A stretch of DNA of 62,627 nucleotides, the filler included, from Collodictyon triciliatum (taxonomy: Eukaryota): the NCBI GenBank assembly GCA_043381765.1. It is 9 parts of 9 records of this genome, joined end to end, with 100 filler letters (N's around TTAATTAATTAA, not from the genome) between each part and the next. Parts side by side here need not be neighbours in the genome. Positions count along the whole stretch, not along the records: positions 6,601 to 13,119 come from JBHJMP010004420.1; 8 more parts are not named here. The stretch is one strand, 5' to 3'. A model generated the notes under the pieces. The model saw nothing but the letters and a program-made list of their open reading frames with translations, did no database searches and was not told the origin of the DNA. The position numbers and the translations under genes were made by a program. Shown piece after piece: positions 1-62,627 of the stretch. Numbering within the stretch: the first letter of the stretch is position 1; each line of letters begins with the position of its first letter.

Positions 1-15
1 AAAAAAAAGGACGTT

Positions 16-50
<35 letters not shown>

Positions 51-105
51 AAAAGATATTTTAAGAATGAGTTTGGCTCGTGCGCTGATTTAATTTTAAT
101 TACAG

Positions 106-3100
106 GAGTCAAAATCTCTTGGTCTGACCGTAACCTGGAAGATTATTGCGGCGAACTTTCCAACGAAATATCCATCTATGAAGACCTTGTCCAAGACGCC
201 CTATCCAAATTTGAAGATATCAAAAAACTGATACGATCTTTCAATGACTGTCCATTGGAAAAAGCTGCCTTCTTGTCAGTAATTAAAAGCATACAGAAGA
301 TAATTGACCAGCTCAGTTTGCGTCCGTTCACAAACATCCAAGAGTGGCTCAAGACAATTGATGTCAACATCGAAAAGGTGTTGGTAGTCCGCCTGAAAAA
401 TAGTATCGAAGAGTGGATTCGAAATTTTACATCCTCGGAAGACCGCAAAGACGCGGCTGCAACATCTGCAATTTGGGCAGACGATGTCTATGAAGTGATT
501 CTCAAAAGCCAGCAGCTCCGCGTTGAACCACCCATCGAAAACGCACGTTTGAAATGGACGGCGATTATGCGACACCATATTGGTAATTTTTTCTCCGTTT
601 TGCATCTTGGTGTCAATAGAGAAGTTCACTGAATAATTTTTTAAGTGGGTATATCCGTATTTTATTTTGTCATTTGCATGCCCCTCAAAAAAGGACAATA
701 ACGACAATAACAATGTCCAACATTAGACCGCATCTGTGGACTACCTCGCCTGAAATCATCACAGTTTGAACACTTCCAGACTGAATATGCACCCAGCGAG
801 TTAACCTATCGAGATTTGGTTTGTTTTGTCATTATACACATATAATTTCACACATTAAGTAGGGTTTACGCTCAATTTACAAACGACTTAATTCGTAGCA
901 GCCAATTCATGAATTAATTTTTTTTTTTGACATCTCTAAGGTCTCATACATCGATGGTGAGCTTATTGATAAGTGCTATGAACTTCTGGACGTAACTTAC
1001 AGCCAATTTGGTAGCTTCTGTGGGAGTTGGCTTCGCTATCAGAATCTTTGGTCACTCGACTTTACTCAAATCCAGTCCTCGCTTGGCAGAGATATCAAGA
1101 AATGGCAAAATGTACCATAAAACTCTTGAACAATATTTTTCTTTCATATGTACCATGAATTGTAACGCAAACTTTTGAGATGAACCATGAGCATCTTGTA
1201 TACTAACTTTATCGATGTCTGTCGACAGCTTTTGGCCGAGGTGAACAAGGCTCGCAACACCTTTGATACGACCGAAACTTCGATGTCGTTTGGCCCCATC
1301 CTGGTGAATTATCACCAAGTACAGGAAACTGTGCGTAACAAATATGATTTCATCCAAGGAGAACTTCTCAAGAACTTTAAACAAGTTCTATTCGAGGAAT
1401 CGACCACAGTCATCGTCTGTATTTTTTCTCTCCATTTTTCATAAATATTTTTATTCAGAACACTAAAAACAATAACATCATACATGCTTGCTCTATGTTG
1501 TGCTATATATTTAGAAAATTTTAATTTTATCAGATATGCCTTCGTGAGGCCCGTAATTCGCTTGAGAAATCAAAGATAACTGCTGGGAGATTCCAAGAAA
1601 CAATTACACTCTTGAATAATGTTAAAGAGTACGGAAGCAAAGCAGCGGTAAAATAATAATATGTTTATCATTCTCTTACGTTCAAGTACTTGTAATATCA
1701 TTTTCATGCGATTGAAGCATTATACCCTAACACTATGAGACCCTTTTTATTATATTTTAAAATATCACATCTTTGTAAAACGATTACAAAATATAGGTGT
1801 GGGAGACTGAGGTTAGTTATTGTGTTGACGGGAATCGCTACCTTATGACGGTTCGCTGGTCTGTACTTCCTGAAAAATGGGTCACGATTGATGCTCTGTC
1901 GTCTGAACTGGAGTCCTTCAAGCAAATTTACGACAAAAAGAAGGCCCAAATCGAAGAAAAGGTTAAACAATAATAATCATGAGCACATGCACTTAAATTT
2001 ACTTTTGATAATGTATGCTCCGTGATATTTTCTATTTTTTTTTTATTCGCTTAGCTTGACGCGCGTAAAATAATTAGATTCCTGAGCTCAAAGAGATAGT
2101 TCAAAACGAAATCCGTCTAGTCCAAACAAAAATAGAGAAACTTGAAAAGAACTGGAGAGAATCAAACCTATCGCGCGGTAGGGTCCCTTTAATTCATTTT
2201 GGTTTATTATATATCTCAAAGGGAGAACGCTATCCCCTTTCTTATTTCATCGCACTGCCTGTGCCTTAACAATTTCTCTAATTGGAATGTATAGCCAACA
2301 TTTTATGCCATTTCTTTTTGTATGGTTGCTCTGTGTAAGACATTTAACTGCTCTAATCGTAGGTGATTTGCACCCCGAAGCTTGCTTGAAGAAGTTGGAT
2401 GTCTTTTTGAACGAACAGGCCCATCTCAAAGAGAATATAAGTCAGATAATGAAAGCCTCAGAAGTACTTGAAGGAGTCAGAGCTGTGAGTCCTCGTCCTT
2501 GTCTTGTGTCTCAATTCTTCTCAAATACGAATATATGACCACTTTTTCGGAAAAGACTTGTAAAATTGTTCGATTCAATTATCGTAGACGTTAAGCATGG
2601 GTACGCTTGGAGACGAAATCGAAGACACTAGAAAAGTCTGGGAAACACTGAGACCAATTTGGCATGAAATTGATGCAATCAAAATTCGAAAAATCAAATC
2701 CACATCTGCAAGAGAGGTTTCTCTCATCCGCTAATTTTTATTAGTTGCACATACCTCACTGTATCTTTTTTTTAAAGAATACATTAATACAAACATCTTT
2801 AAATTTCATTTTATTTTCCAGAATCTCTAGGGCTCATTCCCTACGTAATTATTTTTTTTTTTAAAAAAAATTAAATTAAACTAGATTCGACAAAAATTGG
2901 AAGAGTTATCAAACCAAATGCAAACATTCCCCGTAAGCGTGAGAAACTATGAGGCCTTTTCTCACGTTAATGATTTGATGAAGAGATGGATTGCCTCAAA
3001 TGCGCTTATCGGTGACATGCGTTCGGAATCTATCCGCGAGAGACACTGGAACCAAATTCGAAAAATCACAGCCATCCACACATCTATGGAAGAAACGACA

Positions 3101-6100
3101 ATGGTGTCGTAGAAACATTCGCCTATATTTTAACAATAGATTAAATAATCTTCATTATTTTCTTCCTGTTTTCGCTATATTACGCTGACCGTGCCCGTTT
3201 TATTTTTGTTTTGAAAAAACCATGACGATTCATGGGAATACTAATTCAGATGATTCTTATTTATAGGAAATCATATGGAGCGCAGATGTGAAATCAAAGG
3301 AGGCAGATATCAGAGCTATTCTGACCACTGCACAGGGAGAAATGGCACTTGAAGAGTTTTTGAAACAGCTCGATCTTAAATGGTCCGAAATGGAATTTGC
3401 GTTTACATCATATCATCAGCGAGTCTACATCGTGAAAAGCTGGGATGATCTCTTCAACAATCTGAATGAGTCCACAACAAATCTGGGTTCTATGAAATTG
3501 TCTCCTTATTTCAAGGTTTGACTATTCTCATTCGCTTATCACATGAAGTAAACTCTCATATTGACGGACCCCATTGATATAAACCATCCTCAATTACAGG
3601 AATTTGAAAAGTTTGCGGTCGAATGGGAGGAGCGGTTGAATCGCTTGAGGCTTTTGCTGGATGTTTGGGTGGATGTTCAAAGACGTTGGAGTTATCTGGA
3701 GGTGATTTCCTTCACATGGTCTAGATTTCAGTAACTGATAATTAAGGGAACGTATCATTTGGACTCACTAACGTCTCATTGCTGCACCTCTTTATCTAAT
3801 ACTTCATGCCACATAACTCAAAATTATATATTTATAAACATAAATCAAAATCTAGGGTGTTTTCCAAGGAAGTGCTGATATCAAAACTCTTCTCCCGCAA
3901 GAGACAGCACGCTTCAGGAATATCGATGGCGAATTCTGTGATATTATGAAGAAGGTCATTTCCCCCTCTTCCTCTTGCAAATCGGTTATTTGACCATAAT
4001 TGAATTAGATACATGCTCAACATTTCTCTCTTTCAATCCAGGTCGTTCAAAAACGCAGGGTGCTAGAAGTTGGAAATATCGAAAACATTCAGCGCTCTTT
4101 TGAAAGGATGTCAGAAAGTTTGGTCAAGATTCAAAGGGTGATGCACAACTTTTTCATATATTTCTCTGAATTCAAAATGTGTACTTAATAATTGAAACTA
4201 TCAACCAACAAAAGGAAGACTTGAAAGGGCAACGCTTTATTGTACTGGCATATTATTTTAACTTCATGCATTGTATTTAGTCTCTGGTTGAGTACTTGGA
4301 GCGACAAAGAGTGGCTTTTCCTCGTTTCTTTTTCATCGGCGACGAGGACTTATTGGACATTATCGGAAATAGCAAAGAACTATATCCTTTCAATTTTCTC
4401 TCGTTTATCACAAACAGTTTTTCTTTATTGGGATGTGCATATTGCAACTTCATTGTTTCCCTGTTTTTTCTTCTCTTTATTCGATTCAAAGTGATTGTTT
4501 CCCTGTTTATTCATACTATGCACTCTACTATGCCCCTTGACCTTTCGCACTGGTCGTGTTCAGAAACATCTCCGCAAAATGTTTGCAGGACTTTCAAGGT
4601 TGAATTTTGATTCGCAGGGAACGTCTGTTGTTTCTTTTTCATCAAAGGATGACGAAACTGTTCCATTCTCCAAGCCCGTCATTATCACGGTATGTTCTCT
4701 ACATTTTAATGTAAATATATATTCAAACGTATATATATATTATGTTCTTTGTAGTTATATGTTTCAAATTGTTATTTTACAGCGGAGCACCATATGAAGT
4801 CATATCTGTAAGATCTATTCTTTTCATATAGCCGGACATGCAAATCTATGATTGGCTCAATGCCATCGAACGCAACATGAAGATATCTATTTCGGACCAC
4901 ATTTCTTCGGTTGTTGAATCAATGAAAGGCTCGTATGTCTCAGCATCGCTTGAGCCAGTTTCTTTGTCTTCAGCCATCGATCAGAATCCTGATCAGATGG
5001 TTTTGTTAGCAACTCAAGTAGATTTTAGCCTCTCCCTCACATTTCCTAAAATTTTCTTTTGAAAAACAATCGAACACTTTTCCTTTCTTTTAATTTTCCG
5101 TCGCCTATTCAACAAAAATGATTTTAAGAAACAACAGAATCACTTTCATGGCCAATATGTACAGTTTCACAAAAAGGAATAACTAACGCGTCTTTACCTA
5201 GATTCTCTGGACAGCCGACACGCAACGCTCGTTGGGAGGCTCGTCGACTAATCTTACTGCGTCTATGAAACGTGTCATCGACTTCTTAGAGATGCTTGCC
5301 CAACAGCTACTCAGCAATCTTGACCCAACACAACGTAAAAAACGCGAACATCTCATCACAGAACTCGTCCATCAGCGAGATGTCATACGCCGCGTAATTT
5401 ATTTCATTTATATATTTTGTGTCACGATGACCACTCAATATTTGAATTTGTGTCTTTCATTATTTTTTAATTGTCAATACTGACAAACAAAAAAACGTTT
5501 TTTTTTTTAATATCTTTCCTTTCCTTTCCTTTCCTTTCCTTTCCTTTCCTTTCCTTTCCTTTCCTTTCCTTTCCTTTCCTTTCCTTTCCTTTCCTTTGGA
5601 TTGCTTGATTCAGTTGATTCAAAACAACGTGAACCAACCTACCGACTTCGAGTGGATGTATTTTATGCGCTTCGTTCTCAACTCTAAAGCGGATCCACTT
5701 AGCCGCATTTCGATTGTCATGGCCAACGCTGAAATCAATTATGGGTACGAATATCTTGGAGTTGCAGAAAGATTAGTACAAACACCATTAACCGATCGAT
5801 GCTATCTGACCCTCACGCAGGTCTGTCCCATGGCCAACCTATTATCTCCTCTCTCCTCTTTCATAAATAAGGCAAAAAAAGAAAAAGAAAAAAAAAGAAG
5901 ACCTTTTCTCCATAACCGTATATTCCAAGAATTTTTCTTTGTCTAAGCATATTTTTAACAGGCAATTCACAATCGTATGGGAGGGAGCCCATTCGGCCCT
6001 GCAGGCACAGGAAAAACTGAAACAGTGAAAGCCCTTGGCTCTCAACTAGGTAGGTTCGTTCTTGTGTTCAATTGCGACGAGACGTTCGACTTCCAAGCAA

Positions 6101-6369
6101 TGGGTCGCATTTTCCTCGGTCTCTGCCAAGTATCGTATTCCATTCCTTGCAATCATTACGTAACAGACAAGCATGTGATATATGATATAGAAACGAATCA
6201 ATATGTGGCCACACCACAAAAAATTGTCAAATATTCCTTGGATTGGCCTCTAACTCCTGTCGTCTTTCTCTCTTTGATGCAGTGCGGCGCGTGGGGTTGT
6301 TTCGACGAGTTTAATCGTCTTGAAGAACGAATCATGTCCGCGGTTTCTCAACAAATCCAAACAATCCAG
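106..6369 (+). CDS. DYNC1H1: Cytoplasmic dynein 1 heavy chain, partial (tail end, linker, AAA1); about 21 exons
   Basis: Spliced exons give [66 protein letters not shown], Walker [16 protein letters not shown] and [16 protein letters not shown]...[23 protein letters not shown]. Truncated at both contig ends. Confidence 0.93.
4382..4550 (+). other. U12-type (minor spliceosome) AT-AC intron in the dynein gene
   Basis: 5' end ATATCCTTT, branch site CCTTGAC at 4535-4541, 3' end CAC. Removal gives in-frame [21 protein letters not shown]. Confidence 0.9.
5515..5597. repeat. (CCTTT)n microsatellite in a dynein intron
   Basis: Visible pentamer array. Confidence 0.95.
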
Positions 6370-6400
6370 GTCTTGCCCATTTCTAATTTTGGACCCACTT

Positions 6401-6500
<100 letters not shown>

Positions 6501-6600
6501 NNNNNNNNNNNNNNNNNNNNNNNNNNNNNNNNNNNNNNNNNNNNTTAATTAATTAANNNNNNNNNNNNNNNNNNNNNNNNNNNNNNNNNNNNNNNNNNNN
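6501..6600. other. Artificial contig linker (N44-TTAATTAATTAA-N44); repeated at 13120-13219, 19719-19818, 26318-26417, 32917-33016, 42833-42932, 49429-49528 and 56022-56121
   Basis: Identical 100-nt spacer with stop codons in all six frames. Confidence 0.97.
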
Positions 6601-6924
6601 TATAAATCCGCCACCAAGCATGCATTTCAAAAAAGCATACTATCCACACTTGCGGCGATAATCATGTCGTTTGGGGCCGATATCTTAACTTTCAGTCGCA
6701 ATGGCTGTACGGCCGTCCTTTCGAACTCGCCGAATCGGCTCAGCGTTTTGTCTCAAATCATCATTTGTGAAAAAAACTTTGTGTTTGTTTGCCACAATGT
6801 GCACATTTTGAGCGTTTCGGTAGATGCTTAATTTTACATAAACTGACTTTATACAGTTTTTTATTTTATATAATCAAATTGACTGATTGACTTATGTTTC
6901 ATTAGAATTGAAAACTCGGTAGTT

Positions 6925-7227
6925 TTCTAAAGAAAAAGTAAAACAAAGACTTTCAGATGAAGAAAAGAAAACGTCTTGAGTCTGAGAGTCTAAAGTCTGT
7001 AGAACCAGACAATTGAAATGTGAAAACATCTTTAAAGTCGATTGTAAAGAATCTGGATGACTATGAAGAAATCAACGATACGGTTTTATTGTGTCATAAT
7101 TTGGTTACCGACACTTATCTATTTGCAAGATGTTACATATTGAAATCACAACAACTCCCAACAACCGATGAAATTTTTTTTTGTACCCCTTGAAGACAGT
7201 CGGAATAGTTTCACAAGATAGACTGGC

Positions 7228-7263
<36 letters not shown>

Positions 7264-8880
7264 AGATATGAGAGACGACATGATGACTTTTTATCTCTAC
7301 GATTTTCGATTCCTTTTGTCCCAAGAAGAACGCTTTCCGTTGGTTGGACTGTCTCGTGTATTATCGTACTTGGCGAAGCAAATGTTAACAACTTATCATA
7401 AAAATATTAAGTAGCATTTTTGCAGAGGTTACTGCGCTTTATAAATCAAACAGTTCCTAAAGATGAGTATGTTACGGAACCTATTAAAAAAAAAGGCAGA
7501 GTTACGAAAGTTAAAAAAAGTCATCTTCAATAAACTCGAAATACCGGAACAATATAAATAATGGGCTAAAATACATTTGCATCATATCATTCCCAGCGAT
7601 ATTGTAAAAGGTATCGAATATGACGTCAAAGTCAATCCAAATAAGTACACTCCATATCTGATTTACATGAATTGCATTTTCGAGGACATTGTAACCAAAC
7701 TGCTTCAACCAATCTCTATAAAAGCTGCCAATATACCATGGCATAATACTCTAGATACTGCACGTTTGATATATATTAGTATCATCTGAAAAAAAATCAT
7801 TAATGAAGAATTATCAGGATGCAAAGAGACCTATGGAATAAGTTCTTTGAAATGAAGAAGAGGGTCTTTCATCAAATAGACTACAATTTTAAATGCATGA
7901 TACAAACAGACGGCTTGGCGGTGTCATTATTATTTAAAAAGAAAGGTATTTCAAATTCAAGATTCAATTTAATCAAAAAACCTAAGAATATGTTTATATA
8001 GATGAATTTTCCGAAGAGCAGTTATCTTTATCAGCGGAAAAAAAATGGTTGGAGTGGACGCAGGCAAGTTTAATTTTGTTTGCGTGATGGATGAGACAGG
8101 TAAGAAATTAAATTATACGGCACACCAAACAAGACATGATAGCAAATCTCTTAAAAATCACAAAATACTCTTGCGCAAGAAAAAAAAGTACAATGCTTTA
8201 GGGACATGCATGACAATAGGTTTACAAAGTGCCATTTCTTTTGGTCTCAGGACTTTTGAAGAGAATCAGCGGTTTGAGACATCAAAAGTATCTTTAATCG
8301 ATTAGAGACAAAACTGAGTAAACATAATTCATGCGCGGTCGATTATGAGAAATTTCGGAAATATTTGTCTATGAAATCAAGATGCCAGATAGGATTATCC
8401 ATATTTTATGAACATGTAACTATTCGAAAGATGAGATGGAGACAGTATGTTGATGCAAAAAGAAGTGAAGAATTGTCTACGGACCGAATCGAAAAGACAT
8501 TGGGCAAGGATGTTGTACTGGTGTATGAAAACTGGAGCAGAAAATCTCTGATGAAACATTTTATGCCATCAATCGGAAGGGGATTACAAAAAATACTAAC
8601 CAAACGTTTTGAAGCAGTTAGTGTAAATGAATTTAGAACCTCCAAGGTGTGCTGCAACTGCGAAAACGAACTGGAATATATGAGACTGAAAGGTAATACG
8701 AAAAAAAAAGTGTATAGATGTCGCATATGTAAAGAATGCAATCGGTCAGAAAGCAAACAAAGTGTATTCTTGACAAGGGACTTTAACAGCGCCAAAAATA
8801 TGCTCAACGAAGTTCTTTCAATCCTTCAAAATATGCATACATTTTCATCTAAAAAAAATAGGCTGTTGGGTCTTTCCTAG
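6925..8880 (+). pseudogene. Fanzor1 (TnpB-like RuvC nuclease), about 640 codons, frameshifted and with premature stops
   Basis: N-terminal KTSLKSIVK; IQTDGLAVSLLF; RuvC-I VGVDAGK; RuvC-II region YENWS...PSIGRGL...VNEFRTSKVC; Zn finger CCNC...CKEC; RuvC-III TRDFNSAKNM. Confidence 0.85.
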
Positions 8881-8955
8881 CAACCTTTACCACTACACAG
8901 TCTTTGTGAAAAAAGCGGTGAGACCTTGGATACTAGCTGAACCAGTTTACTAATC
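8855..8955 (+). ncRNA. Candidate Fanzor omegaRNA scaffold (copy A)
   Basis: Non-coding tail conserved with copy B. GGTCT (8869-8873) can pair with AGACC (8921-8925) and encloses nested TTACCACT/AGCGGTGA and CACA/TGTG stems. Confidence 0.5.
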
Positions 8956-9369
8956 GAAAAGTTGTTACGCTCATCCTGGTATATAAAGATGACAATTAAT
9001 GAGCGAGGTACTTACACATTCTATTAGTTTCCCATCGCGCAAATACCTTGGAACGTGGTGGAATGAGAGAAAGGAAAAGAAATAAAATAAAATATAAGGA
9101 GAAAAAAAACGACGCTGCTCTTGAAAAACCTGGTATCACCTCAATTGGAAAATGAATTAGAAGATTTTTAGACACGAATAGTTTGTTGATTTTTTTTTTT
9201 TTTTTGGCCCATTTTTCAAGAGGCCTGCATCCCCTTACTTAGAATCGAATAAAGAAGAAAAAAATAGGTGCCTGCGTCCACGCATTGGCATTACCACACA
9301 TCTTGCCAAAAGAATTGGTTGCTGGAATGGGCTCCAGACCTTCTTAGTCTCGGGCAAAAAGGAAGGTGA

Positions 9370-9452
9370 TGACAAGAGTGGGATTTGAACCCACGCCCAC
9401 AGAGTAGACTGCGACCTGAACGCAGCGCCTTAGACCGCTCGGCCATCTTGCC
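9370..9452 (-). tRNA. tRNA-Leu(CAG)
   Basis: GGCAAGATGGCCGAGCGGTCTAAGGCGCTGCGTTCAGGTCGCAG...GGGTTCAAATCCCACTCTTGTCA: cloverleaf with long variable arm and A and B boxes; T5 terminator at 9356-9360. Confidence 0.97.
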
Positions 9453-9466
9453 CTTCTTGGCTTTCT

Positions 9467-9691
9467 TCCAATGGTTATAATAATATATATTGTATCTAAC
9501 TTTTGTGTTACTTTTTGCCGGGTTTAGGAAGTACCTGTGGGTGTTTCGCAAAACGCATCTCTCCAGATTCAATAGCATGCAATCCCACGACCACCTCCAA
9601 ACACACCAGAGCCTTTGCTCCAATGGTTATAATAATATATATTGTATCTAACTTTTGTGTTACTTTTTGCCGGGTTTAGGAAGTACCTGTG
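9467..9691. repeat. 73-bp exact direct repeat (9467-9539 and 9619-9691) upstream of the tRNA, abutting a gap
   Basis: Identical sequence at 152-nt offset. Confidence 0.9.
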
Positions 9692-10406
9692 NNNNNNNNN
9701 NNNNNNNNNNNNNNNNNNNNNNNNNNNNNNNNNNNNNNNNNNNNNNNNNNNNNNNNNNNNNNNNNNNNNNNNNNNNNNNNNNNNNNNNNNNNNNNNNNNN
9801 NNNNNNNNNNNNNNNNNNNNNNNNNNNNNNNNNNNNNNNNNNNNNNNNNNNNNNNNNNNNNNNNNNNNNNNNNNNNNNNNNNNNNNNNNNNNNNNNNNNN
9901 NNNNNNNNNNNNNNNNNNNNNNNNNNNNNNNNNNNNNNNNNNNNNNNNNNNNNNNNNNNNNNNNNNNNNNNNNNNNNNNNNNNNNNNNNNNNNNNNNNNN
10001 NNNNNNNNNNNNNNNNNNNNNNNNNNNNNNNNNNNNNNNNNNNNNNNNNNNNNNNNNNNNNNNNNNNNNNNNNNNNNNNNNNNNNNNNNNNNNNNNNNNN
10101 NNNNNNNNNNNNNNNNNNNNNNNNNNNNNNNNNNNNNNNNNNNNNNNNNNNNNNNNNNNNNNNNNNNNNNNNNNNNNNNNNNNNNNNNNNNNNNNNNNNN
10201 NNNNNNNNNNNNNNNNNNNNNNNNNNNNNNNNNNNNNNNNNNNNNNNNNNNNNNNNNNNNNNNNNNNNNNNNNNNNNNNNNNNNNNNNNNNNNNNNNNNN
10301 NNNNNNNNNNNNNNNNNNNNNNNNNNNNNNNNNNNNNNNNNNNNNNNNNNNNNNNNNNNNNNNNNNNNNNNNNNNNNNNNNNNNNNNNNNNNNNNNNNNN
10401 NNNNNN

Positions 10407-10915
10407 CGAAACAGCCGGCGAGATTCTTCGATTGACACTCAAGACGGCTGCGGCTGTTGGCCCAATCCAGGCGATATTTGGGCCTCTGCAACAGCTGCGT
10501 CCAGACGCAAAAACATTCTGAACAGTGACGCGAGGCCATTTGCTATGGACTATGTGGATAGCGCGCATTTACTCACGCAAAGTAAGCCTCAACAACCAGC
10601 CACCCATTCCTGATAATAGGTTGGATGACATCATACAAATCTCTTTCCCCAATAGCTTCCTTCGCCACCTGCACGTTCTCTACTACTCAGACCCTGTGAG
10701 AAGAGACATGTGGAAAGAGACTGAGAAAGATATTAAACCTCGCCTTGTATCTCTCATGCAAGCACAAGACTCTGGCTACAGGCCAAAGCACAGGATGCAA
10801 TTCCTGATTACGGACTACTTCTCCGCCACCCGGCCAACAAGCAGCGTTTGTGCAAATGATGGCTAGAAAATAAAAGCCTAAATCTTCTTTTATACTTACA
10901 AATCAGAAGAGTAGG
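10407..10915 (+). mobile_element. Non-LTR retrotransposon (L1/Tx1-like) ORF2 3' fragment
   Basis: Near-identical to 57416-57930 (ETAGEILRLTLKT...LLWTMWIARIYSRK); contains a premature stop. Confidence 0.8.
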
Positions 10916-11289
10916 ATATAAATACTCGTAATAATTCAAATTTACTCGAAGGGTTGCATTATCAAAGGTATTTTTCTTTTGGTTGATTTTTAGTATAACG
11001 ATGACTTTATAACCTCTAGTATGATTTATTTATCGAGTTTCTCATGGTTAAGTTGTCTAGTAGCGATGAGCAGAACGATTCAGAGGGACAATGTCTTTTG
11101 TTTCCTAATAGGTATAGGTAGGGTAACTGCGTCGTAGTGCGAAGAAGGGTGATTTTGTCCACATAAGAAGAAAAGATAACACAACATGATAAAAAAGCAT
11201 AAAAATCGCCACAATATCTCTTCTAGACAAAAAAAAACACAACAAATATGTTTTTTTTTAAAAAAAAAATCAGCAAAATTACAGCAAAC

Positions 11290-12957
11290 CTCAGCTCTGC
11301 GGATTGGTAAGCGTTCGGTATCACAAAGTAAGTCACCCTTGCGAAGAGCATGTCCATATGCTAGTGCATTTTGCATTTGATTATGCTGCTTCTGCTCGGC
11401 CTTCATTTTTTCGTGGGTGGCCTCCAATGCAACACTTTCAATTAGCATTTCTCGGCGTATAGAAGTGATTGTGCGTAAGAGCCCCGCTGTTGAAGGTTGT
11501 TGGCTTGACATAGAGTTCAGTGATATTACAGACTCGAGTGTGTGTAAGTTTGTCATATCTGTTGGGCAGTTTTGTCCCTACGTTTGTGTTTGTTAATTTG
11601 TTTTGTTTTTGTTTTACCCTATGTTCGATTCAATGGTGATTATTGATTATTGATTATTGATTATTGATTATTGATTATTGATTATTGATGATTGATGATT
11701 GATGATTGATGATTGATGATTGATGATTGATGATTGATGATTGATTATTGATTATTGATTATTGATTATTGATTATTGATTATTGATTATTGATTATTGA
11801 TTATTGATTATTGATTATTGATTATTGATTATTGATTATTGATTTTTATTCCGTGTTTATCACGTCTTTTGTCTTATCTTTTATTCCTTATTTGTTTGCA
11901 TTGGGTTTCAATATTAATCTTTGTACAACTTGACTGTTCTGAAGAGTTGCATCACATGCACGGTGAACTCGACTGTTCCATTCGACATCCAATTCGTCAA
12001 GCGTCTGACTGAGGCGTTTGTATTCAGATTCCAGTCGACTACAATGGTATGTTTACTTGAGCATATTATTGCTGTTCTAGGGTACTTTTCTTAAATGTAA
12101 TATTTCGAAAGCCACTTTTTTTATAGCTGTACATTATTAAATAAATTGAGGAACCCTCATACTTTTGTATTTTTTTATATCGCAAAGCTTGCTGTTCGAT
12201 CTGGTATAATTGCCTCTCTATTCGGGCGCAATCATCCTCTAAGTCTGATGTGCAAATTGCCAAAGCACTGTATAATTAGACATCAATATAGAATCTGGGT
12301 AAGCTATTTCCAACTTCGTTTTTCTTTCTGTTTGTTGCATCTTTGTCATATTTTTATAATCCTTTAGTCATTTTGAAATGAAAAGACATGATATACCAAT
12401 CGGCATCATCCACAGCACTTGGGTCACAAATCTGAAGTCCTGCTTCAGGGTCGCCTGTACTGTCTGACCCTAGCACTCTTTGTTTTTTCTTGTTTGAAAA
12501 ATTGGCCCTTATCTTTGATTCATTCTACGTGAAGTTATAGAAAAATGGCTTTATCAGAAAAAGATGAAAGAAATCTGTAAATTTGCACAGGGAAAATAAG
12601 AGGGAGAATGTTTGTGTCAAAATATCGACGTGAAAAGAAGGAGCATCTTCTTGTGGGAACGTTGAGCCATGAAAACTTATTGTTAAAGATATAGAAACAT
12701 GTCTTTTTGTGTTTTACTATGTTTTATAGGCATCTTTCCTTTCAAATAAGTGCTATCCCACAACTCGCCATCATGCAAACATCGCACTTTGTACGACTAC
12801 TGAATGGCTACGTATCAAGATATGCAGCTTTGTTGTTCGTATTGATTGGCACTTACCTCTCTTCGCTGGAGTTCCTGCTCCAAAGCGTTTATCTGTGCGA
12901 CCAGCATTTTCCCTTCTACTTGCCCTTCCTCTCTTTTTTCCATCGCTGGTCGATTCT
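11290..12957 (-). CDS. Multi-exon coiled-coil protein of unknown function, partial
   Basis: Open exons with GT-AG ends (QINALEQELQRRE; LEDDCARIERQLYQIEQQALRY; RLESEYKRLSQTLDELD). No recognised domain; boundaries approximate. Confidence 0.5.
11636..11843. repeat. 7-bp minisatellite (GATTATT/GATGATT) in an intron
   Basis: Visible array. Confidence 0.95.
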
Positions 12958-13232
12958 ATGAAGTGGAAGCGGGGTTAAGTACCTTTTTAATTGTCTCTCT
13001 TTTTCTCTCTCCCTTTTTTTAAAATTCTTTTCTTTTCTTTTCTTTTCTTTTCTTTTCTTTTCTTTTCTTTTCTTTTCTTTTCTTTTCTTTTCTTTTCTTT
13101 TCTTTTCTTTTCTTTTCTTNNNNNNNNNNNNNNNNNNNNNNNNNNNNNNNNNNNNNNNNNNNNTTAATTAATTAANNNNNNNNNNNNNNNNNNNNNNNNN
13201 NNNNNNNNNNNNNNNNNNNTTGCTTTCTCTAC

Positions 13233-15158
13233 AGATGACGACGTAAACTATACCTTACAAAAATTTCCCTGTCCTTTTTCCTATGCTGCAATTACTGTTT
13301 TTCTTCTTCTTCGAAATACGCCCGATGATTGGTGTATGATGTCATTTTTGAAGTGATTTTGATGTAAAGTGGATTATATCATTCATTGAATATTTCAGTA
13401 AATAAAACAAAAACAACCAAAATACACATATAATCTAGGAAATAGAAAATACTGCAAAAACACTAGCACATTTGATTGCAACATCAGCATCAGGAGACCT
13501 TGATACGACCCTAATATATCCTATTTTTGACAAAGAAGTTTTGGAAAAGCTTTTCGATTCTATTTTCCAAGATGTAAGTTTATAATATGTCAACCTATAA
13601 AAACATTATCCCACATAATAAATCCTCTCAAAATATACTGTGCCATTTGGTTGCTCCGTTCCTATTTCTCTTGTAATTTTTGAACTTAAATTAACAGGAA
13701 GATCGCATGAAACTTCGATACGGAATACCTATCATATCTAGACTGACAGCGTATGTCGTCAATATGTTTCTAGATCCAAACACTTTGGATTTCCTCACTG
13801 CGATATGTGAAGCTTTTGCATCTCGTTCAACTGTCATAGCATCAATATTCTGCAATTCCAACGTAATATAAATATACATATATTGAGACATATTCCTACG
13901 ACTAAACTATTAATTCAAGTTTCGTACTCTTTCCACTTTGGTCATAAAGGCGTCAGAGTCATCACCAACCAGCCGTTTATCCAGTCCATCTGTTGGCGTA
14001 GAAAGGCTACTTCTTGTTGATTTGGTCATCACGCTTTGTGCATCTGGAAAAAAACCACTTATCTCCTTTCTCATCCAAAGCGAATGTATTCCAAATATCT
14101 TGGTCAGTTCTAATATAAGATGTTCTATTCCATTGTTCGGTTACTAGATCTTTTTTTTAATCAACCACCTGCCTTCTCATTCATGATAGAATTTGTTTTT
14201 TACCTACAAACGAAACAATATCCTGCACACCAAAGTATGTAGACTCATAACTACGATAGTTGAAGGGAACGCAGAGGTGTTGAAAGAAGAGGTATATCAT
14301 CAATTGCCTTATACCACAAATGGAAGGGTTTGAAATCTGAGTTTCACAGTCTTGAATCACGCACGTTTATTGTAGTTGTTCAGAAAAGGGCAGCTTCTAG
14401 AGAGGGTGAAGTCTAGCTACGTTTTTCGGGAATATGGGGCACAAATGTACAAACCACAATTCAGAATTTCACATTAATCGCACAATTTCAAAACAAATAT
14501 ATATATATATCTTTTTTACCATTCTTGGATTCATCATTTAAGTGTGTTATGGTTATCAACTTTATTGGATGCAAACGTATTTGTACATTAGAAACAGCAA
14601 AATATCATCAGAAGCTTGTAATCGAGGACATATGGATATGATTAGTAGCTACATCGAAGAAAACGGATTTGCATTGACGGAATACAGGGGTTTGCCTTTA
14701 CCACAATCTTCATGCTTTCACTTCGTAAAGTTGCATGCATTGAGTTTAAGATATATACCGCAGAAAACAATGCAAAAAAGAAAAAAAAAGGAGCTTTTCG
14801 CAAAGATAGTAAAAAATAATCTAAAGCCTGACATATTTTAAGATTCGTCCTGGATTGAATTCTATGCTTCGGTTGTGGTAAATAAGAGCAGTCCGAAGTC
14901 TGAAGAAAAAGAAAATTTGGTTAGATTCTCCTAGCTCTGTTAATTAAGTGGCTGTTTGCAGTGATGTTTTTCCATTGGTTGTTATTTGCTTTCAAACAAC
15001 TGAAACCTTTTTCTTTGTACATGGCCATGCACATATCAGGGAGACTACCCGAGCCCAGTAGCCTCCTCCAGACAAGTCTCTTTATGTTTTTCAAAAATAA
15101 TCCTCTTCCTTTCTTTATGCTTTACGGTTATTTACCCATGTCTCAAAAAATTGTGTAA
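13233..15158 (+). CDS. SAPS-domain protein (SIT4-associated / PP6 regulatory subunit-like), partial
   Basis: Spliced exons PSVGVERLLLVDLVITL...CIPNIL|NLFFTYKRNNILHTKV...|LFRKGQLLERVK...CNRGHMDMISSYI...SWIEF resemble the SAPS motifs PLG..RL, LFF.Y.WNNFLH and YMGHL. Boundaries approximate. Confidence 0.6.
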
Positions 15159-15423
15159 AACGAATTGACGGAATAATCATATTTGCAAAAAGGTCGCTTT
15201 CGCGGAATCTGAAGGAAGCACCCCAAACTCAGATGATTTCATTCCCACACAGCTTTTATCATACGAGGCTATTATGCAGTATTGTGTTATTATTTTTAAA
15301 GTCAAGAAGCAATCGTCATTCAAAAACATCAAAATGCCTCCGCCTGATATACCTGAAATTCAGTTTTTATATAGCCATTTTTTATTTTTTACAATTTATC
15401 ATAGAAACTCAATAAGACAAGTA

Positions 15424-15586
15424 CAGCAAGAACAACAAGAACAACAAGAACAACAAGAACAACAAGAACAACAAGAACAACAAGAACAACAAGAACAACA
15501 AGAACAACAAGAACAACAAGAACAACAAGAACAACAAGAACAACAAGAACAACAAGAACAACAAGAACAACAAGAGCAACAAGAGC
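15424..15586. repeat. (CAACAAGAA)n 9-bp array
   Basis: Visible array. Confidence 0.95.
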
Positions 15587-15832
15587 ACCATAAGAAAGCA
15601 TGTTAAGATATATCTTCGTTTAGCCTCAGCATACATATTGAACGAATAAATTTGGGGAGCAAGTTTTCATGCATCTTTAAAATAAATAAAATAGGAGAAA
15701 ATAAAAATAAAACTATTTCCTTTCATTTGGAGAGGTTGAGCGTTCGTCTACCACAAAAATTTTATTTCGCTCTGCTGTCCATAATTAAAGTTGGCCAAGA
15801 AGGGAGACGGTTTCCATAGACTCATATTTGGA

Positions 15833-19431
<3,599 letters not shown>

Positions 19432-20380
19432 CAGTGACAATGTCTCTTGGCTTGTGAAAAGTTGCGCTCTGCTGTTTGGTAGGGTATGGTTTCAAGACTC
19501 TTTCCACTTCTTTTCCTTCTTTTCCGGTTTGGCCCGCCTCCGTGCGATTTCGTGTAAACAGAGACCAGAGAACCAACCTTTGTGAGCTCGGAAGCTGGCC
19601 ATTCCCGGATTGCAACGCAAAAAACAAAAAAATAAAAAAATAAAAATAAAAACAAAAACAAAAACAAAAACAAAAACAAAAACAAAAACAAAAACAAAAA
19701 CAAAAACAAAAACAAAAANNNNNNNNNNNNNNNNNNNNNNNNNNNNNNNNNNNNNNNNNNNNTTAATTAATTAANNNNNNNNNNNNNNNNNNNNNNNNNN
19801 NNNNNNNNNNNNNNNNNNAACAAAAAAGAAACAAAAAAGAAACAAAAAAGAAACAAAAAAGAAACAAAAAAGAAACAAAAAAGAAACAAAAAAGAAACAA
19901 AAAAGAAACAAAAAGAAACAACGCGAAAATTACTGTGCCATTGTTAATTACTCCATATATCAGCCATTTTTCAACTAAAGAACAGAAAACTCACGACTAT
20001 TTAATTATACCATTCTCCAAAAAAAAAAAAAAGAGCCCTGGGGGAAAGCGTAGTATTCGGTAAATAGATATTTTGATTAAAATATATGTTCCCTTGTAAG
20101 AAGTGTATAAACAATCAGATAATCAAAAATTTCACTATGGATATAATAAATAATTTAATCCAGATATTTTCTCATTATTCTATTCAAAGAATTCAATCCT
20201 GTGATGAATACAACACAACACTTACATTAACAGAAACATATGATATTATCTAAAACGTGAATGGTATTAATCGTACTATCCTTGCTCTTTTCGAACAACG
20301 CAACATAAACGAAAGACATTAAAGATAAATTTAAACGATGATGATTAATAGAAAGTGTCCTTACATCGAAACATCCTAAA

Positions 20381-22015
20381 ATGGTCATATCTTCGGCTGC
20401 ATCCTTACTACATGCTGATAATCTGGTTGTCTTGGGTCACCGTTTGAGCTCCAGCGAAATAGACAAACATACTTGCCTTTCATCGGTTTTTGACTTCAAA
20501 TCAAACCACACATATCAATGCAGCACATCAATCTACAACGATAAAGATATATACGAGGACATGAAGCTCCAAAAAAGGGCGTACAATGTCAGTGTGGTAG
20601 CCTCACGTTCTAAATCATACATTCTTTTGGGGTTGCCAGAGCTATCGCTGCAGAAAAAGACATCATCAGGAGTAGCATATTTCTATGAAATTAAAAATGA
20701 CCCCAAAGAGCTGAAATTCATGCGCTCTTTTAATGTTACTCCGGAATCAAACACAAACACAGGCCAATATGTCGCCATTGGCGAAAACTATGCCGCTGTC
20801 TACCAGAAGAAGAAAAATGATGTTTATATTCACACATTCATAAACACCTTCGGCGAGTGGAAATATTATGATAGGCTTAAACTGGATCTTCACAATGATG
20901 ACATTATCCTCGGGATAACTCTGGATGGATTCAACCTCAAAATCTTTGTCGACTCGGGTGAAGGTGATAATTATATTCATTACATATTTCAGAATGGGTG
21001 GAAAAAGCAGGCAACCCTGTCACCCACCGATGAAATCCCGAACTTCTCGAGCTCTCGTGGCGATTCTACACTCATATTATCCCAAAAGACGGGAAACCTA
21101 ACCTATGAAAGTGTGACACTCTTGCCCAGAGGAATCAGCAACCAAAATTATATCGGACTGTCTTACAGTTACAACGTCACGCATATATACACATTTGATT
21201 CCGGTGTGTTGGAAATATTCTCAGGCCGTGTCAATGAGAGAAAAAGTACGCATTTCGTTCTCATACTTGTGTATTTATTTTTCTCCCTATTCCTCGTTTT
21301 CTGTTTACTTTTTTCTCTTAAAATAGTAAGGCAGAATATCACATGAATTCTATCCTTCTCAGCCTCACTTTGGGTTTTCTCTAGACATGTACTACGCTGC
21401 CGAGGCCTTCTTTGAGACAATAGAACACAGCGAATTCAACGCCAAGTCTATTACTGATCAATTTAAGGTGTTTTAGAGGGAAAAATGATCTAGATTTTTT
21501 TTTTGTCATTTTACCTTTCATTTTGAATATTCTTGCCCCCAGTATTCATTCATGAAGTCTAGCATAGTCATTCATTCCATTTTCATTCGTTGAATCAAAT
21601 CTATTTTCTCATTCTCATGTGTGTTCGTCCAAATACGTATGATTGCTGTAATCAGGTCTCTCACGGTTCTGCTGCTTGCACAGCTTATCTTGATTACTTC
21701 AAGCAGCACTATTTTCGGGTATTTGCGAGCCTGGGATATGTTTGTTCGAATCATGATAACCCCCTAGCAAAAAGCATCACTGAAACGGTACATCTCCTAG
21801 CCTTCTATTCCCTGAATTCTACATAGACACTCACCTTAACCAATTACGTGATAGGATGAGGGGAAATATGAGAAATGCAGAGGTTCAAGCTTTTTCGCTA
21901 ATTTTTTTCATTACTATAGTACGAAGCACTTCGCAAGAATGATGTTTTAATCCTATCATTTCATGGTGAATCATGGAAACTTCCTACAGACTTTGCTTCC
22001 TTCCACGACCAAGGG
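20381..22015 (+). CDS. Unknown membrane protein: beta-rich region (weakly FG-GAP-like), one transmembrane helix, cytoplasmic exons
   Basis: 321-codon exon ending in hydrophobic FVLILVYLFFSLFLVFCLLFSL, followed by short GT-AG exons. Ends uncertain. Confidence 0.5.
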
Positions 22016-23050
22016 GTATGTACAAATTATTTGCACAGATAAATATGATATCTAATTTAAACCTCATCATACAAATGAACAAGTACAATTTGAAATAGCA
22101 TCAACAAATAACATATGTTGAAGTGGGAGAACGCAACACTCACTAATAAGATATAATTTGAGCTGCCAAAGGGCCTCTTTTCTTCTTTTTTGTCTTTGTT
22201 TTTAATATTCAAAAATTAGACCAGACCCTTTCAAACTTATTTTTTCCGTATATATTCGATGGTGTATATTGCTCTTGTACTCGGAGTCTCCACTCTCTTG
22301 TCGCTGGTTGCCATTCGCTCAAATCCATCTCGTACGGTGTCTAGAAACGGGTCAACGGGCTGATGCTGGGATATATAGCGATTGGAATGGCTGGCCCGAT
22401 TGTCGTGCTGTCCTTCTTCTGGGCTGTTCTCGGGTTCTGTGTTCCATCGTTGCGCCCCAAAAACCGAAACCGGGGAGTTAATACCGAGCAACCGGGGCTC
22501 ATCCCTCCACAAGCCTGAAAGGCTTCTGCTTGTGTTGAATCGTCACTGCTCGACCCTTGGGTGCACTCCCAGAGACAAGGAAGAAAAAAAATGGATGCAA
22601 ATAAATCTTATGGACAAAGAGTTGAAAAAAAAAAATGAAAACAGATAAATAAGAGGAAACAGAATGAAGCGGAAAAGGAATAGTTACAATCTCAAAGTGT
22701 AAACCGGAGGCTACCAAGCCGTGTTATATGTGTGGTTTGGTTTTATGAAGCTGATTTTTTGATGGATGGGCCGGGTGTTGATTGTTTTGCCTATTAGCGT
22801 TTGGCCAGAGATACATGTAAACACCCTAACTCCTTTGTTACTAATGCACACTTTCATTACAACAGCAATCATTAGATGCCGCCCTTCAGTGGGGGCCAAA
22901 AAACACAAATAGAAAAATAGTGTACTCTTTTTCTTTCTTTATGGTGTAAATGAAAGCATAGCAAAGACAAGGACCGAAGCATAGGACGAGCCAGGAAAGT
23001 GTAGAATGCGGCGGTGCAACGCAGGGCCTGGAAGAGCGACGGGGACACAC

Positions 23051-23848
23051 TCACTTCCGCTTCTTTGATACGGCTTCTTTCTCTTTGCGAGCCTTCATTT
23101 GCTCTTTCCATGCATTCATATCAAAGTAGTGATGGAGTTGGCGCTCCTCTCTGGACTGAGGTATCCCTTTCTTCTCCCAGTGCTGCTGCGGCGTGTTTGC
23201 CTGGAACCGCCCTGTGCGGATGTTGAAGTGCGCAACCTGGGCATATTCGAGTTCTTCATCGTCCTCCTGTTTCTGTGGGGTATTATGCGCGATGGACAAG
23301 GATGTTTGGTTACATCTCTCATGAAGCGATGCATGGAATCCGCCTTCCAACGCGCCTGCGTCTGCCGAGACAGAGTCCAATGGTCTTTTATGGCCTGCGG
23401 ATTGCGGAGGCTCCGCACCGGGCGTTGGCTGCGAATAGAGAGCTGCCTGGGCCTGGAAAAAAACAGCCCAGGTCTCGGCAAACTCGGCGCGCTCCTGCAA
23501 GAGTCTGTAGTGGTCCTCTGATCGTTTGCGGATGTACAGCACGGGCGAAAAGTATCCGGAGACGATCCAGCCTTTGATCTCTTCTATTGTGAACGGGCCG
23601 TGCGGCACTCCGGTATAGTCGAGGTACTCCCAGACATACTCGTCCTCCTGGGCAGGTTCTTGATTGGTCTTTTTCTCTGACTCTGACTCAGTCGGTTGAG
23701 CGCCTTCTTTCTCTGTGTGTTGCTGTTGTGGACGCTGTTGGTGGTCTTGAGTTGAAGCTTCTAACGCCACCGTTTGGGATCGGGCTTTGTCTTTGGGACT
23801 CGCTTCGGATGTGGTGGCGTCGCTTTCATGTGCATCAGTCGTTGCCAT
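23051..23848 (-). CDS. GYF-domain protein
   Basis: WEYLDYTGVPHGPFTIEEIKGWIVSGYF matches the GYF consensus; C-terminal YAQVAHFNIRTGRFQ...RQLHHYFD block. May splice further at its 3' end. Confidence 0.8.
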   Translation of the reverse strand: MATTDAHESDATTSEASPKDKARSQTVALEASTQDHQQRPQQQHTEKEGAQPTESESEKKTNQEPAQEDEYVWEYLDYTGVPHGPFTIEEIKGWIVSGYFSPVLYIRKRSEDHYRLLQERAEFAETWAVFFQAQAALYSQPTPGAEPPQSAGHKRPLDSVSADAGALEGGFHASLHERCNQTSLSIAHNTPQKQEDDEELEYAQVAHFNIRTGRFQANTPQQHWEKKGIPQSREERQLHHYFDMNAWKEQMKARKEKEAVSKKRK

Positions 23849-24252
23849 AAAACTCTGATCCGTTCTTTGTCGATCGGGCGTGTTGGTGTGTTTGTGTGTT
23901 GCGCGGCGGACTCGTCGAGGATTTCGCTGGGCGTGATGGCCTGTGATTTTTGTTTGATGGTGCAGGACTGCCTCTGTGGTACGGAAATATATGTCATGGG
24001 AGATATCTCGTGACACAATTACCACATCTCTCTTCGCTTGCGGTCGGAGTAGCAAAGGATGCGGGTGTGTTTCAGCAGGCTGTTCAGGAAGCTGTATTGC
24101 ACGAGGCTTTCAAGCCTGGATACATTGATTTCTCGTTCAGTCGAATCATTAAAGAGAGAACGCACGCAGACTCCATAAGGACCACAACATATGTCCCCTT
24201 GTGATTGTCCAGAGTATTCTAGAGTCGTGGGTCATTTGGCTTTGACCGCTCT

Positions 24253-24914
24253 CCAATGCTTAATATCACCAATAGGGAGCTATGAATAGGCACACACGCG
24301 GCAAAAGCTGGCAAGGTCTCCCAACAATGCACACTTTGCAGCAACGGTAATGAATCCATTGAGCACACATTTGTGCAATGTCCCTTCGCTCAAAACCATG
24401 CGCAAAACAGCCGGCGAGATTCTTCGACTGACACTCAAGACGGCTGCGGCTGTTGGCCCAATCCAGGCGATATTTGGGCCTCTGCAACAGCTGCGTCCAA
24501 AGGCAAAAACATTCTGGGCAGTGACGCGAGGCCATTTTCTACGGAATATATGGATAGCGCGCATATACTCACGCAAAGCAAGACTCAATAACCAGCCGCT
24601 CATTCCTGATAATAGGTTGAATGACATCATACAAATCTCTTTCTCTCAACAGCTTTCTTCGCCACCTGCACGTTCTCTACTTCCCAGACCCTGTGAGATG
24701 ATACATGCGGAAAGAGGCTGAGAAAGAGACTCAACCTCGCCTTGTCTCCCTCATGCAAGCACAAGACCCAGGCTACAGGCCAAACCGCAGGAATTAATTC
24801 CTGATTACCGATTACTTCTCCACCACCCGGCCACCAAGTAGCGTCCGTGCAAAGGATGGCTAGCGAACCAAAGCCAACATCTCCAACATTTCGCACAAAA
24901 TTGAAAGGAGGATA

Positions 24915-25008
<94 letters not shown>
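24253..25008 (+). mobile_element. 5'-truncated L1/Tx1-like ORF2 fragment ending in (TAA)n
   Basis: Matches 57264-57930, including the CTLC...EHTFVQC Zn knuckle; (TAA)n starts at the ORF2 end (about 24912). Confidence 0.85.
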
Positions 25009-25011
<3 letters not shown>

Positions 25012-25142
25012 GAGAAGACTAGTACAGTGATAATGGAGAAGAAAAATAGGTAAAGGCCTACGAAAAACAGATGGTAGATGGCAGTGGTCCCAAACCACTT
25101 TCACACACATAATACCAAGGCAAGCGACATGCGCGGGCGATG

Positions 25143-26164
25143 CTACTTTTTCTGAGAGTTGGAGGGGTGAGAGCGAGAGTCTCTCTGTGAATCGGTCGAG
25201 TGTTTTGGCAAAGGAGCAAAGTAGAACGGGAAAGTGAACCAGGCCAAGGTGAGTGGGATATGCAAGTGATATAAACGGGGGGAGAAGAAGGTTGGGCAAA
25301 CAAGAGTCGTTTTTTCGCTCTTGACTGCAACAGATTGCTTGGTTGAGCAAGGATTACATTGTGCATAAAATCGGGTCTCCTTGTCGAGTCCGTTTGCAAT
25401 AAATTTGCTTGGCTGTGTAATATGGTTATTCGGAGTCAGATAAGGAGTAAAGTAAATGCACGATGATGTGTGGTTAAGCCTAATGGCAGTGTAGGAATTT
25501 TTATACATGTATGATTTCTAATATCGTTACAAGAGAGAATCAAATGATCGCCAGAGAGAAATATAATTAAGTAATATAAACATAAATGTAAATTTGTCAC
25601 TACACAGATAAATGAAACAGGCCCTCTCCTTTATCAAAATCTTATGTAGAAATGGAAAAAATATGGATAAAAAGACAAAGGCATAAAATAAAAGCAAAAA
25701 TAAAAAGCCAAATAAAACTGAGAATATTAGCGACAACTTCACAAAAAAAATACAATATATCCTTCATTTAAGTGCGCTTTGAATCGAGTGAAGGAAACTC
25801 TTCTTTAATTCAAATAAGATAGTCAATAAGAAAACACGAATGAAAGAAGAAAAGGAGGACTTACAGGGATATGGTCGCACACAAATGAGCCAAATGAATA
25901 GCCACAGTGATGACATCCATTTCTTCTTCCTATCGAGTTAACCACTCTTTTTTGTTGTGGAGTCGCGTGAATGTTCGCCTTAGCTTTCAGGAGATTATGT
26001 AAAGCAGGAGACAGCTTTGGTGCGAACGGGCCCACCTTTACGAGGTTTGACGGGACGACAAAGGTCGACCTTCCACCTTGTCCATAGAACATGGCGAACC
26101 CACTCAAGCCCGACACGACCAATTGGCGAGTCTCCAGTAACTCCACAGGTTGCTTCAGAAGCAA
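25143..26164 (-). CDS. HNH-like (beta-beta-alpha metal) Zn-finger protein, partial, at least two exons (26164-25865 and 25412-25143)
   Basis: A phase-0 GT-AG splice joins ...IGRRNGCHHCGYSFGSFVCDHIP|PSKF...RFYAQCNPCSTKQ, giving CxxC-DHxPP-CxxC. Confidence 0.65.
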
Positions 26165-26218
26165 CTGCCAGGAAAAAACAGATACCTGCTCATAGGAGGA
26201 AATTAAAAATAGTCTGAC

Positions 26219-26317
26219 ACAGATACAGATACAGATACAGATACAGATACAGATACAGATACAGATACAGATACAGATACAGATACAGATACAGATACAG
26301 ATACAGATACAGATACA
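26219..26317. repeat. (ACAGAT)n hexamer array
   Basis: Visible array. Confidence 0.95.
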
Positions 26318-28060
26318 NNNNNNNNNNNNNNNNNNNNNNNNNNNNNNNNNNNNNNNNNNNNTTAATTAATTAANNNNNNNNNNNNNNNNNNNNNNNNNNN
26401 NNNNNNNNNNNNNNNNNTTATCGGACGTAAAAGGATTTCAGAGGAAAAAAATATAATCACACGCTCTCGGTTACTTTTGATAGCCAAGAGTGTTTGGATG
26501 AGACAGACTCTGGTAACTAAATAATGCAAAAGCTAAACAAAAAAATGGTTCAGTTTATTTGCACCATAAAAGGTAAAGGCTAAATCAGCGGCTCCATAGA
26601 CTTGCTTGTTGATTTTGTGTGTCAATAAATGGAAAAGGCTCCTGATTCGATGTGCTGATTACGATTTTATCGACATATTCTAAAAGTACGGCATTTATGA
26701 AGGTGTCATCAGACTGGAATATCCAACAAGATTCGAAGCCTGGAGGCATACATTCCGAGCCTCATATGGTATTACGGTGTTTTTGAAAACAAAAGTGAGA
26801 TAATACTTCCTTAAGTTTCAAAATGCAGTTCAACACAAGATTATCCTGGAAGGTTGTAATGGGTGCCTGCTTCGGAAATAACAGCATATTATTATATTAT
26901 ACATCACAAATTCTTGGCACATATATGTTGCTTCTTTCATCTCTTATTTAAAACACGTATTTGTTGTATTTAAAATTGAAAATATTGAAAATAAAAATTA
27001 TAACACAGCTCCGCAACAAGTCCTTTATGTTAAGAGTAAAATAAGATTTATAAACATAAAAAGCTAACGCACAATGCCCTTTTTCATTTATTTTTTTTGT
27101 CAATTTTGTTGATTTTAAAACCTGTTCTTTTTTTAATTATCTGCGCAATTAACCAAGTTAAATATGAATTCTTTGATTATTTATCAACGTGGGCTGTGAA
27201 AATGTGTGCCGTTGAGGACAACGCTTTTTATTCTGGCGGTTTAAATAATTTTTTGCTTCATTACATCAGTTTATTGAAAGGAAACAGAGCTGAAAAAATA
27301 CCCTCCTTTCAAGTTACATAATGACAGTCCAATGAATATTTATTTAGTAGATAATCACAAAATTTATACTGTTACAAAAACAAATATATTTATAGTTTAA
27401 ACTTATATTTTATTCTACATTTTTTACACGTTTAACAACACAACATAAAATAGAAGATAAATCTAATTTTTATATATCTTGTCATTAAATCACCAATTAA
27501 ACCTCATTCCTTGTTATATTTCTCATTGCACATCGGCTACTAAACAAAAACTAAAACTCACTTTCTCACACATCTGTATGGAAGAGTAAAAATTATGTTT
27601 TGCATCCTATCAAGTTTTTATTATTCGGCAATATGAATTTTTCGCACTATTTATTTTATATGTGTACTCAGAGCCGCATTGTGCATAATAATGCCATACA
27701 ATGATGGCTAAGTCTTGAATAAATGGAAACATAAACATGGCTAAGACCATTTGTAGGCGGTTTAATCATTATATTTATTGCTCCGGATGTTGCACTTTTG
27801 TATTTATAATATGACTATAATTAATACCCATGCTTCGCAACGAGCGTTTAAAATCCCATCTAAGATAAATAAAATGTAAAACACTGTCCATATATTATAC
27901 AAATCAAAATGAAATTCTACATATCACATATTTTGTGAAAATAGAAGCTTGTATTATTTGAAAGCATTTTAATTTTTTTTGCTTATTTTATCTTTTTTTT
28001 TTGTTTGTTGTTGGATGTATCCATTAAAATTAACAATTATTAACATTAACATCACCATTA

Positions 28061-29950
28061 TTTTTTTGGTTTCTTTTCAACAGTTTACTGAGAGAAAACA
28101 TAGCCGAGGAAACCGCCTTCGCCTCTAGGACAAGAATGAGCTGTGGACAAGACAGTGGAAAACCCCGGATTGTGTGGTTGGAGTTTTTGTGTTTTGGGTG
28201 GAAAGAAAGAAAAAGAAGAAAGAAAGGAGAGAAAGCGCTTTCACACGCAGACTATTATAGCCGAGGTGAATCAGCTCCAACGCGGTTTCTGGTTGTATTC
28301 GAGGCTGACAGAAGAGCGGATATAGTTGTCGGGTCGATGAAAGTATGCACATGGCTGTTACCTCTCAAATCGATTCCGACGAGTCCTTTCAACCATCTAT
28401 CTAAGACAGGCTTTACATTCTATTTCATTCCACGGGATGAGTCTTTTGAGGAGACAGCGGGTCACTTTCCTTGCGTTTCTTGCTGGGAGACTCTGACAAA
28501 AAGTGATACATCGTTGTTTGTCTGGTATTATCGGAAGTGGCGCTTGATTGTCCCCCGGTTTCGAAACCATGTGTAGCTGGCAGTGGACTTTGCTTAACCG
28601 TAGTATGGATACACGTTTGTGGTTTTAGAAACATACGCTCCTGCTTGCTCGGGCTGTCTTTGGTGTGCGAAGTTCTAAGCTTGGATTCGACTTGTGCTGT
28701 TTACACTTGCTCCTTGGTTCTTGGTGTGACGGGCTGGGACAGGATGAACGGATTATCTTTGGTGGGCGCTGGTTCTTGTGTTGCCTTCGCTTTGGAGTAT
28801 GCTTTCGGATAAGTAACGAAGACTGCCTTGAGGCCTCCTATGTTAACCATATTCACGTCAGTCTGAACGGTAGTTTAAGGTGGGATTTCTTTCGGGGTTT
28901 GGAGATGCGCTGCTCTTGCGATGTGTGGGCTTGTCCGGCGTTGGCGGTGGAGGGCTCGAGTGCGAGGATTTTGAAGAGGAATCGGGATTTCCTTCCATGT
29001 CATCGTCGCTATCGCTGTATGCGCGTATCTGCTGTGAGTCTTGCGGACTCAGTTGTTGCCTGGCCTTGGCTTCCTTGACCCCGTTGCTGCTTGTCTGCTT
29101 GTGTGGTGTATACTTTTGCGGGGCTTTTACTTGTCGTTCGTTGTTCGCGGCTGGCGGACGCTCTTTGAGGATGCGCTTTGAACATTTTTTGCCCATGACC
29201 GTAAACTTTGCAGGGAGCTGGTTCTTATGGCAAAGTAGCTTCACCACGGCCGTGTCTGTGAAGAAGCCTTCATCCTTTTTGATGTCCACGTGGGTCGGTC
29301 TGAACGGCTTCAGCTCCTCACGAAGGATTTGCGACCACACGTCCGGCGGTAGTTGGTAGAGCATCGCCGAGGTCTCTGTTGGTTTACTTCTGCTGAAGCT
29401 GATTGTAATATCACTTAAACTTACTTGCTTCAGTTCCAGAAGCTTTCGGGCGTTTTCTGCAGTGCGGAAGGCAATCAGGCAAAGGTCTTTTCTGTACGGT
29501 AAGCACAGTTGGATGGACTCTTCCCAAAGTTTGTTCGCTTTCAAGAAGGTGAGCGCATCAGTGAGTCTGCGGGCCTTGTTCTTGTTATAAACGACTTGCT
29601 CGACCCCGTGCAAAAATACTGTCTGCTCATACAGACTTGCAGGCAGCTTTCTTGCACAGGTCTTCCTAGACTTACGTGCAACTCGGGGTTTTGTGCATCA
29701 GCGTTGGAACCAGAAGAACCGGCTGCCACTTGCGAAGGCTTCATCGCATCTTATTCATCTTTGTCAACCGCAAGGAAATCTGGACAATGGCCAAGCGAAA
29801 AGAATCGAGGGTGGTGTTCTTAACCACGCCAAGTGTTGCTCCTCCCTGCCAAAGACCAACCGCGCAAAAACTGCTTGACCGCACAGTTTGGAGCTGACGA
29901 TTCCAGAATCAGATTCCACAAAAGAATCCACACACAACCAAAACCCAAAT
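28061..29950 (-). mobile_element. ORF1-only non-LTR element (HAL1-like), frameshifted, ending in the LINE 3' module
   Basis: ORF 29613-28858 has an L1/Tx1 ORF1 RRM-like pattern (IAFRTAENARKLL...SAMLYQLPPDV...LREELKPF...TDTAVVKL...LPAKFTVMG). No RT or endonuclease follows. 28176-28061 is homologous to 57969-58085. The 5' boundary is approximate. Confidence 0.65.
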
Positions 29951-30003
29951 AAGATGTAAAAAAAAAAAAAATCAAAAAAAAAAAAAAAAAAAAAAAAAAA
30001 ACA

Positions 30004-30040
<37 letters not shown>

Positions 30041-30203
30041 CACGCAAAAGACCGCAAGTCAGCGATCAATCACCAACAACAAAAATAAAGCCAAGAAATC
30101 AGTGGGCACAAAAGCCTTCCTGGAAAAAAGGTTGGGAGTTGAATATGCTACTCAGTCAACAATTTCTTAATTTTTTTCCTTGCCAAGGAGAACAGACCTT
30201 CGC

Positions 30204-32742
30204 ATGGAGTGCGAGTGTAACTGCCCAGGGTGTCTGAAGGGATTTGATCACACCAACAAACTCCCCTGCGGACATGTGTTCTGCAGAAATTGCGTGTCCA
30301 CGATTGAAGAATGTGCTAGAAAGCGGAAGGAGAGCCCCAGCTGCCCTCTATGTCTTTGTGTGTTTAAAGCCGCCGAACAACACCGACCGCATCCCAGGTC
30401 AGAGTATCACGATGAACTTATCTCTATGGTCAAACATGAAAATCTAAAAATATGCGTCGATTGCGGTGGAGCCCCATCGCTAGTGTGTGAGGATGGATGT
30501 GGCTTCCTTTGCGAAGATTGTCAAGAAAAGTACCATTCTAAGCAGAGGAGGACCTCAGGACATAAAGTGAAGTATGGCTTAGGTTTTTTAAATAAAATAA
30601 TTGAAAAACATGATAATTCATTTTATTTTCCCTATTTAGTACTGAAAAGTGGCACGATTGATATGAATTTTTTTTTTCAATGTACAGCCAATTATTTAGT
30701 AACCTGGAATGAATTAAATGACTAGAACTCTGTTGGTTGCTGGTGTATCAGGAGTGAATCCAAAGGAATGTATTTTCCATAAATTACCCATAATATCGAC
30801 ATGTCTCCACTGCTGGCCAATAACTGAACTATGCTTGCAATGCGAACGAGATGACTTGAGGAACAATCCCGGTCATAGGCACTTGGAAATCACAAAGTAC
30901 AAACTTTCTTCGTCTCGGGAGAGTGAAATGCATGAAAATATGCAAAGAGTGATTCTCCAAATCAATATTAGGAAAGAACATGCGGAAACCCAATTAAAAG
31001 AAGTTTGTCATCATAGCCGTTGCGCGTATATATATTGCATTCCAAAATCCAAAATGAGCTTAATTGTGTACTAATATAAACGGACTGCTACTAGATATCG
31101 TTGGAAGAGGAAAAAGCATTAGAAGAAATCAATCAGTTTTATGAGGTGACGATGCAAAAAGTTACACACCTCAGGGATAGTCTTTACAATGCGGTATGTA
31201 AAAAAGTAATATTTGATGGACGAAGTTTTAAACGTAATTATTCTCTTATATTCAAGCAATCTAATCATTTACAGAAAGGTGACTAAACATATCCTGCTTC
31301 AGACAAGGTGTTATTTCAAATCGAAGAGTGACCAACTGGAATCCATTCGAGAACAGATGGATATTACTGGGAATATATTTGAGCATTCGATACTGATGTT
31401 GAGAGAATCAAGAGAAGTTTTCGAAAGGGATGCCATCCCAACAAAACTGGCCAAATTCGAAGGACTTTTTGAGAAGTTGATGTGCTTGACTATAGTAGAT
31501 GTGGAAGATGCCTCTTTTGAGGATAGAGGAGATAAGAAATTGCTAGAAAGGGACATTTTGATATGTTCAAGTGAAGCAAAATTGCTTGACGTTCCCTATA
31601 AAATCATGCAAAAAGACCATGAAGATATCTGCTATCAGTTGAAAAAAGTGATGGAAGCATACACCGAACTCAGTGACAAGATGATGGAAGAAGGAAGCAA
31701 ATTAGTGGAATCACAAATGGCAATAGAACATCTTCAATCCGAATTGAAGGATTTCAGAAAAGCTGAAGCTGAGAGGGTTCAATCCGAGATGTTGGTCGAG
31801 AAAATGAAAATGGATAAAATGCATGCAATCAAGGAATTCTATCAGAGAAGCTGGAATTATGGCCTTCATGAATATAGGCACCAAAGGAGTATTGGATCAA
31901 ATGGTGGAAGACAGCTGCAGTTCTTCTATCCATATGGCATCGCTGTTCATCCCAAAACTGGGCACATTTACGCGGCAGACTCCAACAACAATCGCATCCA
32001 AGTCCTCGACCAAGACCTGAATTTTATTCGTATCCTAGGCGGCTCAGGGTTGGCAGCTGCCCAGTTTGATAAACCGTATGGAATATCTGTATCGTTTGAT
32101 GGACTCGTTGCAGTTAGTGAATTGAACGGCAACCGAGTTCAGATATTCGATGAAACAAACAGTGTGGTCGCGGTCATCCCATCAAGGCAAAGTAGAAACC
32201 CTTTTTCATCACAAGCTACACACTTTGATGGGTTTTCTAGCCCTCGATACATTTGCTTCGATAAGGAAGGAAACCTTTTTGTTGCAAATTCGAATAACAA
32301 CCGAGTGGATAAGTTCAATCACTCTTTCGAGTTTGTGTGTTCTTTTGCTCATTCATCGAAGGGTGAAATAGGGGTCTCGTCCCCTATGGGTGTTTGCTAT
32401 ACGTCAAAGAATGAGATTTGTGTTGTTGGATATTGCGGATATAAGGTAAATTATTATGACACAGACGGAAGATTCATAAGGAGTTTCAAGATTCAAAAAC
32501 TTAATGGTGATGTCTCAATTGCTGAAGGCCCGGACGACACAATATTGGTAAGTGATTGCGCAAGTAACCAAATAATTGCGTACAACCCGACAAGAGGAAA
32601 TCCTGTCCATACATACGGCTCGACATACTACGGCAGTAATGATGGTCAATTCTACCTGCAGGCTGGGATTTGCTTCGGCAAAAACCAGAAGTTGTATGTG
32701 TGCGACTGTTGGAATCATCGCTTACAAGTCTTTTCGGCTTAA
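30204..32742 (+). CDS. TRIM-NHL-like protein (RING, two B-boxes, coiled coil, NHL repeats)
   Basis: CPGC...LPCGHVFCRNC...CPLC; CVDC...CEDGCGFLCEDC..YH; NHL repeats FFYPYGIAV...YAADSNNNRIQV and LYVCDCWNHRLQVF. Confidence 0.88.
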
Positions 32743-33699
32743 AATATCAGAACAAGAGCTAAATAAAACGATGGAATATTCCATATACCAATTTGATCTA
32801 TTTTGTTGTTCATTCTTTTTCCTTTTTCCTTTTTCCTTTTTTCTTTTTTCTTTTTTCTTTTTTCTTTTTTCTTTTTTCTTTTTTCTTTTTTCTTTTTTCT
32901 TTTTTCTTTTTTCTTTNNNNNNNNNNNNNNNNNNNNNNNNNNNNNNNNNNNNNNNNNNNNTTAATTAATTAANNNNNNNNNNNNNNNNNNNNNNNNNNNN
33001 NNNNNNNNNNNNNNNNAATAATGGTTGCTGAAGGATTCAGATGCTGAAAAGAAGCAACAAACCCGAAATGACACACAAGCGAGCAGGACTATAGTTATGC
33101 TGCCCAATATAAAAGGGATGCTGGGATTGAGGAAACATAATGACGATGCAAGGTTCAAAAAAATATGGGTACTTATCCGCACAAGTATTTATATGATTTT
33201 GGTGTTATCCTTTAACATACAACTCACATGCAAATGATGGCACAGTTTATAGTATACATAAAAATTATAGGGTATCGAAAATTGTATATTAAGTTCGCTA
33301 CTTGGACATATGTAAGGATTATGCAGGACATCTTTTTGTCTCTGAATTTTTGCAGGAGTCTTTGAATCTAATCTATTTAGGGTTACTATTGAGTATCTAG
33401 AAAACTTCTTTCTTCCTTTATTCGATTCANNNNNNNNNNNNNNNNNNNNNNNNNNNNNNNNNNNNNNNNNNNNNNNNNNNNNNNNNNNNNNNNNNNNNNN
33501 NNNNNNNNNNNNNNNNNNNNNNNNNNNNNNNNNNNNNNNNNNNNNNNNNNNNNNNNNNNNNNNNNNNNNNNNNNNNNNNNNNNNNNNNNNNNNNNNNNNN
33601 NNNNNNNNNNNNNNNNNNNNNNNNNNNNNNNNNNNNNNNNNNNNNNNNNNNNNNNNNNNNNNNNNNNNNNNNNNNNNNNNNNNNNNNNNNNNNNNNNNT

Positions 33700-36600
33700 T
33701 TGGAGCGCGAGTTTCAAGAGGTTTTATTCTGAATTTCCACTTTCTACAGCAGAAATCTACATATTCTTCTATATATTTCTTTTTATAACAGTATCGTTTG
33801 AGAATAAATCCCTCAAATTTAATCAATCAAAGATTTGCGTAGTAGACAGCTTGTTTTTTCACCTTCATTTATTCACTCACTATTTTTTTTTTTGTTTCTT
33901 GGCTTCTTTGTTTCTTTTTCAAGAGTGCTTACTTTCCATGATTTTCCGTACCACAGATTTTCACTGAGCTTGTCTCAGAAAAACACTTGGAAAAGTTTCG
34001 GATCGAGTACGAGAAACTCCATCGCGCACTGAAAAAGTCTCATGAGAGCGAAAAAAGACTGATAAAAAAGTGTCGCGAACTCAACACTGAAATCGTGGCA
34101 AACACGGCAAAAGTCCAGACAGCTGTAAAAATGTCGCAGGAAGACCAAAACACCATTTCTAGTTTGAAAAAGGTGATTCTACTTCCCCCAATCTTTCCTT
34201 CCTTCCTCTCTTCCCTCTCTTCCCTCTTTTCCCCATTGAACACATAATTGGACTCCGCGCTTCGGATTACAAAATGTGCGATATAGATTGCATAATAAGA
34301 CCTTTCCTGGTTTTTATTCCTTTTCCTTGCGTTTCATCTTCTGGATGTGATTTATTCTATCGATATCATAGGAAATCGAGAAAGGATGGAAGCTGGTCGA
34401 TCAGTCCCATGAGAAAGAGGCAAAGGCCCGAGATTCCATTCAGCAACTGAAGGTAGAAATCAGCAATCTCAGCAAGATGGTGGAGCAAGGGGCAGGTCTG
34501 ACCTTGGGCCAGGAGCACAGTGTGAATGAACTATTAAAAGTGAAGGAAGAGCACACAAAAGGTCTGTAGCCATGCATCGCAATTACGATACATATTCTTG
34601 TTCACTTTTTTTTTCCAAAGCTTTCAGGGCATCATTCAATCATAAAAATTAAGATGAACATGAGGTTCAATCCATGTTAGCCTCCATCACTTGTACTCTT
34701 CGTTTTTAACACAAAATGGAACACATTAAATGCAGAACGGGATGAGCAAATGAGCAAAATAGTCGCCTTCCGAACACAAATCACAGAATTGACAGAAAAA
34801 ATCAGAATATTGGAGGGCGAAAAAATATCAGCGGAACATGATATTCACACTCTGAAGGAATTGATTGCATCGAAAAAGGCCGAGTCAGATCGTGAACAGC
34901 GGCGCAAAGAAAGACTTGAGAAAGAACTAAAAGCATGTCTTAGTCTCATAAAATTATGAACCTGATTACAAAACAGCCTTCTATGAAATACAATAAATTA
35001 ATAGTTTTTGAATAGCAATATTTGATCACTGATTGAATTTTTTCATCTAATCTGATACATGAACTAATATGTATAGGACTTGAAAGTAATTCTGGAGAAT
35101 CGACAGTTAGAAATCAAAACAAAGCAGGCTCAAATCGTAACAAACAATGAGCAGATCACTCGCTTGGACCACCAAATTCGAGACCAAAAGAATCAATCCG
35201 AAAAAGCACTCAAAGAGCTTGACTCTCTGAACCAGAAAATCCTGAAGATGCAGCAAGACCTTGAGGACCAAATTCATAGCAACACACAGTTACTCACTGA
35301 AAATTCACAACGTCATGTGGAGTTGAAGGGAAAAGAAGAGGAAACGATTCGTGTTCGCCAAGAAGCCACCAAGATGGAAAAAATGCACGAAAATCTTGTT
35401 CGCAAAATGCAGACGCTGGAGGAGCAAAAGGTTCAGGTGGAGGGCCAAAAGGAGCAGCTCAAATTGGAGACCAGTCACATCGAAAGAGAAGTCGAAATCA
35501 TGGCAAAACAAATAGAAGGCGATAAGAAATCCTTGGATGATTTGATGCGAGAGCGTGACATTCTCAACAAGAATTTGCTCAAGGCTGCTAGTGCCACACA
35601 GCGGCAGGCAGATTTAGTTAAAGTACAGGAAAACACATTGAAGAACCTGGAACAAGAAATCAACGGATACAAAACCGAGGCACAAAGACAACGAAAGGTT
35701 TTTTTTTATTTTTTGCTTATTAACCATTCAATTTTCTACAAGGGGTTATTCTGTTTTTCATTAAAAAGAATTGTACTACGTCGCGAGCCCAAAGAAAATT
35801 ACCCAATTAAACTTGAGTTTACTTGGTTTACTGAAGATTATATTCCAACTGGAACGAGACCGAGAAAAATACGATGAAGAATCAGCAGCAGCGACATCGA
35901 AGTTTTTGCAGGCTTTGGAGGAGGTGAAAATCAGAGACCTTGCAATAATGGAATTGCAGAAGAAAATTGCCGAGGGAGAGACAAAGCTGAAGCAACAGCA
36001 GGTATGATAGCTGAGGCAATATATGCACGAAAACAACTTTTGGCTGCCTTATTCATGCATGAATTAATCGTAGGACTTGTTGACCATTTCGCTTACTCAT
36101 TCACTCAATCAATCCCTTTTCCTTTTCCCTTTTTCCTCTATTTCCTCTATTTCCTCTATTTCCTCTATTTCCTCTATTTCCTCTATTTCCTCTATTTCCT
36201 CTATTTCCTCTATTTCCTCTATTTCCTCTATTCCCTCTATTTCCTCTATTTCCTCTATTTCCTCTATTTCCTCTATTTCCTCTATTTCCTTTATTTCCTT
36301 TATTTCCTTTATTTCCTTTATTTCCTTTATTTCCTTTATTTCCTTTATTTCCTTTATTTCCTTTATTTCCTTTATTTTCTTTATTCCCTTTTTTCCTTTA
36401 TTTCCTTTATTTCCTTTATTCCCTTTATTCCCTTTATTCCCTTTATTCCCTTTATTCCCTTTATTCCCTTTATTCCCTTTATTCCCTTTATTCCCTTTAT
36501 TCCCTTTATTCCCTTTATTTTCTTTATTTCCTTTATTTCCTTTATTTCCTTTATTTCCTTTATTTTCTTTATTTTCTTTATTTCCTTTATTTCCTTTATT

Positions 36601-38897
36601 TCCTTTATTTCCTTTATTTCCTTTATTTCCTTTATTTTCTTTATTTTCTTTATTCCCTTTATTCCCTTTATTCCCTTTATTTTCTTTATTTCCTTTATTT
36701 TCTTTATTTCCTTTATTTTCTTTATTTCCTTTATTTCCTTTATTTCCTTTATTTCCTTTATTTTCTTTATTCCCTTTATTTCTTTTATTCCCTTTATTTC
36801 TTTTATTTCCTTTATTTCCTTTATTTCCTTTATTTCCTTTATTTTCTTTATTCCCTTTATTCCCTTTATTTCCTTTATTTCCTTTATTTCCTTTATTTCC
36901 TTTATTTTATTTATTTCCTTTATTTCCTTTATTTCCTTTATTTCCTTTATTTCCTTTATTTCCTTTATTTCCTTTATTTCCTTTTTCCTTTTTCCTTTTT
37001 TCTACACAACAGACTTTGTATGAGGCTGTGCGCTCAGATCGTAATCTATACAGCAAAAATTTAATTGAATCGCAAGAGGAAATATCGGAAATGAAGAGAA
37101 AATTCAAAATCATGAATCATCAGATCGAACAGCTGAAGGAGGAAATCAGCTCCAAAGATTCTAGTAAGAATTTGTGTTGAGATTTCCTTCACCGCTAATA
37201 CATGCGTACTTCAAATTTTGCGATATTGTGAATCTATTTGTTTACTTGTTCTCTTTCTTTAACCATTTTGTTTTTAGCTCTTGTAAAGGAGCATTTTGAG
37301 CATATGAAGGTTGATAAGGAGAAAGAGAACCTCAAGAATGAACTTACAAGAATCAAGAAACAGATCGACGAAGCAGAGCAGGTGATGGCTCTATTAAATG
37401 ATTATTTTTTCTATCTCAATCGTATTTTGATGGTCTCTGTATTGATAGACGAATCCTATTACAGGATTGTTTGTCACTCATTCAATTCTGTGTAGGCCAT
37501 AAGTCAACAAAAGGCTGAAATCCAGAAACTGAACCACATCATCAATGAAGCTGATGCTGAAAGGATTCGACAAAAGAAAGAATACGAGATGGTCATCAAC
37601 GAAAGAGTACGGATTTTGACTATTTTCTTTCATGATTCTCGATGCAACAGTACCACGTCTGATATAATTGGATTTCCTATCGATATTCCAATATTTTAAG
37701 CAAGATTACTTGTTTGCATAGTGTATATTTACATAGTTCTATCATCTCCTAGTAGTAATCACACATTTATTAAACTGCCTATCTAGGATATCCTGGGAAC
37801 TCAATTAATTCGCCGAAATGAAGAGCTTGCTGTTCTCTATGAGAAAATCAAAATCCAACAAAGCACACTTACTAAAGGTGAAATCCAGTACCGCCAACGA
37901 TTGGAAGACATTCGCATTCTCAAACTGCGTGTCAACGATATCAAGAAGGAACTTCATATGCTCAAGTCTCAAGTGAAGAACATTGATGTGCTTCGAAATG
38001 AAGTTTATCATCTACAGAGAGAGTTGCTGCAAGAGCGAACCAAAGTAAAGGCTCTCAGCGAAGAACTCGAGAATCCGATGAATGTACATCGATGGAGAAA
38101 GCTAGAGGGGTCTGACCCAGCTTCGTACGAAATGATTCAGCGAATTCATTCGCTCCAGCGCAAGCTGATATCAAAAACAGAAGAGGCATGTTTCTCCGGC
38201 TATGCTCCAACAACATTTGATATGTATTTGTTTTATGCTATGCTAATTCGTAGAGAATCTTCTCTACAAGTCGAACTTGAGCTTGGAAGATATCCACCAA
38301 CTTCGATTTATATTTTTATTCTTATTATCATTATTATTCATAACCCATATACATTCTAGATTGTTGAGAAAGACTTACTCATCCAAGAAAAAGAAAAACT
38401 TTATGTGGACCTGAAAAATATACTTGCACGCCAGCCCGGACCAGAAGTTGCAGAGCAATTAAATATTTATCAGCAAAATCTCAAGGAAAAATCGAAGCAA
38501 TTGAAGGTAGGTTGTGTTACGGTATTTCCTATTTCATATTATTTCCTTTTGAAACTCATTTCTGTTTCTTCTGTGTTCCCCGTATTAAGTTTTCATTTGA
38601 AAATCAGGCCATGGAGGGCGAGCTGAACATGTACCAAGGGCGAGTCCGAGAGTATAAAATGGACATTGAGAGGGTTGACAAGGAAATGTACGCACTGAGG
38701 AATCGGTATTTTGAATCAAAGAGAAAAGAACAAATAAGACGGTAAGGTTTACTTTCGATAAAGGAAAGGCATCTTTTCTCTCCACCTTTCACCAATCTTT
38801 TTTTTTTAAGCGATGCATTACTCACGCACAATTTTTCAAATACAGCGAGAAAGAGAATGCCGAAGGCCTTCAAAACTCCCGGTGGATACTCTCATAA
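33700..38897 (+). CDS. CFAP58: Cilia- and flagella-associated protein 58 (start lies in the gap)
   Basis: LEKFRIEYEKLHRALKKSHESEKRLIKKCRELN, LYEAVRSDRNLYSKNLIESQEEI, ELLQERTKVKALSEELENPMNVHRWRKLEGSDP, LKNILARQPGPE. Confidence 0.95.
36130..36985. repeat. About 850-bp 9-mer minisatellite (TTTATTTCC and variants) in a CFAP58 intron
   Basis: Visible array with block-wise variants. Confidence 0.95.
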
Positions 38898-39191
38898 TAA
38901 TTATTCATTCCTTGACCTATCGTGAAATAAATGAAAAATACTTTGTTGCCTTAAGTTAGACTACGAACATTCTTGTGAGAGTTTCTTTTGGTTCGGATGA
39001 CGCCATTATTCTATACCTACTGAAAGGCCCATTTTTTAAAGAGCTTTAAATCTGAGAATGAACTACTTGTATTTCATAGCATGTGAAAATGCTGCCTCAA
39101 AAACACCTTTTATTGTTTTGTTTCGAGAATCCCTCCGGTATGGAATGAATAGATTTATAAACACACAAAAGCCAATCAATCAATCAATCAA

Positions 39192-42100
39192 TCAATCCAT
39201 CAATTCGATGCATTCGCTCTCATCAGGTGGGGAGCGAATCTCTCTTCTACAGGTGTCCTTTCCGTCTTCATTTTCATTAATCTTCGATGCTTTCGGGTCT
39301 AATTCCTGCGCGGGCGTCTCTGCAAAGTCCTGTCGAGCTTCACTTGCTTCTCTCTGTTGAGTAAGGACTTTGCAGTTGCCTGGCGCATCAACAGATAGCC
39401 CGCCATCACCGCAATCATCCGAGTTGTCGTTGCTCTCACCATCAGAGCCTAGACGAGCAAAGACAACACATCAGAAAGAAAAGGAGAAATACCTTAGTGG
39501 CAGATTCATCAATATAGCTGCTGGAAACAGAAGGAATCAAGCGGATTGATGACCTGATATTTCCTCTTTTCCTCTCCTTTTTTTTCTTTTTTCTTTTTAG
39601 ATTCTTCAATAAACTGTCATCACCTGAAATATACGGTTCGTTTCCATAAAGGTTTTCATTCCTTGAAGCATGGTTGTGTTTGCAGACGGGCTCAAACGAA
39701 CCGTCTTGCATGACGTCGACCTCTCCGACTCCGCGCGGGGTATTGCCCAGTATGTTTTGGAAAAATGGGTCCAGTCGCAAATCGGAAAAAGAGGCGGGTT
39801 TTGAGCACACCGGACAACGCCAACAAAGTTTTTGGCGGTTGAGTGCAAGGTAAGAAGTAGCATCGAAGCACTGAGTAGAAGATAAATTGCACTTGGTTGA
39901 GTCAGGAGCTATATTACTTTAGCGTAATGTAGATGATTGCTTTCTTGACTTTTCTTTCCAGTCCTCTTTCATTGTTTTAATACGTTTCAATGCCTTGTCA
40001 TCGGCTTGAGTACTACCTGACTGTGTTGGCACAAAGTGCCTCGCGTTGCATGATTGATTCTGCGGAGAGTAACCGGACAGCGGAGTGAGAGGCGGATAGA
40101 TATCTGCACCACATCATCTTGGTCATTCACAAATGATTTCTTGACTATTAATAATTGTAGAGTTGCAAAGAAAAAAAGTGATGTTATTTCAGGCACTAAT
40201 TTAAACCTTGAAGAATGAATTAAATGAAAAAAAGGAGAAACTCTTCTATATATGGGAATATGATAAAAAGAAACTTGTTCTTTTATTTTCTTCAAAGTCT
40301 GAGGAGGCAATAAGTGGAACAAGTTCACTATGGGGAATAACAGTCGTATAATAGCACCCTATAAAATAGCCCTAAGCAAAGAAGAAACTATTGTCATTTG
40401 GATAAGAACAATATTACATATAATTAGGGAAATTCATACGGGGTTACTGCATTCAGCGTACTGCACATCAAATGTATTTTTGCCAACTTTGATGAAAGCT
40501 GATATGTCACACGGGTGGCTCTTGAAATCATAGGAAAAAGAAGCAAAGGGTATGCCAGAAGATGCGAAATTATTAAGTAAAAAGATAGAACTGTATTTGC
40601 AATCAAAAATAAAGGATTTTATAGTTGAAATTATGAAATGGTTTGATACGAAGTGATTAATTGAGATAATTATATGAAAATCATATGTGCAGAGATGAAA
40701 GTAAGATAAAATTATAATGTACATAAAAATACATCAACATCCACACGAATGGAATTTATTTCCACAGCAAGATGAAGATTTTTTGGCCATTCATGCTTCT
40801 TTTCTCCATAATCTTTAGAGAAGCACCTTATTTGGATGATCGAGTATCTTCCAGCAACCGACCTATTTAGAAATTAAGTCAGAAAGAGTAAACATGCCAC
40901 TAAAAATGGCTTTTTAAATTAATGAGTTTAGACATGATACATAGATTCAGTGGACGGAGCGAGCAAAATTGAAATTCTCTACAAGAGAGAAGAAAAAAAT
41001 GGTTCTGTTAATAATAATATATGAACTTATTTGATATCCTCAGCGAATCAAATTCTGTTTGAGAAACATGAAAATCACGCGCAGCATATTCAGATATTTT
41101 TTCACAGAGTTCGAGAGGATTGAAAAAAGGCGGTATGGAAAATAATTCGAATGGATTTTCTACCGGGTTTAAAGGTATCTAATTGAAGAGAAATGTAATA
41201 AAGAAAACAAATCAATTAAACGGGCTGAGTCAATAATTTTTTAAAATAAAAAGCACTCGCGGACTTTCATACCAATCATAAGTATGTTATTGATTAAGTG
41301 AAAAAAATTCAAAAAGAAAACAACACAATTACAAATTATGTTTTCGAGTTAAGACATGAAAGTATACCGAATTTTCTTTAGCAATATTGGCTATTGATTC
41401 GCCAAGTAGATATTTCACTTTTGCTGGGCTATCTTTCTTTGTAGATTTATTTGTACGACTTACACCTAATAAAACATATATTATTTGATTGAAAACGAAC
41501 AAAACAACACTCGGGGGCTAAATACATGCTTTAGATTGAATTATACCCTCTTCAATTTCACCCACAGATGATATTGACCTAAATATTAGTATATAAAGAT
41601 AAAAAGGACATGAAAGAGACATTATTTTAAAAAAAAGAAGGAATATTCACGAATTTATGAGATGTACACTTTCGGTGATACCGGACACTTTGAGGAAACA
41701 TTTTATGAAGTTTTCATCTCCTTTGTGTTGTAAAGAAAAAAAAAGTACCTTTTTCTTCGATTTAACATTCGCCCTAGCCTTCCGGAATCATGTTCTTGTA
41801 TCAAATCATTCACAACCTCCACATCGGCCGAGCAACTTGCTTCATCGCCAGCCTCCCGCAATAAACAATCCATTCCAGCGACAGAGTCAATTATGCATAT
41901 AATGTCTGCTTTCTCATATCTTACAGCATAATTACGTATCCGCATGAGCCACTTCAGAAAATCCCTCCGCTGTGTTTGTTCGAAGAGGACACAAAGCGGC
42001 GCAGCAGATGCAAAGACCAAAGCAATCTCACGAAGAAAAACTTGATCCTTGAAAACCCTCTCCAAGCAATGCCTTTTTCCGACTATTTGAAGGCAAGTGT

Positions 42101-42350
42101 ATATATCTTGTGGACCGCTTTCTTGCACTGGGCAGTTATGTGGTGCTGGTTCAGTGGAGTGTTGGCATGTGGCTCTGTTGTCTTTGGCTGTGGTCGTTGA
42201 ATCGAGGCGAGGGTTTTCAGTCTCGATTAGCTGCCTTAGTTCATTCAAGCCGGACAAAAGAGTTGCCTTTCGCTGCAGCTTTGTGCGGAGTCCTGCAGTA
42301 CTCAGACAAGCTGCTTTCTTGGCTGACGACTTTGTTGTGGCACGCGGCAT
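39192..42350 (-). CDS. SP-RING (zf-MIZ) SUMO E3 ligase, SIZ/PIAS-like, multi-exon
   Basis: LSLRCPVTLRRINHATRGTLCQHSQ|CFDA...WRCPVCSKP...LRLDPFFQNIL; C-terminal acidic SIM-like CIELMD. Confidence 0.8.
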
Positions 42351-42932
42351 CTTTGCTATGGAGAACGTTTGGAGGAGATGACGTCCCTCGTGCTTGGAGG
42401 CCGTCGGTAGCTTTATTACTTTCGTTTTGACAGAGTGGCGTGAGCACTAAACCTCTGTTTTCTTTTTTCTTCATCTTTTTTTCTTTTTTCTTTTTCTCCT
42501 CCTATTACTCATTTTGTCACTATCTTATATTGTTTTTTCTTTCTTTCCTCTAATCAGCTGCCTATTCTATCGAGATAAAACATAGTCTTGTACTCTTCTC
42601 GTGCGAATATTGCTACCCCCGAGCTGTCTAGCAAATAGACACGATAACGCTCGTCCCAACAGCTTTGTCGCTGCGCAGTTTATTTGGTGCAGTTTTTTTG
42701 TATTGTTTTTCACAAAGAATCAAAAGTCGAATAGTTTTCAAAAATATACGTATACCCTTCTCCAAGAACACTACCGTGTTGAAGTCCTTGAAACAAGTTT
42801 AATTTCCCTTTTCTTTTCTTCTTTCTTCCTGCNNNNNNNNNNNNNNNNNNNNNNNNNNNNNNNNNNNNNNNNNNNNTTAATTAATTAANNNNNNNNNNNN
42901 NNNNNNNNNNNNNNNNNNNNNNNNNNNNNNNN

Positions 42933-45682
42933 GTCTCATGATCCGAAAGAGAGACCTACATTCAGTGAAATAACACGGCAGATAAGTCTTAAAAGAAATG
43001 AATCGGCGTCCAATTCTTTCACCTCTGGTTCTATGACTAGTACCAAAAAAAATTTAAAGACAAAAGAAGTTCCTCCTACTGGAAGAATAGCACTTATATT
43101 TACAGATATTCAGAGCTCTACTTCCCTTTGGGGTAAATTTCCAGAAGATATGATCGATGTGTTGAACCTACACAACGATACTATGAGAGATGTTATTAAA
43201 AGAAACAAGGTTAGATTAATTTGAGCCTCTTAAACAAGTGTATATAATAAAAGAAAACATCAATTGATATACACACATCGTGTAAATTTATTCGGTTCAA
43301 AGTAATCAATTGCTTCCATTATTATATTCTTTTTCCTCAGGGGTATGAAGTTAAAACAGAAGGAGACGCGTTCATGATTGCATTTGACTCAATATTGAAT
43401 GCTGTAAAGTTTGCTTTGCAAGCCCAAGAAATGCTTCTACTAGCGGATTGGCCATCAAATATACTGAATCATCCTTCTACTTCGATTGTTAGAACCCCGA
43501 AAGGGCTAATATTTAGAGGAATTAGAGTTAGAATGGTTGTTAACCCTTTAATATATTAACCCTAATAAATTTATTTCATTAATCACGTCTTTATTGTTTC
43601 AATTTTCCTTCGATCTCTTTTCAAGAACGGAGAGTAAGAATCTAGGCATGATAAATTAAAAATATTTTTCATGTTTTCCTTAAGGGAATACATACGGGTG
43701 CACCTCTATGTAGAGAAGACCCTGTTACTGGTAGAATGGATTACTATGGGCCAGTAGTAAATACAGCAGCAAGGATTGGCTCTTATCCTAAAGGTGGACA
43801 AATCGTTATCGGGGAAGCAGTTTACAATGTCAGTAAATAACCCTAATATATAATTTTTGTAATAATTATTTTATGTTTTATAAATGTAAAATTTTGTAGT
43901 GTAATGTAACTGACTAACGATAAATGAATAGGCCATTTATAACGAACTGAACACTCTTGGTAACATAACCGTAAGAGATCTCGGACATCACGAAATGAAA
44001 GGCCTTGATGCCCCAGAGCATCTTTACGAGGTGGAAAGGCAGTTTTTTTTTGTTTCGTATTTTTTTATTCTTCCTTTCAATTTTGTGCAGGATGGTGGAG
44101 ATGTTGGCTTTGGTTTTTTTTTTGTTTCGTATTATTCATTAATTTTATAAACTAATCCTTTTTCTTTTTTTTAAAAAAAAAGATCACGTCTGAAATACTT
44201 AAAGAGAGAGTAAAGTATTTTTCGGATGAACTCAACCCTTCCTCTGTGTTAATGAGCGATGAGGGAAAAAGAGATGAAACATCCGATGAGGTTTTTTTTT
44301 TAAAAAAATAATAAAAAAAAAATGACCAAATCACAGATTTTTGCTCTATCGGATCCAAAAATGGAATTATTTTTTAACAAAACTCTCATTGTCAAATATA
44401 TAGGATTCTTACCAAATAAGATACGAGGATATAAACATAAGCACGAAAGAATTAGGTTCTGGGTCATATGGAACTGTTTATTTAGGGATGATAGGAGAAA
44501 AAAAAGTTGCCGTGAAGAAATTTATAAGGCAAAAGATGCCAGAGAAGCAGCTTTTTTCATTAATGTCGGAAGTACTTACAATTAAGTAATTTTTTGAAAA
44601 TATAAGACAAACATACATTATTTCAAAAATAATACATATTTATGTACATAACATATGGAATAAAAACGAGTTTCCCGGCTTTTTTCTCGACAAACCCTTG
44701 AACCGAAACAAAAAAAAATGGGCTCTAACCCTTAACCTTTTACTAATATTAAACGGAAAAAAATAGGAGTTTTCGTCATGAGCATATAGTCAATTTCCAT
44801 GGAGTGTGCTTAGAACAACCGAATCTTTGTATAGTCCTAGAATATGCATCATTAGGGAGTCTGTCGACTTTTTTAGAAAACAAATCGGTATTGTCACTGA
44901 TATCTTATTTTAAAATCCTTAAATTGATGTTTATAATAGATAACTCCCCTTTGCTAACATAATAAAAATCCTTTAGAATATAATTACCTTTGAAAAACAA
45001 AAAACTATACTGAGGCATGTATCAAGTGCTATGAAATATCTCCATTCAAGAGAAAAACCAATTTTCCATAGAGACTTAAAAAGTGATAATGTCTTGGTAT
45101 GATTATGTACCATGATTTTTCCTTGTGAAAAGATAATCAAGATAAAAATTTAAAAATTAAAGATAATTAAAAACAATTAGATATTCCAAGATGACCCAGT
45201 GGTAGCAAAAATAACAGATTTTGGATTGGCTAGAGTTAAGGCTAATAACCAAACGATGACAAAATGCGGCACAAAAGCATGGATAGCTCCGGAGGTTTGC
45301 ATTTTCATCCTAAAAATTCTATAAAGAATTAAGCGAAGCTTTGATTTTTATTTTCTTATTTTTTTATTCTTCCTTTCAACTTTTGTGCAGGACCGATTTT
45401 TATTTTCTTATAAAAAAAAAGGTATTGAAAGGCTTGAAGTACGACGAGTCGGCTGATGTTTACAGCTTCTCTATATTATCATGGGAAGTCTGTACAAGAA
45501 AAAAACCGTACGATAATATCGACCCCTTTAAGCTTGCAATGGAAGTGATAAACGGGATCAGACCTGTAATACCGTCTGAAGTTCATCCATTATTATCGAA
45601 AATAATCAAAGACTGTTGGAATAATGATCCAACTAAAAGACCTTCCTTCTCATGGATAGAAGATCAGCTACTTTCAATTTGA
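42933..45682 (+). CDS. TKL kinase - class III nucleotide cyclase - TKL kinase protein, C-terminal part
   Basis: Kinase end DPKERPTFSEI; cyclase PPTGRIALIFTDIQSST...GYEVKTEGDAFM...RVRM|GIHTG...DYYGPVVNTAAR; second kinase LGSGSYG, VAVKK, HRDLKSDN, DFG, GTKAWIAPE, DVYSF. Confidence 0.92.
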
Positions 45683-46857
45683 AACTGACATATAAGATTC
45701 TTGATGGAGGCATAAACAGCCAAGGCTGTAAAGAATAAAAAAAAATCAAGCCGCTATATTTTATTTTAAATAGAAGAAACTATCATTCTTTTCCTTTATT
45801 CGAGTCAAGTGAAGGAACTGATTTAGATGTTTTTTACAGTACGATGTAATTATATGCGCCTCAGTTGAAAGCAGTAATGCGTTTTGGATAAGGGCGCAGG
45901 CCAGCTTGCTACAGAAACGGGATCCATGGTTCATCACCATGCACTCAATAGGGTTGAGAATATATACAAAAGACACTATGACATAAAGTTAACCCTTTTT
46001 TCCGCTATTTGATTCAAACAACACAAAAATAGCCCTTTATAAAATATCCTTACTAAGAATCGAATAAAGGAAAAAAAATAAAATATCCTTACTATAATTT
46101 CCAAAAAAAAAAGAAGTTTTGGCAGATTCTTATTTATGAAAGCCACGAAAAGTAAGGAAGTTCCTGATATTTTTTTATAAAAGACAGTCATTTTCTTACT
46201 TAGCATAATACTAGCACAGGACATAAAAGAAAATATATATAAAAGCAACCTTTCTCCTTCAAATAATGGATTTATCTATCGATACATGTCGAAACAGTAC
46301 CCTTGGTAGGTATATTGAAGTGTTGTCTATTTTATATTATTATAATAGGATATTCCATTAAGAAAGAGTAGAGACGAGATCGGTTAGTAAGTTTGGATTT
46401 CTATACCCTTTCAGGTTCTCGTCGCTTATATGATGAAACATAGGAAGTTTCTCCTTGATAAACATCCTTTTTTCCTTTCGATATATCAATTTTTATCAAT
46501 AAATTCTGTTTTTTTTTTAAAAAAAATTACTTTTGGTAGAATCCGAGAACAGAAAAAAGGCGAGTCGGTGTCCAGATGAATGTTGTAACTAACCCTTTTC
46601 CCATTGTTTGATTAAAACAATAATCATCTTATTATTTTTATGCATAATTCATCTGAAAAAATAAAATGTTAAGAGTCTTTCCATATCATGTTTTTGAAAT
46701 TCCTCTCGCTCTTTGCTTTTTTAGAAAGAAAAAAACGGACTTCATAGTGAGGATGGATATTATGCTAATCCTACTGTATTTTTTTGACTGAGACGTTCCT
46801 TTATTTTCACATACACGGGAATATTATATTCAATTTTATTTAAAATGAAAAGGTGAT

Positions 46858-47700
46858 GAGTCTCGGTGTCTATGGCCTACTCTAAATTCTTTCGACACAA
46901 AACATCGCCATTGACACCCTGAAAAGGTCAAAACATCATTGATGGGATAATCCCTGGGCACAATCCACACCCTGCTCACTGCAAGCTAAATATAAACGAG
47001 GATGTCGCAAGTAATTCCAAATCTTCACTTTCTAATACTTAATTTCACCAATAGGGAGCTACAGACAGTTACAGGCGCAGCAAAAGTTGGCAAAGTCACC
47101 CTAAAATACATACTTTGTAGCAACAGTGATGAATTCATTGATTACACATTTGTGCAATTTCCTTTTACTCAAAATCTTTACGAAACAGCCAGTTAGATTC
47201 TCCGGTCGACATTCAAGACGACTGAAGCCGTTGGTCCAATCCAGGCGATATTTGAGCCTCTACAATAGCTTTGTCCAGATGCGAAAACGCTCCGGACAGT
47301 AACACGAGGTCAATTACTGTCGAATGTAGATAGCACGCAAAATGCTCATACAAATCATAATTCAACAACCAAACACGCATTCCTGATAATAGTCTGGATG
47401 GCATCATACAAAACTCTTTTCTCAGCATCTTCCTTCGCAAATTGCATATTCTTTATTACTCAGACCCAGTAATAAGATACATATGGAAAGTAGCCAAGAA
47501 AGAGATTCAACCACGCATTGCCCGTCACGCAAGATAAAAGGCCCAGACTGCAAGGCAAAAAAAAAACAGGATGCAATTCCTGATTACCGACTACTTCTCC
47601 GCTACCCATTACCCAATAACGTCCACCCAAACAATGACTAGAGAATCATAGAAAATATCCTAATCATCTGGCACTTATTGAAAGAAATAATAATAAAAAA
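46858..47700 (+). mobile_element. Old, diverged L1/Tx1-like ORF2 3' fragment
   Basis: Colinear with 57087-57930, with many substitutions and stops. Confidence 0.8.
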
Positions 47701-48142
47701 ATGGATATCGGTAATTATTCCGAATCATAAGAAAAGTATCAGGGTCGATAACAGATATAATTTAAAATTTAACTTTTTATCAAAATGTTTTATTTTAAGG
47801 CATTTTCTCCAATACCGACTTAAAGAAGATATCACGTGCTTCGAAAACTTATATCGTATAATATCTGGTTTTATTCGGATTGAATTCAAAAGACTTTTGT
47901 ATCTTTTAAGATAAATTGTTTATGAACTAAATTTATTATAAAGGATTTATGGGACTAATAAATTATTCATATTAATCGAATAAGCGACATGATATGGTGA
48001 TCTGCTCCTATCAAATCGTGATCATATTGAAAAAAATTATTGTCTGCATGATTTTGTAACTAATTAGGTCATGAATTTAATCAATCTTATACTTTAACTT
48101 ATGTGAATGCAGATATTTATATAGAAACTTCTCACATAGCTA

Positions 48143-48204
48143 GGCAAAGGCGGTTTCCTCGGATTTGTTTTCTCTCTATAAACTGTTTAAAAGAAACCCA
48201 AAAA
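48143..48204 (+). mobile_element. 62-bp retroposed 3' module with a 22-bp target-site duplication
   Basis: Flanked by ATAGAAACTTCTC(A/G)CATAGCTA at 48121-48142 and 48205-48226; the insert matches the reverse complement of 28061-28123. Confidence 0.85.
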
Positions 48205-49303
48205 ATAGAAACTTCTCGCATAGCTACTAATGAATAATAAAAAAAATACGAGACCAGGAAAAAACGACACATATAAAAATAGCATAAAATATTGCAACTT
48301 GTTTTTTTTTTACTTTTTCACTGTTAGGATACATACGAAAAAAGTTTAATTCATAAATAAATAAAATGCTGATGTCGTTTATAGCCACTTCAGATTACAG
48401 GCCTGATTTTACTCATAATATACAATGGCTTTTTATATGCACTGGATGTGCTTAATTGTGTTTTTCATATGATTCCGTTTTGAATTGAATAAAGTGAAAA
48501 GGTATACATTTTTTACTGGCAATTAATTTTTGAAAATATATGAAATCCAAAGAATACTAGCTAGGGTATTTATTAGGCAATATTATGCTATTATTACTTT
48601 ATTATATTCAAAGAAAATCAGGGATAATGCACAGAAGTGAGATAGGTGCTTAAAGTAAAGAGAAAATACGAGTATGAGATTTCATTATGAAGAATCTGAT
48701 CCCGAAAAGAAATCAGTAATAATTAATTTATCGAGTGGAGGCCCACAAGTGGTGTATTGGTTATGTGGGTAGAATGGTTAAATATTTTATGAGATATTTC
48801 ATGGTACATTCCTGTCTCTATTCTTTTGCAGTCAGATAGATAAGAATGCTGAAAATACTATATCCTATTCAGGGCTACCTCTCATCAACGTATGTAAATA
48901 AAAATCGATATTATGGCCCAGAGTATGTATAAATGTTTTTATTGTGGTTATATTATATATAAAATTCATTTGCGACTCTGTTTAGGAGAGAAAGAGAGTA
49001 AATTGGATGAAAAGCCTCCATTTGCGTATTTATCAGGTTTTTTTAAATTGTAATTGACTATTCGTAAGTATTTTTTTGCTTCTCTTTGTATATACCGGAT
49101 ATTTTTTCAATCTTATTCGGAGTTAGCGTGTTTATTTATTTTAAATCCAAGTTTTTTCAGGTATAATGAACTATTCTGAGTCATTCTTATTTAAGACTGT
49201 ACTATAATGCATAAATACCATACATCAGATTGAATTTTTGTAAAAAAAAATTACGTGTCTTATACGAATCTGCTTTTATCAATAAAAGAAAAATCTTCAA
49301 AAC

Positions 49304-49428
49304 CTACATACATACATACATACATACATACATACATACATACATACATACATACATACATACATACATACATACATACATACATACATACATACATACA
49401 TACATACATACATACATACATACATACA
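49304..49428. repeat. (TACA)n microsatellite at contig end
   Basis: Visible array. Confidence 0.95.
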
Positions 49429-49957
49429 NNNNNNNNNNNNNNNNNNNNNNNNNNNNNNNNNNNNNNNNNNNNTTAATTAATTAANNNNNNNNNNNNNNNN
49501 NNNNNNNNNNNNNNNNNNNNNNNNNNNNTTTTTTGTTTTTTCCTATTTTTCTATTTTTCTCTATTTTTCTGTTTCTTTATTCCTTTTTTTTTCTTCGGTC
49601 TTATTCAACCTGTAAATGGATTAACTTCATTGCAAAGATTGTGACGAACTTTGTTTTATCCGTTTCAAGGCACAGCACTTTTTATACAACGAAAGTGTAC
49701 CCATATAAATATATAGCAGTTTATTACACAGACAACCATGGAAATAAAATCTGGGTTGAGAAAAGCAGGAGCTTTGATAAATCCAAGAATCAATCTGAAT
49801 AATATAATAATAATATTAGTATATATTTAGATTAAAAATACTTCATAATATCATTCTATTCCTGTAATCAATTAATGTTTTATTTATGTTATTATTGTTT
49901 CGCATTAAAATTCAATATGACAAACAAGCCGATGCCTTGACCAGACAGAACCCACCC

Positions 49958-52098
49958 TATAAACCTGCCACCAAACATGCATTTCAAAAAAGCATACTAT
50001 TCACACATGCGTCGGTAATCATGTTGTTTGGGGCCGATATATTGACTTTCAGTCGCAATGGCTATACGGCCGTCCTTTCGAACTCGCCGAATCAGCTCTC
50101 AGGGTCTTGTCTCAAATCACTCATAAAAAAATTTGTGTGTCTGTTTACCACAAAGCGCATATTTTGAAAGCCTCGGTAGATGCTTAATTTTACATAAATT
50201 GATTTTATGCAGTTTTATTAAATCGACTTATAGATTGACTAAAGTATTATTAAAATTGAAAACTCGGTAGTTTTCTAAAGGAAAAAGTAAAACAAAGACT
50301 TTCAGACGAAGAAAAGAAAACGTCTTGAGTCTGAGAATATAAAGTCTGTAAAACCAGACTGTCGAAATGTGATAACATCTCAAAAGTCGATTGTAAAGAA
50401 TGCGGGTGACTATTAAAAAATCAACGGTACGGTTTTATTGTGTCATAATTTGGTTACCGACACTTATCTGTTTGCAAGATGTTACATATTGAAATCACAA
50501 CAACTCCCAACAATCGATGAAATGTTTTTTGTGTGCCTTAAAGACAGTCGGAGTAGTTTCACAAGATAGATACGCAAGTTTAAAACATCCAGATACGACC
50601 TTATATATTATGAATTTTATCTCAATGATTTTCGATTCCTTTTGTCCCGAGAAGAACGCTTTCCGTTGGTTGGACTGTCTCATGTATTACCGTACTTGGC
50701 GAAACAAATGTTAACAGCTTATCATAATAACATTAAGGAGCATTTTGTAAAGAGGCTAGTGCGCTTTATAAATCAAACAGTTCCTTTGAATCGAATAAAG
50801 GAAAAAAAATCAAACAGTTCCTATATATGAGAATATGACAGAAGCTATTAAAAAGGCAGAGTTACGAAAGTTTTAAAAAAAAGCCATCTTCAAGAAACTC
50901 GAAATACCGAAGAATATAAAAGATGGACTATAACGCATTTGCATCGTATCATTCCCAGCGATATTGTAAATAGTATCGAATATCACAAAGTCAATCCAAA
51001 CAAGTACATTACATATCTGATTTACATGAATCGCATTTTTGAGGACATTGGAACCAAGCTACTACAACCAATCATTACAAGATATACAATATGCCATGTC
51101 ATATTACTATAGATACTGCATGTTTGATATATCTATTAGTATCATCTGCAAAAAAATCATTACTGAAGAATATATCAGGATGCAAAGAGACCCTATGGTA
51201 TGATTTCTTTGGAATGAAGAAGAGGGTCTTTCATCAAAGAGACTACAATTTTAATGCATGATATAAACAGACAACTTGGCGGTGTCATCATTGTTTGAAA
51301 AGAAAGCTATTTCAAATTCAAAATTCAAATATAACCAAAAACCCAAGAATGTATTTATATAGATGAACTTTCCAAAGCGCATTTATCTTTATTGGCGCAA
51401 AGAAATAGTTGGGGTGGACGCAGGCAAGTTTAATTTGGTATACATGGTGGATGGGACAGGCAAGAAATTACATTATACGGCACACCAAACAAGACATGAT
51501 AGCAAATCTCTTGAAAATCACAAAATACTCTTGCGCGAGAAAAAAAGTACAATGCCTCAGGGGTATACATGGCAATAGGTTTACAAAGTGCTATTTCTTT
51601 TGGTCACAGGACTTTTGAAGAGAATCAGCAGTTTGAGACACCAAGAGTATCTTTAGTCGATTTAGAGACAGAACTGAGTAAACATAATTCATGTACCGTC
51701 AATTATGAAGAATTTCGAAAATAAGTATCTATGAAATAAAGATACCAGATAGAATTTTCCAGATTTTATGAACACGTAGCCTTTTGAAAGATGATATGGA
51801 GACAGTATGTTCATACAAAAAGAATTGAACAATTGTTTATGGGCCGAATCAAAAAGACATTTGGCAAGGATGTTATACTGGCGTAAGGAGACTGGAGCAA
51901 ACAAACTGTATTCTTGACAAGGGACTTTAACAGCACTCAAAATATATACTCAAGAAAGTTCCTTTAATACTTCAAAAATATACATACACCTCTTTTTAAA
52001 AATAGGCTGTTGGGTCTTTCTTGGAAGCCTTCACCACTACACGACCCCTATGAAAAAAGTTATGAGACCTTGGATACAGCGAACGAAGTTTACCAATC
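49958..52098 (+). mobile_element. Fanzor1-type element, copy B (pseudogene with internal deletion)
   Basis: Colinear with 6601-8955. Keeps IVGVDAGKFNL, GDWS and TRDFNS but lacks the EFRTSK and Zn-finger block. True 5' end unknown. Confidence 0.85.
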
Positions 52099-52494
52099 TT
52101 TATATTAGTTTACTATATAAATATAATTAAACTATATATGTAGTCCTATTGAAAATTAGACGAGTTCTGCGTTTCTCAGAGAAAAATGTATAAATTCCGC
52201 ATTAGAATAAAACGATTGAATGTTTATGTGGTCACGTGGGCTTATAAACTTACTTGACGGCCGACATGTCATTCTATTCCTTGCGTCCTGGTATATAGAA
52301 AGTGCACGATCGTCTCTGTAAGACCACGCATCCGACTCTAGACATGCACAAGCACCATCTCACACCGATCTTCATAGACTGGATTTGTATTTTTGCTCAA
52401 CAAAATCATTTGCATATTTTTTTTTTTTTATCAGCTTTCCACACCGCCTAAACCATGCTCGACCAAAGTCGCAGAAAAGCTGAGTTCTCTCAAG

Positions 52495-55400
52495 ATGTCC
52501 AATCTGACTGCTCGTATGGAGGAGCTTCGGAAATTAACTGGAGATGACAGCATCTCAGTGTTGCTGTGTCGCACACAACTGAATCTCGGATATAAAAATC
52601 TTACCTCTGTCCCACAAGGAGTCTTTGACTTGGGCCATTCAGTCAGATTTCTGGATCTTTTCAGCAATAGGCTGTCATTGCTGCCCCCAGAAGTGTCGCG
52701 ATTGGCGGGTCTCACATACCTTAATATTCGCTCCAACCCAGTATGGCTCAATTATCGTTTGTATGCCTCTATGTTTGCCTATTTGTTTAGTTGTTATAAA
52801 CACTTTGGTATTTGTCAGCCATACCGCAAAATAATGTGAGCCAACAATTCTCATAGATGGAAGCGCTCCCGTCACAAATCACAGCGCTTACAAATCTAAA
52901 GGTGCTTGTGATTAACAATGGCAATATGCAGACGATAAGGAAAGCACCCCGAGGTATTACCAACCTCCCGTGCTGGAGCAACTCTGGACAATACGATTTT
53001 CAACATATAAGGGACCTGGAACTGTATGACCATGTGAGTGATACAGAGTCGAGTATGAAATCTGTTGTAATATATTATTATGATCACTTTTGCTTTGTTC
53101 TGCAAGCAACTAACCTACCTGTTTGATAGGTGGAAACCGTACCTGTTGTCACAATAGCAGAGGTGGTCGGAACGAGTACAGAAGTCAGACAGGCTAACGA
53201 AAATAGGAAAACTCAGAGGGCTCGTAAGTTTGCAGACACTGAAGAGACCCCAAAGACTAAGAAAGCCATGCTGGACAAAGACGCTCAGCAAAGTTTGATG
53301 TCTGAAAGAGAGGTAAAAAAAAAAAAGAAGAAAAAACTCCCAATAATACGACTATGTGCAAAGAGCATGTTATAAAAGTATCAGAATTCTGACGTCCTCT
53401 TCCCATCTTCCTGAAAATAGATGCGGTATGTTCAAACTAAAGTGACTTTCCATCCAGGTTTGATTCTAAATATCTTGTTGGAAATATTTAAATATAACAT
53501 AAAATAAAACTAGACATGCTCACACACGTTGCATAGACCCAACAAAGACAAATCATAGACCCTTTTCAGAGGGTGAAATATTTACCTTACAGTCACCTAT
53601 AGCAGGAGGGTAAGTTTGAAATGATGTTTGATAATAAGAGTTCATACAATGCATTTTGGATGAAGATGTCTTCATATATATAATCGAAACGGAACAGGGC
53701 ATTCAAGGTCAAAAGCAGCGACGGAGACTTTTACATCGACCAGGCACATGCCAAGGTGCTAAGTCCAGGGTCTTGCGGAAATACATCTCCTAAGGGTAAA
53801 ATCTCATCTTCTTACTAGTCTCTTTTGAGGCATTATTTCAATGTCATTCTAATCATAATATTACTTACCAGACCAAAACAAGAGAAGGCATAAACTGGCA
53901 CATAGGAAAACGATGGTAGATAAACAAAGTCATAGTGGTGCTCCTCAAGCAAAGACCATGGAAATTGTGGTAACATCCCATTAAATAACTGGCAGATACA
54001 TATGAAACCACAGGCCACATGCCTAAAACACTCATTTCAGAACGAGCAAGAGGCCTATGTCACCGAGATCGAAATCAACGCCTGCCTCAGCGGAACCCTA
54101 TGCAGTGTGTGCATCGCCAAACATAACAGTCCAAGTCTCTTGCCATGCCAGCACGCATTCTGTTCCGATTGTATCAGGACAGTTATCGCTAATTCAAACG
54201 AAGAGCCACCGATTAGATGTCCGGTATGTGACGAGCCTGCCTACGTGGATATGAACACAGTAAGTGAGCTAAAACAATTAGACTACGACGTAGCCTCCTT
54301 AGGAGGAATGAGCGTTGCCATGAATACAGAAAAGGACCTGGGAAATGTCACAGTGCTTAAATGCAGAGGAAGAAGTTGTCAAAACGATGCCACGAATTAC
54401 TGTGTTGTCTGTGGTGAAAAAGGTGTATTCTGTGAAACACATAGTGATATGCACGTAGATGTCAATGAAGAAAATCACATCATGAAGTAATTATTTGATC
54501 ATTATTTCACCAGAATTGAACCTAATTGTCCCATACAGATGTTATATTCTATCAGTTTGATGATTGATTACGTCTATTTCTATGGGTTTTTTTTATATTA
54601 AAAACAACAACAACAATCAGGAATCTCGTTTTTGGGACTGTACCAAATGTAAATACAGAGAAATGCCCAATTCATAAAAGCAATTTGATTGAATTTTTCT
54701 GTCCATCTTGCCCTGAGTCCCCATTGAAGTGTGCCAAATGTGCCTTAGAGGACCGTAAACACCTGGACGATCACAAAGAGCTCGGAAAGCAGAAATTATA
54801 TGCCAACACTGTCATATGTAATAAAATAGAAGAGCTCTGTGAGTCTGAGAGAAAACTCGGACCAAATATAGAGTTCGTCGAGAAGCAAATAAGAGAGGTT
54901 ACAATTTTGGGTTTTTTTTTGCACTACAAACAAATAGGAAACAATGATAAATACGTATAGAAACAATATTAAATAAATTTGTTCATCACAAGATGTATAA
55001 AAAATACATCAATTTTATTAACTGTGTCACATAATATCAGGTTATCAAGCACCACGAGCAGAAAACTTTGGAGCTAGACGATTATATCAAAAACCTTGAG
55101 GCCATACTTCAGCAATTCAAGACAAAGTCAAAAAAAGAAGTACATAGCCATTCTTTTTTTTCAATTACTATAACAGTCAGGATATGTTTTTTTTTCTTCT
55201 AGTTTTATTTTACTCACTTAATCAAAAAACTAGAATCATCAACGAGGAAGTAGAGTAACAATGTTTTTTTTAAATATATTATTACCCAGCTCGAAGCGTT
55301 GAATCAGTCCGCACTCGCACCACTGAAGGACTCACACAATCAGCTTTTAACTGTAATGCGCCGAATCCACATCGCCAAGCGAACCCTGCGCAAGCTGTTT

Positions 55401-56021
55401 GAAAAGCCCGAAGGCGAATGCTCACTGGTTCAGATGAACAACGCACTGCGCTTCGCAAACCAAGTCCTTTATTCCAAACAAGACACGCTAATTGAAATTG
55501 CCCCCCTTAGCTTCGTCTCGAGACTGCCACGAAGCATCCTGGAAGACCTGGGCAGCTTGAACGAGACATTCATGTTTGGGCTTGGTTCCACCAGCCCGGA
55601 AAACATAGAAATCGGGATTAGGCACGCCAGGATTGATTCTTTTCATTCGATTATCACATTACCCAGGAGTATCGAATCCATCCCCACTGTTTCGATCGAC
55701 TCTTCGACTGGTGGTGCCCGAATCGAGTGTCCGTGGGCGGTTTGTGTGCACCCACAGAATGGTAGGATATATGTCACAGATGAAGATCTGCAAAAAGTCC
55801 ATATCTTCAACAACGACCTCAGCCATGTTTCATCCCACCACACCGGACTCATCATCCCAAAGGCTCTTCACGGGCCAAGAGGAATCGCCATCTCCAACGA
55901 TGGCCTCATTGCGGTTGCAGACTGCGAAGGCCACTCTGTGAAGCTCTTCACCGACCAGCTCACGCTTGTCAAGACCATCGGCGGAAAGAAGGGTAAGGAG
56001 AACGGCCAGCTCAATCGCCCA
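52495..56021 (+). CDS. LRR + RING + B-box + coiled-coil + NHL protein, partial (may be two genes)
   Basis: LRRs (FLDLFSNRLSLLPPEVSRLAGLTYLNIRSNP); RING CSVC...LPCQHAFCSDC...CPVC; B-boxes; NHL PRGIAISNDGLIAVADCEGHSVKLF. Confidence 0.75.
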
Positions 56022-56653
56022 NNNNNNNNNNNNNNNNNNNNNNNNNNNNNNNNNNNNNNNNNNNNTTAATTAATTAANNNNNNNNNNNNNNNNNNNNNNN
56101 NNNNNNNNNNNNNNNNNNNNNGGTTCACAGACAGCAAATTTTAAAAGATGTGGCATTTTCCTCGTTCATGGGGTTTGGTTTTGTTATTCTAATTTCCTCT
56201 TTCTAAATGCCTTAATTATATCGATTTATTCTTGTTGCAGACGCCTCCTTGTGGATGCGGCCGAAGGGATTAGCAGGTTTGAAGATAACATAGCACACGC
56301 CACGCAATCGAATGGCTGCTCTCATATTGACTCTATTCTAATTGCACACTGGAATCGCGATAATAGACGGTATACTCACCATCATGAAACGGGTTTCTTT
56401 TTGTATTTTGAAATGGGAATAAGCTATTGATGTGTGCGCACTCTCTCTTGGTTTTATTAATAGTTCTTTCGACTTTTAGGTCAGGTTATGTTTCAGTGAT
56501 TTTAAGGTCCTTTTTAATTGTTATTAATGGTTGTCTCATTTTATTTGGGTTTAGAAAGTGTCCCAAATGGAAGATGAAGCACCCACACGATGTTACGATT
56601 GGTGCGTGCTCTTTTTTTAATTGCTTTGACTTCTTACTAAACATACAACCACA

Positions 56654-58085
56654 CTAAATTAAGAAGCAGGCTGTTGGCCTGGATGTTCAAAGGAAGTGCC
56701 CTCGCACCCCAACAAAATACGATATGTTAAACCTTTGAATGATTTAATTTCCTACCCAACCAAGTGAAAAGCCAACCATCCAACAAGCGTTAGCCGCATA
56801 TAGAAAGAATTAAATATATGGAAAAGAATAAGTCAAGAACAAGATTTTAACATCACAGCATCATCGGTGCTAGCAACTTGGACAAAGCGAAGTTTGATTT
56901 GCATCATTCTTGGCTAGCTTGTATGCAAGATTCCATCGCAGTCGGCACACAAGATGCACACAGCCAACCACAGCCGTTCTGAATAACAAAGGAAAATGGC
57001 GCTCACGTAGACAAGTCTCATACGACATTCCGTCGCCATTCTACTTCCACCTCAAGAACGAACGCTCGTCAACGGTGCACAGTCTATGCAGTTCTCGATG
57101 GCTATGGCCTACTCCAAATTCTTTCGATACAAAATATCGCCGCCGACACCCTACAAAAAGTCAAAACATCAACGGTGGGGAGAAACACTGGGCATCACCC
57201 ACACCCCGCTCACCGCAAGCTGGAGACAAGCACGAACCCCGCAAGTCCTTCCAATTCACCACTATCTAATGCTTTATATCACCAATAGGGAGCTATGGAT
57301 AGGCACACGCGCGGCAAAAGCTGGCAAAGTCTCCCAACAATGCACACTTTGCAGCAACGGTGATGAATCCATTGAGCACACATTTGTGCAATGTCCCTTC
57401 GCTCAAAACCATGCGCAAAACAGCCGGTAAGATTCTTCGACTGACACTCAAGACGGCTGCGGCTGTTGGCTCTATCCAGGCGATATTTGGGCCTCTGCAA
57501 CAGCTGCGTCCAGATGCAAAAACATTCTGGGCAGTGACGCGAGGCCATTTGCTATGGACTATGTGGATAGCGCGCATATACTCACGCAAAGCAAGATTCA
57601 ACAACCAGCCACCCATTCCTGATAACAGGCTGAATGACATCATACAAATATCTTTCCTCAATAGCTTTCTTCGCCACCTGCACGTCCTCTACCGCTCAGA
57701 CCCTGTGAGAAGAGACATGTGGAAAGAGGCTGAGAAGGACATTAAACCTCGCCTTGTCTCTCTCATGCAAGCACAAGACCCAGGCCACAGGCCAAAGCGC
57801 AGGATGCAATTGCTGATTACCGACTACTTCTCCGCCACCCGGCCACCAAGTAGCGTCTATGCAAAAGATGGCCAGCGAACTAAAGCCAACATCTCCACCA
57901 TCCTGCACAAAATTGAAAGAAAGAATAAATAAAATCATTCAAAACAAAAAAACCAAAAGAAAAAAAAACACACCATCCAGGAACTTCTCAATTGTCTCGT
58001 CCACAACTCATTGTCCCAGAGGCGAAGGCGATATCCCGGCTTTGTTTTCGTATATATAAACTGTTGGAGACAAGTCAAAAAAAAT
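56654..58085 (+). mobile_element. L1/Tx1-like non-LTR retrotransposon, 5'-truncated, with ORF2 C-terminus, 3' UTR module and A-rich tail
   Basis: zf-RVT-like CTLCSNGDESIEHTFVQCPFA followed by LLWTMWIAR; stop at 57932; 3' module at 57969-58085; at least four ORF2 copies in the window. Confidence 0.85.
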
Positions 58086-58168
58086 AAAAGAAAAATAAAA
58101 ATAAAAGAAAAAGAAAAGAAAAATAAAAATAAAAGAAAAACGCTGGCAGAGCCGCAGACACAGGGATC

Positions 58169-59467
58169 ATGGCCAAGCAGGGCGCAGCTGCAGACGTCTT
58201 CGAGGCACTTGGGCCAGCAGCGGGCTTCACAGCACGGCGCGGCACAGGCAGCGGCAGAGAAACCGCCCCGGGGATTCTGCACCGACGCTTCATCACCGTC
58301 TTTGACACGGAGATCGAATACCCGAGCGGCGAGCGCATGTCCTTCGACGTTGTGGGCCGAGGCGCAGACAGCGAGGCCACGCCGCAGTTTGTGTGCGTCT
58401 TTGTGGCGCATACGGATTCATCGGCGACACATCCAGGTTCATCACTACCATCAAAATCATCATCGAACCATCATCACCGTTATTATCATCACTATCATCA
58501 AAATCATCATCACAGTTTCCGCCACGCTCCTTTCTGAGTTCTGCTGGGGGCCCCGCGAGTTTCTGGCCACACTGCCCTGCGGCGCATTCGAGCCGGCCAA
58601 GCATCGCTCTCTGCTGCACGCCGCGGTGGCTGAGCTGCGCGAAGAAGGCCGACTCTGTGGCGGCCGATGGCTTTCTCTTCTTCCACCTCCCTCCCGCCAC
58701 GGCCCGGAGCAAGGTTCTTGCCGCACCAGCTTACACGCCTTACCACATTCTTCAAATTCAACACAATCATCACAATCATCACAATCATCACAATCATCAC
58801 AATCATCACAATCGTCACAATCATCACAATCCTCACAATCTGCCTCACACCCTCTGCCTCACAATCCTCACAATCTGCCTCACACCCTCTGCGTCAACAA
58901 CACGCCGGGCCCAAATGCGCAGGAGTCGTGGAGCTGAAGTGGGGCCGCGGGCGGTTCTTCCCCCTGCTTGTGCTAGACCCGGAGACAGACCCGAATCCGC
59001 CGGCCTTGGACCCGGAGGAGGTTGTGCGCATTGTGCCTCGCGTGCCGCTGTGCGACGTGTGGAGTGTCGTAATTGCCGGGCGCATGCAGCTGCATTCCGT
59101 GCAGACCGCCGCAATGGCTTTGCATGCGCTCGGCGCATCGACTCGTTTTGCGGGTGTGAATACAGATGTGAATGCATGTGTGAATGTATGTATGTATGTA
59201 TGTATGTATGTATGTATGTATGTATGTATGTATGTATGTATGTATGTATGTATGTATGTATGTATGTATGTATGTATGTATGAATGAATGAATGAATGAA
59301 TGTGTGAGAGTGTAGATGTAAATGTAGATGTAAATGGTAATCCATATGTGAATGCAGAAGCGGACGCGCAGCGGGAGAGATTCGCTGCGTTGTGGCAGGC
59401 GGCCGTGCCCTTTGACGAAAATGCGTGTGGTTATCCGCCCTCCGTGCACGACGTCCTCGCCGGATGA
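58169..59467 (+). CDS. Nudix hydrolase, four exons
   Basis: Three phase-1 GT-AG introns join ...MSFDVVGR...FVCVF...|VSATLLSEFCWGP...LPCGAFEPAKHRSLLHAAVAELREEGRL...|GVVELKW...LDPEE...|EADAQ...LAG*. Nudix-box-like motif G...AxxELxEExxL. Confidence 0.75.
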
Positions 59468-60016
59468 CCCTCCCGTTCGCTGTGATGCACCTGCGTTTGT
59501 GGGCCTCCCAAGTCGTTTGATAAACCTATCATTATTATTTTCTCTCTTTTTCTCCATTCTCATATCTATTTATTTCTTTCTGTTTTTCGTTTCTTTATTT
59601 TCTTGCTCTGTGCTGAGTATCGATGTATATGTTCAAAGGAGGATATTATGTGTGCGTTTGTTTGCTTGTTTGTGCCTGTAGTGGATGTATAAATGAAGAG
59701 GAAAAGTGTAATGAACAGCAGCGATAGTCTTTCCATCTTTCCTGTCCGCAGCATAATGCAGCATAGGTAAAGACCTGAAGCGGTTCGACGGAATAAATCA
59801 TGTGGGAGGGGAGTAATCAGAAAACGGCGCTAGAAAAAAAAAAGGACACTCAAAAAATGCAAAGAGGAAGCCGCGATGAAAAGGTTTCACAGAGAAGGAC
59901 CGAATGTTGCAGCCGTGAAAAAAGTGAAAGTGAAGGATTTTTTTTTGGTGCAAAACATCGGCAAAGGCGACGAACAGCAAACCCGTGCTTCTCCGCCGCA
60001 CTTGCCATTTGGCTTT

Positions 60017-62319
60017 TTACTCTCCATTCACTGCGCCCACTAGGTTGTGGAAGAATGTCGATGCGTCGGCTTTCTCGAAAAATATGTGTTCGGTCAAATA
60101 CGCTGGAGCGCTGGAATATTGAATATTGCATAAACAGTGTTTACTTGAATTGGTTGTTAAAAAACGAAAACAGAAAGAAAACCAGAAGAGGAAGAAGAAA
60201 AGAAGAAAAGGAAGAGAAAAGCTTGTTGTAAGATTTACGCTGTTTCCAGTGTGAAATTGAGGGGGTTGTATTCGCAATACTTTTCTTCAACACGAAGCTC
60301 GAATAGAACAACTGTGAAATGAGATTGACATGAAAAAAGTTGACTCCTTATTTCTTTTTTTTTTTCATTGTTATCGTATTTTTCTTTAAAAAAAAAAATA
60401 ACAAAGAAAAGCATCATCATGCAAATACTTAAAAAAAAAATTCGGGTAATGCGGAAGACTTTGTCAGAAATCCATTCAAACACACATTTCTCATCCGTTT
60501 TGCTGTAGCATAGGCCATGAAGTTCGTTTTCAGACACCACGCGGATGCGAATCCCGAAAAAGAGTTCAAAGAAATGCTTTGTTGCCTCAAAATCGCTACT
60601 CTATTATATTTCTCACTTAATGTACGAAACGAGGACTCAATTGAAGTCTTACCAAAAAAGAATGGACATGAAGATGAAGAGAAAAAAACACAAGACAATC
60701 GCTATTACCTTTTGCATCATGTCTTGGAGATCGAGCCTTAATTGCATGAGTTCCCGGATGCCCGCTTTCAGAGTCAACAGAATTAGTAATTTTCATAAAA
60801 ATAAATTTACCAAACAAAATATCATAATATAAAAAATTCATATTGTCATTGTTGAACTCAATTGAATGCCGTACCTTCCTGACCATCTCCTTTGACCAAT
60901 TTTTCCAACCTCTCAACTTCGCGATGGAGAGACATGTTCTCTCTTTATATGAAATACGATTTTTTGTGTAAGAATTTTATATTTTTTTTAGAATGAAGTA
61001 GTCAATCACTATACAGACACGGATAATTGATGGTCAAAATATCTACAAAAAAGAAAACATAGCGACTTGCCGTTTCATATCTTCATTCTGGGCTGACGTA
61101 TTGTCAATTAATTGCTGCGTCTCAATAAGTTCATGCAAATGGCCCACATAATCTGCAAAAATATAGAAAATTTAAAAAAATGAGAAATGTGTATAATTGA
61201 TATGAAGCTTTGGCATGCAGAAATGATTGTATACATGAAAAAAATTCATAAAGAAATATGTTGAATACCTTTTACTAATTCCCAGTATTTTCCATCGTGC
61301 TCATCACTTGTGTTCACATGATTTCCATCATCACCTGGCGAGACAGATTTTGTGCGCTTTAATAAATCCGTCAAAACAGTCAGTTTCTCTACTGGATTTC
61401 CACCCGACGACAATGGCCGAACAGGCAATGAACTCTGCATGACGGTCTTTCGTCCACTTTGGTCTCGCCTGGTCCTTTTGCTTGGTTCGCCACCTGATTG
61501 CACCGAATGGGAGTCATCATCGTCCAGCTCAGCACGGTCACGCACAGGACCTACGCCAAACCTAGTTGCCCACGACTTTGCATGGGAGGGTACAATCTTA
61601 GAAACGAAATCTGAAGAGTCTTCCGTCTCGACCACCTTTTTTCTTGACAGATTCTTTGTTCCAGTTCTACTTTGCGCCTTTGCGCTAGGCTGGCTGCCCT
61701 GTGAGATGGTGTCATAATGTGATGATGGCAATCGTTGGTGTGTGTCTGAATGTTTTGTCCTGGATGACAAACGAGGCGACTTTCTGTGCTCAGCCCCCGA
61801 CTCGACCATGGCCGAACCGATGTGAGATAAATCGCCCTGTTCATTAGCTTCGGATTGTGATAATGCTGATAAATTCTGACGGTTTCTTCGTGTGCCTTTT
61901 GGTGTTGGTGCTGCTGCTTGCTGACCGACTGAAGTGTATGTATGATGCGTTTTCTTTTGAGCCTTACGGTATTGCGTATTTGGTTGTGTGGGCGAGTGTG
62001 ATTGTGAGTATGAGTGTGAGTGTGATTGACTCAAAATTGTGGAGGATTTTTGTGGATTCGGCTGAGAAAATGACTCGTCGGGATGTAGCACCGACTTATC
62101 GAGAATTCTAGATGTTGAGAGGTGGCTTTTGTCCGCGGAATCGTTGTGGGAAGAGGCGAGTTCGGTCGATGTGGAGATACGTCCGTTGCTAAGCAGCAAA
62201 TTTGGCATTGTTGGCCCCCTCAGTGCATCAAAGAGTTTTGGTGGTTGCGTTGTCTGCGAGGATGTCGATTCGATCGCGTTTGGTTTTGTTAGTGTTTCGG
62301 GAATATGGGTTTTTTTCAT
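60017..62319 (-). CDS. Unknown protein with a long Ser-rich disordered N-terminal exon and further short exons
   Basis: 357-codon ORF plus downstream open exons. No recognised domain; 3' end uncertain. Confidence 0.55.
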
Positions 62320-62339
62320 CCAAAAATGAAAATGGATAA

Positions 62340-62627
62340 AGAAAGGAAAAAGAAAAGGAAAAAGAAAAGGAAATGGAAAAAAGAAAAAGAAAAGGAAATG
62401 GAAAAAGAGAAAGAAAGAAAAAGAAAAGGAAATGGAAAAAGAGAAAGAAAGAAAAGAAAAGAAAAGAAAAGAAAAGAAAAGAAAAGAAAAGAAAAGAAAA
62501 GAAAAGAAAAGAAAAAGGAAAAAGAAAAAGAAAAAGGAAAAAGGAAAAAGAAAAAGAAAAAGAAAAAGAAAAAAAGGAAAAGGAAAAGGAAAAGGAAAAA
62601 AAGGAAAAGGAAAAGGAAAAGGAAAAG
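62340..62627. repeat. Purine-rich (GAAAA/GGAAAA)n tract
   Basis: Visible array. Confidence 0.9.

Follow-up and report, generated by a model that had tools for sequence, protein, structure and literature searches.

The window analysed here, a stretch of 62,627 nucleotides (filler included) from the Collodictyon triciliatum assembly GCA_043381765.1, contains two degenerate Fanzor1 genes, and these are very probably fossil copies of one repeated unit whose progenitor was already broken before it was duplicated or mobilised, after which both copies drifted neutrally. Fanzor1 RNA-guided nuclease genes are well-known transposon passengers in eukaryotes. An earlier note on this DNA had described the first copy as a Fanzor1 RNA-guided nuclease element. 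The family assignment in that description is borne out by sequence, by a family profile and by the fold of an intact relative, but its working-nuclease part is not, since both copies are pseudogenes with stops, frameshifts, a neutral substitution pattern and a shared lesion.

Two copies of a repeated unit

The window is built of about ten slices of ~6.5 kb each that are joined by N44-TTAATTAATTAA-N44. When it was searched by tblastn with P0001, an intact 648-aa metagenome protein, only two places gave matches at E ≤ 0.01, copy 1 (E 5.6e-170) and copy 2 (E 2.4e-103), both far above what chance would give, and the earlier count of two copies is thus correct (6957-8880 and 50306-52021 by blastn and tblastn). 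The features discussed below are as follows, with residue numbers that refer to positions in a 34-sequence alignment of the P0001 family (A1):

6601-6956, + strand: upstream part of the repeated unit, copy 1; apparently non-coding, 86.4% identical to 49958-50305
6957-8880, + strand: Fanzor1 pseudogene copy 1; ATG at 6957, 2 in-frame stops, ~9 frameshifts
6957-6974, + strand: basic N-terminus MKKRKR; putatively a nuclear localization signal (NLS)
7906-7914, + strand: TDG motif of the WED domain (T312, D313, G314), within IQTDGLAVS at 7900-7926
7984-8037, + strand: segment out of frame with its flanks in both copies (shared frameshift); no inter-copy indel across the first frame change
8048-8065, + strand: RuvC-I motif VGVDAG; catalytic Asp kept, family DPG changed to DAG
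8623-8646, + strand: VNEFRTSK, with the alternative (rearranged) RuvC-II glutamate before the zinc finger; E555 invariant in A1
8650-8739, + strand: zinc-finger cysteines, CCNC at 8650-8661 and CRIC/CKEC at 8719-8739
8776-8799, + strand: RuvC-III motif RDFNSAKN; R603 and D604 invariant in A1
8881-8958, + strand: 3' tail, copy 1, the expected guide-RNA scaffold site; homology to copy 2 ceases near GTTTACTAATC
49958-50305, + strand: upstream part of the repeated unit, copy 2; homologous to copy 1 upstream
50306-52021, + strand: Fanzor1 pseudogene copy 2; ACG in place of the start ATG, at least 7 in-frame stops, ~9-11 frameshifts
52022-52104, + strand: 3' tail, copy 2; homology to copy 1 ceases near GTTTACCAATC

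The two copies align by blastn in two blocks, 6601-8547 with 49958-51907 (83.8% identity) and 8752-8955 with 51896-52098 (80.8% identity). The repeated unit is at least 2.35 kb long and comprises at least 356 bp of upstream DNA (298 of 345 aligned bases identical between the copies), the Fanzor1 gene and a 3' tail of ~78 bp; the left side of copy 1 is out of view because its slice begins at 6601. The 3' boundary is the same in both copies although their flanks differ, copy 1 being followed by a tRNA-Leu gene and copy 2 by an LRR gene and a RING/B-box/NHL gene, and a common boundary in differing flanks looks like that of a discrete repeat unit. At the gathering threshold a tRNA was the sole Rfam find. 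The slices around the copies contain eukaryotic genes with introns. A CFAP58 exon in the window matches two EukProt transcriptome proteins at 74% and 59% identity, whereas no named animal or alga exceeds 54%, and the nearest named architecture matches of the RING/B-box/NHL genes are in sponges (~30% identity). These matches agree with the protist genome of the earlier note but do not prove it.

The protein of copy 1 was rebuilt from about ten frame pieces, the longest of which (8278-8880) is open for 200 codons. Frameshift-aware alignment to P0001 extends over 6957-8915 with 377 of 635 aligned codons identical (59%), in agreement with the ~640-aa protein that the earlier note had pieced together across frames. 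The nine frame changes lie near 7173, 7412, 7477, 7772, 7824, 7984, 8037, 8303 and 8860, and the two in-frame stops are TGA at 7014 and TAA at 7559; such stop and frameshift counts vary with the alignment penalties chosen. VGVDAG, VNEFRTSK, CxxC...CxxC and RDFNSAKN are all present where they had been placed. VNEFRTSK aligns with IDEFRTS of PpFz1 and LDEYKTS of SpuFz1, and an alternative RuvC-II glutamate is described in PMC10530073 and PMC10711439. In A1, T312, D313 and G314 vary little or not at all, D364 is invariant and P365 is at least 90% conserved; TDG is given as a characteristic Fanzor1 motif, and DPG as a named clade signature, in PMC10711439. Lys-rich N-termini are also present in the ten relatives inspected, and PMC10530073 attributes N-terminal NLSs to Fanzors.

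The earlier note also held that the catalytic D/E/D residues are retained. For copy 1 this is so, as it has the equivalents of the family-invariant D364, E555 and D604 in addition to TDG, but it fails for copy 2, in which an internal deletion of 204 bp (blastn) or 216 alignment columns (MAFFT), with its junction near 51896-51907, has cost it the RuvC-II glutamate as well as the zinc finger. Copy 2 still has VGVDAG (51408-51425, with the Asp present and Pro replaced by Ala as in copy 1) and TRDFNS, and its TDG is mutated to TDN.

Membership in the Fanzor1 family

The 200-aa piece encoded by 8278-8880, the window's own sequence, matches PpFz1 (E 9e-9) and SpuFz1 (E 3.7e-5) as well as 1410 representative relatives (E ≤ 1e-3), of which 394 reach E ≤ 1e-10, and is 66% identical to P0001. 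The profile and structure evidence rests on P0001 and its family and not on the broken window protein. P0001 matches the solved Fanzor1 proteins of Guillardia theta (GtFz1, 9cer), Parasitella parasitica (PpFz1, 9cf0) and Spizellomyces punctatus (SpuFz1, 8gkh and 9ceu) with E values from 2e-28 to 4e-23. The 34-sequence family profile finds the same three among solved structures (PpFz1 5.9e-97, SpuFz1 5.1e-94 and GtFz1 8.2e-78) and aligns to SpuFz1 over profile positions 4-608, which include the N-terminal REC-type extension. A comparison with Fanzor/TnpB HMMs and a structure prediction had been proposed in the earlier note; the AlphaFold model of P0001 (pLDDT 83.7, pTM 0.82) superposes on SpuFz1 9ceu with TM 0.73/0.78 (E 9.5e-27), and PpFz and GtFz were matched too. 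Membership of the gene in the Fanzor1 family is thus well supported by sequence, profile and fold. Like SpuFz1, PpFz1 and GtFz1, it has the same domain order, the RuvC-I Asp, the alternative glutamate, the CxxC...CxxC finger, the RuvC-III Asp, TDG and a basic N-terminus, and the intact relative P0001 has their fold (TM 0.65-0.78), the one with an enlarged REC/WED that sets Fanzor1 apart from Fanzor2 and TnpB. It differs from them in that the window copies are broken and have DAG instead of DPG, and the P0001 model is only 17-20% identical to them in structural alignment.

Could the gene instead be a prokaryotic TnpB or a Fanzor2, from an IS607-type element or from bacterial contamination? Like TnpB (IS200/IS605, IS607) and Fanzor2 it has a RuvC fold, a zinc finger and, by prediction from relatives, an RNA-guided mechanism, and PMC10530073 and PMC10711439 give the alternative-glutamate arrangement as common to Fanzor2 and a TnpB subset. 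Pfam models of this type match the 8278-8880 piece weakly, OrfB_IS605 at 18.0 bits (cut-off 30.5, E 0.0035) and Cas12f1-like_TNB at 16.8 bits over residues 112-174 (cut-off 26.3, E 0.0075). The test set in the earlier note, alignment of the rebuilt protein to Fanzor/TnpB RuvC profiles, thus has a mixed outcome: the solved Fanzor1 sequences give significant matches, but the Pfam TnpB-type models remain below threshold. Against a TnpB or Fanzor2 identity, the family profile matches no TnpB or Fanzor2 among solved structures at E ≤ 0.01, the sole hits there besides Fanzor1 being two LaTranC chains (E ~0.005), and the P0001 model gives TM values of only ~0.2 with Fanzor2 (9b0l) and TnpB (8h1j) versus 0.73-0.78 with SpuFz1. 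The TnpB and Fanzor2 chains matched are also much shorter (362-466 residues) than the ~640 aa here, the REC-type extension aligns to Fanzor1 (residues ~4 to 608), and the surrounding slices contain intron-containing eukaryotic genes. We regard such an identity as extremely improbable. PF26935 is among the precomputed domain assignments of P0001, but our own Pfam search of that protein did not recover it.

Decay and a shared progenitor

Differences between copy 1 and copy 2 are spread evenly over codon positions 1, 2 and 3 (78/557, 68/558 and 64/558, respectively; chi-square p 0.42), and the coding part (87.6% identity between copies) and the upstream non-coding part (86.4%) have diverged about equally. 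Both copies are neutrally evolving pseudogenes, and neither has an intact open reading frame. They also have lesions in common. The homologous peptide of the 7984-8037 segment, YVYIDEFSEEQLSL in one copy and CIYIDELSKAHLSL in the other, does not share the frame of the TDG upstream of it in either copy, and the DPG-to-DAG change at RuvC-I is common to both. Because at least one frameshift and this substitution are held in common, their last common progenitor was already broken, and a pair of descendants of such a gene offers little to go on for rebuilding an intact or consensus nuclease.

One might object that the gene is alive and owes its broken frames to errors of assembly, such as miscalled homopolymers in long-read data. 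Homopolymer runs of 8-9 bases do lie in or beside three of the nine copy 1 frameshifts (7173, 8037 and 8860), and these could be such errors; moreover, the last 185-200 codons of copy 1 are open, with D/E/D and the zinc finger intact. The other six frameshifts, however, are outside homopolymers, and the copy 1 stops are substitutions (TGA at 7014 versus CGA, and TAA at 7559 versus AGA, in copy 2). The even spread of substitutions over codon positions, the presence of one frameshift in two independently assembled loci, and the at least seven stops and ~210-bp deletion of copy 2 likewise argue against a live gene, which we consider very unlikely. A second alternative concerns origin rather than decay, namely that the copies are endogenised giant-virus DNA that passed from virus to host, and not the remains of a host-resident transposon family. 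Where the context of a relative is known, it is overwhelmingly an IMG/VR contig (282 of 377 pattern matches were confirmed as relatives). Many of these contigs are named GVMAG, and they are intron-less and densely coding, reach 254 kb and carry neighbouring genes for ribonucleotide reductase small chain, PIF1 helicase, ankyrin proteins and kinases. Both window copies, on the other hand, have host-like flanks (tRNA-Leu for copy 1, LRR and RING/B-box/NHL genes for copy 2), their slices showed no virus-type gene, the common 3' boundary in different flanks resembles that of a discrete repeat unit, and the closest relative, P0001, is on a 2.6-kb contig of unassigned origin. Endogenised virus DNA is an unlikely source of the copies; we favor a broken progenitor that was duplicated or mobilised.

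Relatives, possible transposon context and proposed mechanism

Scans of the viral_contigs and metagenome_contigs collections with P0001 as a single protein gave no match; relatives' loci were found with a 5-sequence alignment, and 160 of them (L001-L160) were fetched, the closest group being L001-L003, L081-L084 and L091. The label "giant virus" used for these relatives is based on IMG/VR contig names and neighbouring genes. The best of the IMG/VR relatives are 44-47% identical to P0001, and overall the Fanzor1 genes of giant-virus metagenome-assembled genomes (MAGs) and metagenomes are 38-47% identical to it in amino acid sequence over ~600 residues and belong to the same clade. Unlike the window copies they are intact and intron-less, with full-length open reading frames of 613-656 aa. 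Their 3' ends are well delimited: in 614 of 1111 pairs drawn from 80 metagenome loci (fetched out of 425 matches), homology breaks off abruptly 80-99 nt beyond the stop codon, and RNAalifold on the 18-sequence main subgroup gave a consensus 3' structure of 30 base pairs, six of which have compensatory changes, with an invariant GGTGTA end. (With all 36 relatives together, misalignment of the subgroups left RNAalifold without any pairs.) A DDE_3 (+HTH) transposase of the IS630/Tc1-mariner-like type is present in the flanks of 42 of the 160 loci, and in the closest group it is directly upstream of the Fanzor1 gene in divergent orientation.

In these respects the window copies differ from the giant-virus MAG loci, as neither DDE_3 nor a GGTGTA-ended 3' element was detected beside them. 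Tblastn with the transposases of L001 and L002 found nothing in the visible flanks of either copy (best E in the window 2.7), and an HMM built from 23 transposase relatives gave at best 3.2 bits. Terminal inverted repeats that would pair the upstream DNA with the 3' tail were no better than chance (60 and 69 of 200 shuffles score equally well). The upstream ~350 bp gave no Pfam family at E ≤ 1 in the four of four copy 1 frames examined and none past threshold in copy 2; a lone Pfam row for DUF7807 there (E 0.18) was rejected. Folding, a covariance model built from relatives (R1) and Rfam found no guide-RNA relic at the 3' ends of the two copies: 8700-8960 folds no better than shuffled sequence does (z -0.98), and R1 gives at most 1.8 bits at the 3' end of copy 1 and at most 4.7 bits at that of copy 2, although the R1 relatives are ~39% identical in protein and a miss is therefore weak evidence. 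The best R1 match in the window (9124-9263, + strand, 19.7 bits, E 0.11) is T-rich and absent from copy 2 and was taken as chance. The word "element" in the earlier note thus found no counterpart within the window in the form of transposon ends, a transposase or a guide-RNA relic; the repeated unit may once have been a transposon in this genome.

By analogy with solved and assayed relatives, a working form of the gene would have encoded a ~640-aa omega-RNA-guided RuvC endonuclease; genes of this kind ride as passengers in DNA transposons of eukaryotes or giant viruses. The nuclease would bind a scaffold RNA transcribed from its gene's 3' end together with the transposon right end, the scaffold would run on into a short guide, and the complex would cut matching DNA beside a short motif, an activity thought to aid persistence of the element. 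The progenitor of both copies, already carrying the frameshift and the DPG-to-DAG change, may then have been duplicated or mobilised in trans, the latter being possible because the nuclease is not the transposase, and both copies have since drifted neutrally to ~12-16% divergence.

The two dead copies add one host lineage and no new mechanism to the family; they are an ordinary genomic fossil, and the over-optimistic reading of an active element is corrected accordingly. A broader reading, which we offer tentatively and think somewhat doubtful, is that they are fossils of a Fanzor1 lineage for which giant viruses that infect aquatic protists are the main reservoir, on IS630/Tc1-mariner-like elements and with a compact conserved omega-RNA ending in GGTGTA, with transfer between virus and host in either direction. 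The live relatives in giant-virus MAGs, with their well-defined 3' RNA structure, are in any case a sensible source for this clade's nuclease, and if that broader reading is true, the intact viral members, of ~615-650 aa and with a delimited scaffold, would be ready RNA-guided nuclease candidates.

Identity of the rebuilt protein

The stop-to-stop frames across 6957-8880 yield pieces that tile a single protein, and the motifs by which an earlier note recognised a Fanzor1 nuclease were correctly read there (the next lines include a basic start):

6957 (+): MKKRKR, basic start of copy 1
8048-8065 (+): VGVDAG, named in the earlier note
8623-8646 (+): VNEFRTSK, named in the earlier note
8650-8661 and 8719-8739 (+): CxxC pairs
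8776-8799 (+): RDFNSAKN, named in the earlier note

When the longest open piece (8278-8880, 200 aa) served as query in a word-indexed search, one long relative came up: P0001, an intact 648-aa protein from ENA/JGI metagenome contigs of ~2.6 kb that is 66% identical to that piece. In a tblastn search of the window P0001 matches this locus (copy 1) at E 5.6e-170 and a second locus at 50309-52021 (copy 2) at E 2.4e-103, and there is no further match at E<=0.01.

The 200-aa piece matches the solved Fanzor1 proteins of Parasitella parasitica (PpFz1, E 9e-9) and Spizellomyces punctatus (SpuFz1, E 3.7e-5) and, weakly, that of Guillardia theta (GtFz1, E 0.13), with the xEFRTSxxC motif inside the alignment; P0001 matches the same three at E 2e-28 to 4e-23. 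The 99-aa RuvC-I piece alone found no meaningful match in the PDB. With this window piece as query, exhaustive HMMER searching gave 1410 cluster representatives (E<=1e-3), and many have lengths of 600-700 aa. A family profile built from 34 of these aligns nearly end to end with PpFz1 (5.9e-97), SpuFz1 (5.1e-94) and GtFz1 (8.2e-78). The AlphaFold model of P0001 made from the 34-sequence alignment (pLDDT 83.7, pTM 0.82) superposes on SpuFz (TM 0.73/0.78), as well as on PpFz and GtFz. D364, E555, D604 and the TDG triplet T312-G314 are among the invariant or nearly invariant family residues. PMC10530073 and PMC10711439 describe three traits of Fanzor or Fanzor1 proteins: the TDG motif, the alternative glutamate and the DPG signature. 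A TnpB or Fanzor2 identity was rejected: no such chain matches the profile at E<=0.01, and the P0001 model reaches a TM of only ~0.2 against Fanzor2 and ISDra2 TnpB. The window piece, the family profile and the P0001 model thus establish that the gene family is Fanzor1, as the earlier note had named it. Its expectation that the rebuilt protein would align to Fanzor/TnpB profiles held for the solved Fanzor1 proteins but not for the Pfam TnpB-type models, whose matches to the window pieces all fall below threshold.

Decay and common origin of the two copies

When copy 1 is aligned to P0001 with frameshifts allowed (377 of 635 aligned codons identical), its frame changes 9 times and is interrupted by 2 in-frame stops. 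Copy 2, aligned in the same way, has about 9-11 such changes and at least 7 stops in frame, and its start codon position reads ACG. Retention of the catalytic D/E/D residues, also claimed earlier, is true of copy 1, in which all the motifs are present, but not of copy 2, in which the glutamate and the zinc finger have been lost to a deletion, measured at 204 bp by blastn and at 216 columns in the alignment. A variant genetic code rescues no frame, because the stops are substitutions that the copies do not share (for example, TGA at 7014 in copy 1 is CGA in copy 2). Differences between the copies are spread evenly over the three codon positions (14.0, 12.2 and 11.5%; chi-square p 0.42) and identity is similar in the upstream non-coding (86.4%) and coding (87.6%) parts, so their divergence looks neutral. 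Both copies are dead, and neither is a working nuclease element.

One lesion is common to both. The peptide homologous to P0001 ~340-356 lies in a different frame from the preceding TDG segment in each copy, with no indel between the copies across this point; this frame change is older than their split. In addition, the DPG of the family is DAG in both. The progenitor must therefore have carried defects before the split, and either mobilisation in trans or duplication of an already dead unit may have produced the two copies.

DNA homology between the copies runs from at least 6601/49958 (the slice that holds copy 1 is 6601-13119, and sequence to the left of 6601 lies outside view for this locus) to ~8958/52104, or about 78 bp downstream of the stop codon now at 8880; farther on, the flanks differ. 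At this unit we found no inverted repeats above chance and no transposase relic, and no protein family in its upstream 350 bp.

Genomic setting

The window consists of ~10 slices of ~6.5 kb with N44-TTAATTAATTAA-N44 spacers between them, and the slices carry intron-bearing eukaryotic genes (cytoplasmic dynein heavy chain, CFAP58, a GYF protein, a MIZ finger). Two EukProt transcriptome proteins share 74% and 59% identity with a CFAP58 exon, and for named corals, tunicates, echinoderms or a green alga the figure is no higher than 54%. A protist host is plausible. Other features are:

30171-32742 and 53936-56021 (+): two RING, B-box-like, coiled-coil and NHL-repeat (TRIM-like) genes within ~60 kb, for which the closest named proteins of like architecture come from sponges (~30% identity)
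9370-9452 (-): tRNA-Leu(CAG), ~410 bp downstream of copy 1

A direct repeat of ~152 bp (9484-9691) follows the tRNA gene and runs into a 715-N gap; at 9370-9691 the assembly may have collapsed a tandem array of tRNA genes. A separate repeat family (74-91% identity) occurs in four slices (10409-10885, 24242-24919, 46861-47698 and 57093-57934) and is perhaps the tail end of some mobile element, for instance a retroelement; its 209-codon open frame (57303-57932) matched no Pfam family. Long microsatellites of (AAT)n, (TTC)n and (CATA/TGTA)n type (6400-6500, 24700-24900, 36100-37000 and 59200-59300) give rise to spurious long open frames.

Intact relatives and their 3' RNA-like element

Searched with a locus finder and a 5-protein alignment, JGI metagenomes yielded 425 relatives and IMG/VR 282; the best 80 from each set were kept. 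Almost every one of these genes is intact, lacks introns, encodes 613-656 aa and lies on a densely coding contig; many IMG/VR contigs bear giant-virus MAG names, and one 254-kb contig is common to both sets. Of the 160 loci, 42 pair the Fanzor1 gene with a DDE_3+HTH_28 (IS630/Tc1-mariner-like) transposase, which among the relatives nearest the window lineage sits immediately upstream in divergent orientation. Examples are:

L002:3638-4678 and L001:3645-4676 (-): DDE_3 + HTH_28 transposase (2 of the 42 loci)
L002:5001-6905 (3' region to ~6990) and L022:6765-6911: intact relative with 3' element, example loci

The L001 contig also has a 275-aa ORF (49-876, +), 4 kb upstream of its Fanzor1 gene, with a Cas12f1-like TNB domain (39.7 bits; Pfam cut-off 26.3).

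Among the 80 metagenome loci kept, homology between members stops sharply 80-99 nt past the stop codon in 614 of 1111 pairs; the 3' element of the relatives has an invariant GGTGTA end ~84 nt after the stop. The last ~150 nt of 18 sequences hold a conserved structure of 30 consensus pairs, 6 with compensatory changes: an enclosing helix with two local hairpins inside, another hairpin, and a long-range helix in which the invariant terminal GGTGTAAA is paired. This fits the Fanzor1 reRNA as described in PMC10711439 (three stems, pseudoknot-free, with a terminal double-stranded stem).

R1, a covariance model of this element, matches neither window copy, which is weak evidence because its source relatives are only ~39% identical in protein, and shuffled sequences fold as well as the 3' region of the window does. 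Neither test gives evidence of a guide-RNA relic in the window. The best R1 match in the window (9124-9263, +; 19.7 bits, E ~0.1), ~170 nt past the end of copy 1, is T-rich and absent beside copy 2, and was judged to be chance. The most useful by-product of this analysis is that it locates intact relatives, which lie on giant-virus MAG contigs and have a well-defined 3' RNA structure.

Follow-up and report, generated by a model that had tools for sequence, protein, structure and literature searches.

A probable omegaRNA gene remnant in the common 3' tail of two decayed Fanzor1 copies of Collodictyon triciliatum

Two decayed copies of a Fanzor1 element were found in the window analysed here (a stretch of 62,627 nt from Collodictyon triciliatum), and the tail in which both of them end is, on balance, probably the remnant of an omegaRNA gene that would have been located at the right end in a family of Fanzor1 transposons. 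The candidate scaffold remnant of copy A (8862..8955, plus strand) and the tail of copy B (52004..52098, plus strand) were both delimited by the alignment of the two copies, by their joint fold and by a composite motif taken from related elements; in copy B the strands of the main helix occupy 52012-52018 and 52064-52070. The preliminary description of this DNA had proposed a candidate omegaRNA at this place: the Fanzor1 genes, the position of the tail and the match of its outer helix speak for the proposal, but covariation and folding signals are absent from the window, the RNA models miss the tails and the nuclease genes are dead. A Fanzor1 guide-RNA gene at the right end of the element is a known design, which here is probably no longer working, and both copies are, in our judgement, relics that have no function today.

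The copies and their nuclease genes

The window is a chain of pieces of about 6.5 kb, with joints of the form N44-TTAATTAATTAA-N44, and since these N-linkers divide the pieces, copies A and B belong to separate contigs. Copy A (6601..8955, plus strand) matches copy B in four blastn blocks of 81-91% identity; its left part is missing, because the contig starts at 6601, directly after a linker. Copy B (49958..52098, plus strand), which was detected by blastn with copy A and by tblastn of the protein P0001, is more decayed, having many in-frame stops and a 212-bp deletion (equivalent to 8540-8751 of copy A). Identical bases amount to 305 of 343 in the 5' region (89%) and 1352 of 1534 in the ORF (88%), and the block 8752-8955 against 51896-52098 is 81% identical by blastn. 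A third copy of the element was not found elsewhere in the window.

Both genes are Fanzor1 pseudogenes. P0001, an intact protein of 648 aa encoded on a contig of 2,610 nt, is 66% identical to the ORF of copy A over 8365-8880, and the protein searches returned no other close relative (the next best match has at most 46% identity). When P0001 was compared with the solved Fanzor1 proteins (phmmer, PDB), E-values of 2e-28, 3e-24 and 4e-23 were obtained for GtFz1, PpFz1 and SpuFz1, respectively; the low protein identity which separates the window genes from these characterised systems is known through these P0001 values (2e-28 to 4e-23). The decayed reading frame of copy A (6957..8909, plus strand) was recovered by tblastn of P0001 in five pieces, lying in frames 3, 2, 1, 2 and 1, with four in-frame stops and four frame changes, and the A-run at 8851-8858 contains a further frameshift. 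VGVDAG, CCNC..CRIC and RDFNSA, the motifs of RuvC and zinc ribbon, are present in this frame, and Pfam gave weak matches below its cut-offs on the window fragments. No intact Fanzor1 nuclease was seen in the window, nor was a DDE transposase found there, the best tblastn match to the DDE_3 transposase of a related element (L002) having an E-value of 2.7.

At the end of the gene, the TAG at 8878-8880 terminates a frame that is already shifted in copy A. The frame equivalent to P0001 contains a stop of its own (TAG, 8859-8861) and is read on to the TGA at 8907-8909 in both copies. The tail of copy A overlaps the ancestral C-terminal codons up to this TGA, and about half of it (8862-8909) consists of such codons in the P0001 frame. 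The homology said to run about 75 nt past the stop does extend to the terminal AATC, but the stop from which it was counted is the one in the shifted frame.

Extent and folding of the tail

In the global alignment the likeness of the two copies reaches ...GTTTAC[T/C]AATC and nothing beyond it is shared. When the following 445 and 802 nt were aligned locally, only a poly-T run was obtained, with a score not exceeding the best of 200 shuffles, and the abrupt divergence noticed earlier after 8955 and 52098 is thus confirmed by blastn as well as by global and local alignment. Because this score was not above that of the shuffles, a 12-base word, TCCTGGTATATA, which lies downstream of each copy but not at the same distance, was treated as chance or as a TATA box.

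Over 8860-8955 the copies share 78 of 94 aligned bases (83%), with 3 additional gap columns; with the ORF at 88% and the 5' region at 89%, the tail has therefore not been preserved better than the remainder of the element, and its description as conserved was not upheld. This favours an explanation without any RNA role, in which the tail would be the C-terminal coding end plus the 3' untranslated stretch of a duplicated pseudogene, and the shared end would be a duplication or deletion breakpoint. About half of the tail reading as P0001-frame codons suits this explanation, as do the missing terminal repeats and the window's want of folding signal and covariation described below; however, random breakpoints would not be expected to give exactly the same end in two contexts that are unrelated, and taken together with the evidence from related elements this makes the explanation, in our estimate, rather unlikely.

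The sequences GGGTCT (8868-8873 and 52012-52017) and AGACC (8921-8925 and 52065-52069) are the same in both copies and can pair, so the GGTCT/AGACC pairing was correctly reported as intact. In the joint fold of A and B they are part of a long-range helix of seven pairs, all of them invariant, which is formed by GGGUCUU (8868..8874, plus strand) and GAGACCU (8920..8926, plus strand) and encloses about 45 nt; the second strand, which is also indicated by the motif of the relatives, is preceded by an A-rich linker at 8909-8915. An inner hairpin, CACA/UGUG (8896..8908, plus strand), appears in the fold of copy A only, at the position of a 7-bp stem-loop in the relatives, and copy B retains two of its four pairs; the nested inner stems attributed to copy A are thus present in its own fold but are not kept in copy B. 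A terminal hairpin, UUGG...CUAA with an inner AGCUG/CAGUU (8926..8953, plus strand), was obtained when copy A was folded and also when copy B was folded together with its flank. It closes 2 nt before the likeness ends, and its outer pairs in copy B are UUGG/CCAA; the four pairs of this hairpin are too few to be given weight.

The folding statistics do not bear out a structured tail. The z-scores against 200 shuffles were -0.16 for copy A and +1.50 for copy B, and the minimum-energy folds of the two differ. The joint fold contains 12 pairs, none of which covaries between the two copies. When copy A was mutated at random, a joint energy at least as good was reached in 36% of 1000 trials, and in 5.4% when copy B was mutated, neither of which is significant. 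Rfam detected only a tRNA in the whole window, and no family between 8700 and 9100 at E-values up to 1.

The RNA module of related elements

The nearest Fanzor1 clade is formed by Tc1/mariner/IS630-type elements from aquatic metagenomes (L001-L080), which are of the same kind as PGv-1 and its relatives in the catalogue of Bao and Jurka (2013, PMC3627910). They were collected from 598 pattern matches in metagenome contigs, 433 of which encode relatives, and the best 80 of these 433 were taken; the protein identity of these 80 is 43-53% over the C-terminal 170 aa, and tblastn of P0001 against the loci gave 36-50% (mostly 37-47%), at full length in most. In DNA searches for closer relatives, P0001 as single query gave 184 pattern matches in metagenome contigs and no closer relative, alignment A2 gave 52 pattern matches in viral contigs and no relative, the pattern conserved between A and B had no match in viral contigs or in prokaryote genome contigs, and words of the window tails had no match in the 80 loci. 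The relatives have no introns, are intact over their length of 2.4 or 3.3 kb, and are bounded by 24-nt terminal repeats, whereas the window copies are dead and without such a repeat; L002 additionally encodes the DDE_3 transposase.

From the 80 loci 53 distinct 3' modules were aligned. The module overlies the end of the ORF and is composed of four helices with 25 pairs, 96.9% of the cells being paired as against 39-50% with slid partners; 12 pairs have changes on both sides, and the covariation score was reached by none of 500 shuffles. Helix 1 covaries in the forms GUCU/AGAC, GACC/GGUC, GGCU/AGCC and GUUC/GAAC. The right terminal inverted repeat makes up the final stem of the module, and of 62 loci examined, 41 had a left repeat matching it (in 37 with at most 4 mismatches in 24 nt). 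The stop positions of the ORF wander through the module, and since the compensatory changes alter codons, selection on the RNA itself is indicated in the relatives. A covarying module at the same position in all 53 aligned relatives, with ORF stops wandering through it and with a helix-1 motif collinear in the window, is difficult to accommodate if the tail had only been a coding end and an untranslated stretch.

The correspondence between the window tail and this module can be followed at two points. The C-terminal peptides are collinear (..GYSST...KRMRM* in P0001, ..SSFT...EKVRPS* in the relatives), and the helix-1 motif together with the A-rich linker is common to the relatives and the window tails: the strand at 8868-8874 is collinear with helix 1 (GUCU/AGAC), and in the relatives too the linker stands upstream of the second strand. 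A composite motif of 17 bases built from helix 1 and the linker of the relatives (GTCTTTC, 20-50 nt, AAAAAG, 2-6 nt, AGAC), with its second gap widened after the window had been seen, has matches at the two tails and nowhere else in the 62.6-kb window, and in none of 100 shuffles. The GGTCT/AGACC pairing falls on the outer helix of the covariation-supported module.

The models of the whole RNA do not recover the tails. The covariance model R1, built on the 53 relatives, gave 13 matches in the whole window, all with E-values of at least 1 and none at a tail; with the filters off nothing was obtained on the plus strand at tail A, and tail B received 6.3 bits (E 0.21 in 451 nt). Neither tail was recovered by nhmmer, whether the query was the whole module or its 5' half. 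These negative RNA-model and HMM searches speak for the explanation without RNA role, and because of them the link to the RNA of the relatives rests on the composite motif and on the collinearity of the peptides. The set of 53 relatives shows as a by-product that the outer helix of the tail is ancestral, and that the other part is missing or replaced: the module of the relatives extends 50-73 nt past UUUAC and ends in the right-repeat stem, unlike the window tails, which extend 5 nt. If the reading as an omegaRNA gene remnant is true, it is a further case, in decayed form, of the published rule that the Fanzor1 guide-RNA gene is situated at the right end, and adds little that is new.

Known omegaRNAs and the end of the element

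According to two reports, Fanzor1 omegaRNAs lie at or over the end of the ORF and span the 3' inverted repeat, the SpuFz1 RNA having a scaffold of 75 nt and a guide of 14-15 nt, and that of GtFz1 overlapping the C-terminal codons by 17 aa (Saito et al. 2023, PMC10432273); in the three solved Fanzor1 complexes SL1 consists of 7 bp, and the PpFz1 scaffold is minimal (Xu et al. 2024, PMC11423790, Table S3). The omegaRNAs of SpuFz1, PpFz1 and GtFz1 resemble the window tail in being on the same strand as a Fanzor1 ORF, at its 3' end or over it (PMC10432273, PMC11423790), and the window copies likewise diverge abruptly a few tens of nt past the ORF. The tail also overlaps C-terminal codons as in GtFz1 (PMC10432273), and a 7-pair helix can be drawn in it as in SL1 (PMC11423790), but the helix of the window encloses about 45 nt instead of a small loop and is invariant in what are two copies only. 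A further difference from the three systems is that the window copies have no inverted repeat at their end and their nuclease genes are dead.

By analogy with these systems, the 3' end of the Fanzor1 transcript of a live element would fold into a scaffold bound by the nuclease, the 15-20 nt of DNA just beyond the transposon end would guide the cleavage of matching sites, and this cleavage may keep the element in place or spread it. Neither nuclease gene of the window is alive, the tail decays at the element's own rate, and the recognisable parts of the putative scaffold would be the long-range helix GGGUCUU/GAGACCU and the short terminal hairpin only.

The place where the scaffold would end was examined at the flanks. 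Copy A is followed at 8956..8976 (plus strand) by a stretch unlike the flank of copy B, which may be either the proposed guide or still part of the element, and copy B is followed at 52099..52118 (plus strand) by a stretch unlike the flank of copy A, which would be a candidate guide should the element's right end be AATC. The search of sequencing runs gave only two metagenome runs containing parts of the stretch, and no RNA run; runs X3 and X5 contributed no aligned contig. One metagenome contig (run X2) aligned to copy A up to 8976, which is 21 nt past AATC, and this calls the proposed scaffold/guide boundary at AATC into question; position 8955 as right end, with a copy-specific flank after it, rests on two copies. 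We regard the chances as about even that AATC is the right end of a short scaffold form like that of PpFz1, or that the end is some 30 nt further on, both copies then being 3'-incomplete and without the last stem of the terminal repeat. The earlier caveat that copy B is 3'-truncated is a live alternative. An inverted copy of the window's own end (at most 2 mismatches) and a terminal repeat of the relatives' type (at most 3 mismatches) were not found in the window, in which the left end of copy A is not contained and that of copy B may not be either; comparison of the tail with the upstream regions for inverted repeats gave matches at chance level only.

A complete short-form scaffold ending at AATC, with 8956-8975 and 52099-52118 as guides and served in trans by an intact Fanzor1 elsewhere, would agree with several of these observations. 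The same end base on different contigs with unrelated flanks is what the end of a mobile element usually looks like. Neither copy has a change in the 7-pair helix although 21 of the 96 tail columns differ, and in each of them the terminal hairpin closes 2 nt short of the boundary, copy A having G.U where copy B has G-C. The distance from the helix to AATC is 29 nt, as compared with 28 nt from SL1 to the guide in PpFz1, a comparison made by eye (PMC11423790, Table S3). Gene-less 'ghost' omegaRNA loci of Spizellomyces are described as working with SpuFz1 (PMC10432273), and short contigs from a soil run, with full identity to copy A, show that the organism has been sampled in nature. Nevertheless, the tail is not conserved above the dead ORF, copy A's inner stems are disrupted in copy B, the structure-preserving test was not significant, the 24 unchanged paired columns were picked after the fact, the tails do not fit the RNA model of the relatives, no intact nuclease was seen in the window, and the X2 contig continues like copy A for 21 nt beyond AATC; such a working scaffold is, in our view, clearly unlikely. 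The ghost Spu-1 loci resemble the window in that a right-end guide-RNA module persists without a working nuclease in cis, yet they possess inverted repeats and a strongly conserved scaffold and were shown to be functional, whereas the putative scaffold of the window decays like the element (PMC10432273 for the ghost loci).

In a still more specific form, the lineage of P0001 and the window would have shed the terminal-repeat stem and would use a minimal omegaRNA up to AATC (the 7-pair helix and a 3' part of about 29 nt), the tails being still usable in trans by an intact nuclease encoded elsewhere in this soil eukaryote, and 8956-8975 and 52099-52118 being live guides. Such an RNA would be comparable in size to that of PpFz1, the smallest known scaffold, and a naturally short scaffold in this lineage would, if true, have a certain practical relevance to compact genome editors; we consider it very improbable. 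Concerning the preferred reading of the tail as an omegaRNA gene remnant, one other alignment was tried, in which GCTGTTGGGTCTTTC is matched to the GTTGATTTTAC motif of the relatives and AATC becomes level with their right end (46 as against 46-48 nt after the stop); it was set aside, since the ungapped peptide alignment of P0001 and the relatives puts GYSST on GLTFT/SSFT.

Two decayed copies of a Fanzor1 element

The window consists of separate segments, each roughly 6.5 kb long except for a single one of 9.8 kb, that are held together by the six-frame stop linker N44-TTAATTAATTAA-N44 (6501-6600, 13120-13219, 19719-19818, 26318-26417, 32917-33016, 42833-42932, 49429-49528 and 56022-56121), and spacing or neighbourhood across the linkers is meaningless; longer stretches of N also span 9692-10406 and 33430-33698. 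Copy A (6601-8955) and copy B (49958-52098) of the element are therefore located on separate contigs. The first base of copy A is the first base of its contig, and the dynein exons directly upstream belong to a different piece. The copies are 81-91% identical in four blocks, and 212 bp equivalent to 8540-8751 of copy A are missing from copy B.

Among 5.8 billion protein clusters searched the sole close relative was P0001, an intact protein of 648 aa, which shares 66% identity with the C-terminal ORF of copy A and has matches to the Fanzor1 proteins of solved structure from Guillardia, Parasitella and Spizellomyces (E 2e-28 to 4e-23). Alignment of P0001 onto the window placed the gene start of copy A at 6957 and revealed four in-frame stops and four frame changes; copy B has numerous stops besides the 212-bp deletion. 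Judged by these lesions, both nuclease genes are pseudogenes. The preliminary description had counted about 75 nt of homology past a stop codon. The homology does reach AATC; the stop taken as reference (TAG 8878-8880) is in a frame shifted within the A-run 8851-8858. In the P0001-matching frame (..KKQAVGYSS..) TAG 8859-8861 occupies the position of a P0001 Q, and both copies read AVGSF... through to TGA 8907-8909; thus the non-coding share of the tail is uncertain.

Conservation and folding of the tails

The 3' alignment of the two copies extends to ...GTTTAC[T/C]AATC and then ceases. In the downstream flanks (445 nt for A, 802 nt for B) the best local alignment was a poly-T run, which did not exceed the best of 200 shuffles; the alignment end and this test together confirm the abrupt divergence originally reported. 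The tail had also been called conserved and structured, and neither term was borne out in the window. Its identity between the copies (78/94 aligned bases at 8860-8955, 83%) showed no special conservation relative to the ORF (1352/1534, 88%) and the 5' region (305/343, 89%). Single-sequence folding gave no signal against 200 shuffles (z-scores -0.16 for A and +1.50 for B), the reverse strands were equally unremarkable, and the predicted folds of the two tails are unlike each other. The joint fold kept a single long-range helix, GCUGU.GGGUCUU with GAGACCU..AUAC.AGC, with zero covariation (12 pairs, all 12 invariant between two copies); random mutation of A at 21 columns gave an equal or better joint energy in 36% of 1000 trials, and that of B in 5.4%. 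The strands of the proposed GGTCT/AGACC pairing are identical in both copies and can pair; the inner stems seen in A are broken in B.

The RNA module of metagenome relatives

A protein-guided scan of metagenome contigs yielded 598 pattern hits, of which 433 were relatives; the 80 best were retrieved as loci, and many of these lie on contigs measuring 20-290 kb. The retrieved Fanzor1 genes are intact and free of introns, full-length in most cases, and 36-50% (mostly 37-47%) identical to P0001 by tblastn. The 78 loci reaching the stop codon fall into C-terminal tail groups of 42, 25 and 8, with 3 others, and a nucleotide module overlapping the final codons is common to all groups; its conservation drops immediately past ..GGTGTAAA. 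In the alignment of 53 distinct modules four helices were found: an outer GUCU/AGAC, an enclosed 7-bp stem-loop, a small hairpin and a long last stem; the 3' strand of this stem forms the extreme end of the module. The 25 pairs drawn for this structure were formed in 96.9% of cells, compared with 39-50% when partners were slid by 1-3 columns; both-sided changes occurred in 12 pairs, and 0/500 shuffles reached the observed covariation score. Since the ORF stops of L001-L080 are scattered over many points of one conserved module, in the region of the last 40-60 codons and the 50-110 nt after them, and the compensatory changes alter codons, the constraint acts on the RNA; motifs of the peptide, EKVGQSVDFTVGKAT among them, seem to reflect RNA structure that is translated and not a constraint on the protein.

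The final 24 nt of the module were found inverted upstream in 41/62 loci examined (37 with at most 4 mismatches), which sets the element length at about 2.4 or 3.3 kb; the longer form in L002 also encodes a DDE_3 (Tc1/mariner/IS630-type) transposase. The last stem, with its right-end inverted repeat, agrees with the published design (PMC10432273, PMC10530073), in which the 3' inverted repeat is covered by the omegaRNA. In two loci the last stem is interrupted: L012 (2494-2660) has an insertion and, besides, tandem right-end motifs, ..GGTGTAAA and, 9 nt on, ..ggtgtaaa, and L071 (918-997) has an 11-nt insertion; nesting or repair of ends may account for this. By eye, among the omegaRNAs of Table S3 of PMC11423790, that of GtFz1 contains TTCAAGGGTGT...GTGTAAAAAG, like the right end TTCAAGGGTGTAAA of L001-L009, and that of PpFz1 shares TTGGTCAAT with their helix-1 3' strand.

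The C-termini are collinear: P0001 ends in ..GYSSTALTVTHKRMRM(stop) and the window reads ..GSFLATFTTT.., against ..GLTFT../..SSFT.. and ..EKVGQS../..EKVRPS(stop) in the relatives. A motif derived from the relatives (GTCTTTC, 20-50 nt, AAAAAG, 2-6 nt, AGAC) is present in the window solely at 8870-8924 and 52014-52068, and in 0 of 100 shuffles, its second gap having been widened after inspection of the window. On this motif match at both tails we therefore identify the GGTCT/AGACC pairing as the counterpart of helix 1, which covaries among the relatives (GUCU/AGAC, GACC/GGUC, GGCU/AGCC, GUUC/GAAC). Beyond this the tails do not resemble the module. A whole-window search with the module covariance model returned 13 hits, all with E of at least 1 and none at either tail; with filters off there was no plus-strand match at tail A, and tail B scored 6.3 bits (E 0.21 in 451 nt). 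Nhmmer detected neither tail, whether the query was the whole module or its 5' half. The site of the 7-bp stem holds 4 pairs in copy A and 2 in copy B, and past UUUAC the relatives extend 50-73 nt (last stem and terminal repeat) whereas the window tails end after 5 nt. The window contains no terminal repeat of the relatives' type, no inverted copy of its own elements' end and no transposase.

Taken together, the stretch is probably what survives of an omegaRNA gene belonging to a dead Fanzor1 element, best read as a further example of the known design. By analogy with published relatives, the nuclease would have bound the scaffold and the guide would have been taken from the flank. The tails give no indication of present function; the nucleases are broken, and the tail accumulates changes much as the remainder of the element does.

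Position of the putative scaffold end and neighbouring features

Roughly even odds attach to two readings, a short-form scaffold whose true right end is AATC and an element that ended further on. The same final base in two copies of unrelated context favours AATC, as does a small hairpin, UUGG..C[U/C]AA, closing 2 nt short of it in both. The distance from helix to boundary is 29 nt, compared by eye with 28 nt from SL1, the first stem-loop, to the guide in the PpFz1 omegaRNA (Table S3, PMC11423790), and according to the same paper the region past SL1 varies freely between Fanzor1s. A more distant end is suggested by lake metagenome short contigs with copies 80-90% alike to the element. One aligned to copy A until 8976 (8956-8976 by alignment coordinates), followed by 18 unlike letters including GTAAAC, the complement of the GTTTAC before AATC; this arrangement resembles the relatives' last stem, UUUACAC...GUGUAAA. 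GTAAAC, noticed post hoc, is expected by chance in about 0.3% of 18 random letters (13 positions/4096), and the contig may simply come from a related organism that carries this very insertion. A second lake contig terminates at ..GTTTAC. A guide at 8956-8975, as first proposed, is possible, with the one independent copy alike to 8976 against it.

The 12-mer TCCTGGTATATA occurs at 8973-8984 and 52287-52298, 18 nt past the end of A and 189 nt past that of B, in the latter case with a leucine-rich-repeat gene (LRR_8) downstream of it; a chance match or a TATA box is the probable explanation, local alignment of the flanks being no better than shuffles. A tRNA-Leu(CAG) gene (Rfam 55.7 bits; ARAGORN agrees) lies on the minus strand at 9370-9452, in the contig of copy A and 415 nt downstream of that copy's end, and no connection between it and the element was found. 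A second dispersed repeat family (D11-D15; 10407-10947, 24403-24944, 47181-47520, 57416-57956) has 3-4 copies of 60-94% identity on four different pieces, one of them adjoining a 715-N run. A tandem array of 9-nt period (family D1, reported as 85 overlapping 300-nt copies) occupies 36007-36800, and several microsatellites are present, among them those at 6405-6500, (ATA)n, and at 15400-15600 and 18580-18760, (ACA/CAA)n.
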